This document shows positions 1-64,000 of a stretch of DNA of 64,000 bases, piece after piece. Location of the stretch: assembly GCA_040390725.1 (NCBI GenBank), contig JAZJXT010000005.1:13301-77300 (forward strand), given 5' to 3'. The DNA is from Patescibacteria group bacterium (GTDB lineage Bacteria; Patescibacteriota; Minisyncoccia; Phycocordibacterales; UBA9973). Position numbers and translations under genes: made by a program. Under the pieces are notes generated by a model. That model was given only the letters and a program-made list of their open reading frames with translations. It did not search any database and had not been told where the DNA came from. The first letter of the stretch is position 1. Every line of letters begins with the position of its first letter.

Positions 1-111
1 ATGGTCTCGACTGAGGTCTACATTATTTTCATTTTTGTCATTATTATTCATATAAATTTAATAATATCACATAATCATTGCATTTCAAATATAATATGCT
101 ATATTGGATAT

Positions 112-342
112 ATGGTAGTACGAATGAGACATACAAAATCGCATACAAAGAACAGGCGCTCACATCATGCGTTGGTTAAAACCAGTTTCGCAAAGTGCGA
201 GAATTGCTCTGCTTTGAAAAAGCGACATACAGTTTGCAAATCTTGCGGTACTTATCGCGGGATGAAAGTTGTGGATTTGGTCAAAAAAGCTGAAAAGAAA
301 GCTACGAAAGCAAAGGCTAAAAAGGTAGAAGCAGGCAAATAA
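112..342 (+). CDS. rpmF: 50S ribosomal protein L32
   Basis: C-terminal part of ORF 1..342 reads MVVRMRHTKSHTKNRRSHHALVKTSFAKCENCSALKKRHTVCKSCGTYRG, a typical L32 zinc-ribbon. The upstream ORF extension is AT-rich hydrophobic noise. TGcTATATT extended -10 (97-105) sits 6 nt before ATG 112. Confidence 0.8.
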   Translation: MVVRMRHTKSHTKNRRSHHALVKTSFAKCENCSALKKRHTVCKSCGTYRGMKVVDLVKKAEKKATKAKAKKVEAGK

Positions 343-404
343 TTTAATTAGTTTCTAGGGGCTAGTGACTAGAAGCTAGAACCTAAAAACTAGAACCTAA
401 TTTA

Positions 405-1304
405 ATGGCAAACAGGCACCTTTCCAGATCAATAGTGCTCCAGACGCTTTTCGAGTGGGATTTTAACGGCGCAAAAGAAGTCGACTTTAAGGAAATTGTA
501 AATCGTGACTTGAAAGAATATGCCCCTGGACTCGAGGATGATGTTTTCGTGTCCGCGCTTTTGGATTCTGTGGTAAAAAAGAGAACTATTATTGATGAAA
601 TTATTGAGAAAGCTGCGCCTGACTGGCCTTTAGAAAAAATCTCCGTTGTTGATAGAAATATCTTGAGAATAGGTTTGGCTGAGCTACTTTTTGGCGACAG
701 GAAACAAGTGCCTCCAAAAGTCGCTATCAATGAAGCCATTGAGCTGGCGAAAACTTTCGGCGGAGAAAATTCTAGTAAATTTATAAATGGAGTTCTCGGT
801 GCTGTTTACAAAGAAATAGGTGAGCCAGGCAAGGACGAAACGAGCAAGAGCAAAAAGCCCGATGAGCCGGTAGATGTTTTGACGTTGCCGGTAGAAAAAT
901 TTGGCGGGGCGCTTATTTTTTCAAAAAAAGGATCTGACTTATATTTGGCATTAGTTCACGATGTCTTTGGATATTGGACTCTTTCAAAAGGGCACATAGA
1001 GCCTGGTGAGAGTGAAGAAGATGGCACGATGAGAGAAATAAAAGAAGAAACAGGGCTTGATATAAAAATTATAGAAAAGTTGGGTGAGAACGAATATATT
1101 GCAAAGCACCCGGAAAAAGGAAAAATTTTAAAAAAAGTCACTTATTTTTTAGCAGAAAGCGAATATAAAGAATTAGTATTAGAGCAGTCAGGCGGGCTCG
1201 ACGGAGCTAGATGGTTTCAGCTTTCTGAAATTCCTGAGCTTCGCATTTATAACGATATTATACCGTTGATTTCAAAAGCGATTGAGATTATTAGTAAGGG
1301 GTAA
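405..1304 (+). CDS. nusB: NusB antitermination factor fused to a C-terminal NUDIX hydrolase domain
   Basis: N-terminal ~150 aa match NusB (RNILRIGLAELLF, PPKVAINEAIELAKTFGGENSSKFINGVLG). The C-terminal ~140 aa carry a perfect Nudix box GHIEPGESEEDGTMREIKEETGL (GX5EX7REUXEEXGU). Confidence 0.8.
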   Translation: MANRHLSRSIVLQTLFEWDFNGAKEVDFKEIVNRDLKEYAPGLEDDVFVSALLDSVVKKRTIIDEIIEKAAPDWPLEKISVVDRNILRIGLAELLFGDRKQVPPKVAINEAIELAKTFGGENSSKFINGVLGAVYKEIGEPGKDETSKSKKPDEPVDVLTLPVEKFGGALIFSKKGSDLYLALVHDVFGYWTLSKGHIEPGESEEDGTMREIKEETGLDIKIIEKLGENEYIAKHPEKGKILKKVTYFLAESEYKELVLEQSGGLDGARWFQLSEIPELRIYNDIIPLISKAIEIISKG

Positions 1305-1324
1305 GACCTCACCCTAAAAAATTT

Positions 1325-2020
1325 ATGATAAATTTTTCTGAATTCGAGAAAAAAACAAAAATAATTTTTAAAAATAAAGACTTGTTGAAGCAAGCATTCA
1401 TCCACCGTTCATATATAAATGAAAATCCAAATGTTGGGCTATCGCACAATGAACGCTTGGAATTTTTAGGTGATGCAGTGCTCGAGCTCATCGTGACGGA
1501 TTTTCTTTATAAAAAATATCCAAATTATGCGGAAGGGGAATTGACGGCATTACGTTCAGCCCTCGTGAATGCAATTATTATTTCCGAAATTGCTTCAAAG
1601 ACAGGCATGAATGATTTTCTGCTTTTGTCCAAAGGGGAATCCAAAGATATGGGTAAAGCAAGACAATATATTTTGGCGAATACTTATGAGGCATATGTAG
1701 GAGCATTATATATGGATCAGGGATATGATATGGCGGATAAATTTGTTAATGAAACTATTTTGCCTCATACTGATGAAATTATTGCCAAGAAACTTTGGCG
1801 CGATGCGAAAAGCTTGGTACAAGAAAAGTCCCAAGAATTTGTGGGCTTTACTCCAGCGTATAAAGTCTTGCACGAGACAGGTCCGGATCACGACAAGCAT
1901 TTTACCGTCGGCATATATTTCGGACCGGAGTTAATAGCCGAAGGCAAAGGCAAATCAAAACAAGAGGCCGAACAAAAAGCTGCTGAAAATGCATTAAAAT
2001 TAAAACGTTGGTTGGATTAA
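1325..2020 (+). CDS. rnc: ribonuclease III
   Basis: RNase III signature ERLEFLGDAVLEL; C-terminal dsRBD (KHFTVGIYFGPELIAEGKGKSKQEAEQKAAENALK). Confidence 0.9.
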   Translation: MINFSEFEKKTKIIFKNKDLLKQAFIHRSYINENPNVGLSHNERLEFLGDAVLELIVTDFLYKKYPNYAEGELTALRSALVNAIIISEIASKTGMNDFLLLSKGESKDMGKARQYILANTYEAYVGALYMDQGYDMADKFVNETILPHTDEIIAKKLWRDAKSLVQEKSQEFVGFTPAYKVLHETGPDHDKHFTVGIYFGPELIAEGKGKSKQEAEQKAAENALKLKRWLD

Positions 2021-2024
2021 AAAT

Positions 2025-4316
2025 ATGCGATTGAATTCCATAGAAATAAACGGCTTCAAATCTTTTTCCAAAAAAACACCTTTGGAATTTTTGAGTCCTG
2101 TTGTGGCTGTGGTGGGGCCCAATGGCTCCGGCAAGTCTAACGTCGTCGAGGCATTTCGCTTTGTGCTCGGTGAACAATCAATGAAATCAATGCGAGGTAA
2201 AGCCGGCTCGGATTTGGTTTTTAAAGGTTCAAAAAATCTACCGAAAGGCACTCGCGCATCTGTGACGATTTATTTTAATAATGCGGATAAGATTTTTAAA
2301 CTTTCAAATGAAAGCGGCGAGAATGTAAATTTAAATTTTGATACTATTTCTATTTCTCGTGAAGTGCATATTGATGGATTAAATAAATATATTTTAAACG
2401 GCACCGAGGTACGCTTGAAAGATATACAAAATCTTTTGGCCTCGGTGAATATCGGTTCTTCCGGGCACCATATTATTTCTCAAGGCGAGGCGGACAGGAT
2501 TTTAAATGCATCACCACGGGACAGGCGGGAAATGGTAGAGGATGCACTAGGATTGAAAATATACCAATATAAAATAAAAGAAGCAGATAGAAAATTAGAG
2601 AGAACTTTAAATAATATTAAAGAAGTTTCTTTGTTGCGTAGAGAAAACGCTCCGCACTTGAATTTCTTAAAAAAACAAGTGGAGAAATTTGAAAAAGCTA
2701 AAGAAATGAAAGTGGAACTGCTCGACCTTTATCGAGATTATTTAAAAAAAGAGAGCATATATTTAGACCAAGAAAAAAATAATTTAAATAATGAGAAAAA
2801 TAAAATCTCAAATGAACTGGCAAATATCGGTGGGCAACTTTCCTCCATGGAAAGTAATGCTCCGTTTGAGGAAAATAAAAAATCAATAGAAATTAGAAAC
2901 CTTGAACAAAAAATCAGGGAAATAAGAAATGTAAAAAGTGAACTTGAAAGAAAGCTCGGACGCATTGAAGGAATGATAGAAATGGAAGAACGTCGAACAC
3001 AGAAAGCTCCGGTTGAAATACAAAATCAAAATCATACAGAAAAAGTAAATATTCCTCAAGAAGAGCTAGAGAATTTTTTACGCGAAGCGCACGAGTATTT
3101 GGAAGAGGCTATGTATATGGATGTTTTGGAAAATATTCAACCTATTTTGCGTAAAATAAAGGATATTTTGGATAGGTTTGCGAATTCTACTTCTTCGTCA
3201 AAAGTTCCTTCTGATTCTCACCAACCAGCAGGCAGAGCAGTAACTGATAATTCTGAAATGCTAAATAATGTGCAGGCTCTCAAAGATTCTCAGCAAGCAA
3301 TTCTTGCAGAAATGCAAAAGATAGAACAAGAAGAAAAAAATATTTCTGAGAATGTAGAAATTTTGAAAAGTGAAATTAGTAGAGAAGTAGAGGCAGGCAG
3401 AGAGCAAGAGCGTGCAAGGTTTGATTTGAAAATGAAACATAGTGAGCTTTCTTCGGTGTTGAATGTTTTGAAAGTCAGAGAAGAAAATTTATCACGTGAA
3501 GTGGAAAGTTTCGAAAATGAAATTAGGGAAGGTTCGGCTCTTGTCGGCGGGGAAATTTTTTCATATAAAAATGCGGAAGTTTCCGGTGATATTGAAAAGC
3601 ATACTCAAGAAGAAGAGAAAAGAAAAATAGAAAGAATTAAAATAAAATTGGAAGACGCAGGCCTCGGCGGGGGATCAGAAATAATAAAAGAATATGAAGA
3701 GGTTTCCACCCGTGATCAATTCTTGGCGAAAGAATTGGAAGATTTAGGCAAGAGTATTGATTCATTACGCATATTGATGGCGGACTTGAAAGAGAAGATT
3801 GATTTTGAATTTAAAGAAGGTGTGAAAAAAATAAATAAAGAATTCCAAGAATTTTTCGCTCTTATGTTCGGCGGGGGGTCTGGTTTTCTTTCTGTCGTTG
3901 CCGAGCAGAAAAAGGCAAAAGCAGGGGAGGAAGAAGAAACAGAAGATGGAATTATTTTTGAACATGGCATAGAAATAAATGTTTCTCTTCCGCACAAAAA
4001 AGTAAAAGAACTGCATGCGCTTTCCGGAGGCGAGCGCTCGCTCACATCCATCGCGCTTCTTTTCGCAATGTCGCAAGTCAACCCTCCGCCATTTCTTATC
4101 TTAGATGAAACTGACGCAGCCCTCGACGAAGCCAATTCGCGTAAATATGGCGATATGGTGGAAAGACTTTCCAAGCATTCACAGCTCATAGTCGTCACTC
4201 ACAACCGTGAGACGATGTCCCGCGCAGGAGTCCTCTACGGCGTTACCATAGGTGCCGACGGCGCATCCAAACTCCTCTCCGTCAAATTCGACGAAGCTCA
4301 AGCTATTGCGAAATAA
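2025..4316 (+). CDS. smc: SMC-family chromosome segregation ATPase (short 763-aa form)
   Basis: N-terminal SMC head MRLNSIEINGFKSF...VVGPNGSGKSNVVEAFRFVLGEQS; long coiled coil; C-terminal signature LSGGERSLTSIALLFA and Walker B FLILDETDAALD. About 400 aa shorter than canonical SMC. Confidence 0.8.
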   Translation: MRLNSIEINGFKSFSKKTPLEFLSPVVAVVGPNGSGKSNVVEAFRFVLGEQSMKSMRGKAGSDLVFKGSKNLPKGTRASVTIYFNNADKIFKLSNESGENVNLNFDTISISREVHIDGLNKYILNGTEVRLKDIQNLLASVNIGSSGHHIISQGEADRILNASPRDRREMVEDALGLKIYQYKIKEADRKLERTLNNIKEVSLLRRENAPHLNFLKKQVEKFEKAKEMKVELLDLYRDYLKKESIYLDQEKNNLNNEKNKISNELANIGGQLSSMESNAPFEENKKSIEIRNLEQKIREIRNVKSELERKLGRIEGMIEMEERRTQKAPVEIQNQNHTEKVNIPQEELENFLREAHEYLEEAMYMDVLENIQPILRKIKDILDRFANSTSSSKVPSDSHQPAGRAVTDNSEMLNNVQALKDSQQAILAEMQKIEQEEKNISENVEILKSEISREVEAGREQERARFDLKMKHSELSSVLNVLKVREENLSREVESFENEIREGSALVGGEIFSYKNAEVSGDIEKHTQEEEKRKIERIKIKLEDAGLGGGSEIIKEYEEVSTRDQFLAKELEDLGKSIDSLRILMADLKEKIDFEFKEGVKKINKEFQEFFALMFGGGSGFLSVVAEQKKAKAGEEEETEDGIIFEHGIEINVSLPHKKVKELHALSGGERSLTSIALLFAMSQVNPPPFLILDETDAALDEANSRKYGDMVERLSKHSQLIVVTHNRETMSRAGVLYGVTIGADGASKLLSVKFDEAQAIAK

Positions 4317-4328
4317 AGAAGAGAAAAG

Positions 4329-4712
4329 AACCTCACCCCAGATTCAAAGTATCTCACCCTAAGATTCAAGGAACCTCACCCCATCCGCCAGCTGGCGGAC
4401 TCTCCTTATTAAGGAGAGGGGGAAAATACAAAATTCAAATCGGCATGACTATTTTTTATAACAAATCTAAAAATTTAACTAAAAGAATTTTATTGAGACA
4501 ATCTCAAACTTCTCAAGAAGTAATGCTTTGGGGAAAATTAAGAAATATAAAGAATATGACAAGCAAAGGTCTGATTATTTATCGGTATTTAATATCAAAG
4601 TAATTCGTTTTTGGAATAATGAAATAAATACCAATATAGAAGGTGTCATATTAAAAATTATTGATGAGTTGAATTCCCCCTCTCCTTAATAAGGAGAGGG
4701 TAGGGTGAGGTT
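4329..4712. mobile_element. MITE-like non-autonomous element: imperfect terminal inverted repeats flanking a decayed DUF559 endonuclease gene
   Basis: Left end: 2.5 tandem copies of cctcaccc(c)agattcaa(a)g (4331-4382), palindrome ccgccagctggcgg (4386-4399), palindrome tctccttattaaggagaggggg (4401-4422). Right end 4676-4712 ccccctctccttaataaggagagggtagggtgaggttc is the reverse complement of the left end minus the ccgccagctggcgg piece. Confidence 0.55.
4445..4700 (+). pseudogene. DUF559 (Vsr-like endonuclease domain) gene remnant, internally deleted and frameshifted
   Basis: Frame 1 from ATG 4445: MTIFYNKSKNLTKRILLRQSQTSQEVMLWGKLRNIKNMTSKGLIIYRYLISK* (DUF559 N-terminal pattern LRxxxTxxExxLWxxLRN). 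A second frame from ~4603 gives VIRFWNNEINTNIEGVILKIIDELNSPSP* (DUF559 C-terminal RFWNNEV..LEGVL). The ~60-aa core between them is missing. Confidence 0.55.
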
Positions 4713-4772
4713 CTGCTGGATTTATAGTAGTCGCAAAATAAGCCTTATTTATAAGGACTTTCTATATTTTAG

Positions 4773-4801
4773 TTGACATTTGGGTTAGCATATGATATAC
4801 T
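4773..4801 (+). promoter_or_regulatory. canonical sigma70 promoter TTGACA-17-TATACT
   Basis: ttgaca (4773-4778), 17-nt spacer, tatact (4796-4801). Drives a ~150-nt leader with a nested hairpin (4861-4904: tcccgaaatta...taatttcggga, inner cacaac/gttgtg) before ORF 4955. Confidence 0.5.
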
Positions 4802-4954
4802 TGCTGTAGACTATTTCTTTGAAAAAACATTGATTTTTGATTACTTAGGTTATTTGGATTTCCCGAAATTAGATCACAACATTTGTTGTGTTTTAATTTC
4901 GGGAAAAGCTGAACACCCGAGTAAGAAGTAGGCGAAAAAATAAACTTAGAAATA

Positions 4955-5440
4955 ATGAAAGAATTATTGTTAGAAAAAGCACGTGAATCTGGTATCTTAA
5001 TTGATGTGATTGAGAGAAATATTAATATCAATTATGATCAGGATATGTATGAACTTGGGGGATTAATCCGCTCTAATCAAGAGCAAAACATTTTTCGGAA
5101 CATAGATAAAAAATATGATCCCCCTAAGGGACAAAAAAATGAGGACGTAGTTCTCATCAAATTTCCAAAGATGTTTTCCTGGGACCAGGGTGTATCCTGG
5201 GGCCGACAAGCTGGTCTTAGTCATTCAACACCTTGGGTTGTGTTTAGCTTGAAGGATACCCCGTATCCAATTTTGGAAACAAGGGGCTATTCAGTTTGCA
5301 AGTGGGACTATGGACTAAATGGTCAGGTAATTGACGACTGGAGGGAAGAATATGTTTGCGGGATTAACGAAAAAGGTGAAGCAAAAGTCTTTTCTCAGCC
5401 TCGTAGAGAGAATCCTTTCTGGCTCGCATTTCTTCGTTAG
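4955..5440 (+). CDS. hypothetical protein (161 aa) in GC-enriched islet
   Basis: Intact ORF with no recognisable family; local GC visibly higher than neighbouring genes. Confidence 0.5.
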   Translation: MKELLLEKARESGILIDVIERNININYDQDMYELGGLIRSNQEQNIFRNIDKKYDPPKGQKNEDVVLIKFPKMFSWDQGVSWGRQAGLSHSTPWVVFSLKDTPYPILETRGYSVCKWDYGLNGQVIDDWREEYVCGINEKGEAKVFSQPRRENPFWLAFLR

Positions 5441-5514
5441 TGGAAAAAGGTGAAACTGCTTACCTTTAAGTAGCAGAATTTTTTTTGTTTAACTTCTAAT
5501 TTAAAAATCAAATC

Positions 5515-5808
5515 ATGAATTTACATCAGATTACCGTAGAGCAGGCGGCGACTATCGCCACCCAGTTCTTGAAGCAAGAAATTGCAGAAATTCTTTGTTT
5601 GGGTCGCGATGATGGAGAACCTAAATATATTTGTATCAGGATGAAAAATCTTGAGGAGGACGTAAGTCCATGCCTCTATATCTACCCCAGTGGTAGTGTT
5701 CACCTTATTCACATTAAGGATGGAGGAGCAAATAGGCCATTCCAGCCTGTTAATGCTCTGCCTATAACGGATTATCTCCGTAGTGAGGGATTTGAGTTTA
5801 AATACTAA
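5515..5808 (+). CDS. hypothetical protein (97 aa)
   Basis: Intact ORF following a hairpin/T-run after the 161-aa gene; no recognisable family. Confidence 0.45.
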   Translation: MNLHQITVEQAATIATQFLKQEIAEILCLGRDDGEPKYICIRMKNLEEDVSPCLYIYPSGSVHLIHIKDGGANRPFQPVNALPITDYLRSEGFEFKY

Positions 5809-5852
5809 TTTTCCTCAGTAAAGCCACTTACTAAAATAGTGGCACGTAATAA

Positions 5853-5888
5853 AAAACGCGTACGATTCAATCTACGCGTTTTCTTTTT
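5853..5888 (+). terminator. rho-independent terminator
   Basis: aacgcgtacgattcaatctacgcgtt stem followed by ttcttttt. A smaller hairpin gccactta...tagtggc precedes it at 5823-5843. Confidence 0.6.
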
Positions 5889-5904
5889 GCTAATTTTTAA
5901 ATTT

Positions 5905-5936
5905 CTACGATAGTCGACATATGTTTGCTATCGTAG
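5905..5936 (+). repeat. 32-bp nested palindrome, copy 1 of 3: CTACGATAGTCGACATATGTTTGCTATCGTAG
   Basis: Perfect 9-bp outer arms ctacgatag/ctatcgtag with inner palindromes gtcgac and acatatgt. Near-identical copies at 50855-50886 (opposite orientation) and 51497-51526. Confidence 0.8.
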
Positions 5937-5948
5937 ATTATGGATAGT

Positions 5949-7841
5949 TTACTTTGCAAACTTAATTTTCTCTTCTTTTCCTAAAATAGGTTTTTGGGGT
6001 TGGAAGACAGAATTTAATTTTATTATATTTTTCTTTACGGACATTGTGCCAGCTTTGTAAAGTTTTATTTCTAGCAACATTCCTTGCATCGTGTTTTCCG
6101 AGAATTTTTGGTCAAAGATAAAGTTGCCTAATGAGTAGGCTATATAACTATTTTTATAAACTTCAAAATCTTCCACGACATGCGGATGCGCGCCGATGAC
6201 GAGTTTGGCACCGTCGTCTACGGCTTTATGCGCTAGGTATTCTTGGCGAGTATTATGTTTTGTTTGATATTCCTCACCGAAATGAAATGACACCACTAAA
6301 CTATCCACTTGTTTCGAAGCATTTTGAATTATTTTATCAAAATTCGGATTAGTGGTGAGTAGTAGTCCAGATTCTGTATCAGTAGGAGTCAACCATTCTG
6401 GGCCTTTATCAGAGAATGCCAGATAGCCTATTTTCATACCATTTTTTTCAATTATTTTAGGAATTTCTGCGTTATTTTCATTTGCTCCGCCTCCCGAATA
6501 AAGAATTTCGTTTTCTGTTAAGTGCGAAAGTGTGTCTTCGAAAGCTTCACGACCCCAGTCGCCGATATGATTGTTTGAAATAGAAAGTACATCTATGCCA
6601 GCACCCTTGAGTGCGGGTATAGTTTCCGGATCCATTCTGAAAGAATATAAATTGTGTTTATCTTCTCCTTGGTCTGACGCTGGGCCTTCTAAATTTGCAA
6701 AGACGATATCATTTTTATTAAGTTCACCCATGTTTTGGAAAAGAGCGGAATAGTCGCCGTTGAAATTCTTGCGAACGGAACTTTTTACTCCGCGGTCGAG
6801 CATGATGTCGCCCAAGAATGCTAAATTCACATAGTCAGGTTCTGCAAATTCAGGCATGCCTTCTTTGGTTTTTACCCAATTACTTTTTGCGTCTATTTCA
6901 CCACCGTAATAAATATTTTTCTTCACAAATTTTAAAATACTTTCCACGTCTTTTTTGCGGTCTGGTGTACGGAGGAGGACAATAGCTACATTTCTTTTCC
7001 CGGACTCAGAAAGAGGCAGGGAAAAATTTGAAATCACCGTTTGCTTAGCTTCGTCGGTGTATCCGCTCTTACCGCCCAGGTATCCATCATCACTTAGGAA
7101 TTGATTGGTGCTGTACCAGAAATGTTTTTTATTGCTGTAACTTTTATTTTGAGTTATTTTTAAAACATTAGGCGCGTTATTTTTTAAATATCCGGCGAGA
7201 GAAAATAGGTCGCGTGCGGTGGATTGATTGTTCGGCGAGAGTCCGCTCGGGTCTTCAAAGGACGTCGAAGGCATTGATAATCTTTGCGCTTCTTGATTCA
7301 TTTTTTGCAGGAAAGTTTCTCTATTAAAGTGTTCGGCTATTATTTCAGCGGCATCATTTGAAGATTCCAGTAGAAGAGGGTAGAGGATATCGCTTATCTT
7401 TATTTTTTCATTTAAATGAAAAGCGCCGTTTTGTCCGTATGTGGCAAGGGCTTTTTTGGAAACAACAGCCACATCATTGTCATCAGGCAGTTCTGTGGCG
7501 GTGAGAGCCGTCATAAGTTTTGAAACAGATGCGATAGGGTATTTTTGTTCTTCTTTTTTCTTTAAAATTATTTCACCGGTGTCCAAGTCACCCACTATGT
7601 ATGCATCAGCAGAAATCTTCGGCGCTATTTTTGGATCTTTTAGAAAATAAAAACTTGTCTGCTCAGGAGTTTTTGTTTCAGATATTGGTGCCGGTTGTGT
7701 TTTCGGGACTTCATTTTGGGTATTTCCTTCTTTTGATATTTTATAATATCCGATGGCTTGCGTTATGAAAAAAGCGGAGGCTAGTCCTACGGTTAAGGAT
7801 ATAATTACAAATAGAAATTTTTTTGCTGCTCGTTTAACCAT
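5949..7841 (-). CDS. membrane-anchored fusion of a serine-type D-Ala-D-Ala carboxypeptidase domain and a CapA/PgsA-like metallophosphatase domain
   Basis: N-terminal TM helix; PBP5-type motifs SVSKLMT (SxxK), ESSND (SxN), KSGYT (KTG). C-terminal half has CapA motifs (LAFLGDIMLDR, FANLEGP, SISNNHIGDWG, VIGAHPHVV). Confidence 0.75.
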   Translation of the reverse strand: MVKRAAKKFLFVIISLTVGLASAFFITQAIGYYKISKEGNTQNEVPKTQPAPISETKTPEQTSFYFLKDPKIAPKISADAYIVGDLDTGEIILKKKEEQKYPIASVSKLMTALTATELPDDNDVAVVSKKALATYGQNGAFHLNEKIKISDILYPLLLESSNDAAEIIAEHFNRETFLQKMNQEAQRLSMPSTSFEDPSGLSPNNQSTARDLFSLAGYLKNNAPNVLKITQNKSYSNKKHFWYSTNQFLSDDGYLGGKSGYTDEAKQTVISNFSLPLSESGKRNVAIVLLRTPDRKKDVESILKFVKKNIYYGGEIDAKSNWVKTKEGMPEFAEPDYVNLAFLGDIMLDRGVKSSVRKNFNGDYSALFQNMGELNKNDIVFANLEGPASDQGEDKHNLYSFRMDPETIPALKGAGIDVLSISNNHIGDWGREAFEDTLSHLTENEILYSGGGANENNAEIPKIIEKNGMKIGYLAFSDKGPEWLTPTDTESGLLLTTNPNFDKIIQNASKQVDSLVVSFHFGEEYQTKHNTRQEYLAHKAVDDGAKLVIGAHPHVVEDFEVYKNSYIAYSLGNFIFDQKFSENTMQGMLLEIKLYKAGTMSVKKNIIKLNSVFQPQKPILGKEEKIKFAK

Positions 7842-7852
7842 TTTTGAAATGA

Positions 7853-9811
7853 CTATATTAATACATAATCTATTGTTTTCTTTTCCAGGTCGGCGCTCTT
7901 TACTTTTATTTTGACCTTGCCTCCGAGTTTATATATTTTTTTCTTTTTTTCTCCGATGAGTTCCATTTTTTTCTCATTGAAAACATAAAAATCATCCGAG
8001 AGGTCTCGCACGCGGACGAGCCCTTCGCATTTTGTTTCCAATTCTTCCACATATACGCCCCATTCTGTTATGCCACTGATTACACCTTCGAAAGTTTTGC
8101 CGATGCGTGAAGACATATATTCCACCTGTTTGTATTTGATGGATGCGCGTTCGGCATCTGATGCGCGTTTTTCTTGGTCAGAAGATTTACGGGAAAGTTT
8201 TTCATATTCTTCAAATTTATTCGGACTTATTTTTTTACCGGACAAATAATCCGCGAGTAAGCGATGCACCATGACATCCGGATAACGCCTGATAGGGGAG
8301 GTGAAGTGTGTGTAGTATTCGAATGCGAGTCCATAGTGTCCGATATTTTTTGTAGAGTAAATCGCTTTTGCCATAGAGCGTATCATGGCTCTGCTCACGG
8401 CATCCTTTTCGGCTTTACCTGTGAGATTTTTTAAAATGTTATTCATTTCATATGAAGGAATAATTCCATTTTTCAATGATACTTTTTGCCCTAAACTTCG
8501 CAGGAAAAAAGCCAAGTCCTCCATTTTTTCTTTCGATGGCTCATCATGTATTCTATACACAAATACGCCTTCTTTTTTTGTAGCTTTTGCTAGTTTTTCC
8601 GCGACTTTTCTGTTTGCTAAAAGCATAAATTCTTCGATCAATTTATTTGAATCTCCGCGTTCTTTTTTGATAACTTTTATCGGTACGCCTTTTTCATCGA
8701 GGACGAATTTTACTTCTTCTTGTTCGAGAGACATTGCGCCCTTGGCGAATCTTTCTTTTGTTAAAAGTTTCGCTAGGTTATTTAAAATTAAAAGTTCTTT
8801 ATGCAGAGGCGCCGTGGATTTTTTTATTGATTCTTCTGCGTCTTCATAGCTGAATCTTTTTTTAGAATGTATCACAGTGCGTCCAAACCACTCATTTTTT
8901 ACTTGAGCGTTTTTATCTAGTGTGAATACAGCGCTCATAGTGAGGCGGTCTTTGTTTGGCACTAAGGAACATAAATCATTTGAAAGAATTTCCGGAAGCA
9001 TCGGTATCGTGCGGTCTACGAGGTAAACAGAAGTTCCACGTTCACGTGCTTCTTCATCGAGCTCACTGCCTATTTTTACATAATGCGAGACATCGGCTAT
9101 GTGTACGCCGACTTCAACATCTCCACCAGCTAATTCTAAAAAAGAAATAGCATCATCGAAATCTTTTGCATCGCTCGGGTCAATAGTGAAAGTTAAAATT
9201 TTTCGAAAATCACGTCTGCCGACAAAATCTTTTTCTGAAATTCCTTGTTGTTTTATTTTTTCCGCTTCAGTATTTACTTTATTTGGTAGTTCCGCTGCGA
9301 AACCTTTTTCCAAAGCTATCGCATGCATTTCCACATTATTATCGCCAGGACGTCCTAAAATTTTTACGACTTTTCCTTCGGGTGCTTTGCGTGGATCTTG
9401 CCAAGAAGTTATTTCAACAAAAACTTTTTGTCCTATTTTTGCTCCATTTAGATTTTTATCATGAATTAAAATATCCGTGTACATTTTTGTGTCGTCCGGT
9501 TTCAAGAAAAACATCGAATTTTCTTTTTCTAAAACTCCCGCGAAGCCAATCTTTGCGCGAGAGATTATTTTTACAACTTCGGCTGATTGTCTGCCTTTAC
9601 CCTTTGGATGCAAAATTATCTGCACAGTGTCGCCATGCAGGGCAGTCTTTAGATGCTTATAGTCTATTTCCGGATCTTCACCATTTTTGGTCTTTGTGCC
9701 GTCAATTTTGACATACCCTGTGCCTTTTGAGGTAATAGATATAATGCCTTCCAGTGTATTATGCTTATGTTTATTTTCCTTTTTCATATTCTTAATATAG
9801 CATATTTTCAT
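7853..9811 (-). CDS. rnr: ribonuclease R
   Basis: Cold-shock/OB N-terminus, RNB catalytic domain (TIDPSDAKDFDDAISF), C-terminal S1 domain (GKTFEGVISGITEWGVYVEL). On the minus strand, TGcTATATT extended -10 lies 6 nt before ATG 9811. Confidence 0.9.
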   Translation of the reverse strand: MKICYIKNMKKENKHKHNTLEGIISITSKGTGYVKIDGTKTKNGEDPEIDYKHLKTALHGDTVQIILHPKGKGRQSAEVVKIISRAKIGFAGVLEKENSMFFLKPDDTKMYTDILIHDKNLNGAKIGQKVFVEITSWQDPRKAPEGKVVKILGRPGDNNVEMHAIALEKGFAAELPNKVNTEAEKIKQQGISEKDFVGRRDFRKILTFTIDPSDAKDFDDAISFLELAGGDVEVGVHIADVSHYVKIGSELDEEARERGTSVYLVDRTIPMLPEILSNDLCSLVPNKDRLTMSAVFTLDKNAQVKNEWFGRTVIHSKKRFSYEDAEESIKKSTAPLHKELLILNNLAKLLTKERFAKGAMSLEQEEVKFVLDEKGVPIKVIKKERGDSNKLIEEFMLLANRKVAEKLAKATKKEGVFVYRIHDEPSKEKMEDLAFFLRSLGQKVSLKNGIIPSYEMNNILKNLTGKAEKDAVSRAMIRSMAKAIYSTKNIGHYGLAFEYYTHFTSPIRRYPDVMVHRLLADYLSGKKISPNKFEEYEKLSRKSSDQEKRASDAERASIKYKQVEYMSSRIGKTFEGVISGITEWGVYVEELETKCEGLVRVRDLSDDFYVFNEKKMELIGEKKKKIYKLGGKVKIKVKSADLEKKTIDYVLI

Positions 9812-9852
9812 TATTTTGTTGCATTTTATAAATAATATGCTAAACTCATTCT

Positions 9853-10161
9853 ATGTTAAAAATAAGGTTACAGAGAATAGGCAGAAAGAACGATCCGGCT
9901 TTTCGGGCGGTTTTGACTGATTCCAAGAACAGTACAAAGAGCGGAAGATTTTTGGAGATAGTCGGTACCTACAATCCAAAGGCAGGGGAGACTAATTTTA
10001 AAGCTGAAAGAATACAATACTGGATGTCAAAAGGCGCAAAGCTTTCTGACACAATGCATAATTTCCTAGTTCACCAAAAAGTTATCGAAGGCAAGAAAGT
10101 AAATGTTTTGCCAAAAAGAAAACCTACTCTAAAAAGAAAAGAATTAAAGGCTAAGAAATAG
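9853..10161 (+). CDS. rpsP: 30S ribosomal protein S16
   Basis: MLKIRLQRIGRKNDPAFRAVLTDSKNSTKSGRFLEIVGTYNP matches the S16 N-terminus. Confidence 0.9.
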   Translation: MLKIRLQRIGRKNDPAFRAVLTDSKNSTKSGRFLEIVGTYNPKAGETNFKAERIQYWMSKGAKLSDTMHNFLVHQKVIEGKKVNVLPKRKPTLKRKELKAKK

Positions 10162-10251
10162 TTTGCAAAAAATACTTTACTCGGATATAATTCTATGAGC
10201 AGTTATTTAGTCGTACGCTGCAAACATTAAAAATAGATACGCTGAAACACT

Positions 10252-10584
10252 ATGCAAGACGCTGATAAGGTATTTCTTGAATATGTAGTAAAAGCTCTTG
10301 TTGATAATCCGAACGATGTGAAAATCGATCGTGCTGTCGATGAAATGGGCGTGCTCATTTCTCTTACTGTGAATCCTGCCGATATGGGCAAGATCATCGG
10401 AAGAATGGGTAACACTGCAAAGGCCATCCGCACTCTTCTCCGAGTTATCGGAATGAAGAATAACGCTCGCGTGAATTTAAAGATCAACGAGCCGGAAGGG
10501 TCTACAAGACCAGAGAGGCCTGCGAGCTCTATGAGTTCAACAAGAACAGTAGACCAAGCAATGGAAGATTTGAAAGGAATATAA
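10252..10584 (+). CDS. KH-domain RNA-binding protein (YlqC/UPF0109-like)
   Basis: KH GXXG loop (IIGRMGNTAKAIRTLLRV); conserved position after rpsP. Confidence 0.75.
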   Translation: MQDADKVFLEYVVKALVDNPNDVKIDRAVDEMGVLISLTVNPADMGKIIGRMGNTAKAIRTLLRVIGMKNNARVNLKINEPEGSTRPERPASSMSSTRTVDQAMEDLKGI

Positions 10585-10621
10585 AAATTAGTTGCTAGTG
10601 CCTAGGTACTAGTTTCTGGCG

Positions 10622-10650
10622 AAAAACTCGAGATGTCTCGGGTTTTTTGT
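10622..10650 (+). terminator. rho-independent terminator
   Basis: aaaaactcgagatgtctcgggtttttt. Confidence 0.6.
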
Positions 10651-10696
10651 TTGCTTTTTTTACTAGAACCTATAAACTAGAACCTATAACCTAATT

Positions 10697-11356
10697 ATGC
10701 GTTTTCATATAATCACAATTTTCCCCGAGGCATTTGATTCTTATTTAAAAGAGTCTATTGTCGGGCGGGCGATAGAGAATAAAAATATTTCTGTGAAGTT
10801 TTATAACCCGCGAGATTTTATAAAAGCTCCAAAGAATAATTATAAACCTGTTGATGATAAGCCTTACGGCGGAGGTCCGGGTATGGTGATGAGGGCAGAG
10901 CCTATCTTGCTTGCTGTCACCAAAGCACTTTCAAAAATAAAAAATAAAAAAAGTAAAATTTTAACTGTTAATTTTATTCCATCTGCAGAAAAATTTACTA
11001 CAAGTGTGGCAAAAAATATTTCAAAAAAATATACGGACGTTATTTTAATTTGTGGTAGGTATGAAGGTATAGATGCGCGAGTGGATAAAATTTTGAAGAC
11101 TAAGAAGTTTTCAATCGGGGATTATGTTTTGACCGGCGGGGAATTGCCAGCAATGGTTTTAGTAGATTGCATTTCCCGACAAATTCCCGGAGTTTTAGGT
11201 AAATATGAATCACTTGAAGAAGAAAGAATTTCGAGCAGTGAAGTTTATACGAGACCGGAAATTTTAAAATACAAAAACAAAAATTACAAAGTGCCGAAAG
11301 TTTTACTTTCTGGTAATCACAAACTCATAGATGAGTGGAAGAAAAATAATTCCTAA
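10697..11356 (+). CDS. trmD: tRNA (guanine37-N1)-methyltransferase
   Basis: MRFHIITIFPEAF, YGGGPGMVM, and the SPOUT knot region GRYEGIDARV and GDYVLTGGELPAMVLVD. Confidence 0.9.
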   Translation: MRFHIITIFPEAFDSYLKESIVGRAIENKNISVKFYNPRDFIKAPKNNYKPVDDKPYGGGPGMVMRAEPILLAVTKALSKIKNKKSKILTVNFIPSAEKFTTSVAKNISKKYTDVILICGRYEGIDARVDKILKTKKFSIGDYVLTGGELPAMVLVDCISRQIPGVLGKYESLEEERISSSEVYTRPEILKYKNKNYKVPKVLLSGNHKLIDEWKKNNS

Positions 11357-12138
11357 ACTTTTATTCCGTATTTTTTTATAACTTCTAAAATTTCATCGTG
11401 CACGAGTCCGTTTGAGGCGAGCTGTCCGGCGACTTTTTGGTCATAACGAGTATTTTGTCCAAAAAGGTCGGTGGCTTTTCCGCCGGCTTCTTCGACTATT
11501 ATTTGAATAGCTGCCGTATCGTGCGGGTCTTTGCCTCCGAATAGAATTGCCGAGAATTCTCCCGCGCCTACCAATGCGCCCATGTAATCTATCGAAAGTC
11601 CGGTCACTAAACGCACACCGCGTTCACGCAATGCTTCACCGACGGGGAAAAGATTGATAACCCCTGCAGACCATTTGCCTATGCCGATGACTGTTTTTTG
11701 AACGCTAGGGGAAGCAGAAACTTTTATTGTTTCGCCGTTTAGTGTCGCGCCTTTGCCTTTTTCTGCGAAATAAATTCTATTTAAAAATGGGTCACAAATA
11801 ACGCCGAGTATCGGAATGCCATCTTGCACTAATGCTAAAGCAAAAGCCGATGTAGGTATGCCGTGTGCGAAATTATGCGTGCCGTCCACAGGGTCGCAAA
11901 TCCAAGCGTATTCACTTTTTTGTAAGATATCTTCCGCCTCTTCGGAAAGGATGCTGTGGGTAGGGAAATGCTCGGTGATTTTTTTTACCACGATTTCGTT
12001 GATAGCTGTATCAGTCTCTGTTACCGGCGAATGGTCTTCTTTCCATTCCTTTTTCATACCCATCATAAAATTCTTGCGCATAATTTCACCCGCTTCTTTT
12101 GCCAATTCCAAAGCCACTTTTTTATATTCTGAATCCAT
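11353..12138 (-). CDS. suhB: inositol monophosphatase family protein (SuhB-like)
   Basis: IMPase motifs ETDTAINE and WICDPVDGTHNFAHGIP. Confidence 0.85.
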   Translation of the reverse strand: MDSEYKKVALELAKEAGEIMRKNFMMGMKKEWKEDHSPVTETDTAINEIVVKKITEHFPTHSILSEEAEDILQKSEYAWICDPVDGTHNFAHGIPTSAFALALVQDGIPILGVICDPFLNRIYFAEKGKGATLNGETIKVSASPSVQKTVIGIGKWSAGVINLFPVGEALRERGVRLVTGLSIDYMGALVGAGEFSAILFGGKDPHDTAAIQIIVEEAGGKATDLFGQNTRYDQKVAGQLASNGLVHDEILEVIKKYGIKV

Positions 12139-12199
12139 CTTTTTATTATAGCATTTATTTCAGTTTTTTTAAATTTTTGTTATACTTAACAGATTAAAA

Positions 12200-12964
12200 A
12201 TGAAAACAGCACTTATTTTATCGGGCGGGGGATGCGATTGCGCTTTTGGCGGAGGTTTTGCTGTTGCCCTTGGGCGTGAGCTTGGGCTAGCACCGGATGT
12301 TGTTATTGCTGGATCTGGTAGTGCAGGCACAGCAGCGTATTTTTGTGCAAGACAATTCGATGAAACTGAAAGAATATGGACAAATCATGTCGCGTCTAAG
12401 TTGTTAATTAATAAGCTGAGGTTTAATCGAATAATGAATATCGATTATTTAATTGATGTTATTTTTAAAAAATTAGAACCGCTTGATGTAGAAAAATTAA
12501 AAAAATCTAAAACGAAATGCATCATAGCTGCGACAAAGAAAAAAGACGGTTTGGTAACTTTTTTTGATGATTGGAATAAGTTTGATATTTTTGAAGTTTT
12601 GCGAGCGACAAAATCAATTCCGTATATTTGTAATCGGGGAGTAAAAGTTGGGAATGAAATTTATGAAGACTCTATACATTCTTCAGGAGTGCGTTTTTTG
12701 GAAAATGATATTGATTTGCATGTTTATGATTGTCTTATAATTATTGAGAATGGCAAAAATACTTGGGTGCAAAAATTACTAGGAGCTAAGAAGCCGTATT
12801 TTCCAAAACACCACAATATCTTATATATAAAAAATGACACAAAACTTAATTTTTCTATAATAAATAATTCTGAAAAATTCCTCAAAAAACAATTTACAAA
12901 AGGCTACAACGCGTGCATGGAAAATAAGGAAAAAATAAAAGGTTTGAATTTAAACATCATATAA
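12200..12964 (+). CDS. patatin-like phospholipase family protein (degenerate motifs)
   Basis: Glycine-rich oxyanion-hole-like N-terminus ILSGGGCDCAFGGG followed by AGSGSAGTAAY where a GxSxG nucleophile elbow is expected; the family call is tentative. Confidence 0.4.
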   Translation: MKTALILSGGGCDCAFGGGFAVALGRELGLAPDVVIAGSGSAGTAAYFCARQFDETERIWTNHVASKLLINKLRFNRIMNIDYLIDVIFKKLEPLDVEKLKKSKTKCIIAATKKKDGLVTFFDDWNKFDIFEVLRATKSIPYICNRGVKVGNEIYEDSIHSSGVRFLENDIDLHVYDCLIIIENGKNTWVQKLLGAKKPYFPKHHNILYIKNDTKLNFSIINNSEKFLKKQFTKGYNACMENKEKIKGLNLNII

Positions 12965-13067
12965 AAAAACTGCCTAAGCCTTGCTTCGGCAGAAAATGCT
13001 TGACGGTTTGGATATCCCATGATAAGTTATTTGTGGTTTTAGTTATTTGAAATAAGTATTTAATTGG

Positions 13068-13682
13068 TTGAATGAGTTTAGTTTGGTATTTCAGTACGTA
13101 TTGGAATTTCGAGCTAAATTCGTTCAATTTTTTTTACTTAAACATATTATGCAACCTATTAACTATTTTACCTCCTTTGAGGCAGCGAAAAAAGATTTTT
13201 TGGAATCTGAAAATGATTTCATAAAAAAAATATTAGCAATTCAAAAACTCACTAGGCTTGCCTGTGAAATCAACGAAAATGGCTATGACATTGCTCTTTG
13301 TAAGCTTTTTAAAAAAGAAGCGGAAAACGAAAATCAACCCGTTGTTTTCCAGGAATTGTTCAGCAGTCTGACTGGCTCAGTTGGCCGTAATATTCAAGGG
13401 TTACAGATTTTAGCCTTATGTTATAGGGAAATTGGGATCACGATTGATTCTTTCGCAGATTTGTTACTTATTCTCAGTGCTAAAAAGAGTTCTGGAGAGG
13501 ATATCCAGAGAGTATTAAGCCCCTTAGAGCAAGATCCTTTCTTTAGGGGTTTGATTGAAAATGTTAATCAAGCTCTGAGGGTAGTAAGCGCACCATTTTT
13601 ACCAATAGTGTGTGTTACTAAGTCTTTTGCATGGGATTCTTATTTGGCAAAAGAGGAAAGAACTGTAGTTGGCATGAACTAA
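13068..13682 (+). CDS. hypothetical protein (probable true start at Met 13149)
   Basis: No recognisable family; moderately GC-enriched; followed by a palindromic hairpin terminator (cggaatattccg plus T-run, 13703-13732). Confidence 0.5.
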   Translation: MNEFSLVFQYVLEFRAKFVQFFLLKHIMQPINYFTSFEAAKKDFLESENDFIKKILAIQKLTRLACEINENGYDIALCKLFKKEAENENQPVVFQELFSSLTGSVGRNIQGLQILALCYREIGITIDSFADLLLILSAKKSSGEDIQRVLSPLEQDPFFRGLIENVNQALRVVSAPFLPIVCVTKSFAWDSYLAKEERTVVGMN

Positions 13683-13750
13683 TAAAAAATGTATTTTAAA
13701 AACACCTCGGAATATTCCGGGGTTATTTTTTTATTTCCTTTTCAAGATTT

Positions 13751-13771
13751 GCGTTAGGCAAGACCTAACGC
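13751..13771 (+). promoter_or_regulatory. perfect palindrome gcgttaggcaagacctaacgc upstream of the toxin-antitoxin promoter (putative operator)
   Basis: 8-bp arms gcgttagg/cctaacgc with a 5-nt centre, ~30 nt upstream of a TATACT -10 (13801-13806) that ends 6 nt before ATG 13813. Confidence 0.5.
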
Positions 13772-13812
13772 AGAAAATTTGCTCACTTTCTTAAACGTGA
13801 TATACTTTCATT

Positions 13813-14001
13813 ATGAATACTTTAGTAATGAAAAAAGTCAATAATCAAATCAAAGCTCTTGTTTCAAGCGCAGTTTTTGATGTTTTCAATGATCCCGATT
13901 TTGGTCTTGCATTGAGCACTAAAGCAAAAAATAGATTATCTAATTCTTCTAAAAATAATAAAACTCTCTCACTTAGTCAGCTTAAGAAAAAATACTTATA
14001 A
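13813..14001 (+). CDS. putative antitoxin (62 aa) of a RelE/ParE-type TA pair
   Basis: Small ORF; its stop is 1 nt from the toxin start, the typical TA operon layout. No confident fold assignment. Confidence 0.55.
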   Translation: MNTLVMKKVNNQIKALVSSAVFDVFNDPDFGLALSTKAKNRLSNSSKNNKTLSLSQLKKKYL

Positions 14002-14002
14002 A

Positions 14003-14272
14003 ATGTCCGAATGGACTGTTGAATTTACAGAGGAAGCAGACAAGGATATTTCTATGTTGGATAAATCTATTCGCAGGCGTATTTTAGAAAAGCTTGATTG
14101 GCTTGAGAAAAATTTCAGCGGAGTTTTACCTACGGTTCTCACTGCTGACTTTCGTGATTATTTTAAGTTGCGAGTAGGGGATTGGCGTGTTTTCTATCAA
14201 GTGGATTGGTATAGAAATATAATTACTGTTAAATATATAGATCACAGAAGTAAGGCTTATAAGAAAAAATAA
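14003..14272 (+). CDS. type II toxin-antitoxin system RelE/ParE family toxin
   Basis: KLRVGDWRVFYQVDWYRNIITVKYIDHRSKAY matches the RelE/ParE core (LRVGDYRIIY...IxHRKDxY). Confidence 0.85.
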   Translation: MSEWTVEFTEEADKDISMLDKSIRRRILEKLDWLEKNFSGVLPTVLTADFRDYFKLRVGDWRVFYQVDWYRNIITVKYIDHRSKAYKKK

Positions 14273-14328
14273 AAATTTCCTTACGTTGTTAATTTGTTTA
14301 AATTTCTATTTTTTAGTATATTTACTAT

Positions 14329-15036
14329 ATGACATTCCCAAATCCAAATTTAAACCCTGCTTCTTCGGGAGACAATAAAAATTTTGAGAATATTAAGCTC
14401 ACGCCGGAGTATTTTGCCGAACTTTTATATTGGTCGTTTCATCTTTCACAGAACAATGTTCCCTTACAACATAATTATTTTAAGTATCTTCATATTGTTC
14501 ATCCTGACTGGAGAGCTTCAGATGAATTAGCGAATGTTGGTAAAGAAAAATTAAAAGAGAAATTGGGGGATTTTCCTCATTCTCATAAAAATCACACTAA
14601 AGATTCAGGAGATGCTTTTAAAAGAGCAGTTGATTTAGAAATTCATAGACAGCCCTTACATTTAAGAGATAATTTAAATGGAGAAATTCTAAAGTTAGAA
14701 TTTTCTAAAAAACCGCGAGGTAATTCACTTGAAAGTTTATTAATAGAGTCTGCCGAAATGATTATTGACCAAGATTCCCTTTATATAATAAAAGGAAGGC
14801 CGAACAGAGAAGGCAAGCCGTATGAGAGTCAGTTTTGTAATTATGTTTTACTCGGTAAAAAAACGGCTATACCTGAATACGATGATATGTTTTTGAAAAT
14901 GAAAGATCCTTTTATATTAAAAATGTTGGTTGCAGAAAAGACTGCTTTGGTTCGCGATGTAATAATTGCTCACAATAAAGATCATCCAGATAAGCGTGTA
15001 AAGATAGAAGGTTTAAAGTTAGATATAGAAATTTGA
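14329..15036 (+). CDS. hypothetical protein (235 aa)
   Basis: Intact ORF with no recognisable family. Confidence 0.5.
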   Translation: MTFPNPNLNPASSGDNKNFENIKLTPEYFAELLYWSFHLSQNNVPLQHNYFKYLHIVHPDWRASDELANVGKEKLKEKLGDFPHSHKNHTKDSGDAFKRAVDLEIHRQPLHLRDNLNGEILKLEFSKKPRGNSLESLLIESAEMIIDQDSLYIIKGRPNREGKPYESQFCNYVLLGKKTAIPEYDDMFLKMKDPFILKMLVAEKTALVRDVIIAHNKDHPDKRVKIEGLKLDIEI

Positions 15037-15237
15037 CTTTTTTCCAGAAAGGAGTATACTTGATTTATTGGTAGATTGAGTTTCGGATGTACTCCAATAT
15101 TGTATTTATTATTAGGTTTTTAATAGTATTAATATCGTCCGAATTACATATAGTTTAAAAGATTAAAAAAAGCTTTTTAGCTTTTCTTTTGCTTTTTTTG
15201 CTCTAATTTCACTATTGTTTTTTGGCATTTTATAAAA

Positions 15238-18200
15238 ATGCACACAACAACGAAGCGTCCGAAGAAAGTTTTCTCTAGGTACAAGAAGCCTTTGATACCG
15301 TTCCCGAATTTAATAGAACCTCAAGTCAGGTCTTTTAAATGGTTGGTGGAAAAAGGCATAGGAGAAGTTTTTAAAGAATTTTCTCCGATAATGGATTATT
15401 CCGGAAAAAAGTTTCAACTCGAGTTCACATCTTTCTCTCTAGGTGAAGCGAAGTGCGACGAGAATCATGCAAAGGTAAACAAGCTTTCTTATGAAGGACT
15501 TTTGAAAGCGCGTGTGAAGCTCACAAATAAAGCATTGGGAACTGTAAAAGAACAAGAAATTTTCATGTCCGAAATGCCTTTGATGACGGCGCATGGAACT
15601 TTCATCATCAATGGAGTCGAGCGTGTCATCGTGCCACAGCTCGCACGAAGTTTCGGAGTATTCTTTACAGAATCCGAAAGTAAAGGAAAAAGATATTTCG
15701 GCGCAAAGATGATACCGGCTCGTGGAGTTTGGATAGAAATAGAATCCGAATCTGACGGAGCTATTTATGTGCGTATAGACAAAAAAAGAAAATTCCCGGC
15801 AACAGCATTGCTACGAGTTATGGGCTTCTCCACTAATGAAGAAATAATGAAAGCTTTTAGCGGTACACCGGCATTGGAAGAAGCCATAAAGGCATCCCTT
15901 GCAAAAGATACGGCAAAGACTTTGAGTGATTCATACATTGATATCTATAAACGTCTTCGAGATGGCGACATGGCTACTCCGGATAATGCGAAAGAATTTA
16001 TAAATTCTCTTTTTACTCCTGAGAGGTATGACCTTTCTCCTGTCGGACGTTTTCGTTTTAATAATCGTTTTGAAAAATCCACAGAAGAAGCAGAACTTGC
16101 TCGCAGGACTATTTCCAAAGAAGACTTGGTAACTGTATTGAAAAATATTATTGATTTAAATAATACTCCAGGTGCAAAGGCAGACGACATAGATCATTTG
16201 GGTCAGAGACGTGTGCGTTTTGTCGGTGAAATGCTCCAGCAAAAAGTCCGCACAGGTATGATGCAAATCAAGAGAAATATTCAAGACAGAATGTCCACTA
16301 TCGATACTGATACTGCTATGCCGATACAAATAATAAATCAACGCCCGCTCCAAGCTCGCATAAAAGAATTCTTCACTACAAACCAACTCTCACAATTCAT
16401 GGCGCAGGAAAATGTCCTTTATGAAATGGAGCACTTAAGAACTCTTTCAGCTCTTGGGCCCGGCGGTCTCACTCGTGAACGCGCAGGACTCGAAGTCCGT
16501 GACGTGCACCCTTCGCACTATGGTAGAGTTTGTCCTATTCATACACCGGAAGGTCCGAACATCGGTCTTATTTTACACATGGCGACTTATGCTAAAATAA
16601 ACGATTTTGGAATAATTGAAACTCCTTATATAAAAGTTAAAAATGGAAAGATCACTGCTGAAATACAATACTTGAACGCTCTCGAAGAAGAAAAATATAA
16701 CATAGCGCATGCCGGAGTTGCCTATGATGAAGATGGAAAAATAACAGAAGCAAAAGTAGCGGCTCGCGTGAAAACTCAGCCGGGTATGATAGCGCGTGAA
16801 GAAGTTGATTTTATAGACGTTGCTACAAACCAAGCTTTCTCTATCGCCACATCGATGGTGCCTTTCTTGGAACACAATGATGCAAACAGAGCACTCATGG
16901 GAAGTAATATGCAGAAGCAAGCAGTTCCTTGCGTATTGCCTGAGGCGGCATTGGTCGCGACAGGTATTGAGGAATTAGCATCTCGAGATTCAGGACGTTT
17001 AGTGATATCAGAAGAAGAAGGTACTGTGTCATATGTTGATGCGAAAAAAATAACAGTAAAAGGGAAATCAGAAAAAGATAAAACATACAACCTCGTAAGC
17101 TTTTTGAGAAATAATAATTTCTCTGCTTTTCACCAGCGCCCAGCGGTAAATGTCGGTGATAAAGTTAAAAAGGGCGAAGTATTGGCTGATACTTCCAGTA
17201 CAGTAGATGGACAGATTGCACTCGGACAAAATATTTTTGTTGCGTTTTTGTCTTGGTCCGGATCAAACTATGAAGATGCTATAATTGTTTCTGAAAGATT
17301 GGTAAAGAAAAGTAAATTCACTTCTATTTATGTCGAAGAATTTATTTGTGTTGTTCGTGACACAAAGCTCGGGCCCGAAATAACTACTCGTGATATTCCG
17401 AATGTCGGAGAATTGAAATTAAAAGATTTGGATGAAGACGGCATCGTGCGTGTCGGAGCGGAAGTCCGTGAGAATGATATTTTGGTTGGAAAAATTACTC
17501 CAAAAGGGGAGACAGAACTAACTCCGGAAGAAAGATTGCTCCGTTCTATCTTTGCTGAAAAAGCTCGTGATGTAAAAGACGCATCACTCCGAATGGAATA
17601 CGGAAAAAGAGGACGCATCATAGGCGTAAAGATTTTCTCCAGAGACCTCGGTCATTCATTGGAAGCGGGAATAATTAAAAAAATAGTTATAGAAGTAGCT
17701 CAGATTAGAAATATTTCTGTCGGAGACAAGCTCGCAGGAAGACACGGAAACAAAGGTGTTATCTCTACTATTTTACCGGAAGAAGATATGCCTTACATGG
17801 CAGATGGTACACCGATAGATATTATTCTTTCACCGCTCGGTGTTCCTTCTCGTATGAACTTGGGGCAGATTTTGGAAATGCATTTGGGTATGGCTGCAAA
17901 CACTTTGGGTTATCAAGCAATAGTTCCACCATTTTTGAGTGCTACAAATGAAGAAATAAAAGAAGAATTAGTCAAAGCCGGATTGCCGGAAAATGGCAAG
18001 GTAAAACTTTTTGATGGACGCACCGGAGATTCTTTTGAACAAGATATTGCTGTCGGATATATGTATATGTTGAAACTGCACCACATGGTGGAAGACAAGA
18101 TACACATGCGTTCGATTGGTCCCTACTCGCTCATCACTCAACAACCGCTCGGAGGTAAAGCTCAAGGCGGAGGACAGAGATTCGGAGAAATGGAAGTCTG

Positions 18201-18414
18201 GGCGCTCGAAGGTTATGGTGCTGCTTATGCATTACGAGAAATGCTTACAATAAAGTCTGACGACATAGCAGGTCGTTCGTCGACTTTCGATTCTATTATC
18301 AAAAACGAAACCATCAAGCAACCAAATTCTCCTGCGTCATTTAATGTGATGCTAAATTATTTGCGAGGTCTTGCTATGGACGTAAGTTTGGACAAATCTA
18401 ATAAATCTAATTAA
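15238..18414 (+). CDS. rpoB: DNA-directed RNA polymerase subunit beta
   Basis: 1058 aa with conserved RpoB blocks (GRHGNKGVIS, LGGKAQGGGQRFGEMEVWALEGYGAA). Confidence 0.97.
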   Translation: MHTTTKRPKKVFSRYKKPLIPFPNLIEPQVRSFKWLVEKGIGEVFKEFSPIMDYSGKKFQLEFTSFSLGEAKCDENHAKVNKLSYEGLLKARVKLTNKALGTVKEQEIFMSEMPLMTAHGTFIINGVERVIVPQLARSFGVFFTESESKGKRYFGAKMIPARGVWIEIESESDGAIYVRIDKKRKFPATALLRVMGFSTNEEIMKAFSGTPALEEAIKASLAKDTAKTLSDSYIDIYKRLRDGDMATPDNAKEFINSLFTPERYDLSPVGRFRFNNRFEKSTEEAELARRTISKEDLVTVLKNIIDLNNTPGAKADDIDHLGQRRVRFVGEMLQQKVRTGMMQIKRNIQDRMSTIDTDTAMPIQIINQRPLQARIKEFFTTNQLSQFMAQENVLYEMEHLRTLSALGPGGLTRERAGLEVRDVHPSHYGRVCPIHTPEGPNIGLILHMATYAKINDFGIIETPYIKVKNGKITAEIQYLNALEEEKYNIAHAGVAYDEDGKITEAKVAARVKTQPGMIAREEVDFIDVATNQAFSIATSMVPFLEHNDANRALMGSNMQKQAVPCVLPEAALVATGIEELASRDSGRLVISEEEGTVSYVDAKKITVKGKSEKDKTYNLVSFLRNNNFSAFHQRPAVNVGDKVKKGEVLADTSSTVDGQIALGQNIFVAFLSWSGSNYEDAIIVSERLVKKSKFTSIYVEEFICVVRDTKLGPEITTRDIPNVGELKLKDLDEDGIVRVGAEVRENDILVGKITPKGETELTPEERLLRSIFAEKARDVKDASLRMEYGKRGRIIGVKIFSRDLGHSLEAGIIKKIVIEVAQIRNISVGDKLAGRHGNKGVISTILPEEDMPYMADGTPIDIILSPLGVPSRMNLGQILEMHLGMAANTLGYQAIVPPFLSATNEEIKEELVKAGLPENGKVKLFDGRTGDSFEQDIAVGYMYMLKLHHMVEDKIHMRSIGPYSLITQQPLGGKAQGGGQRFGEMEVWALEGYGAAYALREMLTIKSDDIAGRSSTFDSIIKNETIKQPNSPASFNVMLNYLRGLAMDVSLDKSNKSN

Positions 18415-18433
18415 TAAATAATATAAAAAAATT

Positions 18434-21400
18434 ATGAAAACATTAAACACAACTGATTTTGATCAAATTACGCTCAAGCTCGCATCACCTGAGCAAATAA
18501 AAGAATGGTCTTATGGAGAAATCACCAAGCCTGAAACGATAAACTATCGTACGGGTCGCAGTGAACGCGGAGGTCTTTTCGACGAGAAAATATTCGGTCC
18601 GGAAAAAGATTATGAATGTTATTGTGGAAAATATCGCCGAATTCGTTATAAAGATATCATCTGTGAGAAATGCGGAGTCGAAGTGACACGCAGTATTGTT
18701 CGCCGTGAGAGAATGGGGCATATAGAACTCGCTACACCAGTAGCGCATATTTGGTTCTTGCGTGGAGTACCTTCACGAATGAGCATTTTGTTGAATATTT
18801 CTGTTTCTGATTTGGAAAAGGTAATTTACTTTGCCGGATATATCGTGACAAAAGTGCACGAAGAAGAAAAAGAAGATATTTTGCAAAATTTGGACAAAGA
18901 ATACAAAGCCAAAGTAAAAAATGCCGCTGACGAAGACACTCGAGAGAAATTAAAAAATCTTTTGACAACTACCAAAAAAGAAATCGGTGAAATATACGAA
19001 GGAAAAGTTTTGAATGAAATTTCTTTTCATCATTATTCTTTGAAGTATGGAACTTGTTTTGAAGCAAATATCGGAGCAGAAGCTATTTATTCGATTTTCA
19101 AAAATTTGGATTTGAATAAATTAAAAATGCATACCGAAGCGATGCTCGAAAAAGCAAGCACTGCGGAAAAAGAAAAAATGCAAAAAAGACTTTCTCTTAT
19201 TCGCGCTATGATGTATTCGAAAGTCCGCCCAGAATGGATGTTTTTGACTGTTATCCCTGTTATACCACCAGTTCTGCGCCCGATGGTTGCCCTTGATGGA
19301 GGACGTCATGCGACATCTGATTTGAATGATCTTTATCGCCGAGTTATAAACAGAAATAATCGTTTGAGAAAATTGAAAGAAATAAATGCTCCGGATGTTA
19401 TTCTAAGAAACGAAAAAAGAATAATTCAAGAAGCAGTGGATGCTTTGATAGATAACTCTATCGCAAAACAAAATGATACAGTCGCGATGAGTCAATCACA
19501 AAAAAGAGCATTGAAATCTTTGTCTGATAACTTGAAATCAAAACAAGGTTTATTCCGTCAGAACTTGCTCGGTAAGCGTGTGGACTATTCCGGACGTTCT
19601 GTTATCGTCGTCGGTCCTCAGCTCAAGCTTAATCAATGTGGATTGCCTAAACACATGGCATTGGAGCTTTTCAAACCTTTCGTAATTTCTAAAATTTTAT
19701 TGGCAGAACTTGCATTCAATATTCGCGGAGCAAACAAGCTCATCGAAGAAAGAACTCCAGAAGTCTGGGCCATGCTCGAAGAAGTTATTTTAGGAAAATA
19801 CGTTCTTCTGAACCGTGCGCCGACTTTGCACCGTTTAGGTATCCAAGCTTTTAATCCTATCCTAATCGAAGGAAATGCTATCCAAGTGCACCCTCTTGTT
19901 TGTCAGGCTTTCAACGCTGACTTCGACGGTGACCAGATGGCAGTATATGTTCCTCTTTCCGAAGAAGCGCAATGGGAAGCAAAAGAATTGATGGCTGCGA
20001 ATAAAAACTTGTTGAAACCTCAAAATGGTGAACCTATCGCAAACCCTCGTATGGATATGGTGCTTGGAGCTTATTGGATGACGAAAGATGTTGATGGTGA
20101 AATGGGCGAGGGGAAATATTTCTCAAGTCCAAATGCCGCTGTGACCGCATACGAATATGGAGTGGTATCCTTAAGAGCAAAAATAAAAGTTATGGCTACA
20201 GACACTGTTAAGTACAAGAAATTTAATCAACAACTTTTTGATACTTCTGTCGGACGCCTTCTCTTTAATAGCATTTTGCCGAATGATTTTATTTACATCA
20301 ATGACGAGATAACTCAAAAGAGAGTCTCTTCTTTGGTTGATGAACTTATCATGCAATACGGCATAGATCAGACTCCACGCATTCTCGATAAAATAAAAGA
20401 ATTCGGATTCAAATATTCTACAATTTCAGGAACAACTTGGGGATTAGACAATGTGAAGGTTCCCGTAGAAAAACCTAAAATTATTGCAGAGGGTAAAAAA
20501 TTAGAAGAAGAAGTAATTTCTCAATGGCAGGACGGTCTTCTTTCTGATGAAGAAAAATATCAAAAGATTATTGAAATATGGACGCATGCAAAAAAGGAAT
20601 TAGAAAAAGTTTTGCCTCAAACTCTCGACAAAAATGGTTCTACTTATGACTTGTTCACTTCTGGTGCCAGAGGAAACATGACATCTTTGTCTCAGATGAC
20701 AGGAATGAAGGGTCTTATTCAAAACAACCAAGGACGCACTGTGGAATTCCCGATTATTCCTTCTTATCAAGAAGGGCTTTCTCCTATCGAATATTTCGTG
20801 ACGACTCACGGTGCCCGAAAAGGTGCATCGGATACTGCTCTTAACACTGCAAAGGCTGGATATTTGACTCGTAGATTGGTGGACGTTGCTCAGGATGTGG
20901 TGATCACCGAAGAAGATTGCGGAACAAAAGAAGGTAAAATTGTTATGAAGGAAAATATTTCCGGTATTGAAATTGCTTTCTCAAAAAATCTTCGAGGGCG
21001 CGTACTAGCAGGTGACTTGAAAGACAAAGATGGCAAGACGGCTTATCATAAAGGATTTTTGATTACCAAAGAAGAAGCGCAAGTTATTGAAAAGGCAGGA
21101 TACACAGAAGCATTCGTGCGTTCTCCACTTACTTGTAAAACAGTTCACGGTCTTTGTCAGATGTGTTACGGTCTCGACCTTGGAAGAAATCACTTGGTGA
21201 ATTTGGGTGAAGCAGTCGGTATCATCGCTGCGCAAGCTATCGGTGAGCCTGGTACACAGCTGACACTTCGAACATTCCACGCCGGAGGTGTCGCGGGTGT
21301 GGACATCACGACAGGTTTACCTCGTATTGAAGAAATTTTTGAAAGAAGAATTCCAAAAAATCCTGCAGTAGTTTCAGAGACTGATGGTGAAGTTATCGAA

Positions 21401-22036
21401 GTAAAAGATAAAGATGGAAAAGAAAAAATAATTAAAGTTCTTTCTGATTCGAAACTTGATGGAAAAGACAATGAAATAGAATACATCGCTCCATATCGCA
21501 GAATGCCATTGGTAAAAGCAGGGGATACTGTAAAGAAAGGTGAACTTCTTACTGACGGTTCCGCAGATATTGCAGAAATATTTAAATTCGGAAGCAAAGA
21601 ACAAGCTGAAGAATATATTATCCGAGAAATAAATAAAGTTTACGAACTTCAGAGTGCTTCTATTTCCAGAAAGCACACGGAAATAATCATTCGTCAGATG
21701 TTCTCACGAAGAAAAATAAAAGACGCGGGTGAGACTAATTTCTCAGCGGGAGACATCGTTGAAAATACAGCTTTAATCGAAGAAAATATTAGAGTTAGTA
21801 AAATAGAGGGCAAGGAAGCAAAAGCGGAAATTATCGCGCTCGGTATTACTGAAGTTTCCCTACGTACAAAGAGCTGGTTGTCTGCGGCTTCATTCCAAAA
21901 CACTAACCGCGTCCTTATTGAAAATGCTATCAAGGGCGGAGTTGATTCGCTTCGAGGACTAAAAGAAAATGTAATTATCGGAAGATTGATTCCAGTAGGA
22001 ACAGGCTTTAATAAAAATAAAGCAGTAGTAGAATAA
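18434..22036 (+). CDS. rpoC: DNA-directed RNA polymerase subunit beta'
   Basis: 1200 aa; zinc finger CYCGKY..C..CGVEV; catalytic NADFDGDQMAV. Confidence 0.97.
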   Translation: MKTLNTTDFDQITLKLASPEQIKEWSYGEITKPETINYRTGRSERGGLFDEKIFGPEKDYECYCGKYRRIRYKDIICEKCGVEVTRSIVRRERMGHIELATPVAHIWFLRGVPSRMSILLNISVSDLEKVIYFAGYIVTKVHEEEKEDILQNLDKEYKAKVKNAADEDTREKLKNLLTTTKKEIGEIYEGKVLNEISFHHYSLKYGTCFEANIGAEAIYSIFKNLDLNKLKMHTEAMLEKASTAEKEKMQKRLSLIRAMMYSKVRPEWMFLTVIPVIPPVLRPMVALDGGRHATSDLNDLYRRVINRNNRLRKLKEINAPDVILRNEKRIIQEAVDALIDNSIAKQNDTVAMSQSQKRALKSLSDNLKSKQGLFRQNLLGKRVDYSGRSVIVVGPQLKLNQCGLPKHMALELFKPFVISKILLAELAFNIRGANKLIEERTPEVWAMLEEVILGKYVLLNRAPTLHRLGIQAFNPILIEGNAIQVHPLVCQAFNADFDGDQMAVYVPLSEEAQWEAKELMAANKNLLKPQNGEPIANPRMDMVLGAYWMTKDVDGEMGEGKYFSSPNAAVTAYEYGVVSLRAKIKVMATDTVKYKKFNQQLFDTSVGRLLFNSILPNDFIYINDEITQKRVSSLVDELIMQYGIDQTPRILDKIKEFGFKYSTISGTTWGLDNVKVPVEKPKIIAEGKKLEEEVISQWQDGLLSDEEKYQKIIEIWTHAKKELEKVLPQTLDKNGSTYDLFTSGARGNMTSLSQMTGMKGLIQNNQGRTVEFPIIPSYQEGLSPIEYFVTTHGARKGASDTALNTAKAGYLTRRLVDVAQDVVITEEDCGTKEGKIVMKENISGIEIAFSKNLRGRVLAGDLKDKDGKTAYHKGFLITKEEAQVIEKAGYTEAFVRSPLTCKTVHGLCQMCYGLDLGRNHLVNLGEAVGIIAAQAIGEPGTQLTLRTFHAGGVAGVDITTGLPRIEEIFERRIPKNPAVVSETDGEVIEVKDKDGKEKIIKVLSDSKLDGKDNEIEYIAPYRRMPLVKAGDTVKKGELLTDGSADIAEIFKFGSKEQAEEYIIREINKVYELQSASISRKHTEIIIRQMFSRRKIKDAGETNFSAGDIVENTALIEENIRVSKIEGKEAKAEIIALGITEVSLRTKSWLSAASFQNTNRVLIENAIKGGVDSLRGLKENVIIGRLIPVGTGFNKNKAVVE

Positions 22037-22041
22037 AAAAT

Positions 22042-23778
22042 ATGATGAACTCTCCTGTTCAAAAAATAAAGGAGAGACTTTCAATCGAAGACATAGTCTC
22101 TTCTTACATAAAATTGGAGAAGTCGGGCGCAAATTTTAAAGCCCGATGTCCTTTTCACAATGAAAAGACGGCTTCATTTTATGTTTCGCCTGATCGGGGG
22201 AGTTACTATTGTTTTGGCTGTTCTGCCAAGGGAGATATTTTTACCTTCATTGAAGAATTCGAAGGGCTTGATTTTAAGGGCGCGCTGAAGCTTCTCGCAG
22301 AGCGTGCCGGCGTGCCTTTGGAGTCATACAACAAAGAAGAAGAAAGTGAGAAAGAAAAATTGTATCGCGTGATGGAAGAGTCCACAAAGTATTTTTCAAA
22401 AAATCTTTTAGAAAATAAAGATAATAAAAATATTTTGGAGTACTTGAAAAACAGGGGATTGAAAGATGAAAGTATAAAAGATTTCAGAATTGGTTTTGCG
22501 AAAAATGATTGGCGTGAGCTTTATAATTATTTGAAAAATAAAAATTTTTCTGATAAAGATATTGAGCTTGCTGGTCTTGCAAAACATCCTGATGATAAAA
22601 CAAAAGCAATGTATGATAGATTTCGTGGAAGAATTATGTTTCCGATTTCTGATTCCAGCGGGAGGGTGATAGCTTTTTCCGGAAGAATTTTTGAGTATGA
22701 TGGTAAGTCAGCAAAATATTTAAACAGTCCTGACACACCGATATTCAGCAAGTCTTATGTTCTTTACGGGCTCGACAAAGCTAAAGATTCTATTCGCAAG
22801 AATAATTTTTCCATTTTAGTTGAAGGACAGATGGATTTGGTTCTTTCGCATCAAGCAGGATTTCGAAATACCGTAGCGTCTTCGGGGACAGCTCTTTCGG
22901 ATTCGGAAGTTTCCAAAGAAAATGCAGTTTCAAATTTGGGATTGGTTCGCAGACTTTCGGACAATATTGTACTGGCATTTGATGCCGACAAAGCAGGGCT
23001 TTCGGCCGCAGGTAGGGCCGGTAAAATAGCATTATCGCTCGGTATGGATGTGAAGTCCGCTTCGATGCCTGAAGGCGTAGATCCGGCAGATTTGATAGTA
23101 AAAGAAGGTCCGGAAGCATGGAGGGTAGCCATTAGAAATTCAAAACATATTATAGAGTTTTTACTGGATAAAGTATTAAAAAGTTCCGGAGAAGATATGC
23201 GTAAAGCGGGTAGAGAAATAAAAGATAAAATTTTGCCTTATGTGGCTTCATTGGAAAGTTCAATAGAGCAAATGCATTTTATAAAAAAAATAAGTGATAG
23301 TTCTCAAATTCCCGAGCAAGCACTGAGAGATGATTTGAAAAAAGTTGAACAAGAGTTAAAATTTGATAAAAAAGTAATAGAAGAAATGAAAGAATCCGAG
23401 AGTAAGATTTTCAGAAAAGATTACATAGAACGCAGACTTTTAGGAATAGCATTTTGGCAAAAGTCATTGACGGATCCTGTGGTAGATTATGAAAATATTT
23501 TTAAAAAGTTGGAAAAAAGTTTGGTAAAATATGAAAATACAAAAGAAGATTTAGTTTATGAAGCAGAAGTTTTTTATACAAATAATCAGAATTTATTGAA
23601 AGATACCGAAGAAATGCTAATTGGTTTTGAAGAAGAAAACTTAAACGAAGAATTGGCGAAAAAAATGAGAGAATTAGGTCAGGTTAAAGATAAAGAAAAA
23701 GAAATACAGATTTTAAATGAAATAAATGAAATAAATAAGAAAAAAGAAAGTATTAAAAACAGTCGCATTAAAAAATAA
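22042..23778 (+). CDS. dnaG: DNA primase
   Basis: CHC2 zinc finger ([25 protein letters not shown]); TOPRIM ([18 protein letters not shown]). Confidence 0.9.
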
Positions 23779-23788
23779 AAATAAATTT

Positions 23789-25039
23789 ATGAAAAAAACA
23801 AAAGTAAAAACAAAAATAAAGAAAATTATAAAGAAAGTAAAAAAATCTCAACCAAAGAAAGTAGCTAAAAAGAAAGTTATAACAAAAATAAAGAAAGTTA
23901 CAAAGAAAGTAGTTAAGCCAAAAAAGGTAGTTGTCAAAAAGGAAGTTGCGAAGAAAATGACAGTAGCGGAGAAAAAGGCTGATGATTTAAAGAAGCTTTC
24001 CAATGCTTTGATAGAAAAAGGGCGCAAGAGAGGGTTTATTACTTATGATGAGATTTTAAAAACTTTCCCGGATATTGAAAATAATATTTTATTTTTAGAT
24101 GAGCTATATGAGCAGTTTTCTGTAGCGGGTATTGATGTGCTTGAAGGTGGGAATTTGCTCAATTTGGACGCAGACCTTACTGATGCGAATTTGAATAAAT
24201 CAACCATGCATGATTCTATTCAAATGTATCTAAAAGAGATCGGTCAGTATTCCTTGATCCATGCCAGTGATGAAAAAGATTTAGCGAAAAGAATCGAGCA
24301 GGGTGATGAAGAGGCGAAGAACTTGCTCGCTCGTGCGAACTTGCGTTTAGTTGTTTCTATTGCTAAAAAATATGTGGGACGAAGTGCTGACCTGACATTG
24401 CTTGATTTGATTCAAGAAGGGAATCTTGGCTTGTTTAAAGCTGTGGAAAAATTTGACTGGACAAAAGGTTATAAATTCTCAACTTATGCTACTTGGTGGA
24501 TTCGTCAGTCCATCACTCGTGCACTCGCCGATCAAAGCCGAACTATTCGTATTCCGGTGCACATGGTAGAAACTATTTCCAAATACAAACAAACTCACCG
24601 CCGACTTTCACAAGACTTGGGCCGTGAGCCTTTGGCGGAAGAGATAGCTACTGAGATGGGTTTGCCTGTAGAAAAAATTCACGTAATAGAAAATATTTCT
24701 CAAGAAACTATTTCTTTGGAACAACCAGTAGGAGATGACGACGATAAATCAACTTTGGAAAACTTTATTCCCGATGACAAAATTTTACGCCCTGATCAAG
24801 AATCTTCTCGCAGAATTCTTTCCGATCAAATTCGCGAAGTTCTCGATGAGTTGAATCCAAAAGAGAAAAAAATTCTTGAAATGCGTTATGGCTTGATGGA
24901 TGGAATTCAACACACACTCGAGCGAGTGGGGGAAGAGTTCGGTGTTACTCGTGAACGTATTCGTCAAATTGAAGCAAAAGTCCACGACAAACTCCGCCAG
25001 CATGATAAAATTTCGCGCCTAAAACACTACTTTGACTAA
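23789..25039 (+). CDS. rpoD: RNA polymerase sigma factor RpoD (sigma70) with lysine-rich N-terminal tail
   Basis: Region 2 ([40 protein letters not shown]) and region 4 ([23 protein letters not shown]). Confidence 0.95.
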
Positions 25040-25043
25040 AATT

Positions 25044-25071
25044 AAAAACCCCACACAGTGTGGGGTTTTTA
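25044..25071. terminator. bidirectional rho-independent terminator
   Basis: aaaaaccccacacagtgtggggttttt lies between convergent rpoD and the dsbA-like gene. Confidence 0.8.
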
Positions 25072-25075
25072 ATTT

Positions 25076-25792
25076 TTATTTCAAAGCCTTCTCGATTTTA
25101 TCCATTACCATTGCGGATGGTTCGGCGCCATCTATAGTGTCTACTAGTTTTCCATCTTTTAAGATAAATGCTTTTGGTGTGCCTCGTACTCCTGCGTTTC
25201 CTCCTTCTTCTGTAGAGTCTGCTATTGTCTTGGCATATTTTTCAGAATCGAGACATTTATCGAAATCATTTTGATTCAATCCGAGTTCTTTTGCAAAAGA
25301 TTTTAAATATGGATTCGCAAAGCTACCTTTGTTTTCGCCATTTTGGTGAGTGAAAAGATAATCATGATATTCCCAGAATTTTCCTTGATCATTTGCGCAC
25401 AATGCAGCTTCTCCGGCCTTGGTCGATTCTTCACCAAGGAAGGCAAAATCTCGGTAGATAAAATTTACACTACCATTTTTTACATACTTATTTCTCAAAT
25501 CAGTTTCTGCTTCTCGGAAAAATTTTCCACAGAAGGGACATTGAAAATCTTCATAAGCGATCATGGTAATTTTTGCATTTTTATTTCCAAGCATTCTGTC
25601 CTCTGTTGAAACTGGTTTGAGTTCTTCGTGATTAACTTGAATCTTGTTATTTGAAATATCTTCCATTGGTGTTTTTATGGAACCTTTTATTAGTATTGCT
25701 CCGGCGATCAAAGCCCCGGCAATAACTATAGCCCAAGCCATATTTAAAGGCTTTTTGTGGTGGTGTTCGTGCTCAATTTTATTTTCTTCCAT
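25076..25792 (-). CDS. DsbA-family thiol:disulfide oxidoreductase, membrane-anchored
   Basis: N-terminal TM anchor; thioredoxin-fold CPFC active site (AYEDFQCPFCGKF). Confidence 0.8.
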   Translation of the reverse strand: MEENKIEHEHHHKKPLNMAWAIVIAGALIAGAILIKGSIKTPMEDISNNKIQVNHEELKPVSTEDRMLGNKNAKITMIAYEDFQCPFCGKFFREAETDLRNKYVKNGSVNFIYRDFAFLGEESTKAGEAALCANDQGKFWEYHDYLFTHQNGENKGSFANPYLKSFAKELGLNQNDFDKCLDSEKYAKTIADSTEEGGNAGVRGTPKAFILKDGKLVDTIDGAEPSAMVMDKIEKALK

Positions 25793-25942
25793 TTAATTTT
25801 TTACGTTAATTTTTAATATGTTAATAACTATTATTGTATCATAATTTATTAGTATGATACAATATAAGAAGGAAGTTGCCTGCCTAAGTCGTTCAGGTGG
25901 GAATATTATTAACAATTATTAATTAATTTTTTATAAAATATT

Positions 25943-26245
25943 ATGTGTGATTCAAAATGTGGAGGAAAGGGTTGTACAATGTCTATGATTGCTAAAGTAT
26001 TAGTAGTCGTCGGAGGTATCAACTGGGGTTTGGTTGGTTTGGGAATGCTTATGGGCAAGATGGAAGCTTGGAACGTAGTTCACATGCTTTTGGGTTCTTG
26101 GCCAATGGTTGAAGGAGTTGTCTATGTTCTTGTTGGTGTCGCAGCTGTGATGAAAATCTTCGGTTGTCACTGTCACAAGTGTATGGGTGGTACTTGCGCT
26201 CCAGATGAAAAGATGGGAGGCATGGGAATGGAAGGAAAGATGTAA
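25943..26245 (+). CDS. DUF378-family small membrane protein with Cys/His/Met-rich termini
   Basis: DUF378 core GGINWGLVGL; N-terminal CDSKCGGKGC; C-terminal CHCHKCMGGTCAPDEKMGGMGMEGKM. The gene is visibly GC-enriched. Confidence 0.6.
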   Translation: MCDSKCGGKGCTMSMIAKVLVVVGGINWGLVGLGMLMGKMEAWNVVHMLLGSWPMVEGVVYVLVGVAAVMKIFGCHCHKCMGGTCAPDEKMGGMGMEGKM

Positions 26246-26256
26246 TTTAAGGTTTA

Positions 26257-26290
26257 AAAGAGCCCCCGGCATACGCCGGGGGCTCTTTGC
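26257..26290 (+). terminator. rho-independent terminator
   Basis: aaagagcccccggcatacgccgggggctcttt, a 12-bp GC stem. Confidence 0.85.
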
Positions 26291-26321
26291 CTTTTAGCCC
26301 TATTTTTGCTATAATGTGGGG

Positions 26322-27560
26322 ATGCATCAAGTTTTTGAGGTAGCTATATATGTGTTCTCTTTTATTGCTGTTTTTGTGCAGATTTTTTTCTTGATCACGT
26401 TTTTTGAGGGCAGGAAAAGCATTCGTCGTATTTTTGCTGAAATTTTAGAATATCCTTCTATTACTGTTATGGTTCCTTGTTATAACGAAGAGTCTACGAT
26501 TGCAGGTACAGTAGAGTCTATATTGGCGCTTGATTATCCTAAAGATAAAATTTTTATAAAGTTAATAGATGACGGTTCTAGTGACGGTACTTTTTCTGCA
26601 ATGCATAAATTTTCTTCTGTTCCAAATTTGGAAATTATAAAAAAAGAAAATGGCGGAAAACATACTGCTCTTAATCTCGGTATAGAAAATTCTTCGAGTG
26701 ATTTCGTGGCTTGTCTCGATGCTGATTCTTCTGTGCATCCGCAAGCTTTAAAAAGAATGATTCCATATTTTTCTGATCCAAAAGTAATGGCCGTTTCACC
26801 GTCGATCATCGTGCGTGAGCCGGATAATATTATCCGCAAGGCTCAAAAAGCTGAATATGATTTATCTGTTTATGTTAAAAAAATGCTTGGACTCATCGGA
26901 GGAATTCATGTTACCCCTGGACCATTTTCAGTATATAGAAGGGAAGTATTTGAGAAAATAGGAATGTATCGAAAGGCTCACAATACAGAGGATATGGAGA
27001 TAGCTTATCGAATGCAAACAAATGGATTAAAAATAGAACAGTGTCACGATGCATTTGCTTATACTTCAGCGCCTAGTTCCGTCTGGAAGCTTTACAAACA
27101 GCGCCTGCGTTGGATTTACGGTTTTATAAACAATACTATAGATTATCGCGATGTTCTTTTTCGTAAAAAATACGGTCACTTTGCTCTGTTTACGTTGCCG
27201 GCGGGAGTCCTCGATATTTTCGCGGTACTGGTTCTTTTTGGTAATTTTTTCTATGTAATAGGTAATTTTATTTATCAGAAAGCTGAGGCTGCCAGTGTCG
27301 TCGGTGTGAATAATTTAGTCTCCGTGCCTTCTCATTTTAGTTTATTTTACATAGGGTCCAAGGCACTGCTTTTCATAATGTGTATTATTTATGCATTGGT
27401 TATTTTTTCAATCTTAATGGGAAGAAAAATGTCTGAAGGCAAGGCTCGCTTTTCTCCATCCATTATTTATTATATTTTTATATACAGTTTAATAGCGCCA
27501 TTTTGGCTTGTAAAAGCTGTAGTTAATACGGCTATATCTAAACAGCCAGCCTGGAAATAA
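26322..27560 (+). CDS. family-2 glycosyltransferase, processive membrane synthase type (DxD and QxxRW motifs)
   Basis: VMVPCYNEE, IDDGSSDGT, CLDADS, QRLRW, and multiple TM helices on both sides (NodC/PgaC/HasA-like). TGcTATAAT -10 (26307-26315) ends 6 nt before ATG 26322; the track GTG at 26316 is too close to the -10. Confidence 0.75.
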   Translation: MHQVFEVAIYVFSFIAVFVQIFFLITFFEGRKSIRRIFAEILEYPSITVMVPCYNEESTIAGTVESILALDYPKDKIFIKLIDDGSSDGTFSAMHKFSSVPNLEIIKKENGGKHTALNLGIENSSSDFVACLDADSSVHPQALKRMIPYFSDPKVMAVSPSIIVREPDNIIRKAQKAEYDLSVYVKKMLGLIGGIHVTPGPFSVYRREVFEKIGMYRKAHNTEDMEIAYRMQTNGLKIEQCHDAFAYTSAPSSVWKLYKQRLRWIYGFINNTIDYRDVLFRKKYGHFALFTLPAGVLDIFAVLVLFGNFFYVIGNFIYQKAEAASVVGVNNLVSVPSHFSLFYIGSKALLFIMCIIYALVIFSILMGRKMSEGKARFSPSIIYYIFIYSLIAPFWLVKAVVNTAISKQPAWK

Positions 27561-27564
27561 TTAT

Positions 27565-28248
27565 ATGCAAAAACCCGATTGGAAAAAATATCTTTTAACA
27601 TTTCTTATAACCGCGATTCTTTTCGTGTCTGCTTTTGTTCTTTCCGGATATATTAATTCAAAAAAAATAAATCAGCTAAAAAGTATTCAAGATAAAATTT
27701 CTGTTGATATACTTTCTTCTGAAACTCAATTTTCGCTTCTCTCTGAGCTTTCTTGCAAGAATGTCTCGGATGAAGTTCTTTCCAGCGAATTGGAAGATTT
27801 GGGGCACAAACTAGAATGGGGACAGGATAACTTGGGTAATTCTGATGAGGTCACTTATCTAAAAAAATATTATTCTTTGCTCGAGATAAAAGATTATCTT
27901 TTGATGAAAAAAATATCTTCTCGTTGCGGAGTAAAATCAGCATTTATACTTTATTTTTATACTACCGCTGAAAATTGCAGTGAATGTCAAAAGCAGGGTA
28001 TAGTGCTCTCGACTCTTCGTGAGAAATACCCGGAGCTTCGCGTTTACTCTTTTGATTTTAGTACTGATTTGTCGGCCGTGAAAGCAATGTTGAACATTTA
28101 TAAAATACAAGATACCAAGCTCCCTGCGTTGGTTATAGATGATGATGTATTTACTGGTTTCCAGACCATGGACAGCGTAGAGGCGCGCATAAAAGAATCT
28201 TTCAAGCTTCAAGAGCCGTCCAAAAAAGTTTCTAATGCAAAAAAATAA
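27565..28248 (+). CDS. membrane-anchored thioredoxin-like protein (CSEC motif)
   Basis: N-terminal TM helix. ILYFYTTAENCSECQKQGIVLSTL...KLPALVIDDDVFTGF resembles a thioredoxin fold with a CxxC centre. Confidence 0.5.
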   Translation: MQKPDWKKYLLTFLITAILFVSAFVLSGYINSKKINQLKSIQDKISVDILSSETQFSLLSELSCKNVSDEVLSSELEDLGHKLEWGQDNLGNSDEVTYLKKYYSLLEIKDYLLMKKISSRCGVKSAFILYFYTTAENCSECQKQGIVLSTLREKYPELRVYSFDFSTDLSAVKAMLNIYKIQDTKLPALVIDDDVFTGFQTMDSVEARIKESFKLQEPSKKVSNAKK

Positions 28249-28300
28249 AATAACAAAAGACATCCAGAAATGGGTGTCTTTTGTTTGTGGAAAATTGCCC

Positions 28301-28328
28301 TTGACTTTTACTGGGGGGGGGCTATACT
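28301..28328 (+). promoter_or_regulatory. sigma70-like promoter TTGACT-16-TATACT
   Basis: ttgact (28301-28306), 16-nt G-rich spacer, tatact (28323-28328), upstream of ORF 28365. Confidence 0.45.
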
Positions 28329-28364
28329 TTATGTATTAATAATTAACTTTTTGAATATAATAAT

Positions 28365-28733
28365 ATGCCTGAAGGAATAAATAGAGAAGGAGATAATAAA
28401 ATGACTCCACAGAAGATGTTGGAGGAAATTAAAAAAACTTACCCAACTTCACGTCTTTTCTTGCAGGAGATAATAGATGCAGGAGATAGAAATTGGGGAA
28501 CAAGTAAAGATCCAAACGATGTACGTAGTATCGTCGTTGAACTAGCTCAACATCATAGATCAATTAAAAGTGGTCAATATACATTTGATATAAAGGATCA
28601 AGAAGAAAAAGAAAAAAAGATGTACGAAAGAGGATTATGGTTAGCTAGCTTGGTAGGAGCCGTATATCACGGTGAATTAACTATGATTAGTAAAGATGGA
28701 AAATTGCTCTCAACACCGGAATCTTTTAAATAA
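28365..28733 (+). CDS. hypothetical protein (122 aa)
   Basis: Intact ORF with no recognisable family. Confidence 0.45.
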   Translation: MPEGINREGDNKMTPQKMLEEIKKTYPTSRLFLQEIIDAGDRNWGTSKDPNDVRSIVVELAQHHRSIKSGQYTFDIKDQEEKEKKMYERGLWLASLVGAVYHGELTMISKDGKLLSTPESFK

Positions 28734-28887
28734 AGTTTAAAAAAATATTTTGTTTAATATCTTTTTTTATTTCCCAAAATCAAATTTGTGTGCTATTGTG
28801 TATTTACAACTTCATATATACCCCTAAGCGTAAAGCAAGGGGAATTTTAGGTTTTTAATGGAGGTGGTTTGTGTGTTGAGGCATTAA

Positions 28888-28980
28888 TTCTCCTCTTGAG
28901 GAGTACCCCGACAGCAGTCGGGGGGAGGTGGAGAATTTATCCACCCCGTCTCGCAAGCGAGCCACCCCTCAAGAGGGGAA
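28888..28980 (+). other. GC-rich four-helix structured element immediately upstream of uvrA (unknown RNA or repeat)
   Basis: Outer inverted repeat cctcttgagg (28891-28900) / cctcaagagg (28967-28976) encloses hairpins ccccgac-agca-gtcgggg, ggtgga-gaattta-tccacc and ctcg-caag-cgag. It is about 60% GC in a genome of roughly 33% GC. Confidence 0.4.
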
Positions 28981-28989
28981 TAAAATTTT

Positions 28990-31602
28990 ATGCAAAAAAA
29001 TAAACCAACAACTGAAGGTAGCATTATAGTCAAAGGCGCGCGGACGCATAATTTGAAAAATGTGACGGTGGAAATGCCTCGCGGGAAAATGATAGTTTTT
29101 ACCGGTCTTTCGGGGTCGGGGAAAAGCTCGCTGGCTTTTGATACTATTTTCGCCGAAGGGCAGAGGAGATATGTTGAATCTCTTTCTTCTTATGCGCGCC
29201 AATTTTTAAAACAAATGGCAAAGCCGGATGTGGATGAGATAGAAGGTTTGAGTCCCGCGATTTCTATCGACCAAAAATCCCGCTCGAATAATCCGCGTTC
29301 GACAGTGGCGACTATCACGGAAATTTATGATTATCTGCGTGTCCTTTATGCGCGCGTGGGGCGTCCGCATTGTTTAGTGTGCGGAGATGAAATAAAAAAA
29401 CTTTCCAATGAAGAAATTATAAAATTCGTGATGGACAAGGTGCAAGAGGTCGCACCTCCAAGAGGAGGAACGACCTCTAAAAATACAAGAAAAGTAATGG
29501 GCGTAGAATGGAACGAAACCCCGATACAAATTTTTGCGCCGGTAGTGCGAGGCAGAAAAGGGGAATATTATCAATTGCTTTATGACTTGCTTGGTAAAGG
29601 TTATGCCAAAGTCCGCGTGGATGGCGTGATGAAAATTTTGCGCGAACGCATTGATTTATCAAAAACAAAAAAGCATGACATTGATGTTTTGGTGGATGAA
29701 TTTTCCGCGCACGAATTCGCCGGTAAAGATATAAAAGATGTGGAATTACGATTAGCAGAATCAGTTGAGCGAGCATTATTAGAATCAGATGGTTTGGTAA
29801 AAATAATAATAAATAAAGAAGAAACTTTATTATCTGCAAAATTTTCTTGCCCGAAAGACGGTTTTTCTTTTCCGGAAATAGAACCACGACTTTTTTCTTT
29901 TAATTCTCCGCATGGAGCTTGTCCTGTTTGTCACGGCCTCGGCACCAAGCATATGTTTGGCGATGATGCTTGCGATGAATGCCAAGGAAAAAGATTGCGC
30001 CCGGAAGCATTGAAAGTATTTTTGTCAGATAAAGAAACCAGCATTGTGGATTTCACCGCAATGTCTATCGAAGACGCAGTAGCATTTTTTAATAAATTAA
30101 AATTAACGGCGCAAGAAAAAGAAATTTCCGCGGTATTATTACGCGAGATTTCTTCGCGTTTGGAATTTCTTTTAAATGTCGGTTTGGAATATTTATCGCT
30201 CGACAGGCGCGCGAATACTTTGTCCGGTGGGGAAGCACAAAGAATTCGCCTCGCTTCACAGCTCGGCTCCCGGCTCGTCGGTGCATTATATGTTTTGGAC
30301 GAGCCGACGATAGGCTTGCACCAAAGAGACAATGAAAAACTTATTAAAACGCTTACAGATTTGCGTGATTTAGGGAATACGATAATAGTCGTCGAGCATG
30401 ATGAAGACACTATTTATTCTTCGGATTATATTGTGGATATCGGTCCGAAAGCCGGCGTGCATGGCGGAGAAATTATAGTTGCGGATTATTTAGATAAACT
30501 TTTAACCGCGCCAAAAAATACTTCAAAGTCTCGCACCTTGGCATACTTGAGAGAAGAAACGAGAATTGAAATTCCAGAAAAAAGACGCGAGGCAGAAAAA
30601 GGCAGTATAAAAATAGTTGGTGGGAAAATTTTCAGTATTAAAAATTTGAATGCGGAAATTCCACTTGGCAGATTAGTTTCCATTACCGGTGTTTCTGGTT
30701 CAGGTAAGAGCTCTTTTATGTATGAGATTTTGCACAAGAATTTGCAAGCAAGATTCGAAAGGAAATATCGGAGCGCTCAAGTTTTTAATTGCTCATCTTT
30801 TTCAGGGAGCGAATATTTACAAAGAGCGGTGCTAATAGACCAAAGTCCGATAGGCCGGACACCTCGTTCGAATATAGCTACATATACCGGATCATTTACT
30901 TTCATTCGTGATTTATTCGCTGAGACGGAGGAAGCGCGTTTCCGTGGGTGGAAGTCCAATAGATTTTCTTTCAATGTCAAAGGCGGACGATGCGAAGCTT
31001 GTGAAGGCAATGGTGAGATAGCTGTGGAAATGCATTTCTTACCTACCGTGTATGTCACTTGCGATGTGTGCAATGGCAAGCGTTTCGATAAAGAAACTTT
31101 GAAAGTAAAATATAAAAAGAAAAATATTTATGAAGTTTTGCAAATGACTGTGGAGGAAGGTTTGAAATTTTTCGATGAAATTCCTGCTATTTCTGATAGA
31201 TTAAAAAGTTTAGCTGATGTTGGTTTAACTTATGTAAAATTGGGGCAAAGTGCTACTACACTTTCCGGCGGGGAAGCTCAACGTGTGAAAATATCCAGCG
31301 AGCTTTTCAGGCCGTATTTGGAAAAGACAATTTATTTACTCGACGAGCCGACTGTCGGGCTTCATTATGATGATGTGCAGAATTTGATAAATGTTTTGGA
31401 AAAATTGGTGCACAAAGGGCACAGTGTCGTAGTCATCGAACACAATATGGACCTCATAAAATGTTCTGACTACATCTTAGACTTTGGTCCCGAAGGAGGC
31501 GACAAGGGTGGAATGTTGATAGCCAAAGGCACACCGGAAGAAATAGCGAATCATCCGAAATCTCATACTGGAAAATATTTAAAGAAAGTGTTGAGGAAAT
31601 AA
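28990..31602 (+). CDS. uvrA: excinuclease ABC subunit A
   Basis: Two ABC cassettes (GLSGSGKSSLAFDTIFAEGQRRYVESLS; GVSGSGKSS), zinc-finger cysteines, and LSGGE signatures. Confidence 0.95.
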   Translation: MQKNKPTTEGSIIVKGARTHNLKNVTVEMPRGKMIVFTGLSGSGKSSLAFDTIFAEGQRRYVESLSSYARQFLKQMAKPDVDEIEGLSPAISIDQKSRSNNPRSTVATITEIYDYLRVLYARVGRPHCLVCGDEIKKLSNEEIIKFVMDKVQEVAPPRGGTTSKNTRKVMGVEWNETPIQIFAPVVRGRKGEYYQLLYDLLGKGYAKVRVDGVMKILRERIDLSKTKKHDIDVLVDEFSAHEFAGKDIKDVELRLAESVERALLESDGLVKIIINKEETLLSAKFSCPKDGFSFPEIEPRLFSFNSPHGACPVCHGLGTKHMFGDDACDECQGKRLRPEALKVFLSDKETSIVDFTAMSIEDAVAFFNKLKLTAQEKEISAVLLREISSRLEFLLNVGLEYLSLDRRANTLSGGEAQRIRLASQLGSRLVGALYVLDEPTIGLHQRDNEKLIKTLTDLRDLGNTIIVVEHDEDTIYSSDYIVDIGPKAGVHGGEIIVADYLDKLLTAPKNTSKSRTLAYLREETRIEIPEKRREAEKGSIKIVGGKIFSIKNLNAEIPLGRLVSITGVSGSGKSSFMYEILHKNLQARFERKYRSAQVFNCSSFSGSEYLQRAVLIDQSPIGRTPRSNIATYTGSFTFIRDLFAETEEARFRGWKSNRFSFNVKGGRCEACEGNGEIAVEMHFLPTVYVTCDVCNGKRFDKETLKVKYKKKNIYEVLQMTVEEGLKFFDEIPAISDRLKSLADVGLTYVKLGQSATTLSGGEAQRVKISSELFRPYLEKTIYLLDEPTVGLHYDDVQNLINVLEKLVHKGHSVVVIEHNMDLIKCSDYILDFGPEGGDKGGMLIAKGTPEEIANHPKSHTGKYLKKVLRK

Positions 31603-31628
31603 AAAAGCAGGTGGTGTTCCTGCTTTTG
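31603..31628. terminator. bidirectional rho-independent terminator
   Basis: aaaaagcaggtggtgttcctgctttt. Confidence 0.7.
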
Positions 31629-31638
31629 TAAATAAAGT

Positions 31639-32022
31639 TTAATGCCAAGTTTGAATGAAGAATTTATAACTTAAATTTTTTTCTAAAATTTCTTTTGTAA
31701 ATTCTCTGTTTCCTTCTTCACCATAGTCAATACTATCTTCAGAGATAAACACGGAATCTTTTTGTTTCTTTAGTCTACCACCACCATATTTTCTGATTAA
31801 GCTAATAGCTGCTGCCTGGTCTATTGAAAATTTTTCTTTCAACTCTTTAAGAAAGTTATAAAAAATTTCAGCATGACTATCATCATCAGCGTATGTTTTG
31901 CCAATTCTAATAACTGAATGTTTTTGTTTTTTAAACTTCAAATCGAATCTTAAGAATTTACTTCCCCTGTCATTTATATTTGATGGCAGGAAATTAGTCT
32001 GAGGAACAATTGTTAAATCCAT
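31639..32022 (-). CDS. hypothetical protein (127 aa)
   Basis: Intact ORF between uvrA and uvrC with no recognisable family. Confidence 0.4.
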   Translation of the reverse strand: MDLTIVPQTNFLPSNINDRGSKFLRFDLKFKKQKHSVIRIGKTYADDDSHAEIFYNFLKELKEKFSIDQAAAISLIRKYGGGRLKKQKDSVFISEDSIDYGEEGNREFTKEILEKNLSYKFFIQTWH

Positions 32023-32075
32023 AGTAGTTTCTTTTTTAATTGTGGAACATTTAGATATATGATACTATATAGCCT

Positions 32076-33347
32076 ATGCAAAGTCAAGCGTTAAAAAATT
32101 ATAAGTTGCCGGACAAACCGGGAGTTTATTTTTTTATGGGTTCAAAGCCACGAACAAAAACCTCACCCCCGACCCCTCTCCATTTTAAAGAAATGGAGAG
32201 GGGAGGAATGCCGAAGGCAGGAGGGGTGAGGGAAGAAATTCTCTATATCGGCAAAGCGACAAGTTTGAAAGACAGGGTAAAGAGTTACTTTGGTAAAGAT
32301 TTATTTAATACTCGTGGGCCGTTGATTGTGGATATGGTAACGAAAACCACAAGTTTAAAATGGCAGGAAACTGACTCAGTTTTGGAAGCGCTTATTTTGG
32401 AAGCGAATTTAATTAAAAAACATCAGCCATATTACAATACAAAAGAAAAAGATGATAAAAGTTTTAATTATGTTTGCATAACACGTGATAAAAAAATTAT
32501 GTTTGTGCGCGGAAAAGTACTAGATATAAAAAAATATAATTCTGTTTTCGGACCTTTTCCATCTGGTAGTCAACTTAAAGATGCTATGAAAATTGTGCGT
32601 CGAATTTTCCCATATATTGAAGAGAGAAGGGGTGCAAAAGGCAAAGAAGAATTTTATAAACAAATAAAGCTTTTCCCATTAGATTCAAAAGAAAATACAA
32701 ATAACATTAAAAACATAAAACTATTTTTTGAGGGCAAGAAACAAAAAGTAGTAAAGAACTTAGAAAAAGAAATGAAGATGCTTGCGCATGAGCATGAATT
32801 TGAACAGGCAAATGAAATAAAGAAACAGCTATTTGCATTAAAGCACATCAATGATGTTGCATTAATAAAAGGAGATTCTTTTGGAGGCTCAACCTCCAAA
32901 AATTTCAGAATTGAAGCTTATGATATAGCTCATATGTCAGGACAAAATATGGTGGGTGTGATGACGGTTTTGGAAGATGGCGAAGTAAATAAAAATGAAT
33001 ATAGAAAATTCAAGATAAAAAATTATGATAGTGCGAATGACACCGGAGCATTGTTGGAAGTTTTAGAAAGACGTTTTAATCATTCCGAGTGGCAATATCC
33101 GAAATTAATTGTGATAGACGGAGGCAAGGCACAGCTGAATGTAATTAAAAAATTCCAAGCTCGCGTCGGGTTCGCTATTCCGTCAGTGGCGGTAGTGAAA
33201 GATGAAAGGCATAAAGCTAAAGGCATTTTGGGTGACAAAGAAACTATAAAAAAGTTCGAAAAAAGCATTTTACTAGCAAATGCCGAAGCGCATAGGTTTG
33301 CTATCAAATATCACATAAAAACACGCAAAAATAGCTTTTTGGGGTAG
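32076..33347 (+). CDS. uvrC: excinuclease ABC subunit C, short form lacking the C-terminal (HhH)2 domain, with an in-frame palindromic-element insertion in the GIY-YIG domain
   Basis: GIY-YIG (PGVYFF...ILYIGKATSLKDRVKSYF), UVR motif (EFEQANEIKKQLFALKHI), endonuclease domain (RIEAYDIAHMSGQNMVGVM). Ends at 423 aa. Confidence 0.85.
   Translation: MQSQALKNYKLPDKPGVYFFMGSKPRTKTSPPTPLHFKEMERGGMPKAGGVREEILYIGKATSLKDRVKSYFGKDLFNTRGPLIVDMVTKTTSLKWQETDSVLEALILEANLIKKHQPYYNTKEKDDKSFNYVCITRDKKIMFVRGKVLDIKKYNSVFGPFPSGSQLKDAMKIVRRIFPYIEERRGAKGKEEFYKQIKLFPLDSKENTNNIKNIKLFFEGKKQKVVKNLEKEMKMLAHEHEFEQANEIKKQLFALKHINDVALIKGDSFGGSTSKNFRIEAYDIAHMSGQNMVGVMTVLEDGEVNKNEYRKFKIKNYDSANDTGALLEVLERRFNHSEWQYPKLIVIDGGKAQLNVIKKFQARVGFAIPSVAVVKDERHKAKGILGDKETIKKFEKSILLANAEAHRFAIKYHIKTRKNSFLG
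32161..32232 (+). repeat. 72-bp imperfect palindromic element (CCTCACCC...GGGTGAGG termini) inserted in frame inside uvrC
   Basis: cctcacccccgacccctctccattt | taaagaa | atggagaggggaggaatgccgaaggcaggaggggtgaggg. It encodes the extra peptide ~KPRTKTSPPTPLHFKEMERGGMPKAGGVRE between conserved GIY-YIG blocks and shares termini and the CTCTCC core with the element at 4329-4712. Confidence 0.7.
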
Positions 33348-33382
33348 GTGTGCATAAGTTATTTGCAGTATCTTTAGTTCAA

Positions 33383-33501
33383 ATGCTATAATATAAGGGT
33401 CGATTTATTAATGTTATTTAATTAAATAAATCATATGCTTGGAGCACACTAATTTCGATAAAACTAAAAAGACAGTTTGGAGCGATCTCGACTGTCTTTT
33501 T
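33383..33501 (+). ncRNA. putative small RNA or short transcription unit: extended -10 promoter plus intrinsic terminator with no long ORF
   Basis: aaatgctataatataagggt (33381-33400) is nearly identical to the scpA promoter region at 61181-61200. Terminator aaaaagacagt...actgtcttttt lies at 33466-33501. The ~85-nt interval has only 4-5-codon ORFs. Confidence 0.35.
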
Positions 33502-33521
33502 AGTTTCTTATCGCTTTATTT

Positions 33522-34718
33522 ATGACTAAAAAAGATAAAAAAATATGCAGTGCTTGTGGGGCTGCTCCGGTAAATCATAATGTTCTCTTTGCATCACAGC
33601 TTATTAATGAAACAATAGGTAAAACTTTTGACATTATATTTTCTTTTTTTTCAGCTGGGAAATATCCACCACTCGCGAATTTTGTGGAAAAAATTTTACT
33701 TACATCTTCTCATTTTTTAGGAATTGTAAAATATGACGATGATATAGAGAAATCTTTAAATGGACGTTCGAAACTTATTTGGGAAGAAGCCAGACGCCGA
33801 GGCATAGATATGAAGCAAATTATTGTTTTTGGAAAACCCGTTGATCAATACAAAGCGATAATCAACGGACAAACTATTTTTTTTCAAAGCATACCTGTTC
33901 CTCTTTGGATATCTCAAGAGGGGTATGATTGGATTGATGATAAATTTATTTTTGCAAAAAAATTTAGAGATGCAGGCATTCCAACTCCGGCAACAAAAAA
34001 AGTTACTTCACTTAAAAATGCTATTTCTGCATTTGAAAGTTTACATAAGCCGATAATTATAAAACCAAAATCAGGCTCGCGAGCCAGACATACTACTACA
34101 AATATAAATACTAAAGAAGAAATGAAAAAAGCTTTTCTCCTCGCCAATGAGATAACTCCTTCAATGGTCGCTCAGGAGCATCTTTTTGGTTCCGTTTATC
34201 GGGCTACTGTTGTAGATAATGTTTTGGTTGGATTTTTTAGAGGTGATCTGCCGGAAGTTATTGGTGACGGTAAAAAAAGTATTCAAGAATTAATTTTAGA
34301 AAAAAATAAAAATCGCCACGAAAGAGTATCTCTAATTTTAATAAACAATGAGCTTTTGTCTTTTATTCAAAGACAAGGATATGCTCTTGAGAGTATCATA
34401 CCCATGGGCGTGAAAGTAAATATTTCAGCAAAGACCGGAAGGCTTTATGGTAGCTATACTAAGGAAATGCTTCCGGAGGTTCATCCAAAAATGTATAAAA
34501 TTTTCGAGAAGGCCGGCCGGCTCGCTTCTATTCCTGTCGCGGGTTTTGATTTGATAATAGAAGATCCGACAAAAGACCCTGATACTCAACACTGGGGAAT
34601 TATTGAATGTAATTCTTTGCCTTTTATTGATTTGCATTATTTTGCATTGGAAGGCGAGCCGATAAATGTCGCCAAGCATGTTTGGGATTTGTGGGATAAA
34701 AAGTTGTATAATAAGTAG
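33522..34718 (+). CDS. ATP-grasp enzyme resembling the N-terminal and ATP-grasp half of cyanophycin synthetase (CphA-like); no Mur-ligase-like C-terminal half
   Basis: KPIIIKPKSGSRARHTTTNINTKEEM (CphA has KPLDGNHGRGVT); VIGDGKKSIQELILEKNKN (CphA has VIGDGxHTIxELIExxN); N-terminal CSAC pair. Confidence 0.55.
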   Translation: MTKKDKKICSACGAAPVNHNVLFASQLINETIGKTFDIIFSFFSAGKYPPLANFVEKILLTSSHFLGIVKYDDDIEKSLNGRSKLIWEEARRRGIDMKQIIVFGKPVDQYKAIINGQTIFFQSIPVPLWISQEGYDWIDDKFIFAKKFRDAGIPTPATKKVTSLKNAISAFESLHKPIIIKPKSGSRARHTTTNINTKEEMKKAFLLANEITPSMVAQEHLFGSVYRATVVDNVLVGFFRGDLPEVIGDGKKSIQELILEKNKNRHERVSLILINNELLSFIQRQGYALESIIPMGVKVNISAKTGRLYGSYTKEMLPEVHPKMYKIFEKAGRLASIPVAGFDLIIEDPTKDPDTQHWGIIECNSLPFIDLHYFALEGEPINVAKHVWDLWDKKLYNK

Positions 34719-35612
34719 ATGTTAAAAGTAGGTGTATTAAGGGGTGGAAATATTGATGATTATTCATCCTCTTTAGAAAGAGGCAGTTTGTTCATGTCCC
34801 TTATTTTAGATAGTCTTTCTAGCAAATTTAAACCAATTGATATATTGGTGGACAGAGAAGGTGTATGGCATTTAGGTGGGGTGCCGATAATACCGGCTGA
34901 TTTGATAAATAAAGTTGATGTTGTTTGGAATACTTCGCATCCAAGTTTTTCACAAGTATTAGAAAATTTATCTATTCCAAATATAGGGATGAATTCTTTT
35001 TCAAGTGGAATATCAGAGAGCAAGGAGATGCTCTCACGGCATGTGAAGATTATCGGCGTACAAATGCCTAGACGTATTATTTTACCGTCATATCAAGAAG
35101 ACATGGATGGGTCGCGAGAAAAATATGCGGAAAGAAAAGCCAGAGATGTTTTTGAAAAATTTTCTTCACCATGGATAGTACGCACTCTAACCAAAGATTT
35201 AAATGCCGGTATACACAATGCCAATACTTTTCCAGAACTCATCCGTGCAATTTATGATTTATCCAATCACGATAAAGGCATTTTGGTTGAAGAATTAATT
35301 CCTGGTAAAATCATATCGACTCATTCTGTTGCTGGATTTAGGGGGGAGGATATTTATACTTTTCCTGTTAATGGTATTTCTGCGAATGAAAAAGAAAAGT
35401 TAATTAGTATCACAAAAAATTTATATGATACCATGGGCGTGACAAATTATATAAAGGTTGATTTTGTCGTTAATCCGGGCAAGGGAATTTATTTTATGGA
35501 CGTTTCTTTTTTGCCTGAGTTAAATAAAGATTCAAATTTTTGTGAATCTTGCATGTCTGTCGGTGCAGGAGTGCACCATATTATTGATCATATGCTAACT
35601 TCAGCTTTATGA
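34719..35612 (+). CDS. ddl: D-alanine--D-alanine ligase (short form)
   Basis: MLKVGVLRGGNIDDYSSSLERGS N-terminus (Ddl has KIGVLFGGRSAEHEVSL); ATP-grasp C-terminus VEELIPGKIIS...YIKVDFVVNPGKGIYFMDVSFLPEL. Confidence 0.75.
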   Translation: MLKVGVLRGGNIDDYSSSLERGSLFMSLILDSLSSKFKPIDILVDREGVWHLGGVPIIPADLINKVDVVWNTSHPSFSQVLENLSIPNIGMNSFSSGISESKEMLSRHVKIIGVQMPRRIILPSYQEDMDGSREKYAERKARDVFEKFSSPWIVRTLTKDLNAGIHNANTFPELIRAIYDLSNHDKGILVEELIPGKIISTHSVAGFRGEDIYTFPVNGISANEKEKLISITKNLYDTMGVTNYIKVDFVVNPGKGIYFMDVSFLPELNKDSNFCESCMSVGAGVHHIIDHMLTSAL

Positions 35613-35662
35613 TATAATTAAATTTACAACTTAATAAATATATTTAAATTGTTTTTATCTGT

Positions 35663-35765
35663 AGCGGGTGATCGCACTCACATAGGCACATATGTTGGAG
35701 GTTAGCCATCACCCGCTTCAAATGAAAGCAATTAACCCCGCCATTATTTTGGCGGGGTTTTGTTT
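35663..35765 (+). other. 10-bp perfect-stem hairpin with 35-nt loop followed by an intrinsic terminator (ddl 3' structure or small RNA)
   Basis: agcgggtgat (35663-35672) ... atcacccgct (35708-35717); then ccccgcc-attatttt-ggcgggg plus T-run (35735-35765). Confidence 0.45.
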
Positions 35766-36083
35766 TATCCCGGTACTAAAATTTTAAAATATATTTTTAT
35801 GATTTACTAATTTTATTTTTTTAATTATTTATTTAGTAAATAAAAATTTTTTAGAAAAATTTAGTACGGGATCCTCAATTTTCTAATTTACTTCGTAAAA
35901 AGAAAATTGGGAGTTATCCACAGTTTTGCGAAAAAACTCTTGCGTTAAGTTTTATTATGCGGGATAATTAAGTTGTTCCTCGCAATAATTTTTTTAAAAT
36001 ATTTTTCTTAAATTAATTTTTAAAAAAATATTTTAGGTCGTCTTATTGCAAACTAAATTAAAAATTAATTTTAAAAAAATTTT

Positions 36084-36158
36084 ATGGCAGCAAAAAAGAA
36101 AGCAGCAAAAAAGACAACTAAGAAAGCAGCAAAAAAGACTACAAAGAAAAGAGCTTAG
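36084..36158 (+). CDS. possible 24-codon Lys/Ala-rich small ORF with its own terminator
   Basis: ATG 36084 gives MAAKKKAAKKTTKKAAKKTTKKRA*, followed at once by a perfect hairpin terminator atccctgac-gcga-gtcagggat-tttttt (36165-36200). It may be a non-coding A-rich leader. Confidence 0.25.
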   Translation: MAAKKKAAKKTTKKAAKKTTKKRA

Positions 36159-36234
36159 TCTTCTCAAAAAATCCCTGACGCGAGTCAGGGATTTTTTGTT
36201 TCATATTTTTATAAAAAATGCTAATATATTACTT

Positions 36235-38691
36235 ATGGCTTTATTTAGTAAAATATTCGGAGACGTGAGTTCAAAGTTCATAAATAGCACCAAGGAAACA
36301 GTGACCAAGATCAATGCTTTAGAAGCTGATATTTTAAAGCTTTCGGACGATAATTTTCCAAAGAAAACTCAAGAATTAAAGGATAGATTAGCTAAGGGGG
36401 AAACATTAGATGGCATATTGCCTGAGGCTTTTGCTTTGGTTCGTGAGGCCGCTAGGCGGAATTTGGGCGAGAGGCATTATGATGTTCAGCTTATCGGAGG
36501 TTTGGCATTACATAAAGGTAAAATTTCTGAAATGAAAACAGGAGAAGGCAAGACTTTGGTGGCTACCTTGCCGGCGTATTTAAATGCTTTGTCTGGAAAT
36601 GGTGTACACATAATTACTGTGAATGATTATTTGGCGCGTCGTGATGCTGTGCTCATGGGACAGGTTTATAATTTCTTAGGTCTTTCTGTTGGAATTATAA
36701 ATTCACAAAATGTTTCTTATTTATATGATGCGACTCATAAAGAAGAAGATGAAGAACGTGACACTGTCGGCGAATTTAAAATAGTTTATGATTTTTTGAA
36801 ACCTTGCTCCCGCAGGGATGCGTATGCCGCGGATATTACTTATGGCACGAACCACGAATATGGTTTTGATTATTTGCGTGATAATCTAGCTACATCTCTG
36901 GGTGGCTTAGTGCAAAGGGGGCACAATTTCGCAATCGTTGATGAAGTGGATTCTATTTTAATAGATGAGGCGCGTACGCCTTTGATTATTTCTTCTGCTT
37001 CCGGAGATTCTGAAGATTTTTATATAAAATTTTATCAAATTGCAAAACAAATGAAGCGTGATGTTGACTTTAAAGTTGATGAAAAATTAAAAGCTATAAC
37101 TTTGACCGATGAAGGCATCACCAAAGCTGAAAATCTTCTCGGTGTAGGAAATATTTATACAGAGAAGGGAATAAAATATGTTCACCATTTGGAAACTGCC
37201 GTAAAAGCGCAAGCCATTTTCGAGCGTGATAAAGATTATGTCGTTAAAGAAGGTGAAGTAATAATAGTTGATCCGTTTACCGGACGCTTGCAACCCGGCA
37301 GACGTTGGTCAGAAGGCATACACCAAGCCATCGAAGCCAAAGAAGGAGTGAAAATAGAAAAAGAAACGAGGTCATCCGGCTCGATTACTTTTCAAAATTA
37401 CTTTAGATTTTATAAAAAGCTTTCTGGCATGACGGGAACAGCTGATACTTCTTCGGAAGAATTTTTCAAAGTTTATGGTTTGGAAGTTATCATTGTACCG
37501 ACTAATCGCCCTGTGGCGCGTTTGGATCATTCTGATTTAATTTTCCAAACAGAAAAAGGCAAACTGCAGGCTATCGCTAAAAAAGTAAAAGAAATAAATA
37601 AAAAAGGTCAGCCTGTTTTGATAGGTACTATATCTATCGAGAAAAATGAAATGCTTTCCGTTTATTTGAGGCAAGAAGGAGTGCCCCATACTATTTTAAA
37701 CGCAAAGAATCATGAAAAAGAAGGGGAGATAATAGCTCAAGCCGGAAAAAAGGGCGCAGTGACTATCGCCACAAACATGGCTGGCCGTGGAATAGATATC
37801 AAGCTTGGTGGCAATCCATACTCAGCTGAAGAACATGAAATTGTAAAAAATGCTGGTGGACTTTTTGTCATGGGTACTGAAAGGCACGAAGCAAGAAGAA
37901 TCGACAATCAGCTCCGCGGACGCTCCGGAAGACAAGGCGACCCGGGTGAGACGCAGTTTTTTGTTTCCTTGGAAGATGATTTGCTCCGAGTTTTCGGAGC
38001 GGAGAGAATAAAAGGAATGATGGGGCGTTTTGGAATTCCTGAAGATCAGCCTATTGAAAACAGATTTATCGGCAGTGCTTTGGAAAGCGCTCAGACGAAA
38101 ATAGAAGGTTTTCATTTTGATTCGCGTAAACATACTTTGGAATACGATGATGTGATGAATCATCAAAGGCAAGCTATTTATGAACGCCGTCAGAAAATGT
38201 TGCAGAGTAAAAAAGAAGAAATCGAAAGCCTATTGAAAGAAATCACCGAAAATACTGAAAACGAGGAAAAATTAAAAAAAGTTATAGAAGATAAAAAGGC
38301 GAAACTTGGTGATGAAAATTTTTACGAAACAGTCCGACGTATTGCGCTTTATACTACTGATGCATTATGGATGGAGCACTTGGAGGCGATGGATTATTTG
38401 CGTTCATCGGTAAACCTGCGCGCCTATGGTCAACGCGAGCCTATAGTAGAGTACAAAAAAGAAGGGTTAATAATGTTTAAAGAAATGGAGCAAAATTTCA
38501 AGCAACAAGTTCTTTCATTGATTGAAACTATAAATGAACCTGCATCTCCGCAAACACCAGAACCACAAGAAATTTTAATAGAAAATCACAATGAACCATC
38601 CGAATTTTCCGACACTCAAAAAGAAGTCGGCCGAAATGACCTTTGCCCATGTGGCTCTGGCAAAAAATTTAAAAAGTGTCATGGGGTGTAG
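36235..38691 (+). CDS. secA: preprotein translocase subunit SecA
   Basis: MALFSKIFGD start; DEAD motor (MKTGEGKTLVATLPAYLNAL, DEVDSILIDEARTPLIIS); C-terminal zinc finger CPCGSGKKFKKCHG. The in-frame upstream extension to 36046 is spurious A-rich sequence. TGcTAATAT -10 (36219-36227) ends 7 nt before ATG 36235. Confidence 0.93.
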   Translation: MALFSKIFGDVSSKFINSTKETVTKINALEADILKLSDDNFPKKTQELKDRLAKGETLDGILPEAFALVREAARRNLGERHYDVQLIGGLALHKGKISEMKTGEGKTLVATLPAYLNALSGNGVHIITVNDYLARRDAVLMGQVYNFLGLSVGIINSQNVSYLYDATHKEEDEERDTVGEFKIVYDFLKPCSRRDAYAADITYGTNHEYGFDYLRDNLATSLGGLVQRGHNFAIVDEVDSILIDEARTPLIISSASGDSEDFYIKFYQIAKQMKRDVDFKVDEKLKAITLTDEGITKAENLLGVGNIYTEKGIKYVHHLETAVKAQAIFERDKDYVVKEGEVIIVDPFTGRLQPGRRWSEGIHQAIEAKEGVKIEKETRSSGSITFQNYFRFYKKLSGMTGTADTSSEEFFKVYGLEVIIVPTNRPVARLDHSDLIFQTEKGKLQAIAKKVKEINKKGQPVLIGTISIEKNEMLSVYLRQEGVPHTILNAKNHEKEGEIIAQAGKKGAVTIATNMAGRGIDIKLGGNPYSAEEHEIVKNAGGLFVMGTERHEARRIDNQLRGRSGRQGDPGETQFFVSLEDDLLRVFGAERIKGMMGRFGIPEDQPIENRFIGSALESAQTKIEGFHFDSRKHTLEYDDVMNHQRQAIYERRQKMLQSKKEEIESLLKEITENTENEEKLKKVIEDKKAKLGDENFYETVRRIALYTTDALWMEHLEAMDYLRSSVNLRAYGQREPIVEYKKEGLIMFKEMEQNFKQQVLSLIETINEPASPQTPEPQEILIENHNEPSEFSDTQKEVGRNDLCPCGSGKKFKKCHGV

Positions 38692-38693
38692 TA

Positions 38694-39871
38694 TGAAAAC
38701 TTTCTTAAAAACTTTAAAATTAAAAAGGCGAGGGATTGCATTATTGGCGGGGATGCATTTTTTTGGCAATCCTTCAGCTAAAATGAAGATTGTGGGGGTG
38801 ACGGGCACAAATGGCAAGACGAGCACGGCGACGATGCTTTATAAAGTGGCGACGGAATTGGGTTATAAAGCTGGACTTATCGGCACGGTGGAAAATATAA
38901 TTATTAAAGAAAGAAGACCGGCGGTGATGACAACTCCGGGGCCGATACCTTTACATGAGCTTTTAAATGAAATGAAAAAAAAGGGTTGCGAATATGTTTT
39001 TATGGAAGTTAGCTCACATGCTATAGACCAAGACCGCATAGCGGGGATAAATTTCATCGGCGGGATTTTTACAAATTTAACGCATGACCATTTGGACTAT
39101 CACAAAAGCATGGAGAATTATTTCGGCGCCAAGAAAAAGTTTTTCAAACTTTTATCACCCAGTGCTTTCGCTCTTTCAAATATTGATGATGAATATGGAG
39201 CAAGGATGCTCGAAGGTATAAGAGCGAAAAAGTATACTTTTGGATTTAAAAATAATGCGAACTTTAACGAAAAACTAGAAACAAAATTATTGGGGAATTT
39301 TAACATGTATAATGTATTGGGAGTTTATTCTACGGCAATTTTATTAGGATATGACAAAGGAAAAGTAAAAGAAATTTTAAAAACTATTGATCCGCCGGCC
39401 GGCAGATTTGAATATTTCAAATCTGCCGGCGGAGTTCTCGGAGTCGTAGATTTTGCGCACACCCCCGATGCAGTGGAGAAAATAATTTTGACGGCAAGGG
39501 ATATTGCAAAAAATGGAGAGAAAATAATTTCTGTGCTAGGTTGCGGGGGTGACAGGGATCCGATGAAAAGAAAAGTCATGGGTAAGCTTGGCGCATCTCT
39601 TTCCGATGTAGTAATTTTTACATCTGACAATCCGCGCAGTGAGGAGCCTGAAAAAATAATAGAAGCCATGTGTAGTGATTTATCACAAGACGAAATAAAA
39701 AAAGTTAAAAAAATAATTGACCGAGAAGAAGCAATAAAAGAAGCAGGTAAAATCTCAAAAAGTGGTGATATTATATTATTGCTCGGCAAAGGTCACGAGC
39801 CGTATTTGGAAATAAAAGGCATAAAACATCCTTGGAATGATATGGAGAAATTAAAACAGGTTTTAAGTTAG
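38694..39871 (+). CDS. murE: UDP-N-acetylmuramoyl-L-alanyl-D-glutamate--2,6-diaminopimelate ligase, N-terminally short
   Basis: Mur ligase P-loop GVTGTNGKTS; VLGCGGDRD; MurE-specific SDNPRSEEP (DNPR indicates meso-DAP specificity). The P-loop sits only ~40 aa from the N-terminus, so the usual UDP-binding domain 1 is missing or strongly reduced. Confidence 0.8.
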
Positions 39872-39906
39872 CTTTATTCTATTGTTTTTTATGTTAGTAT
39901 AAAAAT

Positions 39907-41232
39907 ATGAGAGATTTTAGGGAGTTTTTTAAGGATAAAAAAGTAACAGTGGTGGGGCTGGGTTTGTTAGGCAAGCGCTTGGGCGATATTGCTTTTTTGG
40001 CTGAATGCGGAGCGAAAGTTTTAGTGACTGACATAAAGCCTTCGACTGCGCTCAGGCCGTCGCTTAAAAAGCTCCGAAAGTATAAAAATATAAAATATGT
40101 TTTAGGTGAGCATCGAATGCAAGATTTTGAAAACTGTGATTTTGTTTTAAAAGGGCAAGGAGTAGCACTTGATTCATCTTATATTTTACATGCTCAAAGA
40201 AAAGGAATTCCCGTAGAAATGGACGAATCATTATTTGCTAAACTAGCGCCGGGCGTAAAAATAATCGGTATTACTGGTACGCGCGGGAAAAGTACCACTA
40301 CTATTTTAATTTATGAAATATTGAAAGCTTCCAGTATACGAGTATTTTTAGGGGGAAACATAAAAGGTACAGCCGCGTTGCCTCTTTTAAAGAAAGTAAA
40401 AATGGGGGACGCTGTTGTATTTGAGCTTTCTTCTTGGCAACTACAGGGCTTTGGTGAGGCAAAAATTTCTCCGGATATTTCTGTGTTTACGAATTTTATG
40501 CCTGACCATATGAATTATTATAAAAATGATTTAAAACAGTATTTTAAAGATAAAGCTTATATTTATAAATTTCAAAAATCTGATGATGTGCTTGTTTTAG
40601 GTAAGGGCATAAAGAATATGGTTAAAGATGTCAAAAGCAAAAAGGTGTATGCAAGCATAAAAGATATTCCTAAAAATTGGAAAATAAAATTACTTGGTAA
40701 GCATAATTTGGAAAATATTGCTTGTGCTGTGGCCGTCGCTCGTTCACTTAAAATTCCTGAAAAAATAATTAAAAAAACAGTGGAGAATTTTAAAGGAGTA
40801 GAGGGCAGAATGGAATTAGTTACAACAGTTAAGGGTGTAAAAATATACAATGATACAAATTCATGCACACCCGAAGCCACTTCTGTGGCACTGCAGGCCC
40901 TGGGTAGTAAAAAGAAAAATATCGTACTTCTTATGGGGGGTTCTGATAAGAATCTTGATTTTAAGGATTTGTTGAAAGATATAAAAAAATATGTAAAAGC
41001 TGTTGTACTCATACCTGGAAATGGAACAAATAGAATTATGAGTGATTTGAAAAAGACCGGAGTACGGATTTACCAGAAAAATGATTTAAAGGAAGTCGTG
41101 TCTCATCATCAAGAAATAACTAAAAAAGGGGATATTGTGTTGTTTAGTCCGGCATTTACCTCTTTTGGTTTATTTCAGAATGAATATGACAGAGGAGAGA
41201 AGTTTATGAAAATAATAAAAAGGCTAAAGTAG
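39907..41232 (+). CDS. murD: UDP-N-acetylmuramoylalanine--D-glutamate ligase
   Basis: N-terminal Rossmann KKVTVVGLGLLGK; P-loop GITGTRGKSTTT. Confidence 0.85.
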   Translation: MRDFREFFKDKKVTVVGLGLLGKRLGDIAFLAECGAKVLVTDIKPSTALRPSLKKLRKYKNIKYVLGEHRMQDFENCDFVLKGQGVALDSSYILHAQRKGIPVEMDESLFAKLAPGVKIIGITGTRGKSTTTILIYEILKASSIRVFLGGNIKGTAALPLLKKVKMGDAVVFELSSWQLQGFGEAKISPDISVFTNFMPDHMNYYKNDLKQYFKDKAYIYKFQKSDDVLVLGKGIKNMVKDVKSKKVYASIKDIPKNWKIKLLGKHNLENIACAVAVARSLKIPEKIIKKTVENFKGVEGRMELVTTVKGVKIYNDTNSCTPEATSVALQALGSKKKNIVLLMGGSDKNLDFKDLLKDIKKYVKAVVLIPGNGTNRIMSDLKKTGVRIYQKNDLKEVVSHHQEITKKGDIVLFSPAFTSFGLFQNEYDRGEKFMKIIKRLK

Positions 41233-41246
41233 TTATAGGAAATAAT

Positions 41247-42497
41247 ATGGAAACAGATTTAACAAAAATTAAAAAAGTATTTTTTATCGGCATAGGCGGT
41301 ATTGGTATTTCAGCATTAGCAAAGATGCTTATGTCTCGCGGTATTGAAGTGCTCGGCATGAATGATGAAGAAAGTCTGAAAACTATTGAGCCATTGCGCG
41401 ATGCCGGAGCAATTATTTTTTATAGTGGCGAGCTGAAAGAATTACCGGATGCGGATATGTATATTTACAGCGATGCTTGGATACATCGCGGTCCGGAAAT
41501 TATCGAAGATGCAAAGACTAGGGGCAAGCCAGTATTGAGTTACTTCGAAGCTCTTGGATTGTTTGCAAAAGAATACAAAGTGATAGCAATATCTGGGACT
41601 CACGGTAAGACTACAACGACGGCAATGGTGGCGGAGATTTTAATTGATGCCGGGCTTGATCCGACTGTTATAGTTGGTTCTTTTGTAAAAAAGTTTGGTT
41701 CTAACTTTAGAAATGGCAAAAGCAAATATTTAGTGGTAGAGGCTGATGAGTACAATAGGCACTTTTTGCAGTTTAATCCGTATATAGGTGTTGTTACAAA
41801 TATCGAGGCAGATCATTTGGATTGTTATAAAGATTTGGCGGATATACAGAATGCTTTTGATCAATTTTTGTCGCAAAGTGAGAATAAAGTTTTAGATTAT
41901 CAGAAATATTTGAATAAAGTGCCAGAGCTTTCGGTTCCGGGCTTGCACAATAGACAAAATGCCGCGGCAGCCTTGGCTGTGGCGGATATTTTGGGGATAG
42001 AGGAGGAAGTAACCCGAAAATCCTTGGCAGGATTTTCGGGCACCTGGCGCCGACTCGAGAAAAAAGGGGAAACAGCTGGAGGAACTATTATTTACGACGA
42101 TTATGCCCATCACCCGACGGAAATCATAGCCAGTATCGAGGCTTTGCGTGAACTTTACCCAAAAGATACAAAAAAGCTAACAATACTTTTCCAACCTCAC
42201 CTTTACAGCCGGACTAAAGCTTTTTTTAATGATTTTGCTAAAAGTTTTGCTGGAGCTGACCAAGTTTTACTTTTACCTATTTATTTTGCCAGAGAAAATC
42301 CTGATCCAAGTGTCTCAAGTGATCTATTGGCGGAGGCAGTTTTTAAAAATGGGGTGTCGTCCGCTATGTCTTTTCCTAATTTTGATTCAGCCGAAGGCTA
42401 TGTAGGGGGGTTAAGTCTGGGAGCAAATGACATTTTTGTGACGATGGGAGCGGGGGAAGCCTACAAAGTGGCTGATAAAATTTTTAAAACTGTCTAA
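41247..42497 (+). CDS. murC: UDP-N-acetylmuramate--L-alanine ligase
   Basis: KKVFFIGIGGIGISALA; P-loop ISGTHGKTTTT; DDYAHHP. Confidence 0.85.
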   Translation: METDLTKIKKVFFIGIGGIGISALAKMLMSRGIEVLGMNDEESLKTIEPLRDAGAIIFYSGELKELPDADMYIYSDAWIHRGPEIIEDAKTRGKPVLSYFEALGLFAKEYKVIAISGTHGKTTTTAMVAEILIDAGLDPTVIVGSFVKKFGSNFRNGKSKYLVVEADEYNRHFLQFNPYIGVVTNIEADHLDCYKDLADIQNAFDQFLSQSENKVLDYQKYLNKVPELSVPGLHNRQNAAAALAVADILGIEEEVTRKSLAGFSGTWRRLEKKGETAGGTIIYDDYAHHPTEIIASIEALRELYPKDTKKLTILFQPHLYSRTKAFFNDFAKSFAGADQVLLLPIYFARENPDPSVSSDLLAEAVFKNGVSSAMSFPNFDSAEGYVGGLSLGANDIFVTMGAGEAYKVADKIFKTV

Positions 42498-42758
42498 ATT
42501 TTGTCCACAACTCAATTATTACACTAATTTTACAGATTTTTGTCAAACAGGTATGTCAAAAATATCCTTATTTAACAACATATTTTACGTTTGACATATC
42601 AAAAAATTGTTGTTTAGCTATTGACTTTTATATTGGAAAATGATAGGATATACGTACATCCTTGATATAGGCTGCAAAGCTTATTGATAAGGATTTTTTA
42701 CTTTAAGTCAGCTTAGTTGCCATGGCTTACGGAGTTAGCGGAGCAAAACCGCCAGATT

Positions 42759-43382
42759 ATGCAAAAGAATAAATTAATACTATCCCTGGAGGCATTTGCT
42801 ATGTTCCCAATGCTGGTATCCATGCCATTCGGTAGCTTACCGAAAACTGACATGTATATCACTCCACAGGTTGTATTATCACAACAACAGAATATAGAGG
42901 CCAATGGTCTTTTCGCTTTTAACCAAGTAGAAGATCAAAAAGCCCAAAATCTTAAACTTCAAGCTGATGCCATTGATGCGTATTTTGCGGGTAGAAATTC
43001 TCCACTCGAAGGCTTAGGTATGAAAATGGCCCAAGAGGCAGATGAAAATGGTATAGACTGGCGTCTTTTGCCGGCGATAGCTACTCGTGAGTCTAATGCT
43101 GGACTAATGGTATGTAAAAAATTTAAATTTAATTTTTTTGGTTGGGCATCTTGTCATGTGGGTTTTGATTCAAATGAAGAAGCCATAGAAGTGGTGGCTC
43201 GTAATTTGGGCGGTAATAACCCAAAAACAGCTCATCATTATGACGGCAAGACAACTTTTCAAATATTGCAAAAATATAATCCTCCTTCAATTGTTCCACA
43301 TTATGCACAGCAAGTTATGAAAATAATGGATCAAATAGGGGATATTGACTTAGGCTCAGCAGATAAAAGTGCTAATGCGTAA
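42759..43382 (+). CDS. lytic transglycosylase-like (SLT domain) protein
   Basis: LLPAIATRESNAG matches the SLT catalytic Glu-Ser block. Hydrophobic N-terminus. The track ORF starts at TTG 42717; the first ATG is 42759. Confidence 0.45.
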   Translation: MQKNKLILSLEAFAMFPMLVSMPFGSLPKTDMYITPQVVLSQQQNIEANGLFAFNQVEDQKAQNLKLQADAIDAYFAGRNSPLEGLGMKMAQEADENGIDWRLLPAIATRESNAGLMVCKKFKFNFFGWASCHVGFDSNEEAIEVVARNLGGNNPKTAHHYDGKTTFQILQKYNPPSIVPHYAQQVMKIMDQIGDIDLGSADKSANA

Positions 43383-43401
43383 ATAATATAATTTGCTTTT
43401 T

Positions 43402-46400
43402 TTAAATCTCTTTCACCGCATCTATTGCAATACTTTTTTCGCCATTGCGGACGGAGACTTTGCCGGAGAGGGCGATGCATTTTTCGGCGACGAGGATGTC
43501 TATGGAACTGCTGAAAGTGGAAGGGAATACTACAGCTTCAATGGTGCCGGTTAGGTCAGAAATTTTTAAGAATGCCATGCGTTCATTTTTTTTCGTTATG
43601 ACTTGGCGGACTGTTTCTATAATGCCTCCTATTTTTACAGGTGTGCCATTTTTTCCTTCCTCAATTATTTTTTTAATATTCATTTCTTTTTTCTCTAGTT
43701 TTTCGCGCAGTCTATCGAGTGGATGTCCGGAAATATAAAGTCCTAATAGTTCTTTTTCCCAAAGCAGTTTTTCTGTCTGCGTCGCCGGAGTTCCATCCCG
43801 TAATTTGAAAGATGGCGCAGAAGTAGTCGGCAGTGCTCCGAAAAGTGAAATCTGATTTGCATTTTGTTTGGAGCTTTCTTTATTGTATTCGAGCATGTTT
43901 TCCAAATTAAAAAGAAGAGTTCCGCGGTCGCTGAATTCATCCATCGAGCCGGACTTTATCAAAGCTTCCATTGATTTTTTATTTAAATTTTTATGTTTTA
44001 TTCTATCCAAGAAATCGCTGATATTTTTAAATTCACCATTAGCTTTGCGTTCAGAAATTATTGCATCTGAGATATCCGTGCCGAGGTTTTTAATTGTATA
44101 AAATCCAAATCTGATATCTCTAGACACCATAGAGGCCGAACCTCCAAGGGGAGGTTCGGCCTCGGAAGGAACTCGAATAACAGTAAATCCGCCATAACTT
44201 TCATTTATATTCGGCGGAAGCACGGGGATTTTCATATTCTTACATTCATTGATTATTTCAGAAATTTTTTCCACATCGCCGGATTCTGCCGTCAAAATAG
44301 CGGTCATGTATTCCACCGGATAATTCGCTTTCATATACGCCGTCTGATATGCGACTTTTCCATAACTCGCCGCGTGTGCTTTGTTGAATCCATAAGCCTG
44401 AAAAGGTTCGAAAAGTTTCCACAATTCTTCAGCGAATTTTTTTGTCTGTCCATTTGCTACTATTCCATCAGTGAATTTTTTATGCTGTGCGGCCATTTCC
44501 GCAGGAATTTTTTTACCCACAGCCTTGCGGAATTTATCGGCTTCCTCCCAGTTATACCCGGCCATTTCGAGCGCACAGAAGAGCAGGTCGTCTTGGTAAA
44601 CGATGAGTCCATATGATTCCGTCAAGAATTTTTTCATTCGCGGGTCCAAATATTTTACCAGCTTTGGGTTATGTTTTCTTTTTATATATTCGGGAATTGA
44701 TTCCATCGGACCGGGGCGGTAAAGAGCTACCATTGCATTAATATCATGAATAGATGTGGGTTTTAGTTCTTTTAAATATCTCGTCATTCCTGAGCCGTTT
44801 AGTTGGAAAAGTCCTTCTGTTTGTCCGCTCGCCAAAAGTGCAAAAGTTTTTTTGTCATCAAGGGGAATTTTTTCTATATCAATATTTATATTGTAGAATT
44901 TTTTTACCAAACTTATTGCATCTCCTAAAATTGCCAAGTTCCTTATTCCCAAAAAGTCGAATTTCAAAAGCCCGGCTTCTTCGATACTGTACATGTCGTA
45001 TTGAGTGATTACTTTTCCTCCTTTCGGGTCGAGCTGAACAGGAGTATATTCATATATTGGTTTTGGTGCGATGACGACGCCCGCTGCGTGCACCGAGATG
45101 TGCCGTACGCATCCTTCTATTTTTTTTGCTAAATCAATTATCTCTTTGGTGTCTTTTTCTTTTTCATAAGCTTCTTTGAGTTCTGGTACTATTTTCATAG
45201 CATGGTCTATGGTCATCGGCATTCCTTGTGAGCCGAGTGGAATCATCTTTGAAATTCTATCACCAATACTATATTCATGGCCGAGAGCTCGCGCTACGTC
45301 GCGCACAGAACCTTTTGCCATCATCGTACCAAATGTTCCTATTTGCGCGACCTTGTCTTCGCCATATTTTTTCTTTGCGTACTCGATCATTTCATCGCGT
45401 CTGTTGTCGGCATAGTCCATATCGATGTCCGGCGGGGAAGGACGGAATGGATTTAAGAATCTTTCAAAGGGTAATTTATATTCTATCGGGTTCACATTTG
45501 TAATGCCTATCAAATATGTCACCATCGATCCAGCAACGGAGCCTCGGATAGTCGTCAAAATTCCATTTTCTTTTGCATGTCGTAACAAATCTCCCACCAC
45601 CAAAAAGTACGGCGAATATCCTTTGTCGCAAATAATTTTCAATTCATATTCTACGCGTTCTTTTATTTCCGGAGTTTCTTTTAAGTCAAGCCGAGCAAAT
45701 CCGGCATAAGTTAATTCGCGTAGTTTTTCATTATAAGTTTTCCCCTCCTCGATTTTAAAATCAGGAAATACCCAAGCCCCTAGTGGGATTTCAACATCGC
45801 ACATATCGGCAACTTTTTTTGTATTTGCGACAGCTTCGGGAATATCTTTGAAAATTTCCAATGCTTGTTCTTCGTTGATAAAAGAAAAATCATCTCCGCC
45901 GAAAGTAAATCTGTTTTCATCTTTTAGGTCGGAGTTTGTTTGAATTGCGAGCAATGTCTCGTGCGCTTTATGGTCTTCTCCGCAAGGGTAATGCGAGTCA
46001 AAAGTCGCTACCATAGGGATATCAAATTTCCTGCTCATTTTTATCAATGCTTCACGTACTTCTTTGTCACCTTCTACTGAGGGGTGCTTCATCACTTCCA
46101 AAAAATAATTTTCTTTACCGAAAATATCTTGATGCTCTTTTATTATCATTTCCGCTTTTTCTTCGTTCTTTGCGTAAAGTGCTTGTGAGAGTTCTCCACC
46201 CAGGCAACCGGAGAGCGCGATGACTCCTTCTGAGTACTTTCGCAAAATTTCTTTGTCCATTCTCGGCTTGTAGTAATATCCTTCGAGGTTTGAAAGTGTC
46301 ACCAAGTGAATTAGATTTTTATAACCCTGCAAATTTTTTGCGAGCAATGTCAGGTGGTAGCGTTTATTGTCTATGCCGGGTTCTTTGTCGAGGCGTGAAC

Positions 46401-46620
46401 GTTCGGCGATATATGCCTCGACACCGATGATGGCTTTGATGCCTTCTTTTTTTGCGAGTTTATAAAATTCAATAGCGCCATACATATTACCGTGGTCGGT
46501 GATAGCCATCGCCGGCATTTTGAATTTCTTTGCCAGAGCCACCAAATCCTCGGTCTTTGAAAGCCCATCCAAGAGGGAGTAATGACTATGCGTATGCAAA
46601 TGCACAAAACCTTGTTTCAT
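43402..46620 (-). CDS. dnaE: DNA polymerase III subunit alpha
   Basis: PHP domain FVHLHTHSHYSLLDG; 1072 aa with polymerase core and OB domain. Confidence 0.95.
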   Translation of the reverse strand: MKQGFVHLHTHSHYSLLDGLSKTEDLVALAKKFKMPAMAITDHGNMYGAIEFYKLAKKEGIKAIIGVEAYIAERSRLDKEPGIDNKRYHLTLLAKNLQGYKNLIHLVTLSNLEGYYYKPRMDKEILRKYSEGVIALSGCLGGELSQALYAKNEEKAEMIIKEHQDIFGKENYFLEVMKHPSVEGDKEVREALIKMSRKFDIPMVATFDSHYPCGEDHKAHETLLAIQTNSDLKDENRFTFGGDDFSFINEEQALEIFKDIPEAVANTKKVADMCDVEIPLGAWVFPDFKIEEGKTYNEKLRELTYAGFARLDLKETPEIKERVEYELKIICDKGYSPYFLVVGDLLRHAKENGILTTIRGSVAGSMVTYLIGITNVNPIEYKLPFERFLNPFRPSPPDIDMDYADNRRDEMIEYAKKKYGEDKVAQIGTFGTMMAKGSVRDVARALGHEYSIGDRISKMIPLGSQGMPMTIDHAMKIVPELKEAYEKEKDTKEIIDLAKKIEGCVRHISVHAAGVVIAPKPIYEYTPVQLDPKGGKVITQYDMYSIEEAGLLKFDFLGIRNLAILGDAISLVKKFYNINIDIEKIPLDDKKTFALLASGQTEGLFQLNGSGMTRYLKELKPTSIHDINAMVALYRPGPMESIPEYIKRKHNPKLVKYLDPRMKKFLTESYGLIVYQDDLLFCALEMAGYNWEEADKFRKAVGKKIPAEMAAQHKKFTDGIVANGQTKKFAEELWKLFEPFQAYGFNKAHAASYGKVAYQTAYMKANYPVEYMTAILTAESGDVEKISEIINECKNMKIPVLPPNINESYGGFTVIRVPSEAEPPLGGSASMVSRDIRFGFYTIKNLGTDISDAIISERKANGEFKNISDFLDRIKHKNLNKKSMEALIKSGSMDEFSDRGTLLFNLENMLEYNKESSKQNANQISLFGALPTTSAPSFKLRDGTPATQTEKLLWEKELLGLYISGHPLDRLREKLEKKEMNIKKIIEEGKNGTPVKIGGIIETVRQVITKKNERMAFLKISDLTGTIEAVVFPSTFSSSIDILVAEKCIALSGKVSVRNGEKSIAIDAVKEI

Positions 46621-46709
46621 AACATTATAATAGCATAATTTTAGTAATCTCGAAAAATACTCTCTTGACTTTATGGTACTTTGCTATACCATTAAGATTA
46701 TAAATATCT

Positions 46710-47006
46710 TTGACATTTTTAACTCCCAATAGTATGAAAACAAATGTTTTAAAATTCCCTTGGTATCATCGTTTTACCATACCAGCCGCTCCTTTCTTCT
46801 ACTGGAGGTATGCTCTTATTTTATGGCTATTGCCGATAGTAATAGGTATTGCTGGAGGAGCTTATTTTTCCAGTTCAATGATTGAATTTTTCAAATACTC
46901 TACCTGTTTTTTAGTAGCCACCGCATTATTGGAATATTTGATTGTATTAGGTTTTATAGCATATCTTTCACTAAGAGATATGCTAAGAAGTAAATATGAA
47001 AAATAA
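46710..47006 (+). CDS. small hypothetical membrane protein
   Basis: Two predicted TM helices; followed by terminator tccggacg-tccaa-cgtccgga-tttttttt (47029-47058). Confidence 0.4.
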   Translation: MTFLTPNSMKTNVLKFPWYHRFTIPAAPFFYWRYALILWLLPIVIGIAGGAYFSSSMIEFFKYSTCFLVATALLEYLIVLGFIAYLSLRDMLRSKYEK

Positions 47007-47066
47007 AAAAAGAATTTAAAATGAATCTTTCCGGACGTCCAACGTCCGGATTTTTTTTATAGAGTT

Positions 47067-47792
47067 TTATTTATTCAAAAAATGTTCCAATGTGTAAATC
47101 CAATCTTCTTCCATCCCTTCGCTTTGTTTTTTTTGCGCGAGGAGCCATTCGAGGTATCCGCGGTCGGTTTTTAAAACTTCTTCTACCTTTTTGCCGACAT
47201 ATTTACCAAAAGGAAAAGTGCGCAATATGCTAGGGTGCGAGGAGATTTCTATCATTTCATATATTGCTTCATCTTCACTAATTTTATTTTGTTCAATTAT
47301 TTTATGTTTTAATCTCTCGAAAAGTTTTTCTAATACCAATACATCACCCAATGCATCGTGCGCCTGCGCTTCTATTTCTATTTCGAGCAAATAACGCAAA
47401 TACTGAAGATTATATTTTTCTATCTTACCCTCAGGGTCTAGGGCTCTCGCTACGCGCAAAGTACAAATAAATTTATCAGGATTTATATTTTCTTTGGCGA
47501 GCATCGTCAGGTCAAAGACTGCATTGTGCGCTACGGGCACGGAATTTTTATCTTCAAAAAGATTTTTAATTTTAGAATATTCAGGGCTCGCACTAAACGC
47601 CACTTTGTCAGCTATCATTTTATTTGAAATATGATGGACAGCGGATGCTTCGGGGGGAATACGCACGGGAGGTTTATACATAGCCGAAAATTGTTCATCA
47701 TTATGCTTGTATGCAATTTGGCAAATATAATCATTTTCAGTATTGCCTGTGGTTTCCGTATCAAAAAATATTATTTTCTTCTTATTATCCAT
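47067..47792 (-). CDS. DnaQ-like 3'-5' exonuclease (DEDDh) with C-terminal extension
   Basis: Exo I IIFFDTETTG, Exo II HNAVFDL, Exo III HDALGDV. The true start is the internal Met (MDNKKK). On the minus strand, TGaTACAAT extended -10 lies 7 nt upstream of that ATG. The track's 5' extension to 48068 overlaps yqeY and is spurious. Confidence 0.8.
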   Translation of the reverse strand: MDNKKKIIFFDTETTGNTENDYICQIAYKHNDEQFSAMYKPPVRIPPEASAVHHISNKMIADKVAFSASPEYSKIKNLFEDKNSVPVAHNAVFDLTMLAKENINPDKFICTLRVARALDPEGKIEKYNLQYLRYLLEIEIEAQAHDALGDVLVLEKLFERLKHKIIEQNKISEDEAIYEMIEISSHPSILRTFPFGKYVGKKVEEVLKTDRGYLEWLLAQKKQSEGMEEDWIYTLEHFLNK

Positions 47793-47829
47793 ACTGGCTA
47801 TTGTATCATGTTTTTGATAGAATAAATAA

Positions 47830-48279
47830 ATGTTACAACAACAAATCAAAAATAATATAAAAGAAGCAATGATGGCAAAGGATTCCGTGCGCTTGGAAAC
47901 AATGCGCGGAGTGTCTTCAGCTTTTACAAATGAATTAGTTGCCAAAGGCAGGAAACCGCAAGATGAATTGACTGATGAAGAAGCACTCGCGGTTATTACT
48001 CGTTTGGCAAAACAAAGAAAAGATTCCATAGAGCAATTTTCAAAAGGAGGTAGGGAAGACTTGGTCAAAGAAGAAGAAGCTCAGCTAGCAATCCTGGAAA
48101 CTTACTTGCCTAAAATGATGGATAAAAATGAAGTCGAAAAAATAGCTCGCGCTAAAAAAGAAGAGCTAGGCATAACTGACGCCACAAAAAAAGGCATGTT
48201 AATGTCTGCGCTCATGAAAGATTTGAAAGGCAAGGCCGACGGCATGGTGGTAAAAGAAGCGGTAGACGCATTATTCTAA
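47830..48279 (+). CDS. yqeY: GatB/YqeY domain protein
   Basis: MLQQQIKNNIKEAMMAKDSVRLETMRGV is a typical YqeY N-terminus. TAGAAT -10 (47818-47823) ends 6 nt before the ATG. Confidence 0.8.
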   Translation: MLQQQIKNNIKEAMMAKDSVRLETMRGVSSAFTNELVAKGRKPQDELTDEEALAVITRLAKQRKDSIEQFSKGGREDLVKEEEAQLAILETYLPKMMDKNEVEKIARAKKEELGITDATKKGMLMSALMKDLKGKADGMVVKEAVDALF

Positions 48280-48283
48280 TACC

Positions 48284-48901
48284 ATGCATACAGTCAGAAT
48301 TTTAACTATTTTAGTGGAGCATCACCAGATGTTGGCATATGTTTTGATTTTTCTCGGACTTATTTTTGAAGGGGAGGTCACACTTATTGCTGCCGGTATT
48401 TTAATTTATTTAAAGGCGGTAAACTTGCCTTTTGCTTTAATTTTTATTTGCCTTGGTTCTTTGGTAAAAACATTTTATGCATATTATTTGGGTGTGTTTA
48501 TTTATAAAAAATGGAACCACACGAGATTTATGAAATATATTGAGAGGCGTGTTTCTTATTTATTACCGCGTTTTCAGCAAAAGCCTTTCTTTTCGATTTT
48601 TATTTCTAAATTTATAACTTATCTTAATTTTTCTGTTATAGTTTTTTCCGGGTATTCTAAGATTGATTTTAAAACTTATTTAAAAGCGGAATTGTCCGCT
48701 TCAGCTATTTGGATACCGGGGCTTCTGGCGCTCGGGTATTTTTTCGGCTATACTGCCCTTAGCGTGAGTCACGAGGTATGGAGGTTTTCCTTGATAACGG
48801 CTCTTTTAATCATTGGATTTATTCTTTTTATAAAGCTAATAACCTGGATATATGAGCTTTTTGAGGAATTTCAAGAATATGACAACAATAAAAACAACTA
48901 A
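48284..48901 (+). CDS. DedA/VTT-family membrane protein
   Basis: VTLIAAG...GYFFG motifs with multiple TM helices. Confidence 0.7.
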   Translation: MHTVRILTILVEHHQMLAYVLIFLGLIFEGEVTLIAAGILIYLKAVNLPFALIFICLGSLVKTFYAYYLGVFIYKKWNHTRFMKYIERRVSYLLPRFQQKPFFSIFISKFITYLNFSVIVFSGYSKIDFKTYLKAELSASAIWIPGLLALGYFFGYTALSVSHEVWRFSLITALLIIGFILFIKLITWIYELFEEFQEYDNNKNN

Positions 48902-49787
48902 AAAATTAGTGACACACAATGGATCATTTCACGCAGATGATATTTTTGCCTGCGCGACACTCTCTATTTTACTGGAAAAAAAGGGAGAATCTTTGGAAAT
49001 TATTCGCACTCGCGATGAGGAAATAATCAAATCAGGTGATTATGTTTTTGATATTGGCAATGTATATGATGCGGAAAAAAATAAATTTGATCATCATCAA
49101 ATAGGTGGGGCGGGGAAAAGAGATAATGGTATAGAGTATGCGTCTTTTGGTTTAGTTTGGAAAAAATTCGGAGAAGAAATTTGCGAGTCAAAAGATGTTG
49201 CGGACTTTATTGATAAAAAATTAGCTCAACCTGTAGATGCAGGAGACAATGGAATGGATTTAATTAAATCAATAAGCGAAGCGAAGCCATATTTTTTACA
49301 AACTTTATTCAAATCTTTTCTTCCGAGTTGGAAAAATGCAAATGAAGAAACTTTACTTTTAGGTTTTTTAGAGTCGGTAAATATTGCAAAAGGACTCCTC
49401 TCTCGTGAGATTGCTTTAGCTCAAGATGCGAGTGAGGCAGGCAGAAAAGTTCTTGAATGTTATGAGCAGTCAAAAGATAAAAGAATTATAATTTTAGATC
49501 AAAAATATCCTTGGGAGGAAAATATTAGTAAATACTCAGAGCCTATTTTTGTTATTTTCCCTAGGTTAAATGGTGTTCTTTGGGGTGTGGAAGGAGTTCC
49601 TGCAAGTTCTACTTCATTTGAAAGAAGAAAGAAATTTCCAGAAATTTGGGCAGGTTTGCGTGATGAAGAATTGCAAAAAGTTACAGGTGTTGCTGACGCA
49701 GTGTTTTGTCACCGTGGACTTTTTATGTGTGTGGCGAAAACAAAAGAAGGCGCGACAAAATTAGCAGAATTAGCATTATTAAAATAA
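48879..49787 (+). CDS. MYG1/UPF0160 family metal-dependent hydrolase
   Basis: THNGSFHADD...DHHQ motifs (the track ORF begins at 48852). Confidence 0.75.
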   Translation: MTTIKTTKKLVTHNGSFHADDIFACATLSILLEKKGESLEIIRTRDEEIIKSGDYVFDIGNVYDAEKNKFDHHQIGGAGKRDNGIEYASFGLVWKKFGEEICESKDVADFIDKKLAQPVDAGDNGMDLIKSISEAKPYFLQTLFKSFLPSWKNANEETLLLGFLESVNIAKGLLSREIALAQDASEAGRKVLECYEQSKDKRIIILDQKYPWEENISKYSEPIFVIFPRLNGVLWGVEGVPASSTSFERRKKFPEIWAGLRDEELQKVTGVADAVFCHRGLFMCVAKTKEGATKLAELALLK

Positions 49788-49802
49788 TAAAAGAATTAAT
49801 TT

Positions 49803-50828
49803 ATGGCATTCATTGATGAAATAAAAATACATGCAGACGCAGGACGAGGTGGAGACGGCGTGGTGCGCTGGAGGCAAGAAAAATTTGTGCCAAAAGGTGG
49901 ACCTGCCGGAGGTGATGGCGGACGTGGCGGGAATTTCTATGTTGAAGCTGTGCGCGATGTGCACATACTTTCAAAGTACAAAGCAAAGAAAGATTTTGAA
50001 GCAGGGCGTGGTGAAGACGGAGGCAAGAAAAGTTTGACTGGAAAAAACGGTGAAGATTTTGTTTTGGAATTACCGCTCGGCTCTATCATTACGAATTTAA
50101 AAACGGATGAAAAATGGAGCCTGCTTGAAGAGGGAGAAAAAATAATGTTGCTCAAAGGTGGATACGGTGGGTATGGTAATGAGCATTTTAAAAGTTCTAG
50201 AAATACTACACCGGAAGAGAGGAATTTGGGTCAAGAAGGCGAAGAGGGGGATTTCCACGTTGAGCTCGAGCTTTTCGCGGATATGGGCCTCGTGGGGCTT
50301 CCAAATGCTGGTAAATCATCGCTTTTAAATGCTTTGACGAATGCAAATGCTAAAGTCGGGGACTATGCTTTTACAACCTTAGACCCGAATCTCGGGGATT
50401 TTTATGGCTATATCATTGCGGACATTCCGGGTATCATAGAAGGCGCATCTGAAGGCAAAGGCCTCGGTGTGAAATTCTTGCGCCACATCAAACGCACGAA
50501 AATGCTCGCACATTTAGTGTCGCTAGAAAATGAAAATCCATTAAAAACTTATAAGGAAGTCCGCAAGGAATTGGAAAAATACGACAAGAATTTAAAACTC
50601 GGCGCTGACGGATTAGCTTCAAAAGAAGAAATAATTATTCTGACGAAGACAGATGTAATAGACGACACAAGTAAAAATAAAACAAATAAAACAAAAATAA
50701 TAGATAAAATAAAAAAAGAATTTATAACAAAACTAAAAAACAAAAATGTGTACACATTATCCCTCTACGACGATAAGTCCGTAAAAGATTTCACAAAAGA
50801 GCTCACAAAGATTTTAAAGAAAAAATAA
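49803..50828 (+). CDS. obg: GTPase Obg/CgtA (no C-terminal TGS/OCT domain)
   Basis: Glycine-rich Obg fold (GGDGGRGGN); G domain DMGLVGLPNAGKSSLLNALT, DIPGIIEGA. Confidence 0.9.
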   Translation: MAFIDEIKIHADAGRGGDGVVRWRQEKFVPKGGPAGGDGGRGGNFYVEAVRDVHILSKYKAKKDFEAGRGEDGGKKSLTGKNGEDFVLELPLGSIITNLKTDEKWSLLEEGEKIMLLKGGYGGYGNEHFKSSRNTTPEERNLGQEGEEGDFHVELELFADMGLVGLPNAGKSSLLNALTNANAKVGDYAFTTLDPNLGDFYGYIIADIPGIIEGASEGKGLGVKFLRHIKRTKMLAHLVSLENENPLKTYKEVRKELEKYDKNLKLGADGLASKEEIIILTKTDVIDDTSKNKTNKTKIIDKIKKEFITKLKNKNVYTLSLYDDKSVKDFTKELTKILKKK

Positions 50829-50854
50829 GATTTAATAAAAAAATAAAAACTTGT

Positions 50855-50886
50855 CTACGACAATAAACATATGTCGACTATCGTAG
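50855..50886 (-). repeat. 32-bp nested palindrome, copy 2 (inverted orientation), overlapping the promoter of the PaaX-like gene
   Basis: ctacgacaataaacatatgtcgactatcgtag; reverse complement ctacgatagtcgacatatgtttattgtcgtag. TAGAAT -10 (50907-50912) ends 6 nt before ATG 50919. Confidence 0.8.
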
Positions 50887-50918
50887 ACATTGTAAATTTT
50901 TTAGGATAGAATAAAAAG

Positions 50919-51488
50919 ATGAAAAGAAAAATTGTTTATAAAATTTTGGAATCATTGGAAAATTCAGCGCTTGGTTTGCTTGATTTGGCTATTACAATTT
51001 CTGAATCTGGGTATGGCGCAAGTCTAGGTAAGCTTGATCGAGCAGTAGAAGAAAAGTTTAGTAAGCGAACCGCCTTACGTTTAGAAAAGGAGAAAATGGT
51101 GAGAATAAAAAAATACTTATCAAAGTTAAAGAGTGACGGATTAATAAATGAAAATTCGTCGGGGAAAATATTTTTAACCACAAAAGGAAATCAAAAACTC
51201 GGTGCGTATAAAAAATCCGATTTGTCTATTAGGGATGGATACATAAAAGAAGTTGGTGATAAGGTAATAATCATAAGTTATGATATTCCTGTTGCTTTTA
51301 ATAGAGAAAGAAATATTTTGAGAGATATTTTACGAATGCTTGGCTTGGAGCCTGTTCACAAAAGCGTTTGGGTTGGCAAAGTGAAATTGCCAAAAAAGTT
51401 TATAGAGGATATGGGGCATCTTGGTATTTTAGATTACCTTGAAATTTTGGAAGTTACAAAGAGCGGTAGTCTAAAAACTGTGGAATAA
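50919..51488 (+). CDS. PaaX-family-like transcriptional regulator (N-terminal winged helix plus C-terminal PaaX_C/Cas2-like domain)
   Basis: wHTH-like N-terminus (KKYLSKLKSDGLINENSSGKIFLTTKGNQKL). C-terminus VIIISYDIPVAFNRERNILRDILRMLGLEPVHKSVWVGK matches PaaX W-G-W-LVSFDIPE..R..RD.LR..L...GFG.L..SVW. Confidence 0.6.
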   Translation: MKRKIVYKILESLENSALGLLDLAITISESGYGASLGKLDRAVEEKFSKRTALRLEKEKMVRIKKYLSKLKSDGLINENSSGKIFLTTKGNQKLGAYKKSDLSIRDGYIKEVGDKVIIISYDIPVAFNRERNILRDILRMLGLEPVHKSVWVGKVKLPKKFIEDMGHLGILDYLEILEVTKSGSLKTVE

Positions 51489-51496
51489 TAAAGTTT

Positions 51497-51526
51497 ACGA
51501 TAGTCGACATATGTTTGTTATCGTAG
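51497..51526 (+). repeat. 32-bp nested palindrome, copy 3, upstream of the BNR-propeller gene
   Basis: (t)tacgatagtcgacatatgtttgttatcgtag, same orientation as copy 1. Confidence 0.8.
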
Positions 51527-51585
51527 AAAAGTGAGAAATACGATTTTAGCTATCTTTTTGTCCATTTTTGTGGTATGTTTGGTGT

Positions 51586-52743
51586 ATGAAAAATATTAAA
51601 TATGCAAAATTTGGCGCAATTATAATAATGCTTGTTTTTATTTTGCCTTCCATTACGATGGCATCTAACAAAGTACCATTTTTAACTTACAAAGGAGGAG
51701 GACCTTTGTTGGATATTAAATGTACTGACTCTTATTGTGTAGCTGTTGGAAATACTACGCAGGGTAAATTTCAAATATCATTATCAACTGATAAAGGAAA
51801 AACATGGTCAGTTGTGCTTAAAAAAGAAGAAGTAATTAAGGGTGCCCCCGGACTTGTCGGGGTAGATTGTGCTGATAGTACTTGTATAACAGTCGGTGTT
51901 GGAGGAGTAATTTTTAGAAGTGTAGATAGTGGGAAGACATGGACAAATCAGTTAAATATTTTAGGTGATGCAAATAGTGAATTTTCCCAAAGTATTATTT
52001 CTAGTGTTGATTGTGTAAACAGTAAATTATGTTATGTAGTTGGTCAAAATTCTAGTGGCGGATCATCTAAAGCACTAGGTCCCATGATTTTAAAAACAAC
52101 TGATGGTGGAATAAATTGGGTAAGAGTTGAAAGTTCTTTAAGTGGAGCAATGGCTATTGATTTAGTAAAAATGGGAAAAATATTATGTAAAAATGAGATG
52201 GAGTGTTTTGGAATAGGACAACAAAGATCTATTTTTCATACGAGTGATGGTTGGAAAAATATAACATTTCAAAATTTTAAAATCGATGATCCTGTACCAG
52301 CATATAATCCTGATGGTAGTATTGTGTATTTTATAGACGGAAAGCCAAATAGTGTTCCTGAAAAAATTGCTAGAGGAGATTTTTCCGGAATTAGTTTTAC
52401 AAATGATGGAGGAGTGATAGTAGACGATATGGGAGATAGGTTACAGATAATTCTAAAGTCTATGGATAATGGAGTGACATGGAATACTATTCCTTTTCCA
52501 TCATTGCCAAAGCTAAATGCTGGAGGTAGTATTTCTTGCACTGGATCAGTATGTGTAATTGCAAGTTCAAATGGAGTAAGGGGAAAAGTTAATATTTTTA
52601 CTAGTTTAGACAATGGCAATACTTGGACGTATAGTTCTTTAAATAAAAGAATTATGGTTTCGGGTGCTTCTTGCATAGATAAAAATAATTGTTTTGCTAT
52701 TGGTATGTTAATTCCCGTAGGAGTCGTTATTAAAGTTAAATAA
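51586..52743 (+). CDS. secreted BNR/Asp-box repeat beta-propeller protein (Ycf48-like or sialidase-like fold)
   Basis: Signal peptide MKNIKYAKFGAIIIMLVFILPSITMASN; repeated S-x-D-x-G-x-T-W boxes (STDKGKTW, SVDSGKTW, TTDGGINW, SMDNGVTW, SLDNGNTW) with paired Cys. The track ORF starts at TTG 51568. Confidence 0.7.
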   Translation: MKNIKYAKFGAIIIMLVFILPSITMASNKVPFLTYKGGGPLLDIKCTDSYCVAVGNTTQGKFQISLSTDKGKTWSVVLKKEEVIKGAPGLVGVDCADSTCITVGVGGVIFRSVDSGKTWTNQLNILGDANSEFSQSIISSVDCVNSKLCYVVGQNSSGGSSKALGPMILKTTDGGINWVRVESSLSGAMAIDLVKMGKILCKNEMECFGIGQQRSIFHTSDGWKNITFQNFKIDDPVPAYNPDGSIVYFIDGKPNSVPEKIARGDFSGISFTNDGGVIVDDMGDRLQIILKSMDNGVTWNTIPFPSLPKLNAGGSISCTGSVCVIASSNGVRGKVNIFTSLDNGNTWTYSSLNKRIMVSGASCIDKNNCFAIGMLIPVGVVIKVK

Positions 52744-52762
52744 AATATGTTATTCTAACTTT

Positions 52763-54226
52763 ATGTCAAAAAAGTATTACACGACAATAGGGCTGGAGAT
52801 TCATGCGGAGTTGAAGACAAAGACAAAGATGTTTTGCTCTTGCAAGAATGATCCGGATGAAGAGAAGCCGAATGTGAATATTTGTCCGGTTTGCATGGCG
52901 CATCCGGGGACTTTGCCTGTGGCAAATAAAAAGGCTATTGAGAATGTTATCAAAGTCGGGCTGGCGCTTGATGCAAATATTGCGGACTTTTCGGAATTTG
53001 ACAGGAAGAACTATTTTTATCCGGACATACCGAAAGGGTATCAGATTTCACAATTTAAATATCCGATAGTTTCCGGCGGGAAATTGGCAGGGATGGAACT
53101 CACTCGTATACATTTGGAAGAAGACACAGGAACTTCAAAACACGACAAAGGCGATTTTTCTTTGGTTGATTTTAATCGCGCGGGTGTGCCATTAATGGAG
53201 CTAGTGACGGAAGCGCATACATTTGATAATCCGGAAGATGCGGCAAAAACTGCAAGTAATTTTGCAAAAGAATATCAGCTTTTGCTTTGGTATTTGGGAG
53301 CTTCAGAAGCGAATATGGAAAAAGGCGAGATGCGCGTCGAGGCGAATGTTTCCGTTAGTCCCGATAAAGATAAAAAATGGACTGCTTATGTGGAAGTGAA
53401 AAATTTGAACTCTTTTAAGAGCGTAGAAAAAGCTATCAAGTATGAAGTGGACAGGATGATAGAACTTTTTGAAGAAAGTAGGGAAAGTGAAATCGTCAAA
53501 GAAACTCGCGGTTGGGATGAAAATAAACAGAAAACTATTTCGCAGAGAAAAAAAGAAAATAGTCAGGATTATAGATATTTCCCCGATCCGGATCTTCCAA
53601 AAATGAAACTTCACGAAGCATTTGATTTGGAACAAATGAAAAAAGATTTGCCGGAAACTCCAGTGCAAAAACGTGCTCGATATAAAAATGATTATGGAAT
53701 TAAAGATGAAGATATCGAAGTTTATATAAATGATTTGGAATTAGGAAAATGGTTTGAAGGTGTGGCAAAAATTTTAGGCAAGGACCCCGAAGGAAAGAAT
53801 ACTTCCGACGGGGCAGGAAAAATAAAAACTGTATCGAATTATATTACATCGGATTATTTAGGTATAAAGAAATCTAACTTGGGAGCTAAGCTCCCAAGTG
53901 CGGAGAATTTTGCGGAATTGATAAACTTGGTCAGTGAAAATAAAATTTCTTCTCGCGCGGCGAAAGATATTTTAGCAATGATTGTAATAAATGACGAAAG
54001 CCCATTAAAAATAGCCACTGAAAAAGATTTATTACAGAAAAATGACGAGGGGGCTTTGAAAGAAATTGCACAGAAGATAATCGATGCGAATGTGAAAGTC
54101 GTCGCTGATTATAAAGGCGGAAAAGAAGTCGCTCTTATGTCGCTCGTTGGGCAAATGATGAAAGAGACAAAAGGGTCTGCGAATCCACAGGTCGCTAAAC
54201 AAATACTTATAAATTTGCTACAATAA
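52763..54226 (+). CDS. gatB: Asp-tRNA(Asn)/Glu-tRNA(Gln) amidotransferase subunit B
   Basis: TIGLEIHAEL, CSCKNDPDEEKPNVNICPVCMAHPGTLP and C-terminal YqeY-like domain. Confidence 0.93.
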   Translation: MSKKYYTTIGLEIHAELKTKTKMFCSCKNDPDEEKPNVNICPVCMAHPGTLPVANKKAIENVIKVGLALDANIADFSEFDRKNYFYPDIPKGYQISQFKYPIVSGGKLAGMELTRIHLEEDTGTSKHDKGDFSLVDFNRAGVPLMELVTEAHTFDNPEDAAKTASNFAKEYQLLLWYLGASEANMEKGEMRVEANVSVSPDKDKKWTAYVEVKNLNSFKSVEKAIKYEVDRMIELFEESRESEIVKETRGWDENKQKTISQRKKENSQDYRYFPDPDLPKMKLHEAFDLEQMKKDLPETPVQKRARYKNDYGIKDEDIEVYINDLELGKWFEGVAKILGKDPEGKNTSDGAGKIKTVSNYITSDYLGIKKSNLGAKLPSAENFAELINLVSENKISSRAAKDILAMIVINDESPLKIATEKDLLQKNDEGALKEIAQKIIDANVKVVADYKGGKEVALMSLVGQMMKETKGSANPQVAKQILINLLQ

Positions 54227-54227
54227 T

Positions 54228-55232
54228 TTGATGAATAAAGATGAATTAATTAAAACAGTTGCTCGATTGATGGCCGTGCCAAAAGGTATTTTGGCTATTG
54301 ATGAAAGTATCGAAACTTGCAATGGTCGTTTCGAGAAGCTTGGAATTCCTACGACTTTGGAAAAACGCCAAGAATGGCGTGAGCTTTTGGTAACAGCTCC
54401 AGATATTGAAAAATATGTTTCCGGATTTATTACTTTTGATGAAACTATTCGCCAGTCTACAGCTGATGGAAAAACTTTTGTTTCAGTTTTGCAGAGTAAA
54501 GGTATCGACGTCGGAATAAAGGTAGATAAAGGTTTGAAGGATTTGTCTTTGCATTCAGGTGATAAAATAACTGAAGGCCTCGACGGACTTCAAGACCGAA
54601 TGAAAGAATATAAAAATATGGGCGCAACTTTTGCAAAATGGCGTGCTGTTTTTGCTGTGGGTGATAATTTGCCGAGTGATGCTTGTATCAAGGCGAATGC
54701 AAATGCTCATGCGCGGTATGCATTGATTTGTCAGGAATACGATATAGTGCCTATAGTGGAGCCGGAGATTTTAATTACTGGCAGTCATTCTGTCGAGCAG
54801 TGTTATGAAGTTTCCGCGCGAGTATTAAAAATATTATTTGCAGAATTAAAAGCGTTGGATGTTTTCATGCCGGGGATTATTTTAAAAACAAGTATGATTA
54901 TCTCAGGACAAGACGCTTTGAATCGCGCGCCGAAAGAAAAAGTAGCCGATATGACGTTAAAATGTTTCAAAGAAAATGTACCTAATGATGTGGGTGGTAT
55001 AGCATTTCTTTCAGGCGGGCAGACCAATGAAGAATCTACAGAAAATTTGAATGAAATGCATAAAATGGGAAGTTTGCCTTGGGCTCTGACATTTTCTTAT
55101 GGACGAGGAATACAAAGTTCTGCTTTGAAGTATTGGGCAAGTAATCAAAATGACGTTGCCGGCGCGCAGGCGTTACTAGTGGCTTCTGCACGAGATAATA
55201 GCTTGGCAAGTATCGGAGAGTATAAAAAATAA
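54228..55232 (+). CDS. fbaB: class I fructose-bisphosphate aldolase
   Basis: GILAIDESIETCNGRF and the Schiff-base lysine context of eukaryotic-type class I FBA. Confidence 0.8.
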   Translation: MMNKDELIKTVARLMAVPKGILAIDESIETCNGRFEKLGIPTTLEKRQEWRELLVTAPDIEKYVSGFITFDETIRQSTADGKTFVSVLQSKGIDVGIKVDKGLKDLSLHSGDKITEGLDGLQDRMKEYKNMGATFAKWRAVFAVGDNLPSDACIKANANAHARYALICQEYDIVPIVEPEILITGSHSVEQCYEVSARVLKILFAELKALDVFMPGIILKTSMIISGQDALNRAPKEKVADMTLKCFKENVPNDVGGIAFLSGGQTNEESTENLNEMHKMGSLPWALTFSYGRGIQSSALKYWASNQNDVAGAQALLVASARDNSLASIGEYKK

Positions 55233-55238
55233 AAATTT

Positions 55239-56954
55239 GTGAAAGAAGAAATTTTGAAATTTTTTAAAGGGGAAGTGGAAAATGATGATGAGACCCTTTC
55301 GAAGTATTCGCATGATGCGAGTATTTTTACCGTTCGACCGCAAGTAGTTTGTTTCCCGAAAGATTCAGAAGATGTGCAGAATTTAGTGAAATGGGTGGAT
55401 GAAAATACTGAAAAGTATAAGGGGCTTTCCATTACTGCACGATGCGCCGGTACGGACATGTCTGGGGGCTCTATAAATGAATCAATTATTTTGGATTTTA
55501 CAAGGCATATGAATCAATTAATTGCATGGGGCGAAAGTGCTATTACTGTGCAACCCGGTATGTTTTACAGAGATTTTGAAAAAATAACTTTGGAGAAAAA
55601 TTTAATTTTGCCATGCTATACTGCTTCGAAAAATATCAATGCAATGGGTGGTATGTATGGCAATAATTCCGCAGGTGAGAGGACTTTGAGTTATGGCAAG
55701 ACTGAGGATTATGTGATGGAAGCAAAAGTTGTATTTGCGGATGGAGTGGAAAGAATAGTAAAGCCCGTGCCTCTCGAAGATATTTCAAAACAAGAATATA
55801 TTTACAGAAAAGTTTATGATTTAATAAAAGAAAATGAAGAAGAAATAAAAAATGCAAAGCCGAATGTCCACAAAAATTCCGCGGGGTATTATTTGTGGAA
55901 TGTTATAAAAAGTCGTCCTGTAGAAAATTCCTCCGGCTTGACCCTTCCCGGATTATCGGGTGGGACCCACACCGTTCAGAATTCTCCACAGGGCGACTTT
56001 TTTGACTTGAATAGACTTCTCGTCGGTTCGCAAGGCACACTCGGTATAGCTACGGAAATAACTTTTAAATTAGTAAAACCGAAACCTTATACGAATTTGG
56101 TAGTGGTATTTTTGCGAGATATGAGTATCTTGCCGGATTTGGTAAACAAAATTTTGAAATTTAATCCTCAGACTATCGAGACCTATGATGACAAGACTTT
56201 TTTACTTGTCTTGAAATACATTTATAGTTTTATAAAATTATTAGGATTTAAAAATTTCTTCAAACTTATTTTTTCTTTCGGACCGGAAACGATGATGACT
56301 TTGCGACACGGTTTCCCTAGATTGATAATGCTTGTAGAATTTACCGGAGATACTGAAAATGAAACAAATAAAAAAACACAAGATGCTTTGGTTGAATTAA
56401 AAAAGATAAAAAAAATAGGTGTGCATTTAGCAAAAAATGAATTTGAGGCAAAGAAATATTGGACTATTCGCCGCGAAGCTTTTAATCTGATTCGTTATCA
56501 TTTGAAGAAACAAAAATCAGAACCTTTTGTGGATGATGTGATAGTGCGTCCGGAAAAACTACCGGAATTTTTCCCAGCAGTTTATAAAATTTTAAATGAA
56601 TATAAAGATAAAATGACTTTTGCTGTGGGCGGACACGCCGGCGATGGCAATATGCATATTTACACATTGCTCGATCCAAAAGAGCCCGCACTCAAAGACA
56701 TAGTGATGGATGTGTCTGAAAAAGTTTATGACCTCGTCGCGCGCCTTGGCGGATCAATCACAGCTGAACACAATGACGGCATTATTCGCACGCCATTTTT
56801 GGAAAAAATGTATAGTCCAAAAATTTTAGAATTATTTAAGGAAGTGAAAGAAATATTTGACCCGAAATATATTTTTAATCCTGGTAAAAAAGTCCCCATG
56901 CCCGGTGCTCAGATAGGCGGTAAAGAATACATCGCGGCTCACATTACCAAGTAA
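55239..56954 (+). CDS. FAD-binding oxidoreductase (FAD-linked oxidase, GlcD / D-lactate dehydrogenase family)
   Basis: PCMH-type FAD-binding N-terminal domain plus FAD-oxidase C-terminal domain (ITAEHNDGIIRTPF). Confidence 0.7.
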   Translation: MKEEILKFFKGEVENDDETLSKYSHDASIFTVRPQVVCFPKDSEDVQNLVKWVDENTEKYKGLSITARCAGTDMSGGSINESIILDFTRHMNQLIAWGESAITVQPGMFYRDFEKITLEKNLILPCYTASKNINAMGGMYGNNSAGERTLSYGKTEDYVMEAKVVFADGVERIVKPVPLEDISKQEYIYRKVYDLIKENEEEIKNAKPNVHKNSAGYYLWNVIKSRPVENSSGLTLPGLSGGTHTVQNSPQGDFFDLNRLLVGSQGTLGIATEITFKLVKPKPYTNLVVVFLRDMSILPDLVNKILKFNPQTIETYDDKTFLLVLKYIYSFIKLLGFKNFFKLIFSFGPETMMTLRHGFPRLIMLVEFTGDTENETNKKTQDALVELKKIKKIGVHLAKNEFEAKKYWTIRREAFNLIRYHLKKQKSEPFVDDVIVRPEKLPEFFPAVYKILNEYKDKMTFAVGGHAGDGNMHIYTLLDPKEPALKDIVMDVSEKVYDLVARLGGSITAEHNDGIIRTPFLEKMYSPKILELFKEVKEIFDPKYIFNPGKKVPMPGAQIGGKEYIAAHITK

Positions 56955-56991
56955 AATTTGCATTTTTTAAAAATTTGTATATAATAGCTGA

Positions 56992-57630
56992 ATGTTTAAA
57001 TTAACGGCAAAAAATAGAGATGGTAAAGAGAATTTGACTAAAATGCGACTAGCGGGGGAATTGCCTGCAGTATTTTACGGAATGGGTAAAAAGACCACTT
57101 CTATTTCTGTTTCTAAAATTGAGTTTAAAAAAGTTTGGCACAAGGCTGGGGAGTCTTCGACTGTGACTCTCACTACTCCGGATGGAGTTGTGGATGTTCT
57201 TATTCACGAAGTCCAGGTAGACCCTATTACTGACGAGCCTACACACATTGATTTCCTAGTAGTTGATATGAACAAGAAATTAAAGGTTAATGTACCGTTA
57301 GTTTTCGAAGGTATTTCTGCTGCTGTAAAGAGTGGTGTAGGTACTCTCGTAAAAGTTCTCCACGAAGTCGAAGTCGAAGGTCTACCAAAAGATTTACCTC
57401 ACGATATTATCGTTGATATTTCCAAATTAGCAGAATTGCACAGCCAGATTTTGGTTTCTGATCTTAGCCTTGGAAAAGGTGTAGAAATGATCACTAAAGG
57501 TACTGAAGTTGTAGCATCTATCGCAGAACAAAAAGAAGAAAAAGAAGAAACCAACGAACCAGTTGATTTATCTAAAATAGAAGTTGAAAAGAAAGGCAAG
57601 AAAGAAGAGGAGGTTCCAGCTGCTGAATAA
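56992..57630 (+). CDS. rplY: 50S ribosomal protein L25/general stress protein Ctc
   Basis: LTAKNRDGKENLTKMRLAGELPAVFYG and beta-barrel C-terminus with acidic tail. Confidence 0.85.
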   Translation: MFKLTAKNRDGKENLTKMRLAGELPAVFYGMGKKTTSISVSKIEFKKVWHKAGESSTVTLTTPDGVVDVLIHEVQVDPITDEPTHIDFLVVDMNKKLKVNVPLVFEGISAAVKSGVGTLVKVLHEVEVEGLPKDLPHDIIVDISKLAELHSQILVSDLSLGKGVEMITKGTEVVASIAEQKEEKEETNEPVDLSKIEVEKKGKKEEEVPAAE

Positions 57631-57660
57631 AATATTTAAATTTTATGCTATACTAAAGCT

Positions 57661-59016
57661 ATGACAAAACAGACAGTCATAGCTTTTTTTGTTGCGATAT
57701 TTTTACTGTCGGGTATTTCGGCGCGGATGGTACGAGCGGATGCTGATTGCTCTGATAAAACTTATGCGCAAAATAATGAATCGGCTTGCAGGGGCGAGCT
57801 CGACCAGCTCTTGAAAGACGAGGCTGATCTCGAGGCAAAATTAAAAGAGCAAAATAAACAAACAGGAACATTGAAAGGGGATGTGACGGCTTTGACGACG
57901 CAGATAAATGCTTTAAAAACAAAAATAAAAGCGCGAGGCCTGGTGATAGCACAGCTCAAAGTTTCCATCACAGAAAAAGTGGCTAGGATAGATGCATTGA
58001 CTACTAAAATAGACCGCGAGCATGCATCACTTGCACAGCTCTTGCGTAATACAAATGAATTCGACAATGATAATCTCGTACATGTAGTTTTGTCGGATAA
58101 AAGTATTTCGAATTTTTATCAAGATCTGGATTCTTATGCTTCTATAAAAGATGCTATTAAATTTTCTGTTCAACAAGTGACAGGAGTAAAAGTAGAAACA
58201 GAGGCGCAGAAAAAAGATTTGGAAACTAAAAAAAATGCAGAGACCGACGCGCAGGCGCAACTACAAGATGCACAAAAACAAGTAGCACAAACAGAAGCAG
58301 AAAAAAAACAACTCCTAGCTATTTCAAAAAGTAAAGAAACAGAATACACAAAACTCGCCGCTGAGAAAAAAATAAGAGCAGGGAAAATAAAAGCTGCGCT
58401 TTTCAGATTGCGTGATACAAATGCAATACCTTTCAGTGTGGCATTGGAATATGCAAATATTGCTTCGCAAAAAACAGGTGTACGCCCAGCATTTATTTTG
58501 GGAATTTTAACACAAGAGAGTAATCTAGGTACCGACCAAGGTTCTTGTTATTTGACTGATAAATATAGCGGGGCGGGGATATCTTCAAAGAGTGGCAGGT
58601 CCTTTGGTAAAGTTATGAGTCCTACTCGTGATGTGCCTCCATTTTTTGATATTACAAGTTCCCTTGGTTTGGATCCTTTTAAGACTCTCGTGTCTTGTCC
58701 TATTGGCGGGTATGGTTGGGGCGGGGCAATGGGTCCGGCACAATTTATTCCTTCTACTTGGATAGGTATTGCAAATAAAGTTGCCGGAGCATTAGGCATA
58801 TCCAGTGCTGACCCATGGGAACCTCGAGATGCATTTATGGCGTCAGGAATTTTCTTGGCTGATTTGGGTGCGACATCCGGCAGTTTTTCTTCTGAGATGC
58901 GAGCAGCTTGTAAATATTATGGTACGGGAGGGTCGAGTTGTGCTTATGGCAGGAGTGTAATGAAAAAAACCGCTGACATCCAAGACAATATAAACTTTAT
59001 TGAAAAAAATAAATAA
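57661..59016 (+). CDS. secreted coiled-coil protein with C-terminal lytic transglycosylase domain (PcsB-like architecture)
   Basis: Signal peptide, ~230-aa coiled coil, then LGILTQESNLG (catalytic ES) and GPAQFIPSTW (the GPMQFMPSTW hallmark). Confidence 0.7.
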   Translation: MTKQTVIAFFVAIFLLSGISARMVRADADCSDKTYAQNNESACRGELDQLLKDEADLEAKLKEQNKQTGTLKGDVTALTTQINALKTKIKARGLVIAQLKVSITEKVARIDALTTKIDREHASLAQLLRNTNEFDNDNLVHVVLSDKSISNFYQDLDSYASIKDAIKFSVQQVTGVKVETEAQKKDLETKKNAETDAQAQLQDAQKQVAQTEAEKKQLLAISKSKETEYTKLAAEKKIRAGKIKAALFRLRDTNAIPFSVALEYANIASQKTGVRPAFILGILTQESNLGTDQGSCYLTDKYSGAGISSKSGRSFGKVMSPTRDVPPFFDITSSLGLDPFKTLVSCPIGGYGWGGAMGPAQFIPSTWIGIANKVAGALGISSADPWEPRDAFMASGIFLADLGATSGSFSSEMRAACKYYGTGGSSCAYGRSVMKKTADIQDNINFIEKNK

Positions 59017-59028
59017 CCAATTTATTCT

Positions 59029-59808
59029 GTGAAAAATTATAATTATAAAATTAATCTGGGTCTAATTATTTTCTTCTTTTTTTTTATATGCGCGACGAAT
59101 GTTTTTGCTGTTACAGAAATTACTAAAAAAAGCACAGCATACCAAGTACCTATTTTAGTTTATCATTCTTTCGGTCCAATGCATTTTAAAACGGAAAGCA
59201 ATATGCAAAAACATTATCGAGTGACTGCGAGTGCTTTTGAAAATCAGATGAAATATTTATCAGAAAATAATTATCATCCCATAAGTTTTGCTGATTATGT
59301 TAAAAGTTTAAAAAATAATACGGTGTTACCGGAGAAGGCAGTTATTCTAACTTTTGATGACGGATGGAAAACTCAATATACTTACGCCGTGCCTGTTTTA
59401 GAAAAATACCACTTTACGGCAACTTTTTTTATTGTCACTAAAACAATTGGCGGAGCTTTTATGAACTGGGATAATTTGAAAGATTTGGTGGCGAAAGGTT
59501 TTGATATTGAATCGCATACTCAAACGCACCCCTTTCTTACAAAAGTCAGTTCGGATAAATTAAAAGATGAAGTAACTTTGAGTAAAAAAACTCTCGAAGA
59601 AAAACTCGGTATAAAAGTGACTACTATTGCATATCCGAATTATCTGCAAAATCAAACAGTGCGTGATGCCGTAAAAACTGCCGGTTATGATGGCGCTCGT
59701 GGTGGCTGGGCTAAATTCAAGAATTCTACGGAACATATTTATGAATTAACTTCGCAAGAAGCGGTAAATAACCCAAATCCTTTTTTGAGTAAACGCCTAC
59801 CGGATTAG
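59029..59808 (+). CDS. polysaccharide deacetylase family protein (NodB homology domain)
   Basis: Signal peptide; TFDDGW motif; HTQTHP His motif. Confidence 0.8.
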   Translation: MKNYNYKINLGLIIFFFFFICATNVFAVTEITKKSTAYQVPILVYHSFGPMHFKTESNMQKHYRVTASAFENQMKYLSENNYHPISFADYVKSLKNNTVLPEKAVILTFDDGWKTQYTYAVPVLEKYHFTATFFIVTKTIGGAFMNWDNLKDLVAKGFDIESHTQTHPFLTKVSSDKLKDEVTLSKKTLEEKLGIKVTTIAYPNYLQNQTVRDAVKTAGYDGARGGWAKFKNSTEHIYELTSQEAVNNPNPFLSKRLPD

Positions 59809-59858
59809 TTAAATTTACTCGATTTGCAAAAGATTTTAATGTGTGATAAGCTCTTCAT

Positions 59859-60080
59859 ATGCAAAAAGCAATACATCCAAAATACAGCGATAAAACAAAG
59901 GCGACCTGCGCTTGCGGGGCGGTCTTTGAAGTCGGCTCAACTATGCCTGAAGTAACAGTGGAAATCTGCAGTCAATGCCACCCTTTTTATACTGGTAATG
60001 AAAAAGTTCTAGATACTGCCGGACGAGTAAATCGCTTCAACAAGCGCCGAGCCGCAGCTCCTGTAAAAGCTAAGAAGTAA
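59859..60080 (+). CDS. rpmE: 50S ribosomal protein L31
   Basis: MQKAIHPKY...CACGAVF...[27 protein letters not shown]. Confidence 0.92.
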
Positions 60081-60085
60081 ACGAT

Positions 60086-60169
60086 TACCCTGTTGAAGAA
60101 TTTTTGCGCCTTCGCCCTCGGAGACATAGGACAGGGAACCCACGACGCTTTAAATTCTTCAACAGGGTA
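60086..60169 (+). other. 18-bp perfect inverted repeat with GC-rich 48-nt loop followed by a T-run (unusually large terminator or REP/MITE-like element)
   Basis: taccctgttgaagaattt (60086-60103) / aaattcttcaacagggta (60152-60169); loop ttgcgccttcgccctcggagacataggacagggaacccacgacgcttt; then ttttcgtg. Confidence 0.6.
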
Positions 60170-60190
60170 TTTTCGTGATTAAAAATATTT

Positions 60191-61162
60191 ATGAACTTAG
60201 ATCTCGAAGAATTAAAAAAAAATCACAAGACTAATTATTTGGCGGGTGTTTTAGAGCGGTTGAATAGAGAAGAATCAGAAGTACGGGATATGCTGGATAG
60301 TGATGCATCTTTACATGAAATGGCGTCCGCAGAATTGAAAACTATTCAAGAACAAAAAGATACGACAGAAAAACAAATTCAAGATATTTTAGATAAAGAA
60401 AAAGAGGAAGAAGAAATAACAAATGAAATAGTTTTGGAAGTGCGAGCAGGTGCCGGTGGAGATGAAGCGTCTCTTTTTGCGTGGAGGCTCGCGCATATGT
60501 ATGAGAAATTTGCCGAGGCAAAAGGCTGGCAATGGCATACGAATTATGAATCCAAAAGTGATGTAGATGGTTACAAAGAAGCGAGCTTTGAAATAAAAGG
60601 AAAAGGCGTGTACGATATGTTGCGTTATGAGACTGGCGTGCACAGAGTGCAGAGAATTCCTTCTACGGAAAAAAACGGACGAGTGCATACATCTACGGCG
60701 TCAGTAGCAGTTTTACCGATTCGCAAAAAAGTTAATTTTGAAATCAATCCAGCTGACCTCGAAATGGAATATTCTCGTTCCGGTGGAAAAGGCGGGCAGA
60801 ATGTGAATAAAGTTGAAACTGCTGTGCGTTTGATTCACAAGCCTACAGGCCTCGATGTGCGTTCTACAAATGAACGTAGTCAGCAAGCGAATCGTGAGAG
60901 AGCATTATCTATTTTGACCGCAAAAATTCAGCAATTAAAAGAAGAAGAAGAAGCGAAAAAATATTCTGGTGAGCGCAAAGCGCAAATAGGCACAGGGGAC
61001 AGAAGTGAGAAAATCCGCACTTATAATTTTCCTCAAGACCGCATCACCGACCATCGTATCAAAAAATCTTGGCATAACTTGCCGAAAATAATGGAAGGTG
61101 AAATAGCAGAAATAATCGAAGCCATAAACTCCGGCGAGACAGGGGACGAAGAAGAGGAATAA
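60191..61162 (+). CDS. prfA: peptide chain release factor 1
   Basis: GGQ motif ([11 protein letters not shown]); RF1-type tripeptide PST ([14 protein letters not shown]). Confidence 0.92.
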
Positions 61163-61198
61163 TTTTTATTTTTTCTATAAAAATGCTAATATATAAGG

Positions 61199-61969
61199 GT
61201 GGAAAATGAAGTTTTAGAAAATGCTTATGTCATAAAAACTGCCGGATTTGAAGGCCCTTTTGGGCTTCTTTTGAATTTGATTGAGGCTCGGAAACTTTTT
61301 GTGAATGATATTTCGTTGGCGCAAGTTACTGAGGATTATTTGAAATATGTGAATAATTTAGGTGGTTTGAGTCCTGCTGAAGTTTCAAGTTTTGTGGTAG
61401 TAGCGGCGACTTTAATTTTAATAAAATCAAAATCACTTTTGCCGAATTTAGCTCTGACTGATGAAGAAGAAAGTGACATTAAAAATCTGGAAGACAGATT
61501 AAAACTTTATGAAATTTATTCAAAACTATCTTTGAATATTAAAGAAAATTTTGGGAAGAAAATAATTTTTGCTCCATTAGAAAGAAAAAACGATATTCTA
61601 GTATTTTTACCGGATGATCAAATAACAAAAGAAAGTATGATGATGTTTGTAGAAGGCGCATTGGGTAGAATGCCAAAGAAAACTTTCTTGCCGGAAGTAG
61701 AAGTAAAAAAAGTTATCAGTATTGAGGAAATGATAGATAAATTGACAGCGAGGATTCAGGACAGCTTGCGGATGAATTTCAAAGATTTTGCAGGTGGTGC
61801 ACAAACAAAAGAAGAAAGAGTGGTTGTGATTGTTGGGTTTCTTGCTATGCTAGAATTAGTGCGTGGAGGAATATTGAATGCCATGCAGGATAATAATTTT
61901 GAAGATATTATAATTGAGAAATCTGCTCCAGTAGAATTGGAGCAAGTGGAAATAATAGTAGAAAATTAA
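61199..61969 (+). CDS. scpA: segregation and condensation protein A
   Basis: FEGPFGLLLNLIEARKLFVNDISLAQVTEDYLKY matches the ScpA N-terminus. GTG start 61199 lies 6 nt after TGcTAATAT -10 (61184-61192). Confidence 0.8.
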   Translation: MENEVLENAYVIKTAGFEGPFGLLLNLIEARKLFVNDISLAQVTEDYLKYVNNLGGLSPAEVSSFVVVAATLILIKSKSLLPNLALTDEEESDIKNLEDRLKLYEIYSKLSLNIKENFGKKIIFAPLERKNDILVFLPDDQITKESMMMFVEGALGRMPKKTFLPEVEVKKVISIEEMIDKLTARIQDSLRMNFKDFAGGAQTKEERVVVIVGFLAMLELVRGGILNAMQDNNFEDIIIEKSAPVELEQVEIIVEN

Positions 61970-61973
61970 TTTT

Positions 61974-62546
61974 ATGAATATTGAACAAAAAATAGAAGCA
62001 TTACTTTTCTGGAAAGGCGAGCCATTGTCACGAAAAAAACTTTCAGAAATTTTGGAAGTCGGTCAAAACGAAATCAACGAAGGAATAGAAAAATTAAAAG
62101 AGAGTTTGTCAGGTCGGGGGATTGTTTTACAAGAAAAAGAAAATGAGATAACGCTAGGTACAATGCCTGAGCTATCGGAACTTTTTGAAAAATTACAGAA
62201 AGAGGAATTGAATAGAGAATTATCAAAAGCAAGCCTCGAGACTTTGTCTATTCTTTTATATAAAAATGGTGCGAGTCGGGCAGAGATTGATTATATTCGA
62301 GGGGTGAATTCTAGCTTTATTTTGCGAGCTTTGGCCATACGTGGGCTTGTGGAAAAAGTTATTGATACAGCAGATAATCGTAGATATATTTACAAGCCGA
62401 CTTTTGATTTGTTGTCATTTATGGGAGTAAAATCAGTAGAGGAATTGCCGGGGTATGCTGAATTAAATGGAGCGATTGAAAATACGTCAGAGGAATTAGC
62501 AAAAGAGGAAATACTGAGAGAAGAAAATGGAGCAGATCCAGAATAA
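61974..62546 (+). CDS. scpB: segregation and condensation protein B
   Basis: Tandem winged-helix ScpB (IEALLFWKGEPLSRKKLSEIL, ASRAEIDYIRGVNSSFILRAL). Confidence 0.85.
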   Translation: MNIEQKIEALLFWKGEPLSRKKLSEILEVGQNEINEGIEKLKESLSGRGIVLQEKENEITLGTMPELSELFEKLQKEELNRELSKASLETLSILLYKNGASRAEIDYIRGVNSSFILRALAIRGLVEKVIDTADNRRYIYKPTFDLLSFMGVKSVEELPGYAELNGAIENTSEELAKEEILREENGADPE

Positions 62547-63423
62547 AAAATATCTTTATATATTTATAATTGTTTGCGTACTTTTGCAGGCAGTTTTATT
62601 TTCCTTTGGTAATTTTAAAGTTACTCACGAATTTAATCGTGAAGAAAAAAAGTTTACACAAATGCAAAATGCCCTGGTGGGTGTAAACGTCGAAGCAAAA
62701 GCATTTTCTGTTTATGATATTACTACAAATAAAGAAATTTATGGCAAAAATCAAAATATGCCATTTCCTTTGGCTTCGCTGGTAAAGACGATGACTGTAC
62801 TGGCAGTACTTGATAAGAAAAATTTAGATGAAGTTGTTTCTATTTCTCATGATGCAATTTCTCAAAAAGAAGATAGTGGACTTTTTAGAGGCGAGAAATG
62901 GAAAATGGGGGATTTGGCGCGCTTAACCTTGATTTCTTCTGCGAATGATGGCGCCTATGCTCTTTCTGAAACTGATGAAAATATTTTAGAAAAAATGAAT
63001 GCAAAAGCGAAAAGACTAGGCATGCATAATACTAATTTTTTAAATGCTACGGGATTAGATATTGATAAAAATACTGTGGGCGCGTATGGGTCAGCGTTCG
63101 ATATGAATATCATGGCCAGTTTTGCATTAAAGGCCTTGCCGGAGATTTTTCATGTTACAACTTTATCGGAAATAACTTTGACTTCTGATTCCGGTTTTGT
63201 TCATAATGTAAAAAATACTGACACAATAACTGAGAAAATTCCAAATATACTTTTTTCTAAAACAGGCTATACGGACATAACAGGAGGGAATTTATCTATA
63301 ATTTTTAAAAATAAAAATGGCCATGATATTGCTATCACCGTGCTCGGCTCTACTTTTTTGGGTCGTTTTTCTGATATGGAAAATTTAGTCAATGCGTTAT
63401 ATAATTTAAATTTTGAAAATTAA
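62527..63423 (+). CDS. serine-type D-Ala-D-Ala carboxypeptidase (PBP5/DacA-like), membrane-anchored
   Basis: SLVKTMT (SxxK), SSAND (SxN), KTGYT (KTG). Confidence 0.85.
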   Translation: MEQIQNKKYLYIFIIVCVLLQAVLFSFGNFKVTHEFNREEKKFTQMQNALVGVNVEAKAFSVYDITTNKEIYGKNQNMPFPLASLVKTMTVLAVLDKKNLDEVVSISHDAISQKEDSGLFRGEKWKMGDLARLTLISSANDGAYALSETDENILEKMNAKAKRLGMHNTNFLNATGLDIDKNTVGAYGSAFDMNIMASFALKALPEIFHVTTLSEITLTSDSGFVHNVKNTDTITEKIPNILFSKTGYTDITGGNLSIIFKNKNGHDIAITVLGSTFLGRFSDMENLVNALYNLNFEN

Positions 63424-63452
63424 AAACACCCTTTAAGGTCGGGGTGTTTTTA
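63424..63452. terminator. bidirectional rho-independent terminator
   Basis: aaaacaccctttaaggtcggggtgttttt lies between convergent genes. Confidence 0.65.
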
Positions 63453-63463
63453 ATCTGTGTTTT

Positions 63464-64000
63464 TTAGTAAACTGATCCGGAAGACACGCTTTTTACTTTT
63501 ATTATATTGTCGATAACATCAAATTTTGCGTTAGTGTTTAACTCAAAATTTAATTTAACAGTGCCATCGATATCCATGCCGTTTGTGTCATCGCTGTCAG
63601 TATGACCTCCTCCTATTTTTACGACATTATTAGTATCTATGTCTACACTTGCACTGCTTTTGGTTTCAGTTTTGACAACTGGAGCGAAAATGTACCCACC
63701 ATTTCCTGTCACATGAAGTGACTTGCTAGCCATAAAGTCAAAATTAACGCTGGAAGTCTCTCCGTTGCTTACCACTAGAACAGTGTTGATTTTGAGCTCT
63801 CCAGAAGGGAGTTTCGCTTCTTTCACAGTTCCATTTTTCATTTTTATCATCACGCTGCTTACCATCAAGCGAACTTGATCATAAGTTCCAGTTGGTGCTG
63901 AAATGCTCGCCAGAAATGAATTTTCATTATTCGCTTTTAATGCAAGTAAGTTGTAAGTGTAAGGGGTAGTTGTAACGGTAGTCCAACCATTCGCCTCACT
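63464..64000 (-). CDS. DUF4382-like domain protein, partial (N-terminus beyond window end)
   Basis: The reading frame is open to the window edge. NLLALKANNENSFLASISAPTGTYDQVRL...KLPSGELKI...NFDFMASKSLHVTGNGGYIFAPVVK fits the DUF4382 pattern DLLAL...GTYTQLRL...KVPSGAQTGLKL...DFDA.KSV...G.Y.L.PV. Confidence 0.55.
   Translation of the reverse strand, partial: SEANGWTTVTTTPYTYNLLALKANNENSFLASISAPTGTYDQVRLMVSSVMIKMKNGTVKEAKLPSGELKINTVLVVSNGETSSVNFDFMASKSLHVTGNGGYIFAPVVKTETKSSASVDIDTNNVVKIGGGHTDSDDTNGMDIDGTVKLNFELNTNAKFDVIDNIIKVKSVSSGSVY

Follow-up and report, generated by a model that had tools for sequence, protein, structure and literature searches.

Direct binding of a 5′-terminal start codon by the ribosome has been described for the leaderless mRNAs of Actinobacteria, Deinococcus and archaea, and in mycobacteria AUG and GUG both serve as such codons. 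Bacteroidota keep the anti-Shine-Dalgarno (anti-SD) sequence in their 16S rRNA, and the motif upstream of their genes, which is no promoter, does not differ between first and internal genes. The mitochondrial ribosome lacks an anti-SD.

In the GeneMarkS-2 classification, 25–50% of transcripts are predicted to be leaderless in group C genomes (PMC6028130). In this group, which includes Actinobacteria and Deinococcus-Thermus (M. tuberculosis, D. deserti), the -10 element lies 6–8 nt before the start codon with no ribosome-binding site (RBS) between the two, and the remaining genes use the Shine-Dalgarno (SD) sequence. In the Bacteroidota of group B, SD is hardly used and the upstream sequence is A-rich, and in archaea the promoter box of leaderless genes is found 22–26 nt ahead of the start (PMC6028130). 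With regard to Parcubacteria, the available part of a study of CPR ribosomes states that an anti-SD is detected in 48% of them, that, where this motif is missing, no SD helix is believed to form, and that the reduction of CPR ribosomes resembles that of mitochondria; leaderless mRNA is not mentioned in that part of the text (Tsurumaki et al., 2022, PMC9297842). In the literature found, there was no prior description of a leaderless or SD-less architecture in Patescibacteria, CPR, Saccharibacteria or Parcubacteria.

The DNA considered here, hereafter the window, is the whole 64-kb stretch that was analysed, with a GC content of about 37%. Its host is an ultrasmall groundwater-type bacterium (Candidatus Nomurabacteria/Paceibacteria). 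An exact look-up of L31 gave a sole match, a 6.8-kb contig (L081, run SRR26324628) that is identical to the window; the same look-up with GatB found no record.

Like group C genomes, the window has -10 elements close to the start codon with no RBS between, and a large predicted leaderless share (37–46% of its genes). Similarly, 5′-terminal GTG occurs in the window and in its relatives, like the GUG of mycobacteria. However, the remaining genes of group C genomes use SD, whereas SD is not enriched here and the relatives have no anti-SD; in addition, the promoters are low-GC extended -10 elements of the TRTG type, many of them inside tight gene clusters. As in the extended -10 promoters of Firmicutes read by SigA (the ‘-16 region’), TG is separated from TAnnnT by a single base and has a purine in front of it, and no -35 is required, but the Firmicutes promoters normally precede 5′ UTRs with a strong SD, whereas those described here abut the start codon. 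The window shares with Bacteroidota the scant use of SD and the A-rich, G/C-poor start regions; in contrast to that group, the anti-SD of the relatives is replaced, and the motif has the form of a promoter and is, in the relatives, commoner at the heads of transcription units. Haloarchaea and mammalian mitochondria, in which most or many mRNAs have no 5′ UTR, offer an analogy with what is predicted for the window, with no homology indicated, and the transcription machinery and promoter of archaea and mitochondria differ from those of the window. The architecture itself is thus known from group C, and the lineage is new for it as far as the literature found goes.

Sites in the window

Two gene sets were used: a motif-blind set of 49 genes, in which every ORF of 100 aa or more is taken to start at its first ATG, and a curated map of 56 genes, for which some starts were picked with knowledge of the motif. 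In the curated map, a -10 element stands at the start of 26 of the 56 genes, with the TG extension in 18 of these 26. The sites are given below, with the gene of the sigma factor presumed to read them.

97..114, + strand: rpmF (L32); TGCTATATT (TGcTATATT) 97–105, ggatat 106–111, ATG 112–114; spacing 6 nt; TTGCAT lies 16 nt upstream of the -10 hexamer
9785..9802, - strand: rnr (RNase R); TGcTATATT, 6 nt, ATG 9787
9838..9855, + strand: rpsP (S16); TGcTAAACT, 6 nt, ATG 9853
12136..12153, - strand: inositol monophosphatase (IMPase); TGcTATAAT, 6 nt, ATG 12138
13798..13815, + strand: antitoxin upstream of ParE; TGaTATACT, 6 nt, ATG 13813
14317..14331, + strand: hypothetical 235-aa protein; TATATT without TG, 6 nt, ATG 14329
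22029..22044, + strand: dnaG; TAGAAT without TG, 7 nt, ATG 22042; hexamer at the rpoC 3′ end
23789..25039, + strand: rpoD, primary sigma factor; presumed reader of these promoters
26307..26324, + strand: GT2 glycosyltransferase; TGcTATAAT, 6 nt, ATG 26322; GC-rich hairpin just upstream
32060..32078, + strand: uvrC-like gene; TGaTACTAT, 7 nt, ATG 32076
34707..34721, + strand: Ddl-like ligase; TATAAT, 6 nt, ATG 34719; hexamer within the last codons of the upstream gene
36219..36237, + strand: secA; TGcTAATAT, 7 nt, ATG 36235
39892..39909, + strand: murD; TGtTAGTAT, 6 nt, ATG 39907
46618..46635, - strand: dnaE; TGcTATTAT, 6 nt, ATG 46620; PHP domain from residue 7
47790..47808, - strand: DnaQ-like exonuclease; TGaTACAAT, 7 nt, ATG 47792
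47815..47832, + strand: yqeY; TGaTAGAAT, 6 nt, ATG 47830
48272..48286, + strand: membrane protein, 205 aa; TATTCT, weak and without TG, 6 nt, ATG 48284
48840..48854, + strand: MYG1-family gene; TAACCT, weak and without TG, 6 nt, ATG 48852
50907..50921, + strand: PaaX-like regulator; TAGAAT without TG, 6 nt, ATG 50919; TAGACA as -35 at 17 nt
51571..51588, + strand: BNR-repeat protein; TGgTATGTT, 6 nt, ATG 51586
52748..52765, + strand: gatB; TGtTATTCT, 6 nt, ATG 52763; upstream gene 19 nt away
54216..54233, + strand: class-I fructose-bisphosphate aldolase (FBA); TGcTACAAT, 6 nt, ATG 54231; -10 overlaps the gatB stop codon
56980..56994, + strand: L25 (rplY); TATAAT, 6 nt, ATG 56992; Pfam L25p position 1 falls on residue 4
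57646..57663, + strand: SLT-domain transglycosylase; TGcTATACT, 6 nt, ATG 57661
59844..59861, + strand: rpmE (L31); TGaTAAGCT, 6 nt, ATG 59859
61184..61201, + strand: scpA; TGcTAATAT, 6 nt, GTG 61199; predicted leaderless GTG start

Two pairs of these genes are divergent, with a separate -10 for each gene: rnr and rpsP, whose start codons are 65 bp apart, and the exonuclease and yqeY, whose starts are 37 bp apart.

An earlier sequence-only reading had listed 11 sites of this layout, nine of which (rpmF, rpsP, the antitoxin, GT2, secA, the exonuclease, yqeY, the PaaX-like gene and scpA) are exact, and about 15 more have now been added, for example at IMPase, uvrC, murD, dnaE, gatB, FBA, L25, SLT and L31. 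The other two do not hold as listed. For rnr, the reading had taken ATG 9811, which has no -10 at 6–7 nt; TGCTATATT followed by 6 nt precedes the next in-frame ATG, 9787, and the orthologues point to the same start, since those of metagenome relatives carry the identical motif and spacing there, often with GTG. The divergent rpsP promoter is also readable upstream in L083 and L087. As for trmD (ATG 10697), the last position of its TATAAC is not the conserved T, and the hexamer falls within tandem CTAGAACCTA repeats located after a terminator; trmD was rejected as a leaderless gene.

The starts themselves were compared with protein profiles. The corrections to 36235 and 47792 that had been proposed earlier agree with Pfam coordinates, position 2 of the SecA_DEAD profile falling on residue 5 of SecA and the RNase_T domain beginning 8 residues after the start of the exonuclease. 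Similarly, residue 6 of L32 aligns with position 6 of the L32p profile, residue 3 of IMPase with position 3, and residues 1–63 of L31 with positions 1–63. An independent gene call on contig L081 gave an FBA of 333 aa, matching the start at 54231, and N-terminal coverage in tblastn also supports the proposed starts.

Enrichment and spacing of the motif

The pattern TGNTANNNT-N6-ATG (TGnTAnnnT-N6-ATG) has 17 matches in the window, against 2.67±1.52 in dinucleotide shuffles, and 17 was reached in 0 of 100 shuffles; 14 of these matches stand at the beginning of ORFs that encode 60 aa or more. The spacing profile of TGnTAnnnT before ATG has a sharp peak at 6–7 nt only. Among the motif-blind starts, 18 of 49 have TANNNT at 6–7 nt, where the background is 0.034 per offset (binomial P=1.5e-9), and at a control offset inside the coding sequence the hexamer was found in 1 of 49 genes. 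The recurring layout is real, and stronger than when it was first described. A general promoter scan of the first 20 kb gave 64 sites against 54±8 expected and is uninformative at this GC content; only the spacing-anchored test discriminates.

These counts bear on the view that the layout is an artefact, made up of TAnnnT hexamers that arise by chance in A/T-rich intergenic sequence or of wrong starts with the true ones downstream. TAnnnT is indeed common at a GC content of about 37%, some curated starts were chosen with the motif in mind, 8 of the 26 sites have no TG, and weak hexamers such as TAACCT and TATTCT may be accidental; for sites of the TG-less or weak kind, about 3–4 are expected by chance. 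Nevertheless, the shuffles, the motif-blind P value and the coding-sequence control all contradict this view, the Pfam coordinates and tblastn coverage back the starts, and the pattern is conserved across species, as described below. An artefact is thus largely refuted, and we consider it scarcely credible.

A longer shared (T)AATAT block had also been proposed. The block ‘AAATGCTA..AT’ is indeed common to three promoters (12138, secA and scpA), but it is only marginally enriched, with 6 matches where 1.5 are expected and a count of 6 attained in 2 of 100 shuffles. About half of the genes in the window have no -10 element at the start, and a few are clearly leadered.

Promoter identity and the sigma factor

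In a frequency matrix built from sites preselected for TG (n=11 in the window, n=57 in relatives), the position frequencies correspond to a TRTGnTAnAAT extended -10 with a T-rich stretch upstream and almost no -35 signal. A full-consensus promoter with a canonical -35 was rejected, given that the best TTGACA matches at window sites reach only 2–5 of 6 and that the matrix is nearly without -35 signal. In the RpoD encoded in the window, regions 2.4, 3.0 and 4.2 are all canonical, and the protein is most similar to the SigA of Firmicutes; its region 3.0, RIPVHMVET, is identical in the two best-matching solved SigA proteins. It is established from work in E. coli and Thermus that the His and Glu of region 3.0 contact the TG. 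We thus propose that the element would be an extended -10 promoter of the housekeeping sigma factor, with the consensus TTT-R-TG-n-TA-n-A-A-T and a weak or absent -35.

The distance from the -10 hexamer to the transcription start is usually 7 nt (PMC12641261). A 6-nt spacing places the initial A or G of the codon 7 nt beyond the hexamer, which is this usual distance; more generally, counting from the hexamer, the start codon would begin at the 7th base (for a spacing of 6) or the 8th (for a spacing of 7), a normal initiating position. At 6 nt, ATG and GTG are found but never TTG, which fits a purine at +1. From promoter geometry alone we infer the position of the transcription start, and the mode of ribosome loading likewise. 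All indirect tests that were run favour the earlier suggestion that these promoters may start transcription at the initial nucleotide of the start codon. Taken together, the elements are probably extended -10 promoters set for leaderless transcription and read by the housekeeping sigma factor.

Shine-Dalgarno sequences and the 16S rRNA tail

The spacers of 6–7 nt leave no room for an SD or RBS between promoter and start codon. Moreover, SD 4-mers precede 2 of 49 starts in the window, compared with 4 of 49 in a coding-region control, and are thus not enriched; neither the window nor the near relatives had a positional SD peak at any offset, in line with the absence of SD motifs noted at first reading. 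Only the most distant group of relatives has a small SD peak, at 6–8 nt. Genes with and without the motif alike are A/T-rich and G/C-poor before the start, with T at -1.

In 13 relatives, the 3′ end of the 16S rRNA is GAAUAAUUCAAUU in place of GAUCACCUCCUU, and it aligns to GAUcACCUCCUUu of the model. Wherever a relative has a 16S gene near secA (13 of 13), the tail is this one or departs from it at 1–3 bases, and none has CCUCC. These relatives, on which the anti-SD argument is based, have 67–80% SecA identity, and their lack of CCUCC matches the anti-SD loss reported for about half of Parcubacteria in the available part of the CPR study (PMC9297842). The 64-kb window holds no rRNA gene, and Rfam and tRNA scans of it gave zero matches; therefore, it is only from the relatives that we infer the loss of the anti-SD in this genome, whose own 16S would share the altered tail, ending ...GGAAUAAUUCAAUU without CCUCC. 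Because the 16S tail of the relatives has no CCUCC, SD pairing is probably wholly unavailable to the clade. An alternative SD pairing by the tail GGAAUAAUUCAAUUUGA was considered and rejected: for 223 non-leaderless genes, duplex energies had no dip before the start in comparison with 20 shuffled tails.

Conservation in related Patescibacteria

In all, the analysis drew on the window and some 160 related loci. Dozens of related Patescibacteria share the layout at secA and at the divergent rnr/rpsP pair. With motif-blind starts, it is present in 102 of 328 genes in 27 close relatives (P=6e-48), where spacings of 5, 6, 7, 8 and 9 nt occur 0, 51, 25, 7 and 6 times, respectively. In the relatives, GTG often serves as the start codon at 6 nt; in four lineage sequence sets, only ATG and GTG were found at this spacing (GTG 12, TTG 0, CTG 0). 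In more distant lineages, the orthologous secA retains the motif, with a spacing that has drifted from 6 to as much as 26 nt, and the most distant rnr loci, which serve as a negative control, have no spacing peak.

The position of the motif within transcription units was also compared. In the relatives, it is found at 61 of 163 unit heads and 18 of 113 tight internal junctions (odds ratio 3.2, P=8.5e-5), or, when TG is included, at 52 of 163 and 9 of 113 (odds ratio 5.4, P=1.5e-6). In the window alone, it stands at 8 of 19 tight internal junctions, as frequently as elsewhere, which would fit a translation signal; the excess at unit heads is seen only in the larger set of the relatives. Such a signal, a non-SD ribosome-binding motif or A/U-rich enhancer following group B logic and perhaps read by bS1 or the altered 16S tail, would also agree with the unusual and conserved tail of this lineage. 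It accounts poorly for a motif that is a full TRTGnTAnnnT extended -10, that is 3–5 times commoner at unit heads in relatives and that is kept at secA despite the drift in spacing. The one-sided spacing distribution with zero at 5 nt, the lack of TTG starts and the duplex energies of the 16S tail likewise disagree with it, and we regard a translation signal as very unlikely.

Terminators directly precede several of the promoters. One terminator lies at 13704–13723, upstream of the antitoxin promoter, and at secA the stem of an intrinsic terminator (36165–36198) ends 36 nt before the ATG, with the promoter fitting inside those 36 nt. The secA layout, including the arrangement of terminator and promoter, is conserved in most close relatives. 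At these promoters, read-through thus cannot be the main source of transcripts. This argues against the hypothesis that the promoters are real but that leaderless transcripts are minor, with most protein made from longer polycistronic or leadered mRNAs by SD-independent internal initiation on A/U-rich, unstructured starts, as in Bacteroidota, and with the start-proximal promoters merely adding expression. In favour of that hypothesis, genes with and without the motif have the same kind of start region, many promoters lie in tight clusters on one strand, in which read-through transcription is to be expected, and about half of the genes need a route that is neither leaderless nor SD-dependent in any case. 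However, the strict exclusion of 5-nt spacing and of TTG starts points to selection on a 5′-terminal start codon, which would be needless if the transcripts were unimportant. On balance, a minor role for leaderless transcripts is improbable.

Proposed mode of initiation

Under the preferred reading, that of leaderless transcription from extended -10 promoters, the base of the start codon would occupy the initiating position of RNA polymerase, so that the transcript would begin with AUG or GUG, without a 5′ UTR or RBS. A ribosome with initiator tRNA would then bind the 5′-terminal start codon directly. Initiation of this type would serve about 40% of genes, including many in tight same-strand clusters, where the promoters would lie within the end of the preceding gene. 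The sequence-only reading had spoken of much of the proteome; this becomes about 37–46% of the window genes. The remaining genes, G/C-poor and A/T-rich before the start, would presumably use SD-independent internal initiation or re-initiation.

A broader hypothesis extends to the whole Patescibacteria clade of Nomurabacteria/Paceibacteria relatives. Here, SD:anti-SD pairing would have been lost outright and largely replaced by leaderless initiation, with an extended -10 before roughly every second or third gene, including operon interiors and GUG starts; the clade would then be a free-standing bacterial parallel to gene expression in mitochondria and haloarchaea, and would supply the explanation so far missing for how translation begins in Parcubacteria without an anti-SD. 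We consider the chances of this extension to be about even.

Significance for Patescibacteria

Leaderless promoters are a proposed, testable answer to the question of how translation starts in Parcubacteria that lack an anti-SD: around 30–45% of genes carry promoters predicted to yield mRNAs with AUG or GUG at the 5′ end, and A/U-rich sequence precedes the start of the others. If this is true, a large uncultured group at the level of a phylum would join the leaderless bacteria, and ribosome reduction would be linked to the mode of initiation. In addition, gene callers that expect SD would mis-place starts in these genomes, for example those of secA, rnr and the exonuclease, and the -10 spacing rule could be used to correct starts and to predict promoters for genetic work in Patescibacteria.

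Gene content and phylogenetic placement

Most of the roughly 56 genes in the window lie on the + strand, and the GC content is about 37%. Pfam identified, among others, rpmF, nusB, rnc, smc, rnr, rpsP, trmD, rpoB, rpoC, dnaG, rpoD, uvrA, uvrC, secA, murC/D/E-like ligases, dnaE, yqeY, obg, gatB, a class-I aldolase, L25, L31, a release factor, and scpA/B; tRNA and Rfam scans gave no tRNA gene and no Rfam family match anywhere in the 64 kb. Because SecA is 76–82% identical to proteins from MAGs labelled Candidatus Nomurabacteria, Paceibacteria or Paceibacterota, the window is placed in the Parcubacteria group of the Patescibacteria (CPR).

A -10 motif at fixed distance from start codons

The -10 pattern before start codons clearly exceeds chance. 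In a scan that is independent of the gene model, TGNTANNNT-N6-ATG matched the window 17 times vs. 2.67 ± 1.52 times in 100 dinucleotide-preserving shuffles, none of which (0/100) reached 17. At 14 of these 17 window sites, the ATG begins an ORF of 60 aa or longer. When the spacing was varied from 0 to 20 nt, 6 nt alone stood out, with a weak signal at 7 nt. With motif-blind starts (non-overlapping ORFs of ≥100 aa, each taken from its first ATG; 49 genes), TANNNT was found at 6–7 nt in 18/49 genes (background 0.034 per offset; binomial P = 1.5e-9) vs. 1/49 at a control position 60 nt into the coding sequence. The TG extension was present at 11 of these 18, compared with 7 such motifs summed over offsets 31–100 nt. 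On the curated map, the hexamer lies at 6 or 7 nt in 26/56 genes, with TG in 18 of the 26.

These scans bear out the recurrent layout described by the sequence-only reading, which had listed eleven starts with a -10 box 6–7 nt upstream. Nine are exactly as described, including rpmF (97–114), where the sequence is TGCTATATT-ggatat-ATG and a TTGCAT lies 16 nt 5' of the hexamer. The other two do not hold: at rnr, ATG 9811 has no -10 at 6–7 nt, and it is the next in-frame ATG (9787) that is preceded by TGCTATATT and 6 nt; at trmD, the “TATAAC” does not have the conserved final T and sits within CTAGAACCTA tandem repeats downstream of a terminator. About 15 of the 26 curated-map sites were missing from that list, among them IMPase, uvrC, murD, dnaE, gatB, aldolase, L25, SLT, and L31.

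The CTAGAACCTA repeats (period ~14 nt) form two sets, each finishing with AACCTAATT right before the ATG:
349–399: repeats immediately 5' of the nusB start codon
10603–10693: repeats immediately 5' of the trmD start codon
The window holds 8 matches at ≤1 mismatch vs. 2.5 expected, and none were found in the 80 secA-related loci. They could represent an operator, a small repeat element or an unusual promoter.

Start codons

The proposed starts agree with Pfam profile coordinates.

Table. Proposed starts and Pfam profile positions
L31: residues 1–63 at profile positions 1–63
L32: residue 6 at profile position 6
IMPase: residue 3 at profile position 3
SecA (start 36235): residue 5 at SecA_DEAD profile position 2
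Exonuclease (start 47792): RNase_T domain begins 8 residues past the start

The last two rows are consistent with the earlier corrections of the secA and exonuclease starts, and tblastn aligned SecA from residue 1 in most relatives. Window 53315–60135 is 100% identical to a 6.8-kb contig of run SRR26324628, on which an independent gene call gave identical starts for aldolase, L25, SLT, and L31.

At 6-nt spacing, start codons are ATG or GTG and never TTG or CTG (GTG 12 vs. TTG 0 in four sets), as expected if the initiating purine is the first base of the start codon. In the rnr loci of close relatives (L082–L091), starts at this position comprise 6 GTG vs. 13 ATG and 0 TTG; in the window, GTG 61199 occupies it. 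This composition suggests that the clade initiates efficiently on leaderless 5'-GUG.

Conservation in relatives

At the secA start, about 20 of 27 close relatives (SecA ≥71% identical) have a terminator hairpin with T-run, (T)RTGCTAATAT, 7 nt, and ATG. Pooled (438 kb), 27 close secA loci carry the hexamer at 6–7 nt in 102/328 motif-blind genes (P = 6e-48). In more distant lineages the extended -10 of secA is retained and its spacing shifts to 6, 8, 9, 13 or 26 nt. In an independent series of metagenome contigs around rnr, most relatives have TG(C/T)TATA(T/C)T 6 nt before the start codon, which is frequently GTG, and in the two loci read at the divergent rpsP (L083 and L087) this gene retains its own TGtTAAnCT-6 nt-ATG. 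The spacing peak becomes weaker and broader with growing phylogenetic distance; at the remotest rnr loci, used as a negative control, there is none.

Identity of the motif

Several observations identify the start-proximal motif as a probable promoter rather than a translation signal. Position frequencies give TTT-R-TG-n-TA-n-A-A-T, which is the extended -10 (“TRTG”) type, and the -35 region gives hardly any signal (2–5 of 6 matches at best). The primary sigma factor encoded in the window is near-identical to the two best-matching solved SigA proteins in regions 2.4, 3.0 (RIPVHMVET), and 4.2. At 6-nt spacing the first base of the start codon falls 7 nt past the hexamer, and the modal -10-to-TSS distance across bacteria is likewise 7 nt (PMC12641261). 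Spacing counts in close relatives are one-sided (0/51/25/7/6 at 5/6/7/8/9 nt), as expected if truncation of the start codon must be avoided. Several promoters lie directly downstream of intrinsic terminators, with only 36 nt from terminator stem to ATG at secA, and divergent start codons merely 37 and 65 bp apart each have a separate -10, which leaves no space for leaders.

In relatives, the first genes of transcription units carry the motif 3–5 times as often as genes at tight same-strand junctions (61/163 vs. 18/113, P = 8.5e-5; with TG, 52/163 vs. 9/113, P = 1.5e-6). In the window itself, internal junctions (8/19) are as motif-rich as other starts, and therefore many promoters lie within the last part of the preceding gene, as with the aldolase -10, which shares bases with the stop codon of gatB.

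Leadered promoters and other elements

At a few window genes the promoter clearly leaves a leader, which in one case contains an attenuator-like hairpin. These and other elements are as follows:
4773–4801 (+): TTGACA, 17 nt, TATACT, with TG; the best full-consensus promoter of the first 20 kb
25833–25863 (both strands): two identical TATGATACAAT extended -10s, back to back in the 150-bp DsbA-like/DUF378 gap
28734–28989 (+): 256-nt gap upstream of uvrA (ATG 28990), with TGTGCTATTGT at 28789–28799
33382–33521 (+): extended -10 AATGCTATAAT ~130 nt 5' of an ATP-grasp gene (ATG 33522)
35608–35618 (+): extended -10 TATGATATAAT at the end of the Ddl-like gene, followed by a folded stretch to 35768
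36084–36158 (+): lysine-rich 24-aa micro-ORF, MAAKKKAAKKTTKKAAKKTTKKRA

The TATGATACAAT pair implies leaders of ~34 and at least 73 nt, so not every window promoter is leaderless; from the Pfam alignment, the true DUF378 start may be 25979. The ATP-grasp leader, with a hairpin and T-run (…agacagtttggagcgatctcgactgtcttttt…) ~25 nt ahead of the ATG, resembles a transcription attenuator or a riboswitch of unknown type. The uvrA gap is unusually G/C-rich at its end, with several possible hairpins (…ggggggaggtggagaatttatccaccccgtctcgcaagcgagccacccctcaagagggg…) and may be a structured regulatory leader. The promoter at 4773–4801 lies ~150 nt 5' of the next credible gene (4955) and adjoins a DUF559 fragment; the 52-aa “ORF” that starts at its -35 is unlikely to be a gene.

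The stretch at 35608–35768 is a candidate small RNA: its predicted transcript (~135 nt, 35625–35768) folds strongly (MFE -57.2 kcal/mol, z = -7.7) and ends in a bidirectional terminator (35734–35759), with no convincing ORF and only sub-threshold, terminator-driven Rfam matches. The micro-ORF lies between a long AT-rich gap and the pre-secA terminator. A similar one is found just 5' of secA in 23/24 close relatives (15–37 aa, MA(A)KKK start and nearly always a KKRA end), and it may encode an unannotated small basic protein, ribosomal or nucleic-acid-binding.

Shine-Dalgarno signals and the 16S rRNA 3' end

The absence of SD motifs, also noted in the sequence-only reading, was upheld: GGAG, GAGG or AGGA precedes 2/49 starts vs. 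4/49 in the coding-region control, and no positional peak was found in the window or near relatives. Only the remotest secA group shows a modest peak, at 6–8 nt, and this demonstrates that SD use is detectable by the test.

Thirteen related loci have a 16S rRNA gene ~2–3 kb 5' of secA, with no anti-SD at the 3' end of the rRNA:
L004, 6413–7961: 16S gene aligned end to end with the Rfam bacterial SSU model
L002, L007, L008, L009, L011, L012, L016, L018, L025, L029, L038, L042: other 16S 3' ends read

At the L004 terminus, GAAUAAUUCAAUU stands opposite GAUcACCUCCUUu of the model. The tail in the 13 relatives is GGA(A/T)TA(A/C)TTCAA(T/A)TTGAAA; GGAATAATTCAATTTGAAA is conserved and the spacer after it divergent. 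The window has no rRNA at the syntenic place upstream of secA, and we infer the same 16S state for its own genome. The loss in the relatives is consistent with PMC9297842, where the anti-SD motif is found in just 48% of Parcubacteria and the authors consider that SD helices are not formed. Pairing of the new tail with upstream regions was considered and rejected, since, compared with shuffled tails, its duplex-energy profile does not drop ahead of the start. Genes without the promoter are A/T-rich and G/C-depleted upstream of the start, usually with T at -1.

A proposed mode of initiation

Ribosomes are able to bind a 5'-terminal start codon, as established for leaderless mRNAs elsewhere. We consider it very probable that leaderless initiation from RpoD promoters abutting the start codon is the mechanism here. 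RpoD holoenzyme would recognize the extended -10 and begin transcription on the first base (A or G) of the start codon, and the mRNA, produced without a 5' UTR, would present a 5'-terminal AUG or GUG to ribosomes carrying initiator tRNA. With the anti-SD unavailable, this route would serve roughly 37–46% of window genes, and the remainder would depend on SD-independent internal initiation or re-initiation.

The architecture is that of GeneMarkS-2 “group C,” typical of Actinobacteria and Deinococcus-Thermus, with a Pribnow box 6–8 nt from the start and 25–50% leaderless transcripts (PMC6028130). The present case differs in that the other genes do without SD sites, the anti-SD is absent from the relatives' rRNA, and the promoters belong to the TRTG extended -10 type, many of them inside gene clusters. 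A full-text literature search found no description of this architecture in Patescibacteria, CPR, Saccharibacteria or Parcubacteria. The proposed mechanism supplies a testable explanation of how translation starts in Parcubacteria that lack an anti-SD.

Follow-up and report, generated by a model that had tools for sequence, protein, structure and literature searches.

A conserved fusion of NusB to an Ap4A-hydrolase-type Nudix domain in Patescibacteria

Introduction

NusB pairs with ribosomal protein S10 (NusE) and binds BoxA of the nascent rRNA leader, and this NusB–S10–BoxA step nucleates the rRNA antitermination/chaperone complex and promotes processing by RNase III. NusB is among the most invariant of the small bacterial transcription factors, and to find it with a conserved accessory domain is unusual. 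In the 64-kb stretch of patescibacterial DNA analyzed here (hereafter, the window), one open reading frame begins as nusB and continues into a Nudix domain. A preliminary description of this DNA read the frame as a complete NusB followed by a textbook Nudix box, and proposed that a hydrolase acting on (p)ppGpp, Ap4A, or NAD-capped RNA had been joined to the antitermination complex. The locus thus raises three questions: whether the fusion is genuine, whether its first half is the cell's own antitermination factor, and what its second half binds or cleaves.

Results

One uninterrupted frame encodes NusB and a Nudix domain

Reading and translation of the open reading frame gave a single ATG-to-TAA frame with neither a stop codon nor a frameshift inside, as the preliminary description had stated (Table 1). 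The Pfam NusB model PF01029 matched residues 7–136 of the protein (E=1.1e-34, 120.2 bits; cut-off 23.1), and the Pfam NUDIX model PF00293 matched residues 170–282 (E=2e-15, 57.4 bits; cut-off 21.1). The NCBIfam nusB equivalog model TIGR01951 scored 126 bits, above its cut-off of 88.35; a second NusB equivalog model, NF001223, scored 88.6 bits, under its cut-off of 131. With PF01029, TIGR01951, and PF00293 all above their cut-offs, the claim that a complete NusB and a Nudix domain share one frame is upheld, and the concern that the C-terminal domain might fall short of the Nudix thresholds is set aside. The putative catalytic segment, GHIEPGESEEDGTMREIKEETGL, agrees with the pattern GX5EX7REUXEEXGU at all positions, so the textbook box is indeed present. 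Canonical NusB is a stand-alone protein of ~140 amino acids, whereas the fusion protein carries a C-terminal extension of ~160 residues, made up of the linker and the Nudix domain.

In an AlphaFold model of the fusion protein, both domains were predicted with confidence (mean pLDDT 92), and the pTM was 0.63. Residues 144–151 of the linker had pLDDT values below 50 and were predicted to be disordered. Given this low pTM and the disordered linker, the model does not fix how the two domains sit relative to each other.

Table 1. Features of the nusB-nudix locus and of the window referred to in the text.
Feature	Coordinates	Strand	Remarks
rpmF (ribosomal protein L32)	124..342	+	PF01783 E=2e-13; conserved upstream neighbour
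rpmF-nusB intergenic region	343..404	+	CTAGAACCTAA motif twice in tandem (376-386, 390-400), just ahead of the nusB-nudix ATG
nusB-nudix fusion gene	405..1304	+	299 aa plus stop
NusB domain, residues 1-139, all-helical	405..821	+	PF01029, TIGR01951, Foldseek
Linker, residues 140-165	822..899	+	GEPGKD motif at start; AlphaFold, tail comparison
Nudix domain, residues 166-299, Ap4A/Ap6A-hydrolase class	900..1301	+	PF00293, PDB matches, Foldseek
Nudix box GHIEPGESEEDGTMREIKEETGL, residues 196-218	990..1058	+	motif comparison; complete here
rnc (RNase III)	1325..2020	+	PF14622, PF00636, PF00035
smc, short form, 763 aa	2025..4316	+	PF02463; synteny
SuhB-like inositol monophosphatase	11353..12138	minus	PF00459 E=3e-50

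The fusion is real and conserved

In a database of 5.8 billion proteins, all 120 of the best-matching clusters (76–100% identity) contained both domains in a protein of ~300 amino acids, and these 120 clusters were drawn from NCBI, JGI, ENA, and Logan assemblies. When relatives were clustered at 50% identity, ~53 complete fused representatives were recovered, down to 31% identity. Comparison of 80 GTDB species loci placed the fused gene at ~33 of them, and the hosts were Patescibacteria throughout, of Paceibacteria lineages. Comparison of linkers and tails among the relatives further showed that the GEPGKD motif opening the linker is conserved. Because both domains occur together in the 120 closest clusters, in ~53 distant representatives, and at ~33 GTDB loci, we conclude that the fusion is real, conserved, and old.

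The same data bear on whether a missed stop codon, a frameshift, or a chimeric assembly merged two genes. Genomes with nusB and nudix as separate neighbours are known, but from another lineage, the Saccharibacteria. The frame is uninterrupted, and the fused architecture recurs across assemblies of four independent data sources, which contributed at least 120 close clusters, as well as across ~33 GTDB species genomes, with a linker whose own sequence is conserved; we judge the probability of such an artefact to be negligible. The sequencing error that the preliminary description named as a possible refutation is ruled out in the same way. Public annotation labels the fused proteins "NusB" alone, which hides the second domain. 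In an incomplete search covering the literature on NusB and Nudix, on Nudix and Patescibacteria, and a 2017 review of the Nudix clan, the NusB-Nudix architecture was absent, and the fusion apparently has no published description.

The fused gene is predicted to be the housekeeping nusB

The NusB half superimposed on Escherichia coli NusB (3imq) in a Foldseek search with a TM score of 0.89 and an rmsd of 1.7, and AlphaFold predicted seven helices in it with pLDDT values of ~90 or more. Residue F126 aligns with F122 of Aquifex NusB, which lies in helix alpha7 and stacks on U8 of BoxA (PMC3177189), and is invariant in an alignment of 50 fused sequences. The protein resembles the NusB proteins of E. 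coli, Aquifex, and Thermotoga in HMM score, fold, locus position, and the BoxA U8-stacking phenylalanine, which is F122 in both E. coli and Aquifex.

The fused gene lies within a conserved cluster, rpmF-nusB-rnc(-smc). L32 was found upstream of nusB in nearly all of the 80 related loci, with rnc downstream of nusB or nusB-nudix at essentially all of them; here, rnc begins 21 nt past the end of the fusion gene, with which it is probably co-transcribed. For rpmF, the mechanically called frame starts at position 1, but the L32 match starts at the ATG at position 124. In related Patescibacteria, a plain nusB gene encoding 140–183 amino acids fills the same slot between rpmF and rnc. The 64-kb window contains no second NusB. 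As TIGR01951 was passed, the gene occupies the rpmF-nusB-rnc slot, no second NusB is present in the window, and F126 is invariant, the fused gene appears by its sequence and position to be the organism's own housekeeping nusB and not a paralogue. The idea that the Nudix domain is attached to the cell's antitermination factor thus gains support from synteny.

In this respect the protein differs from RsmB/Sun, the previously known fusion of this sort, in which a NusB-like N-terminal domain is fused to a 16S rRNA m5C methyltransferase. Both join an RNA-binding module of the NusB fold to an enzyme domain, which in RsmB acts on rRNA, and the NusB half of the fusion protein gave weak matches to RsmB models. 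The NusB-like domain of RsmB, however, is paralogous to the cell's NusB, and its partner is a SAM-dependent methyltransferase and not a Nudix domain.

Promoter and terminator scans near the fusion gene returned matches no more frequently than expected by chance. Rfam and tRNA scans of the 64-kb window gave zero hits, so that neither an rRNA leader nor BoxA was found in it, and the window holds neither an rRNA operon nor an S10 gene. A search for a docking site on NusB, that is, for surface positions peculiar to fused proteins, returned differences (F16/Y16, K59, A133, and others) that are inseparable from phylogeny. The tandem CTAGAACCTAA motif ahead of the fusion gene also occurs before the start of trmD, at 10663-10694.

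Saccharibacteria carry nusB, nudix, and rnc as separate genes

A separate Nudix gene next to nusB was considered as a general feature of unfused relatives and rejected, since it holds only for Saccharibacteria. At unfused loci of the Paceibacteria type, the gap between nusB and rnc ranges from -19 to 182 nt, which leaves no room for a Nudix domain. Saccharibacteria, by contrast with these loci, have the order nusB, a separate nudix gene of 163–179 amino acids, and rnc, with gaps of 0–25 nt, at three loci from GTDB and on six contigs from metagenomes. A strict Nudix box was present in 119 of 120 stand-alone Nudix proteins of this type. Against an HMM of the fused domain, these proteins and Aquifex aq_158 scored alike, at ~80 bits, a tie that leaves sequence unable to settle whether they are orthologues of the fused domain.

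This split order provides gene-order support of the Rosetta-stone type for a link between NusB and Nudix. Neither the linkage to rnc nor the Saccharibacteria arrangement was mentioned in the preliminary description. On its question of whether orthologues are fused or adjacent, the genes were fused at ~33 of the 80 GTDB loci and adjacent in Saccharibacteria. At this locus many Patescibacteria encode a plain NusB without a Nudix domain, and the module is therefore no general requirement for NusB function.

The Nudix half belongs to the Ap4A/Ap6A-hydrolase class

The best PDB sequence matches of the Nudix half were Ndx1 (1e-12), aq_158 (9e-11), and NUDT2 (2e-8), and the best Foldseek matches were 3i7u (aq_158; TM 0.85) and 1vc8 (Ndx1; TM 0.84). 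These results place the Nudix half in the Ap4A/Ap6A-hydrolase class, together with Aquifex aq_158, Thermus Ndx1, and human NUDT2. The fold is shared with hydrolases of this class (3i7u, 1vc8, NUDT2 3u53, and the Caenorhabditis elegans enzyme 1ktg) at TM 0.84–0.85; the window protein likewise has an intact box and, by alignment, the phosphate-binding lysine and the adenine-stacking aromatic pair. Unlike these enzymes, the fused family is joined to NusB, and most of its members lack the catalytic glutamates.

Other Nudix families scored below their cut-offs. The model for NudC, the NAD+ diphosphatase active in NAD-cap decapping (NF001299), gave 32.3 bits against 158, with the match confined to the Nudix core. 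MutT, the 8-oxo-dGTP diphosphatase, gave 17.2 against 97.9 bits with TIGR00586 and 21.2 against 148 with NF008044. Canonical RppH was likewise rejected, both in its E. coli type (NF001936, 25.7 against 118 bits) and in its Bacillus YtkD type (TIGR02705, 21.8 against 154.4). Among the substrates first proposed, Ap4A thus agrees with the nearest relatives (aq_158, Ndx1, and NUDT2), NAD-capped RNA does not, with NudC below its cut-off, and nothing in the similarity evidence points to (p)ppGpp.

The putative nucleotide pocket is kept while catalytic residues are lost

In a HMMER alignment to 3u53, residues K195, Y231, and Y282 of the fusion protein align with K42, Y82, and F128 of human NUDT2. In NUDT2, K42 and Y82 are ligands of the P1 phosphate, and Y82 and F128 form the adenine-stacking pair (PMC4734340). 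We propose K195, Y231, and Y282 as ligand residues, with roles taken by alignment from the Ap4A hydrolases in that study.

The catalytic residues showed a different pattern from these pocket residues. E16 of the Nudix box was retained in 12 of 53 distant relatives and 83 of 120 close ones, and all four glutamates of the box in 10 of 53 and 61 of 120, respectively. Placed on a tree, these states call for at least 19 changes. In the 41 relatives lacking the key glutamate, K195 was kept in 37, Y231 in 34, and Y282 in 38, and these three rank among the most conserved positions of that set. More broadly, G168, D186, W191, T192, K195, Y231, Y247, W270, and Y282 were present in 119–120 of 120 close and 41–50 of 53 distant relatives; for W191, W270, Y247, D186, and G168, this conservation may derive in part from fold stability alone.

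Because the catalytic glutamates are gone in most fused relatives while the nucleotide-binding residues are kept, hydrolysis is not the conserved function of the fusion; from the aligned sequences, the trait conserved across the group would be nucleotide binding. Most lineages, as the repeated loss of catalytic residues shows, can do without hydrolysis. The window's own protein, with its complete box, is predicted to be hydrolytically active. The idea of a hydrolase joined to the antitermination complex may accordingly hold for this protein, whereas it fails as a family-wide function, and the loss of the catalytic glutamates with retention of the binding residues had not been foreseen in the preliminary description.

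A pocket kept without catalysis would fit an alarmone sensor, in which free Ap4A/ApnA or ATP, once bound to the Nudix domain, alters the availability or conformation of NusB, making rRNA antitermination and processing stress-responsive. In members with an intact box, including the window protein, hydrolysis would then merely reset the signal, and NrtR, AraR, and CFIm25 offer comparisons. The Nudix domain of NrtR (3gz8) and AraR (5bs6) were among the fold and sequence matches, and both regulators join a Nudix domain of reduced catalysis to a nucleic-acid-binding partner; the partner there is a DNA-binding domain of the winged-helix type, ADP-ribose or an arabinose-related compound serves as the ligand, and the fold match (TM 0.68) is weaker than that to Ap4A hydrolases. 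CFIm25/NUDT21 places a Nudix fold within an RNA-processing factor and is comparable to those fused proteins, the majority, whose box is degenerate: two of its four catalytic glutamates are missing, and it binds Ap4A at ~2 uM without hydrolysis (PMC2425470). It acts, however, in eukaryotic pre-mRNA 3' processing as a stand-alone dimer on UGUA RNA, its homology is limited to the fold, and the window protein retains all the catalytic residues. With a disordered linker and a pTM of 0.63, no rigid interdomain interface is predicted that could transmit binding, and the Saccharibacteria version, separate and with its catalytic box intact, resembles an enzyme and not a sensor. We regard a sensor as rather unlikely.

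Loss of catalytic residues alongside conservation of other surface residues could also point to a scaffold, with the Nudix fold serving as an adaptor between NusB/S10–BoxA and RNA polymerase, NusA/NusG, or RNase III. Non-enzymatic proteins that act in protein interactions are known within the Nudix clan (PMC5389931), and SuhB of E. coli, which bridges its antitermination complex in a comparable way, is a precedent for an enzyme fold in a NusB-dependent complex (PMC4807359; bioRxiv 10.64898/2026.03.17.712431). SuhB is a small-molecule phosphatase fold whose recruitment to the rRNA transcription–RNase III complex depends on NusB; it differs from the tethered Nudix domain in being a separate polypeptide with the inositol monophosphatase fold. 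The residues conserved in the fused family, however, are the nucleotide contacts of Ap4A hydrolases and form no new surface, and the role of SuhB is probably filled by the window's own SuhB-like protein (Table 1), which also makes it unlikely that the Nudix domain substitutes for a missing SuhB. A scaffold is, in our estimate, quite improbable.

Finally, the pattern could be read as decay after a fortuitous fusion: in a streamlined genome, a housekeeping ApnA hydrolase gene between nusB and rnc would have lost its stop and start signals, leaving halves that act independently and a Nudix half that is decaying in many lineages. The flexible linker, the repeated catalytic-residue loss, and the complete absence of the Nudix domain from the locus in many related lineages fit such a history. 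With the neighbouring genes of Saccharibacteria lying 5–16 nt apart, a small mutation would be enough, and the GEPGKD tail that some unfused NusB proteins retain may mark secondary loss. Decay, however, should shorten the domain, which keeps its full length down to 31% identity, and should erode the pocket, whereas the nine non-catalytic residues listed above persist. The order nusB-nudix-rnc has, moreover, persisted in two classes, as separate genes in one and as a fusion in the other. A purely fortuitous fusion seems to us doubtful.

Discussion

The best explanation of the data as a whole is that the organism's own NusB carries a tethered adenine-polyphosphate-binding module that aids rRNA-leader handling alongside RNase III; we give this reading a probability of about 0.45, somewhat short of even. 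The data establish the fusion, its conservation, the synteny, the subfamily, and the pattern of residue conservation, while the ligand, the RNA 5'-end target, and the coupling to RNase III are proposals built on them. A housekeeping nusB would have absorbed a neighbouring Nudix gene of the Ap4A-hydrolase type. The NusB half would pair with S10 (NusE) and bind BoxA in the nascent rRNA leader, and the flexible linker of ~25 residues would hang the Nudix domain from the end of helix alpha7, the BoxA-binding helix. Owing to this tether, the Nudix domain would be held near the 5' leader RNA. Its pocket would clamp phosphate via K195 and Y231 and sandwich adenine between Y231 and Y282, and the most likely ligand would be an adenine nucleotide polyphosphate. 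From the tethering geometry and the precedents, we infer that the target is an RNA 5' end; the favoured ligand would be the 5' terminus, (p)ppA or Np4A-capped, of a transcript that bears BoxA, and free ApnA would be the alternative.

As its catalytic box is intact, the window protein is predicted to hydrolyze such a 5' end much as RppH or NUDT2 does. The resulting 5' monophosphate would, together with RNase III from the probably co-transcribed rnc, favour turnover of the leader. NUDT2 converts PPP-RNA to P-RNA, like RppH (PMC8616924), and Nus factors and RNase III are coupled genetically and mechanistically in rRNA maturation (PMC4807359; bioRxiv 10.64898/2026.03.17.712431). The likeness to RppH and NUDT2, as RNA 5' pyrophosphohydrolases and Np4A-decapping enzymes, lies in the proposed action of an Ap4A-hydrolase-like Nudix domain on an RNA 5' polyphosphate end; the fusion protein may act like RppH although it falls outside the RppH equivalog families. 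The Nudix domain is acidic (pI ~5.0), which does not suggest contact with the body of the RNA. An essential role for 5' pyrophosphate removal is weakened by the repeated loss of catalytic residues across the family.

The fusion and the split operon of Saccharibacteria point to an unstudied link between adenine-polyphosphate chemistry, in the form of ApnA alarmones or of 5'-triphosphate or Np4A-capped RNA ends, and the coupling of rRNA transcription to RNase III. The hosts are Patescibacteria/CPR, very small uncultured bacteria in which ribosome biogenesis is poorly known. The fused family also forms a natural series from enzyme to pseudoenzyme, in which the catalytic glutamates have been lost many times and the nucleotide pocket kept, so that binding and hydrolysis could be told apart directly with a few recombinant proteins. 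At longer odds than the reading preferred above, the Nudix domain may be an unrecognised, lineage-specific part of the patescibacterial rRNA transcription-processing machinery that reads, and in some species cleaves, the 5' end, as pppA or an Np4A cap. If that were true, a module tethered to or co-expressed with NusB would tie the status of the 5' end, or the level of ApnA alarmones, to BoxA-dependent antitermination and to rRNA maturation by RNase III.

Domain architecture of the fused protein

The preliminary description had proposed that one ORF encodes a complete NusB followed by a Nudix domain, and it is correct in every detail. The gene is a single ATG-to-TAA frame, and no internal stop or frameshift was found across its 299 codons. 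Pfam placed NusB (PF01029) at residues 7–136 (120 bits against a cut-off of 23) and NUDIX (PF00293) at residues 170–282 (57 bits against 21), and the NCBIfam NusB equivalog TIGR01951 reached 126 bits, its cut-off being 88. The Nudix box, described from the outset as textbook, fits the consensus at every defined position. An AlphaFold model from a 50-sequence alignment (mean pLDDT 92, pTM 0.63) showed two confident domains with disordered residues 144–151 between them; Foldseek returned no PDB chain spanning both halves.

Features of the window and their coordinates
Feature	Position	Strand	Details
rpmF (L32)	directly upstream of nusB-nudix		
nusB-nudix fusion gene	405..1304	+	299 codons
Nudix box	990..1058	+	residues 196–218; GX5EX7REUXEEXGU
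rnc (RNase III)	starts 21 nt downstream of nusB-nudix		followed by smc
SMC protein	2025..4316	+	763 aa; SMC_N across residues 3–748
Two-domain protein	5949..7841	-	630 aa; Peptidase_S11 (D-Ala-D-Ala carboxypeptidase domain) at residues 73–272, PGA_cap/CapA at residues 340–578
SuhB-like inositol monophosphatase family gene	11353..12138	-	PF00459, E=3e-50
UvrC-like ORF	32076..33347	+	423 aa; UvrC RNase H endonuclease domain match only

In the predicted model, the NusB half superposes on E. coli NusB (Foldseek TM 0.89, rmsd 1.7 Å), and the usual NusB signature (R4, R8, Q13, D83, L87, R88, E93, F126, and G129) is invariant or nearly so. In the Aquifex NusB–NusE–BoxA structure, F122 of the C-terminal helix α7 stacks on U8 of BoxA, and the F122D substitution causes a defect in vivo (PMC3177189); the HMMER alignment identifies the invariant F126 as its counterpart. 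By manual alignment, F16 appears to occupy the position of E. coli Y18 at the NusE interface. No second NusB copy was found within the 64-kb window, and by synteny the fused gene is the cell's own nusB, not a paralogue.

The PDB entries closest in sequence to the Nudix half were Thermus Ndx1 (Ap6A hydrolase, 1e-12), Aquifex aq_158 (Ap4A hydrolase, 9e-11), and human NUDT2 (2e-8), with further matches to Chlamydia CT771 and the C. elegans Ap4A hydrolase. The nearest folds to the predicted C-terminal half (Foldseek) were 3i7u (TM 0.85) and 1vc8 (TM 0.84), followed by Mycobacterium Rv2985/MutT1 (a diadenosine polyphosphatase), the NrtR Nudix domain, and 1ktg. Membership of the NudC, MutT, RppH, or YtkD subfamilies was rejected, each equivalog model scoring far under its cut-off.

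The fusion is conserved in Patescibacteria

In a search space of 5.8 billion proteins, all of the best 120 clusters carried both Pfam domains (approximately 300 aa, 76–100% identity). They were drawn from NCBI, JGI, ENA, and Logan assemblies; their named members are called only "transcription antitermination factor NusB" and are assigned to Patescibacteria, Paceibacterota, Nomurabacteria, or Minisyncoccia. One cluster (P0001), identical to the window protein, sits on an NCBI MAG contig of 82.7 kb. When 1.84 billion cluster representatives were scanned exhaustively with HMMER, 157 clusters scored E<1e-30, and approximately 53 of the top 150 were complete two-domain proteins, with identity down to 31%. 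A scan of GTDB species genomes gave 80 loci, Patescibacteria throughout as judged by context; the two domains were fused in approximately 33 and adjacent in 3. Fused loci were titled Kaiser-, Zambryski-, Ryan-, Niyogi-, and Nomurabacteria, "Paceibacterota", and "Parcubacteria". With the fusion in 120/120 best clusters, in independent assemblies, and in these GTDB loci, an assembly artefact is ruled out, and an artefactual origin of any kind is scarcely credible.

Two seeming exceptions are technical. In locus L030, a masked N run inside nusB-nudix (approximately 4247..4263) throws off the frame and makes the gene look split; read through the Ns, it encodes an ordinary fusion protein. In locus L031, from a GTDB species-representative MAG, the gene (CAZWMQ010000003.1, 3992..4936) contains three in-frame TGA codons (4220-4222, 4547-4549, and 4836-4838) that coincide exactly with the near-invariant family tryptophans W74, W191, and W270, and the protein is full length once TGA is read as tryptophan. 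This genome probably decodes UGA as tryptophan, judging from codon positions. As far as is known, Patescibacteria that recode UGA do so to glycine, and a tryptophan reading would be unusual.

Gene neighbourhood and a split form in Saccharibacteria

By tblastn, the order rpmF-nusB-rnc(-smc) is kept nearly everywhere in the 80 loci, with or without the Nudix domain. Approximately 43 loci, including Yanofsky-, Azam-, Wildermuth-, Nealson-, Harrison-, Doudna-, and Falkowbacteria, encode a plain NusB of 140–183 aa; because the nusB-to-rnc gap there is only −19 to 182 nt, there is no space for a Nudix domain. Some unfused NusB proteins (153–180 aa; loci L034–L036, L038, L039, and L043–L045) reach the motif Y[KR]E[IL]GEP.K, which also begins the linker of fused proteins, and then end in a charged low-complexity tail. 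The motif mostly closes with GEPGKD (GEPMKN in L034, GEPGKE in L044 and L045). Either this tail is older than the fusion or the Nudix domain was secondarily lost there.

The loci with adjacent genes (L069, L079, and L080) encode NusB (151–159 aa), a separate Nudix ORF (167–179 aa), and then rnc. Searching with the L069 Nudix protein retrieved 120 clusters of stand-alone Nudix proteins (approximately 165 aa) labelled Saccharibacteria/Saccharimonadales, of which 119 have a strict Nudix box. Three of these, examined on six contigs, all lie in the order leuS - nusB - nudix - rnc - (rpsP) - KH - trmD; the short intergenic gaps (5–16 nt and 0–25 nt) indicate an operon. One class thus has the nusB/nudix/rnc triad in split form and another in fused form, which is classical Rosetta-stone and gene-neighbourhood evidence of a functional link. 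When NusB and Rnc were combined in a neighbour-joining tree, built on a short alignment and indicative only, the fused loci fell into one main clade, apart from a few outliers, and split loci were the outgroup. The fused-domain HMM gave the Saccharibacteria Nudix approximately 80 bits, equal to the Aquifex Ap4A hydrolase, and sequence alone does not establish orthology of the split and fused modules.

A putative nucleotide pocket outlasts the catalytic motif

Conservation within the fused family does not extend to the catalytic motif. The first Glu of REUXEE is present in 83/120 close relatives and 12/53 distant representatives, and all four box glutamates in 61/120 and 10/53, respectively. 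Traced over 174 fused proteins in a neighbour-joining tree (short alignment), the first Glu requires at least 19 state changes. G168, D186, W191, T192, K195, Y231, Y247, W270, and Y282 are kept in 119–120 of the 120 close and 41–50 of the 53 distant sequences.

K195, Y231, and Y282 align with K42, Y82, and F128 of human NUDT2 (HMMER). [quoted passage not shown] The key Glu is missing from 41 distant representatives; of these, 37 retain K195, 34 retain Y231 (Phe in 4 more), and 38 retain Y282, and all three rank within the domain's ten most conserved positions. The glutamates are lost while these residues are kept, and thus the family is selected for the fold and for an apparent adenine-phosphate pocket rather than for hydrolysis. 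The window protein belongs to the minority whose catalytic set is complete, and hydrolytic activity therefore remains its default prediction.

A possible role in leader RNA processing

An ApnA-hydrolase-class module is carried by the cell's NusB on a flexible tether that begins immediately past the BoxA-binding helix, the fusion gene and rnc are arranged as in an operon, and the NusB, Nudix, and RNase III functions are adjacent in another class as well. NusB/S10, when bound to BoxA, keeps the rRNA leader attached to the polymerase as a loop. Mutations in rnc suppress nus mutants (PMC4807359), and NUDT2, like RppH, converts PPP-RNA to P-RNA (PMC8616924). We infer, with a probability of roughly 45%, that the module would bind an adenine nucleotide polyphosphate near the BoxA-bound leader, the favoured ligand being the (p)ppA or Np4A-capped 5' end of the transcript. 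Proteins with an intact box, the window's included, would cleave this end, which would aid RNase-III-dependent leader processing and turnover.

Alternatively, the module might serve as an ApnA alarmone sensor on NusB, by analogy with NrtR, AraR, and CFIm25, the last of which binds Ap4A without hydrolysing it (PMC2425470); we regard this as improbable. A fortuitous fusion of neighbouring genes, with no mechanistic coupling, is rated equally improbable. A SuhB-like protein scaffold role is less probable still, and it is weakened by the SuhB-like gene already in the window. In E. coli, SuhB belongs to the NusB-dependent rRNA complex. The SuhB-like gene lies approximately 10 kb from nusB and adjoins rpsP, a KhpA-like KH protein gene, and trmD.

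Other features of the window

A tandem motif, CTAGAACCTA[AT], with a period of 14, occurs at 376-400 and 10663-10694, just before the ATGs of nusB-nudix (405) and trmD (10697). Six matches were found against 0.96 expected, and 0/100 shuffles reached six. Both intergenic regions share a CTAG-rich stretch farther upstream. The tandem may represent a promoter, operator, or 5'-UTR element that ribosome-biogenesis genes have in common.

Typical bacterial SMC proteins have approximately 1,100–1,200 aa; the short SMC encoded here is common to related loci (tblastn match across residues 1–763). The UvrC-like ORF has no GIY-YIG or UVR domain match listed at E<=1e-5, and this UvrC may be truncated or divergent. 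Across the whole window (1..64000), ARAGORN found no tRNA gene and no Rfam family reached the gathering threshold, although the window is rich in translation and transcription genes (rpoB, rpoC, rpoD, dnaG, obg, prfA-like, L25, and S16).

Relation to known systems

Each half of the fusion belongs to a well-known family. The combination has its closest analogues in RsmB, which joins a NusB-like domain to an rRNA methyltransferase; CFIm25, a Nudix protein that is inactive and serves in an RNA-processing factor; SuhB, whose enzyme fold is employed in the NusB-dependent complex; and NrtR and AraR, in which a Nudix-type sensor is joined to a domain that binds nucleic acid. Public databases contain the architecture, annotated as NusB only, and no paper mentioning it was found in the limited searchable literature. 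The fusion is real, conserved, and testable, and, with its function inferred, it points to a new accessory of a highly conserved machine.

Follow-up and report, generated by a model that had tools for sequence, protein, structure and literature searches.

The segment at positions 4374–4713 of the window, a 64-kb stretch of DNA that was analysed as a whole, is probably the remnant of a small nuclease cassette. It is read as a decayed YcjD-like DUF559 gene bounded on both sides by BoxC/PIT/TM triplex motifs (TMs), and the gene-less TMs found elsewhere would be derivatives of such cassettes. We assign this reading a probability of roughly 0.6. Across many bacterial phyla, TMs bracket YcjD-like DUF559 genes much more often than they bracket other genes. 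Both families, that of the repeat and that of the protein, have been described before, and the TM-bounded DUF559 cassette appears to be an undescribed type. No report linking DUF559 or YcjD with BoxC, PIT or TM was found in open-access papers and bioRxiv. The features of the window are listed below.

1307–1314, plus strand: lone CCTCACCC, 2 nt past the stop of a NusB-like ORF
4325–4383, plus strand: tandem array, 2.8 copies of the 21–22-nt unit AAAGAACCTCACCCCAGATTC (Tandem Repeats Finder)
4374–4424, minus strand (G-rich strand on minus): left TM, from pattern match, fold and comparison with the related locus L001
4374–4382: third arm of the left TM, CCTCACCCC
4384–4399: spacer palindrome of the left TM, TCCGCCAGCTGGCGGA, 16 nt including a 12-nt insertion relative to L001
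4400–4418: hairpin of the left TM, CTCTCCTTA-T-TAAGGAGAG, followed by GGGGG
4445–4547, plus strand: N-terminal DUF559 fragment, codons 1–34, MTIFYNKSKNLTKRILLRQSQTSQEVMLWGKLRN, up to the deletion junction
4544–4547, plus strand: deletion junction, 115 bp lost (38 codons and 1 nt), 4-nt microhomology
4549–4689, plus strand: C-terminal DUF559 fragment, KEYDKQRSDYLSVFNIKVIRFWNNEINTNIEGVILKIIDELNSPSP and a stop
4676–4713, plus strand (G-rich strand on plus): right TM
4676–4700: hairpin of the right TM, CCCCCTCTCCTTA-A-TAAGGAGAGGG, followed by the spacer TA
4703–4710: third arm of the right TM, GGGTGAGG, followed by TTC
4714–4750, plus strand: right-hand extension, conserved with L001, the homology ending at 4750
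32148–32234, plus strand: in-frame insertion in uvrC, 87 bp or 29 aa, PRTKTSPPTPLHFKEMERGGMPKAGGVRE, in the GIY-YIG β-hairpin loop

The inverted repeats 4374–4424 and 4676–4713 enclose a middle of 249 nt. A first reading of the letters (the sequence-only reading) had described a ~250-bp segment between ~35-bp inverted repeats; repeats and spacing are as described, but the left arm is split by the 16-nt palindrome at 4384–4399 and does not form one continuous arm of that length. The repeat finder accordingly returns two nested pairs, inner arms of 25 nt (4400–4424 and 4674–4698, 100% complementary, 249 nt between them) and outer arms of 16 nt (4371–4386 and 4698–4713, 88% complementary). The two hairpins of the cassette are also 21-nt direct repeats of each other. 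The left stretch lies directly 3' of the smc stop (4316) and is composed of AACCTCACCCC, AGATTCAAAGTATCTCACCCTAAGATTCAAGG and AACCTCACCCC-A-TCCGCCAGCTGGCGGA-CTCTCCTTATTAAGGAGAGGGGG. The right stretch reads CCCCCTCTCCTTAATAAGGAGAGGG-TA-GGGTGAGGTTC. Near-identical right ends are found in the loci L001, L002, L131 and L212, and the first ~13 nt of the right-hand extension are common to L131 and L212 too.

At a GC content of 37% for the window, the repeat elements stand out as GC-rich islands. CCTCACCC occurs six times in the window (0.5 expected), and the composite pattern CCTCAYCC-N-CYCTCC-loop-GGAGRG four times (0.00 expected). These four sites are both ends of the cassette and both strands of the uvrC element. 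The lone CCTCACCC behind the NusB-like ORF, which had been taken for a further trace of the family, is present, and no hairpin partner was seen near it. It could be the footprint of a TM or a chance occurrence, as a single 8-mer is indistinguishable from chance. Rfam and tRNA scans of the window gave no matches. An intrinsic-terminator reading of the hairpins was rejected, since no T tract follows them and the terminator scan did not return them.

The tandem array, previously counted as 2.5 copies of a 21-bp unit, is confirmed with a slightly higher copy number. Each unit contains the third arm in its C-strand form (CCTCACCC or CTCACCC), and the arm in the final copy, which looks functional, is that of the left TM. 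CCTCAYCC is present only once in L001, in contrast to the tandem copies in the window; duplicated third arms are also seen in unrelated TMs (L018, L064, L082). The left TM evidently gained a 12-nt palindromic insertion and extra copies of its third arm, and a gene-less TM pair was evidently fixed in frame in uvrC. As single-stranded DNA the left TM folds with −16.9 kcal/mol (z −5.2).

Each end of the cassette is, on the evidence of its base sequence, a copy of the known BoxC/PIT/TM intrastrand triplex motif. This motif has the form CCCTCTCC-loop-GGAGAGGG with the mirror arm GGGTGAGG. The E. coli copies (TMECO) read CCCTCTCCC-loop-GGGAGAGGG-TTA-GGGTGAGGG (Holder et al. 2015, PMC4666352) and are identical to the BoxC repeats of the 1990s (Bergler 1992) and the PIT elements of 2000 (Hoyne 2000; both in PMC4666352). 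The motif has been reported from E. coli and from over 260 genomes, and neither a function nor a partner gene has been assigned to it (Holder 2015, PMC4666352). Its third, G-rich arm is a mirror image of the hairpin's purine arm, G facing G and A or T facing A, and therefore a single strand can fold into a purine-motif triplex (PMC4666352). For TMECO oligonucleotides this folding has been demonstrated in vitro by CD and NMR, and E. coli TM loci have been linked to local rearrangement (PMC4666352).

In the window, a pyrimidine arm followed by its complementary G-rich purine arm (CCCTCTCC and GGAGAGGG) is found at 4400–4418, 4678–4700 and 32174–32204. The mirror third arm is exact in the right end, GGAGAGGG-TA-GGGTGAGG, and on both sides of the uvrC element. 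By analogy with TMECO, the cassette ends and the uvrC element may form intrastrand triplexes, the ViennaRNA fold covering the hairpin only. The pattern CCTCAYCC-N(0–25)-CCCTCTCC-N(3–30)-GGAGAGGG matches at the least more than 120 IMG/VR contigs, often with several copies per contig, and among the matches listed the GC content of these contigs ranges from 33 to 73%. The family of GC-rich palindromes that had been proposed for this genome is therefore not private to it.

The 249-bp segment itself is evidently a YcjD-like PD-(D/E)xK DUF559 gene that was inactivated by one 115-bp deletion. That its two reading frames hold N- and C-terminal blocks of a DUF559 domain had been noticed from the letters. 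With the Pfam model PF04480, this is clear for the C-terminal ORF (4528–4689, E 6.5e-9, 36.1 bits with a cut-off of 20.6, profile positions 66–108 of 109) and weak for the N-terminal ORF alone (4445–4603, E 0.056, profile positions 9–29). A subfamily HMM built from close full-length relatives of the fragments recognizes both, the N-terminal fragment at positions 1–36 (E 1.5e-11) and the C-terminal one at positions 72–120 (E 6.6e-21). The same HMM finds no other DUF559, full-length or partial, in the 64-kb window. DUF559 is the sole family returned by Pfam and NCBIfam for the protein, and nothing of an IS200/IS605-like HUH tyrosine transposase was found in it. A database search with the joined fragments yielded 81 proteins, mostly of 115–130 aa; those whose source is named belong to Parcubacteria/Patescibacteria.

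Aligned to relatives of 119–120 aa, the window copy lacks 38 central residues (residues 35–72). Comparison with the intact gene of L001 (blastn and alignment) shows that the single deletion accounts for both the missing core and the frameshift that the sequence-only reading had noted. The lost stretch includes the catalytic core with the invariant residues D53, E64, D66 and H70 (numbering of the relative P0001). Thus, with the catalytic positions deleted and the frame shifted, the gene is dead. The C-terminal fragment ends within the hairpin of the right TM, which contains its final three codons and its TAA stop (4687–4689). A tail ending in PSP and a stop, or PLLNKERVG in the other frame, is conserved in the relatives and in E. 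coli YcjD. The two tails of the CPR relatives (ELNxPSP with a stop, and PLLNKERVG) are two reading frames of one hairpin, CCCTCTCCTTAATAAGGAGAGGG.

The second element had been seen in frame inside uvrC (32076–33347), and it is real. The insertion is a palindromic TM pair on one shared hairpin (32161–32231) with the layout CCTCACCCC-cga-CCCCTCTCCATTT-taaag-AAATGGAGAGGGG-19 nt-GGGGTGAGG. Its fold has −26.3 kcal/mol (z −7.5). The insertion is common to the window and its closest relative P0082 only and is absent from 13 other Parcubacteria UvrC proteins. The uvrC of the window and that of P0082 have 82% identity in the alignment and 72% at the nucleotide level.

The sequence-only reading does not include the pairing of YcjD-like DUF559 genes with these repeats, which is nearly universal across bacterial phyla in the loci sampled (114 besides the window). 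Eighty YcjD-like DUF559 loci were taken from contigs at one genome per species by two peptide patterns inside the domain, so that the sample represents the YcjD-like subfamily only. It covers Patescibacteria, Alpha-, Beta-, Gamma- and Deltaproteobacteria, Chloroflexi, Clostridia, Melainabacteria, Bacteroidetes, Spirochaetes, Cloacimonadota and a Kuenenia MAG. The TM detector made for the present analysis requires a purine arm of 7 nt in which five or more positions are G, a complementary arm at a distance of 3–30 nt and a mirror third arm within 25 nt, with at most one mismatch each in the complementary and the third arm. On the 64-kb window it returns only the three expected sites. The left TM is missed by this strict detector because its purine arm is shortened; it matches the relaxed pattern only, since its spacer has 17 nt, though the third arm is present.

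A TM is located at most 120 bp upstream of the DUF559 domain in 61 of 78 loci and at most 120 bp past the domain end in 60 of 77; both sides carry one in 47 of 75. The background density more than 400 bp from the DUF559 gene is 0.092 per kb, which corresponds to about 1.4% per search interval. For the other ORFs in the same loci (150 aa or longer), TMs are found at the ends in 3.8% (13/345) of intervals of the same size. The odds ratio of DUF559 ends against other ORF ends is about 90 (p about 1e-44, Fisher). In an independent set of 34 DUF559 loci from IMG/VR, TMs are present upstream in 27/34 and downstream in 20/27. Nearly all stronger matches of this set (tblastn E < 1e-13; L213–L238, L240) have TMs, and the weakest (L239, L241–L246) are mostly without them. 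Among the CPR relatives, L001 has TMs on both sides of the gene and L002 the right one only.

The two flanking TMs are inverted with respect to each other and carry the same arm variant. The 7-nt purine arm is identical on both sides in 45 of 52 loci, compared with 36% of random locus pairs. In most lineages the arrangement is hairpin-GGGTGAGG, gene, CCTCACCC-hairpin; the CPR lineage of the window has the opposite polarity. In many DUF559 loci, both flanks carry palindromic pairs of TMs. [quoted passage not shown] The arm sequence differs among loci (GGAGAGG, GGGGAGG, GGAGGGG, GGGGGAG and others), and the third arm, judged by eye, tracks the arm variant from locus to locus. Third arms match in mirror register in 391 and in direct register in 334 of 777 cases, a comparison that does not discriminate because G-rich 7-mers match in several registers. 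There is a clear asymmetry of the side, with 391 matches 3' and 114 matches 5' of the hairpin.

In the reverse direction the TMs are mostly solo and have no DUF559 gene beside them. Among the matches listed, a DUF559 gene is near one of 120 TM-bearing IMG/VR loci, and in E. coli K-12 it adjoins one or two of 23 TMs. The E. coli gene ycjD ends with ELNRRSPSP, its TGA stop lying in the loop of a degenerate TM. Next to it comes a partial second copy of the 3' end of ycjD, and after this TMECO #9. The segment of ycjD and TM is present between sapF and fabI in 3346 of 5426 complete E. coli genomes; in the other genomes it is replaced by the eefRABCD operon (PMC12817139). The eef haplotype has no TM at this site, and the two haplotypes become homologous again about 40 nt past TMECO #9.

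A sequence search identified PDB entry 3HRL, an uncharacterised 'endonuclease-like protein' of N. gonorrhoeae (E 3.5e-18). The AF2 model of the intact relative P0001 has a pLDDT of 84, and its best matches in the PDB are 3HRL and then 3R3P (TM-scores of 0.80–0.81, normalised to the target). 3R3P_B, the catalytic domain of I-Bth0305I, aligns with an E-value of 7.4e-4, a TM-score of 0.81 and an rmsd of 2.7 Å. E. coli Vsr is found at rank 16 of the structural matches. Thus, P0001 is predicted to share the nuclease fold of a proven homing endonuclease. Vsr, DUF559 and I-Bth0305I have been placed in one clade, termed 'VSR, DUF559, DUF2726' (Steczkiewicz et al. 2012). The only DUF559 protein for which experimental work was found in the literature is Caulobacter VsrA, which causes DNA damage in vivo and an SOS response when a cytosine methyltransferase is absent and is interpreted by its authors as a Vsr-like mismatch-repair nickase (PMC12907096).

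This methylation-linked nuclease behaviour of VsrA (PMC12907096) speaks for the most serious rival explanation. DUF559 would have a housekeeping role as a Vsr-like repair nickase, its flanking TMs would act in cis (as mRNA ends, as promoter or operator, or as insulator) or simply have accumulated there, and the dispersed TMs would be unrelated to the protein. The position of the TMs 10–70 nt upstream of the start and overlapping the stop suits this explanation, as does the stable synteny of some CPR cassettes with tatD. Several CPR DUF559 cassettes adjoin tatD, which suggests long vertical inheritance; in the window itself no homologue of tatD, of the glyoxalase gene or of the L001 neighbour was found. 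Cis-acting elements are nevertheless difficult to reconcile with the absence of a T-run after the hairpins and with E. coli, where PIT/TM elements have neither promoter nor terminator activity according to PMC4666352, which cites its ref. 41 for this. Furthermore, regulation alone leaves the tens to hundreds of dispersed gene-less copies unexplained, as well as the inverted flanks of the same arm variant, and the ends of other ORFs carry TMs only at the low frequency given above. We therefore regard this explanation as unlikely.

The mobility of the cassette was assessed by comparison with L001, a close relative with about 94% nucleotide identity and an intact DUF559 gene. Positions 1892–1972 of L001 match 5948–6028 of the window (blastn). 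Because the right side is syntenic, the cassette site is orthologous in both. The idea of one unit in two genomic contexts, which would have been proof of transposition, was rejected on account of this synteny. Movement is thus not observed, since the cassette of L001 occupies the same chromosomal site. On the left, similarity between the window and L001 extends 13 nt past the third arm, and the flanks further out are unrelated. On the right the two are homologous up to 37 nt past the cassette end, where the window has an extra 1.2 kb with two orphan ORFs. No empty and filled allele pair was found for the cassette. An exact-protein look-up of the downstream ORF returned only an identical 1.3-kb contig, and a metagenome scan with the right end and its extension returned one locus, L212, which is another gene-bearing copy. 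The alternation of ycjD and eefRABCD and the flanks of L001 fit the reported TM-associated instability and do not show transposition.

A MITE- or IS-type element, as proposed by the sequence-only reading, would have CCTCACCC terminal inverted repeats, a decayed DUF559 gene as its transposase and gene-less copies as MITEs. Inverted ends are present, a gene-less palindromic copy exists in a lineage-specific insertion in uvrC, and TMs are multi-copy in many contigs. However, no direct repeat that could represent a target-site duplication was seen around 4374–4713 or 32148–32234, and transposase-type IS ends were not found. The only gene of the element encodes a PD-(D/E)xK nuclease, and no transposase and no DDE, HUH or serine/tyrosine recombinase accompanies it. 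To our knowledge, a 120-aa PD-(D/E)xK nuclease alone cannot perform strand transfer (cf. TnsA-type nucleases). The supposed terminal repeat is a cross-phylum motif with a triplex-compatible third arm and not an end specific to one element, and the site in L001 is orthologous. Holder et al. report that they never found mobility functions or transposase remnants near TMs (PMC4666352). A MITE in the strict sense is thus improbable.

Chance, or ordinary intrinsic terminators of smc and of the pseudogene, can hardly explain the structure: the left hairpin does lie 58–100 nt past the smc stop, but the enrichment statistics refute this reading, with four composite motifs against 0.00 expected and over 100 loci in which the module is conserved at the ends of DUF559.

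For the TM-bounded nuclease cassette, the following course of events is proposed. The DUF559 nuclease would recognise TM DNA, by sequence or by structure, and nick or cut it. Recombinational repair of the break would then use another locus with TMs as its template, the TMs of ~35–45 bp serving as portable homology. Such repair could copy or delete the gene, the TMs and adjacent DNA, and gene-less TMs would arise as non-autonomous derivatives. Recombination between the two hairpins of a cassette, which are 21-nt direct repeats, would give precisely the single-hairpin palindromic form present in uvrC. If the nuclease cuts TMs and repair is templated by TMs, both gene-less TMs and rearrangements beside TMs would be expected. 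The chances seem evenly balanced that YcjD-like DUF559 nucleases are the cognate partners of BoxC/PIT/TM repeats throughout Bacteria and drive their spread, maintenance and local instability.

Known from E. coli since about 30 years ago, BoxC/PIT/TM repeats occur in hundreds of genomes without an assigned function, origin or partner protein, and DUF559/YcjD is a very large orphan nuclease family. The tight coupling of the two across phyla makes the questions on both experimentally approachable. It also explains a frequent annotation artefact, the odd DUF559 tails 'PSP', 'PLLxKERxG' and 'GEG', and the in-frame palindrome insertions in CPR housekeeping genes. If the proposed partnership is true, it would be a second, mechanistically different repeat–nuclease partnership in bacterial chromosomes and would provide a candidate for a protein able to recognise a DNA motif prone to triplex formation.

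Among known systems, the BoxC/PIT/TM repeats of E. coli have the three-block motif CCCTCTCC(C)-loop-(G)GGAGAGGG-short spacer-GGGTGAGG(G) in common with the window. Both occur as single copies and as palindromic pairs, are GC-rich and are located near local rearrangements. In E. coli, the TMs are reported as always intergenic and without an associated gene (PMC4666352), whereas in the window one pair is translated in frame inside uvrC, the DUF559 ORF ends within the right TM and two copies bracket that gene. The loops in the window are AT-rich (TTAWTAA), the host is a Patescibacteria-like genome of 37% GC, and the left copy has a 17-nt spacer in contrast to the 1–6-nt loops of the definition.

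In the DUF559/YcjD family (PF04480, NF007294; PDB 3HRL), the fragments align to the N- and C-terminal parts, and the tail SPSP with a stop is common to the window copy and E. coli YcjD. The window copy differs as a frameshifted pseudogene without residues 35–72, which include the catalytic D/E/D/H positions. Among the structural matches to the model of the intact relative, the catalytic domain of I-Bth0305I (PDB 3R3P) is the best one with a function. I-Bth0305I, a selfish nuclease, propagates through the repair of breaks; it is encoded by an intron in phage recA and has an extra DNA-binding region. The DUF559 cassette, in contrast, is free-standing, has repeat ends and has no known target allele.

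Rickettsia palindromic elements resemble the uvrC copy as in-frame palindromic repeats in an essential gene that are tolerated in a surface loop, and the same likeness possibly applies to a dnaE palindrome. These elements (Ogata et al. 2000) are 100–150 bp long and are not known to have an associated nuclease gene. Their sequence family is unrelated to TMs.

A likeness in organisation is found in the REP/REPIN-RAYT systems (REPtrons). As in these, inverted copies of a short palindromic repeat stand on either side of a single-copy nuclease gene, and many further copies of the repeat are scattered through the genome without a gene. The RAYT proteins belong to the HUH Y1 transposases and act on single-stranded hairpins, and for them activity of the nuclease on the repeat has been shown. 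The protein of the window, on the other hand, belongs to the Vsr-like PD-(D/E)xK nucleases, and its repeat has a third, mirror-repeat arm. The DUF559–TM partnership would thus be comparable to REPIN-RAYT, built on a PD-(D/E)xK enzyme resembling Vsr and homing endonucleases and on ends capable of non-B, H-DNA-like structures.

The right triplex motif (TM) of the decayed DUF559-TM cassette is followed by a 1.2-kb segment (window 4750–5948) that is missing in the close relative L001, which carries an intact cassette. Two orphan ORFs, for which no Pfam match is on record, a near-consensus promoter and a hairpin leader lie within this segment. These features and further hairpins and repeats of the window are as follows.

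4773–4801, promoter TTGACA-17-TATACT, 1.2-kb segment
4858–4905, long hairpin leader, 1.2-kb segment
4955–5440, orphan ORF, 1.2-kb segment
5515–5808, orphan ORF, 1.2-kb segment
5905–5936, 51495–51526 and 50855–50886 (reverse complement), three copies of the 32-nt hairpin repeat CTACGATAGTCGACATATGTTTGYTATCGTAG
28880–28985, cluster of GC-rich mini-hairpins directly upstream of the uvrA start (28990)
44132–44165, perfect GC-rich palindrome inside dnaE (43402–46620, minus strand)

An independent short-read contig (L211, Logan SRR26324628) is 100% identical to window 4676–6030, and its first base coincides exactly with that of the right TM hairpin. If the genome contains several copies of the TM, a break in the assembly would be expected at this hairpin. 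The 32-nt repeat is a separate family without relation to the TMs. The mini-hairpins upstream of uvrA include CTCCTCTTGAGGAG, CCCCGACAGCAGTCGGGG and CCCCTCAAGAGGGG, among others. The ORF at 405–1304 (299 aa), termed nusB in the sequence-only reading, looks NusB-like in its N-terminal part and Nudix-like in its C-terminal part when judged by eye.

In several divergent CPR genomes (L002, L134, L136 and L142) a tatD-like DNase gene is located directly downstream of the cassette, which suggests either that the site is conserved or that the cassette has long been inherited vertically. Furthermore, many small "viral" IMG/VR contigs (L214–L238; about 4–10 kb, about 71% GC) contain a DUF559 gene with flanking TMs close to one of their ends. 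These genes are possibly located at prophage or assembly boundaries.

UvrC homologues of other Parcubacteria (P0082 from L248, P0083, P0096 and P0172) contain different short insertions at the GIY-YIG loop that holds the uvrC element and elsewhere, for example PLIRGNEGVV in P0082. These insertions suggest that palindromic repeats have been inserted in frame recurrently. The palindrome in dnaE, the DNA polymerase III alpha gene, reads GAGGCCGAACCTCC-aagg-GGAGGTTCGGCCTC and is translated in frame into the peptide SEAEPPLGGSAS. No third arm is present at this palindrome (44132–44165). It may represent a second type of palindromic element inserted in frame into an essential gene.

In E. coli K-12 (L130), part of the 3' end of ycjD (GGAGACGGTGCTGGAGAATATTC...) is duplicated at positions 2290–2370, where the duplicate is flanked by the gene's own degenerate TM and the E. 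coli copy TMECO #9. This duplicate may have remained from a second cassette or from a repair event.
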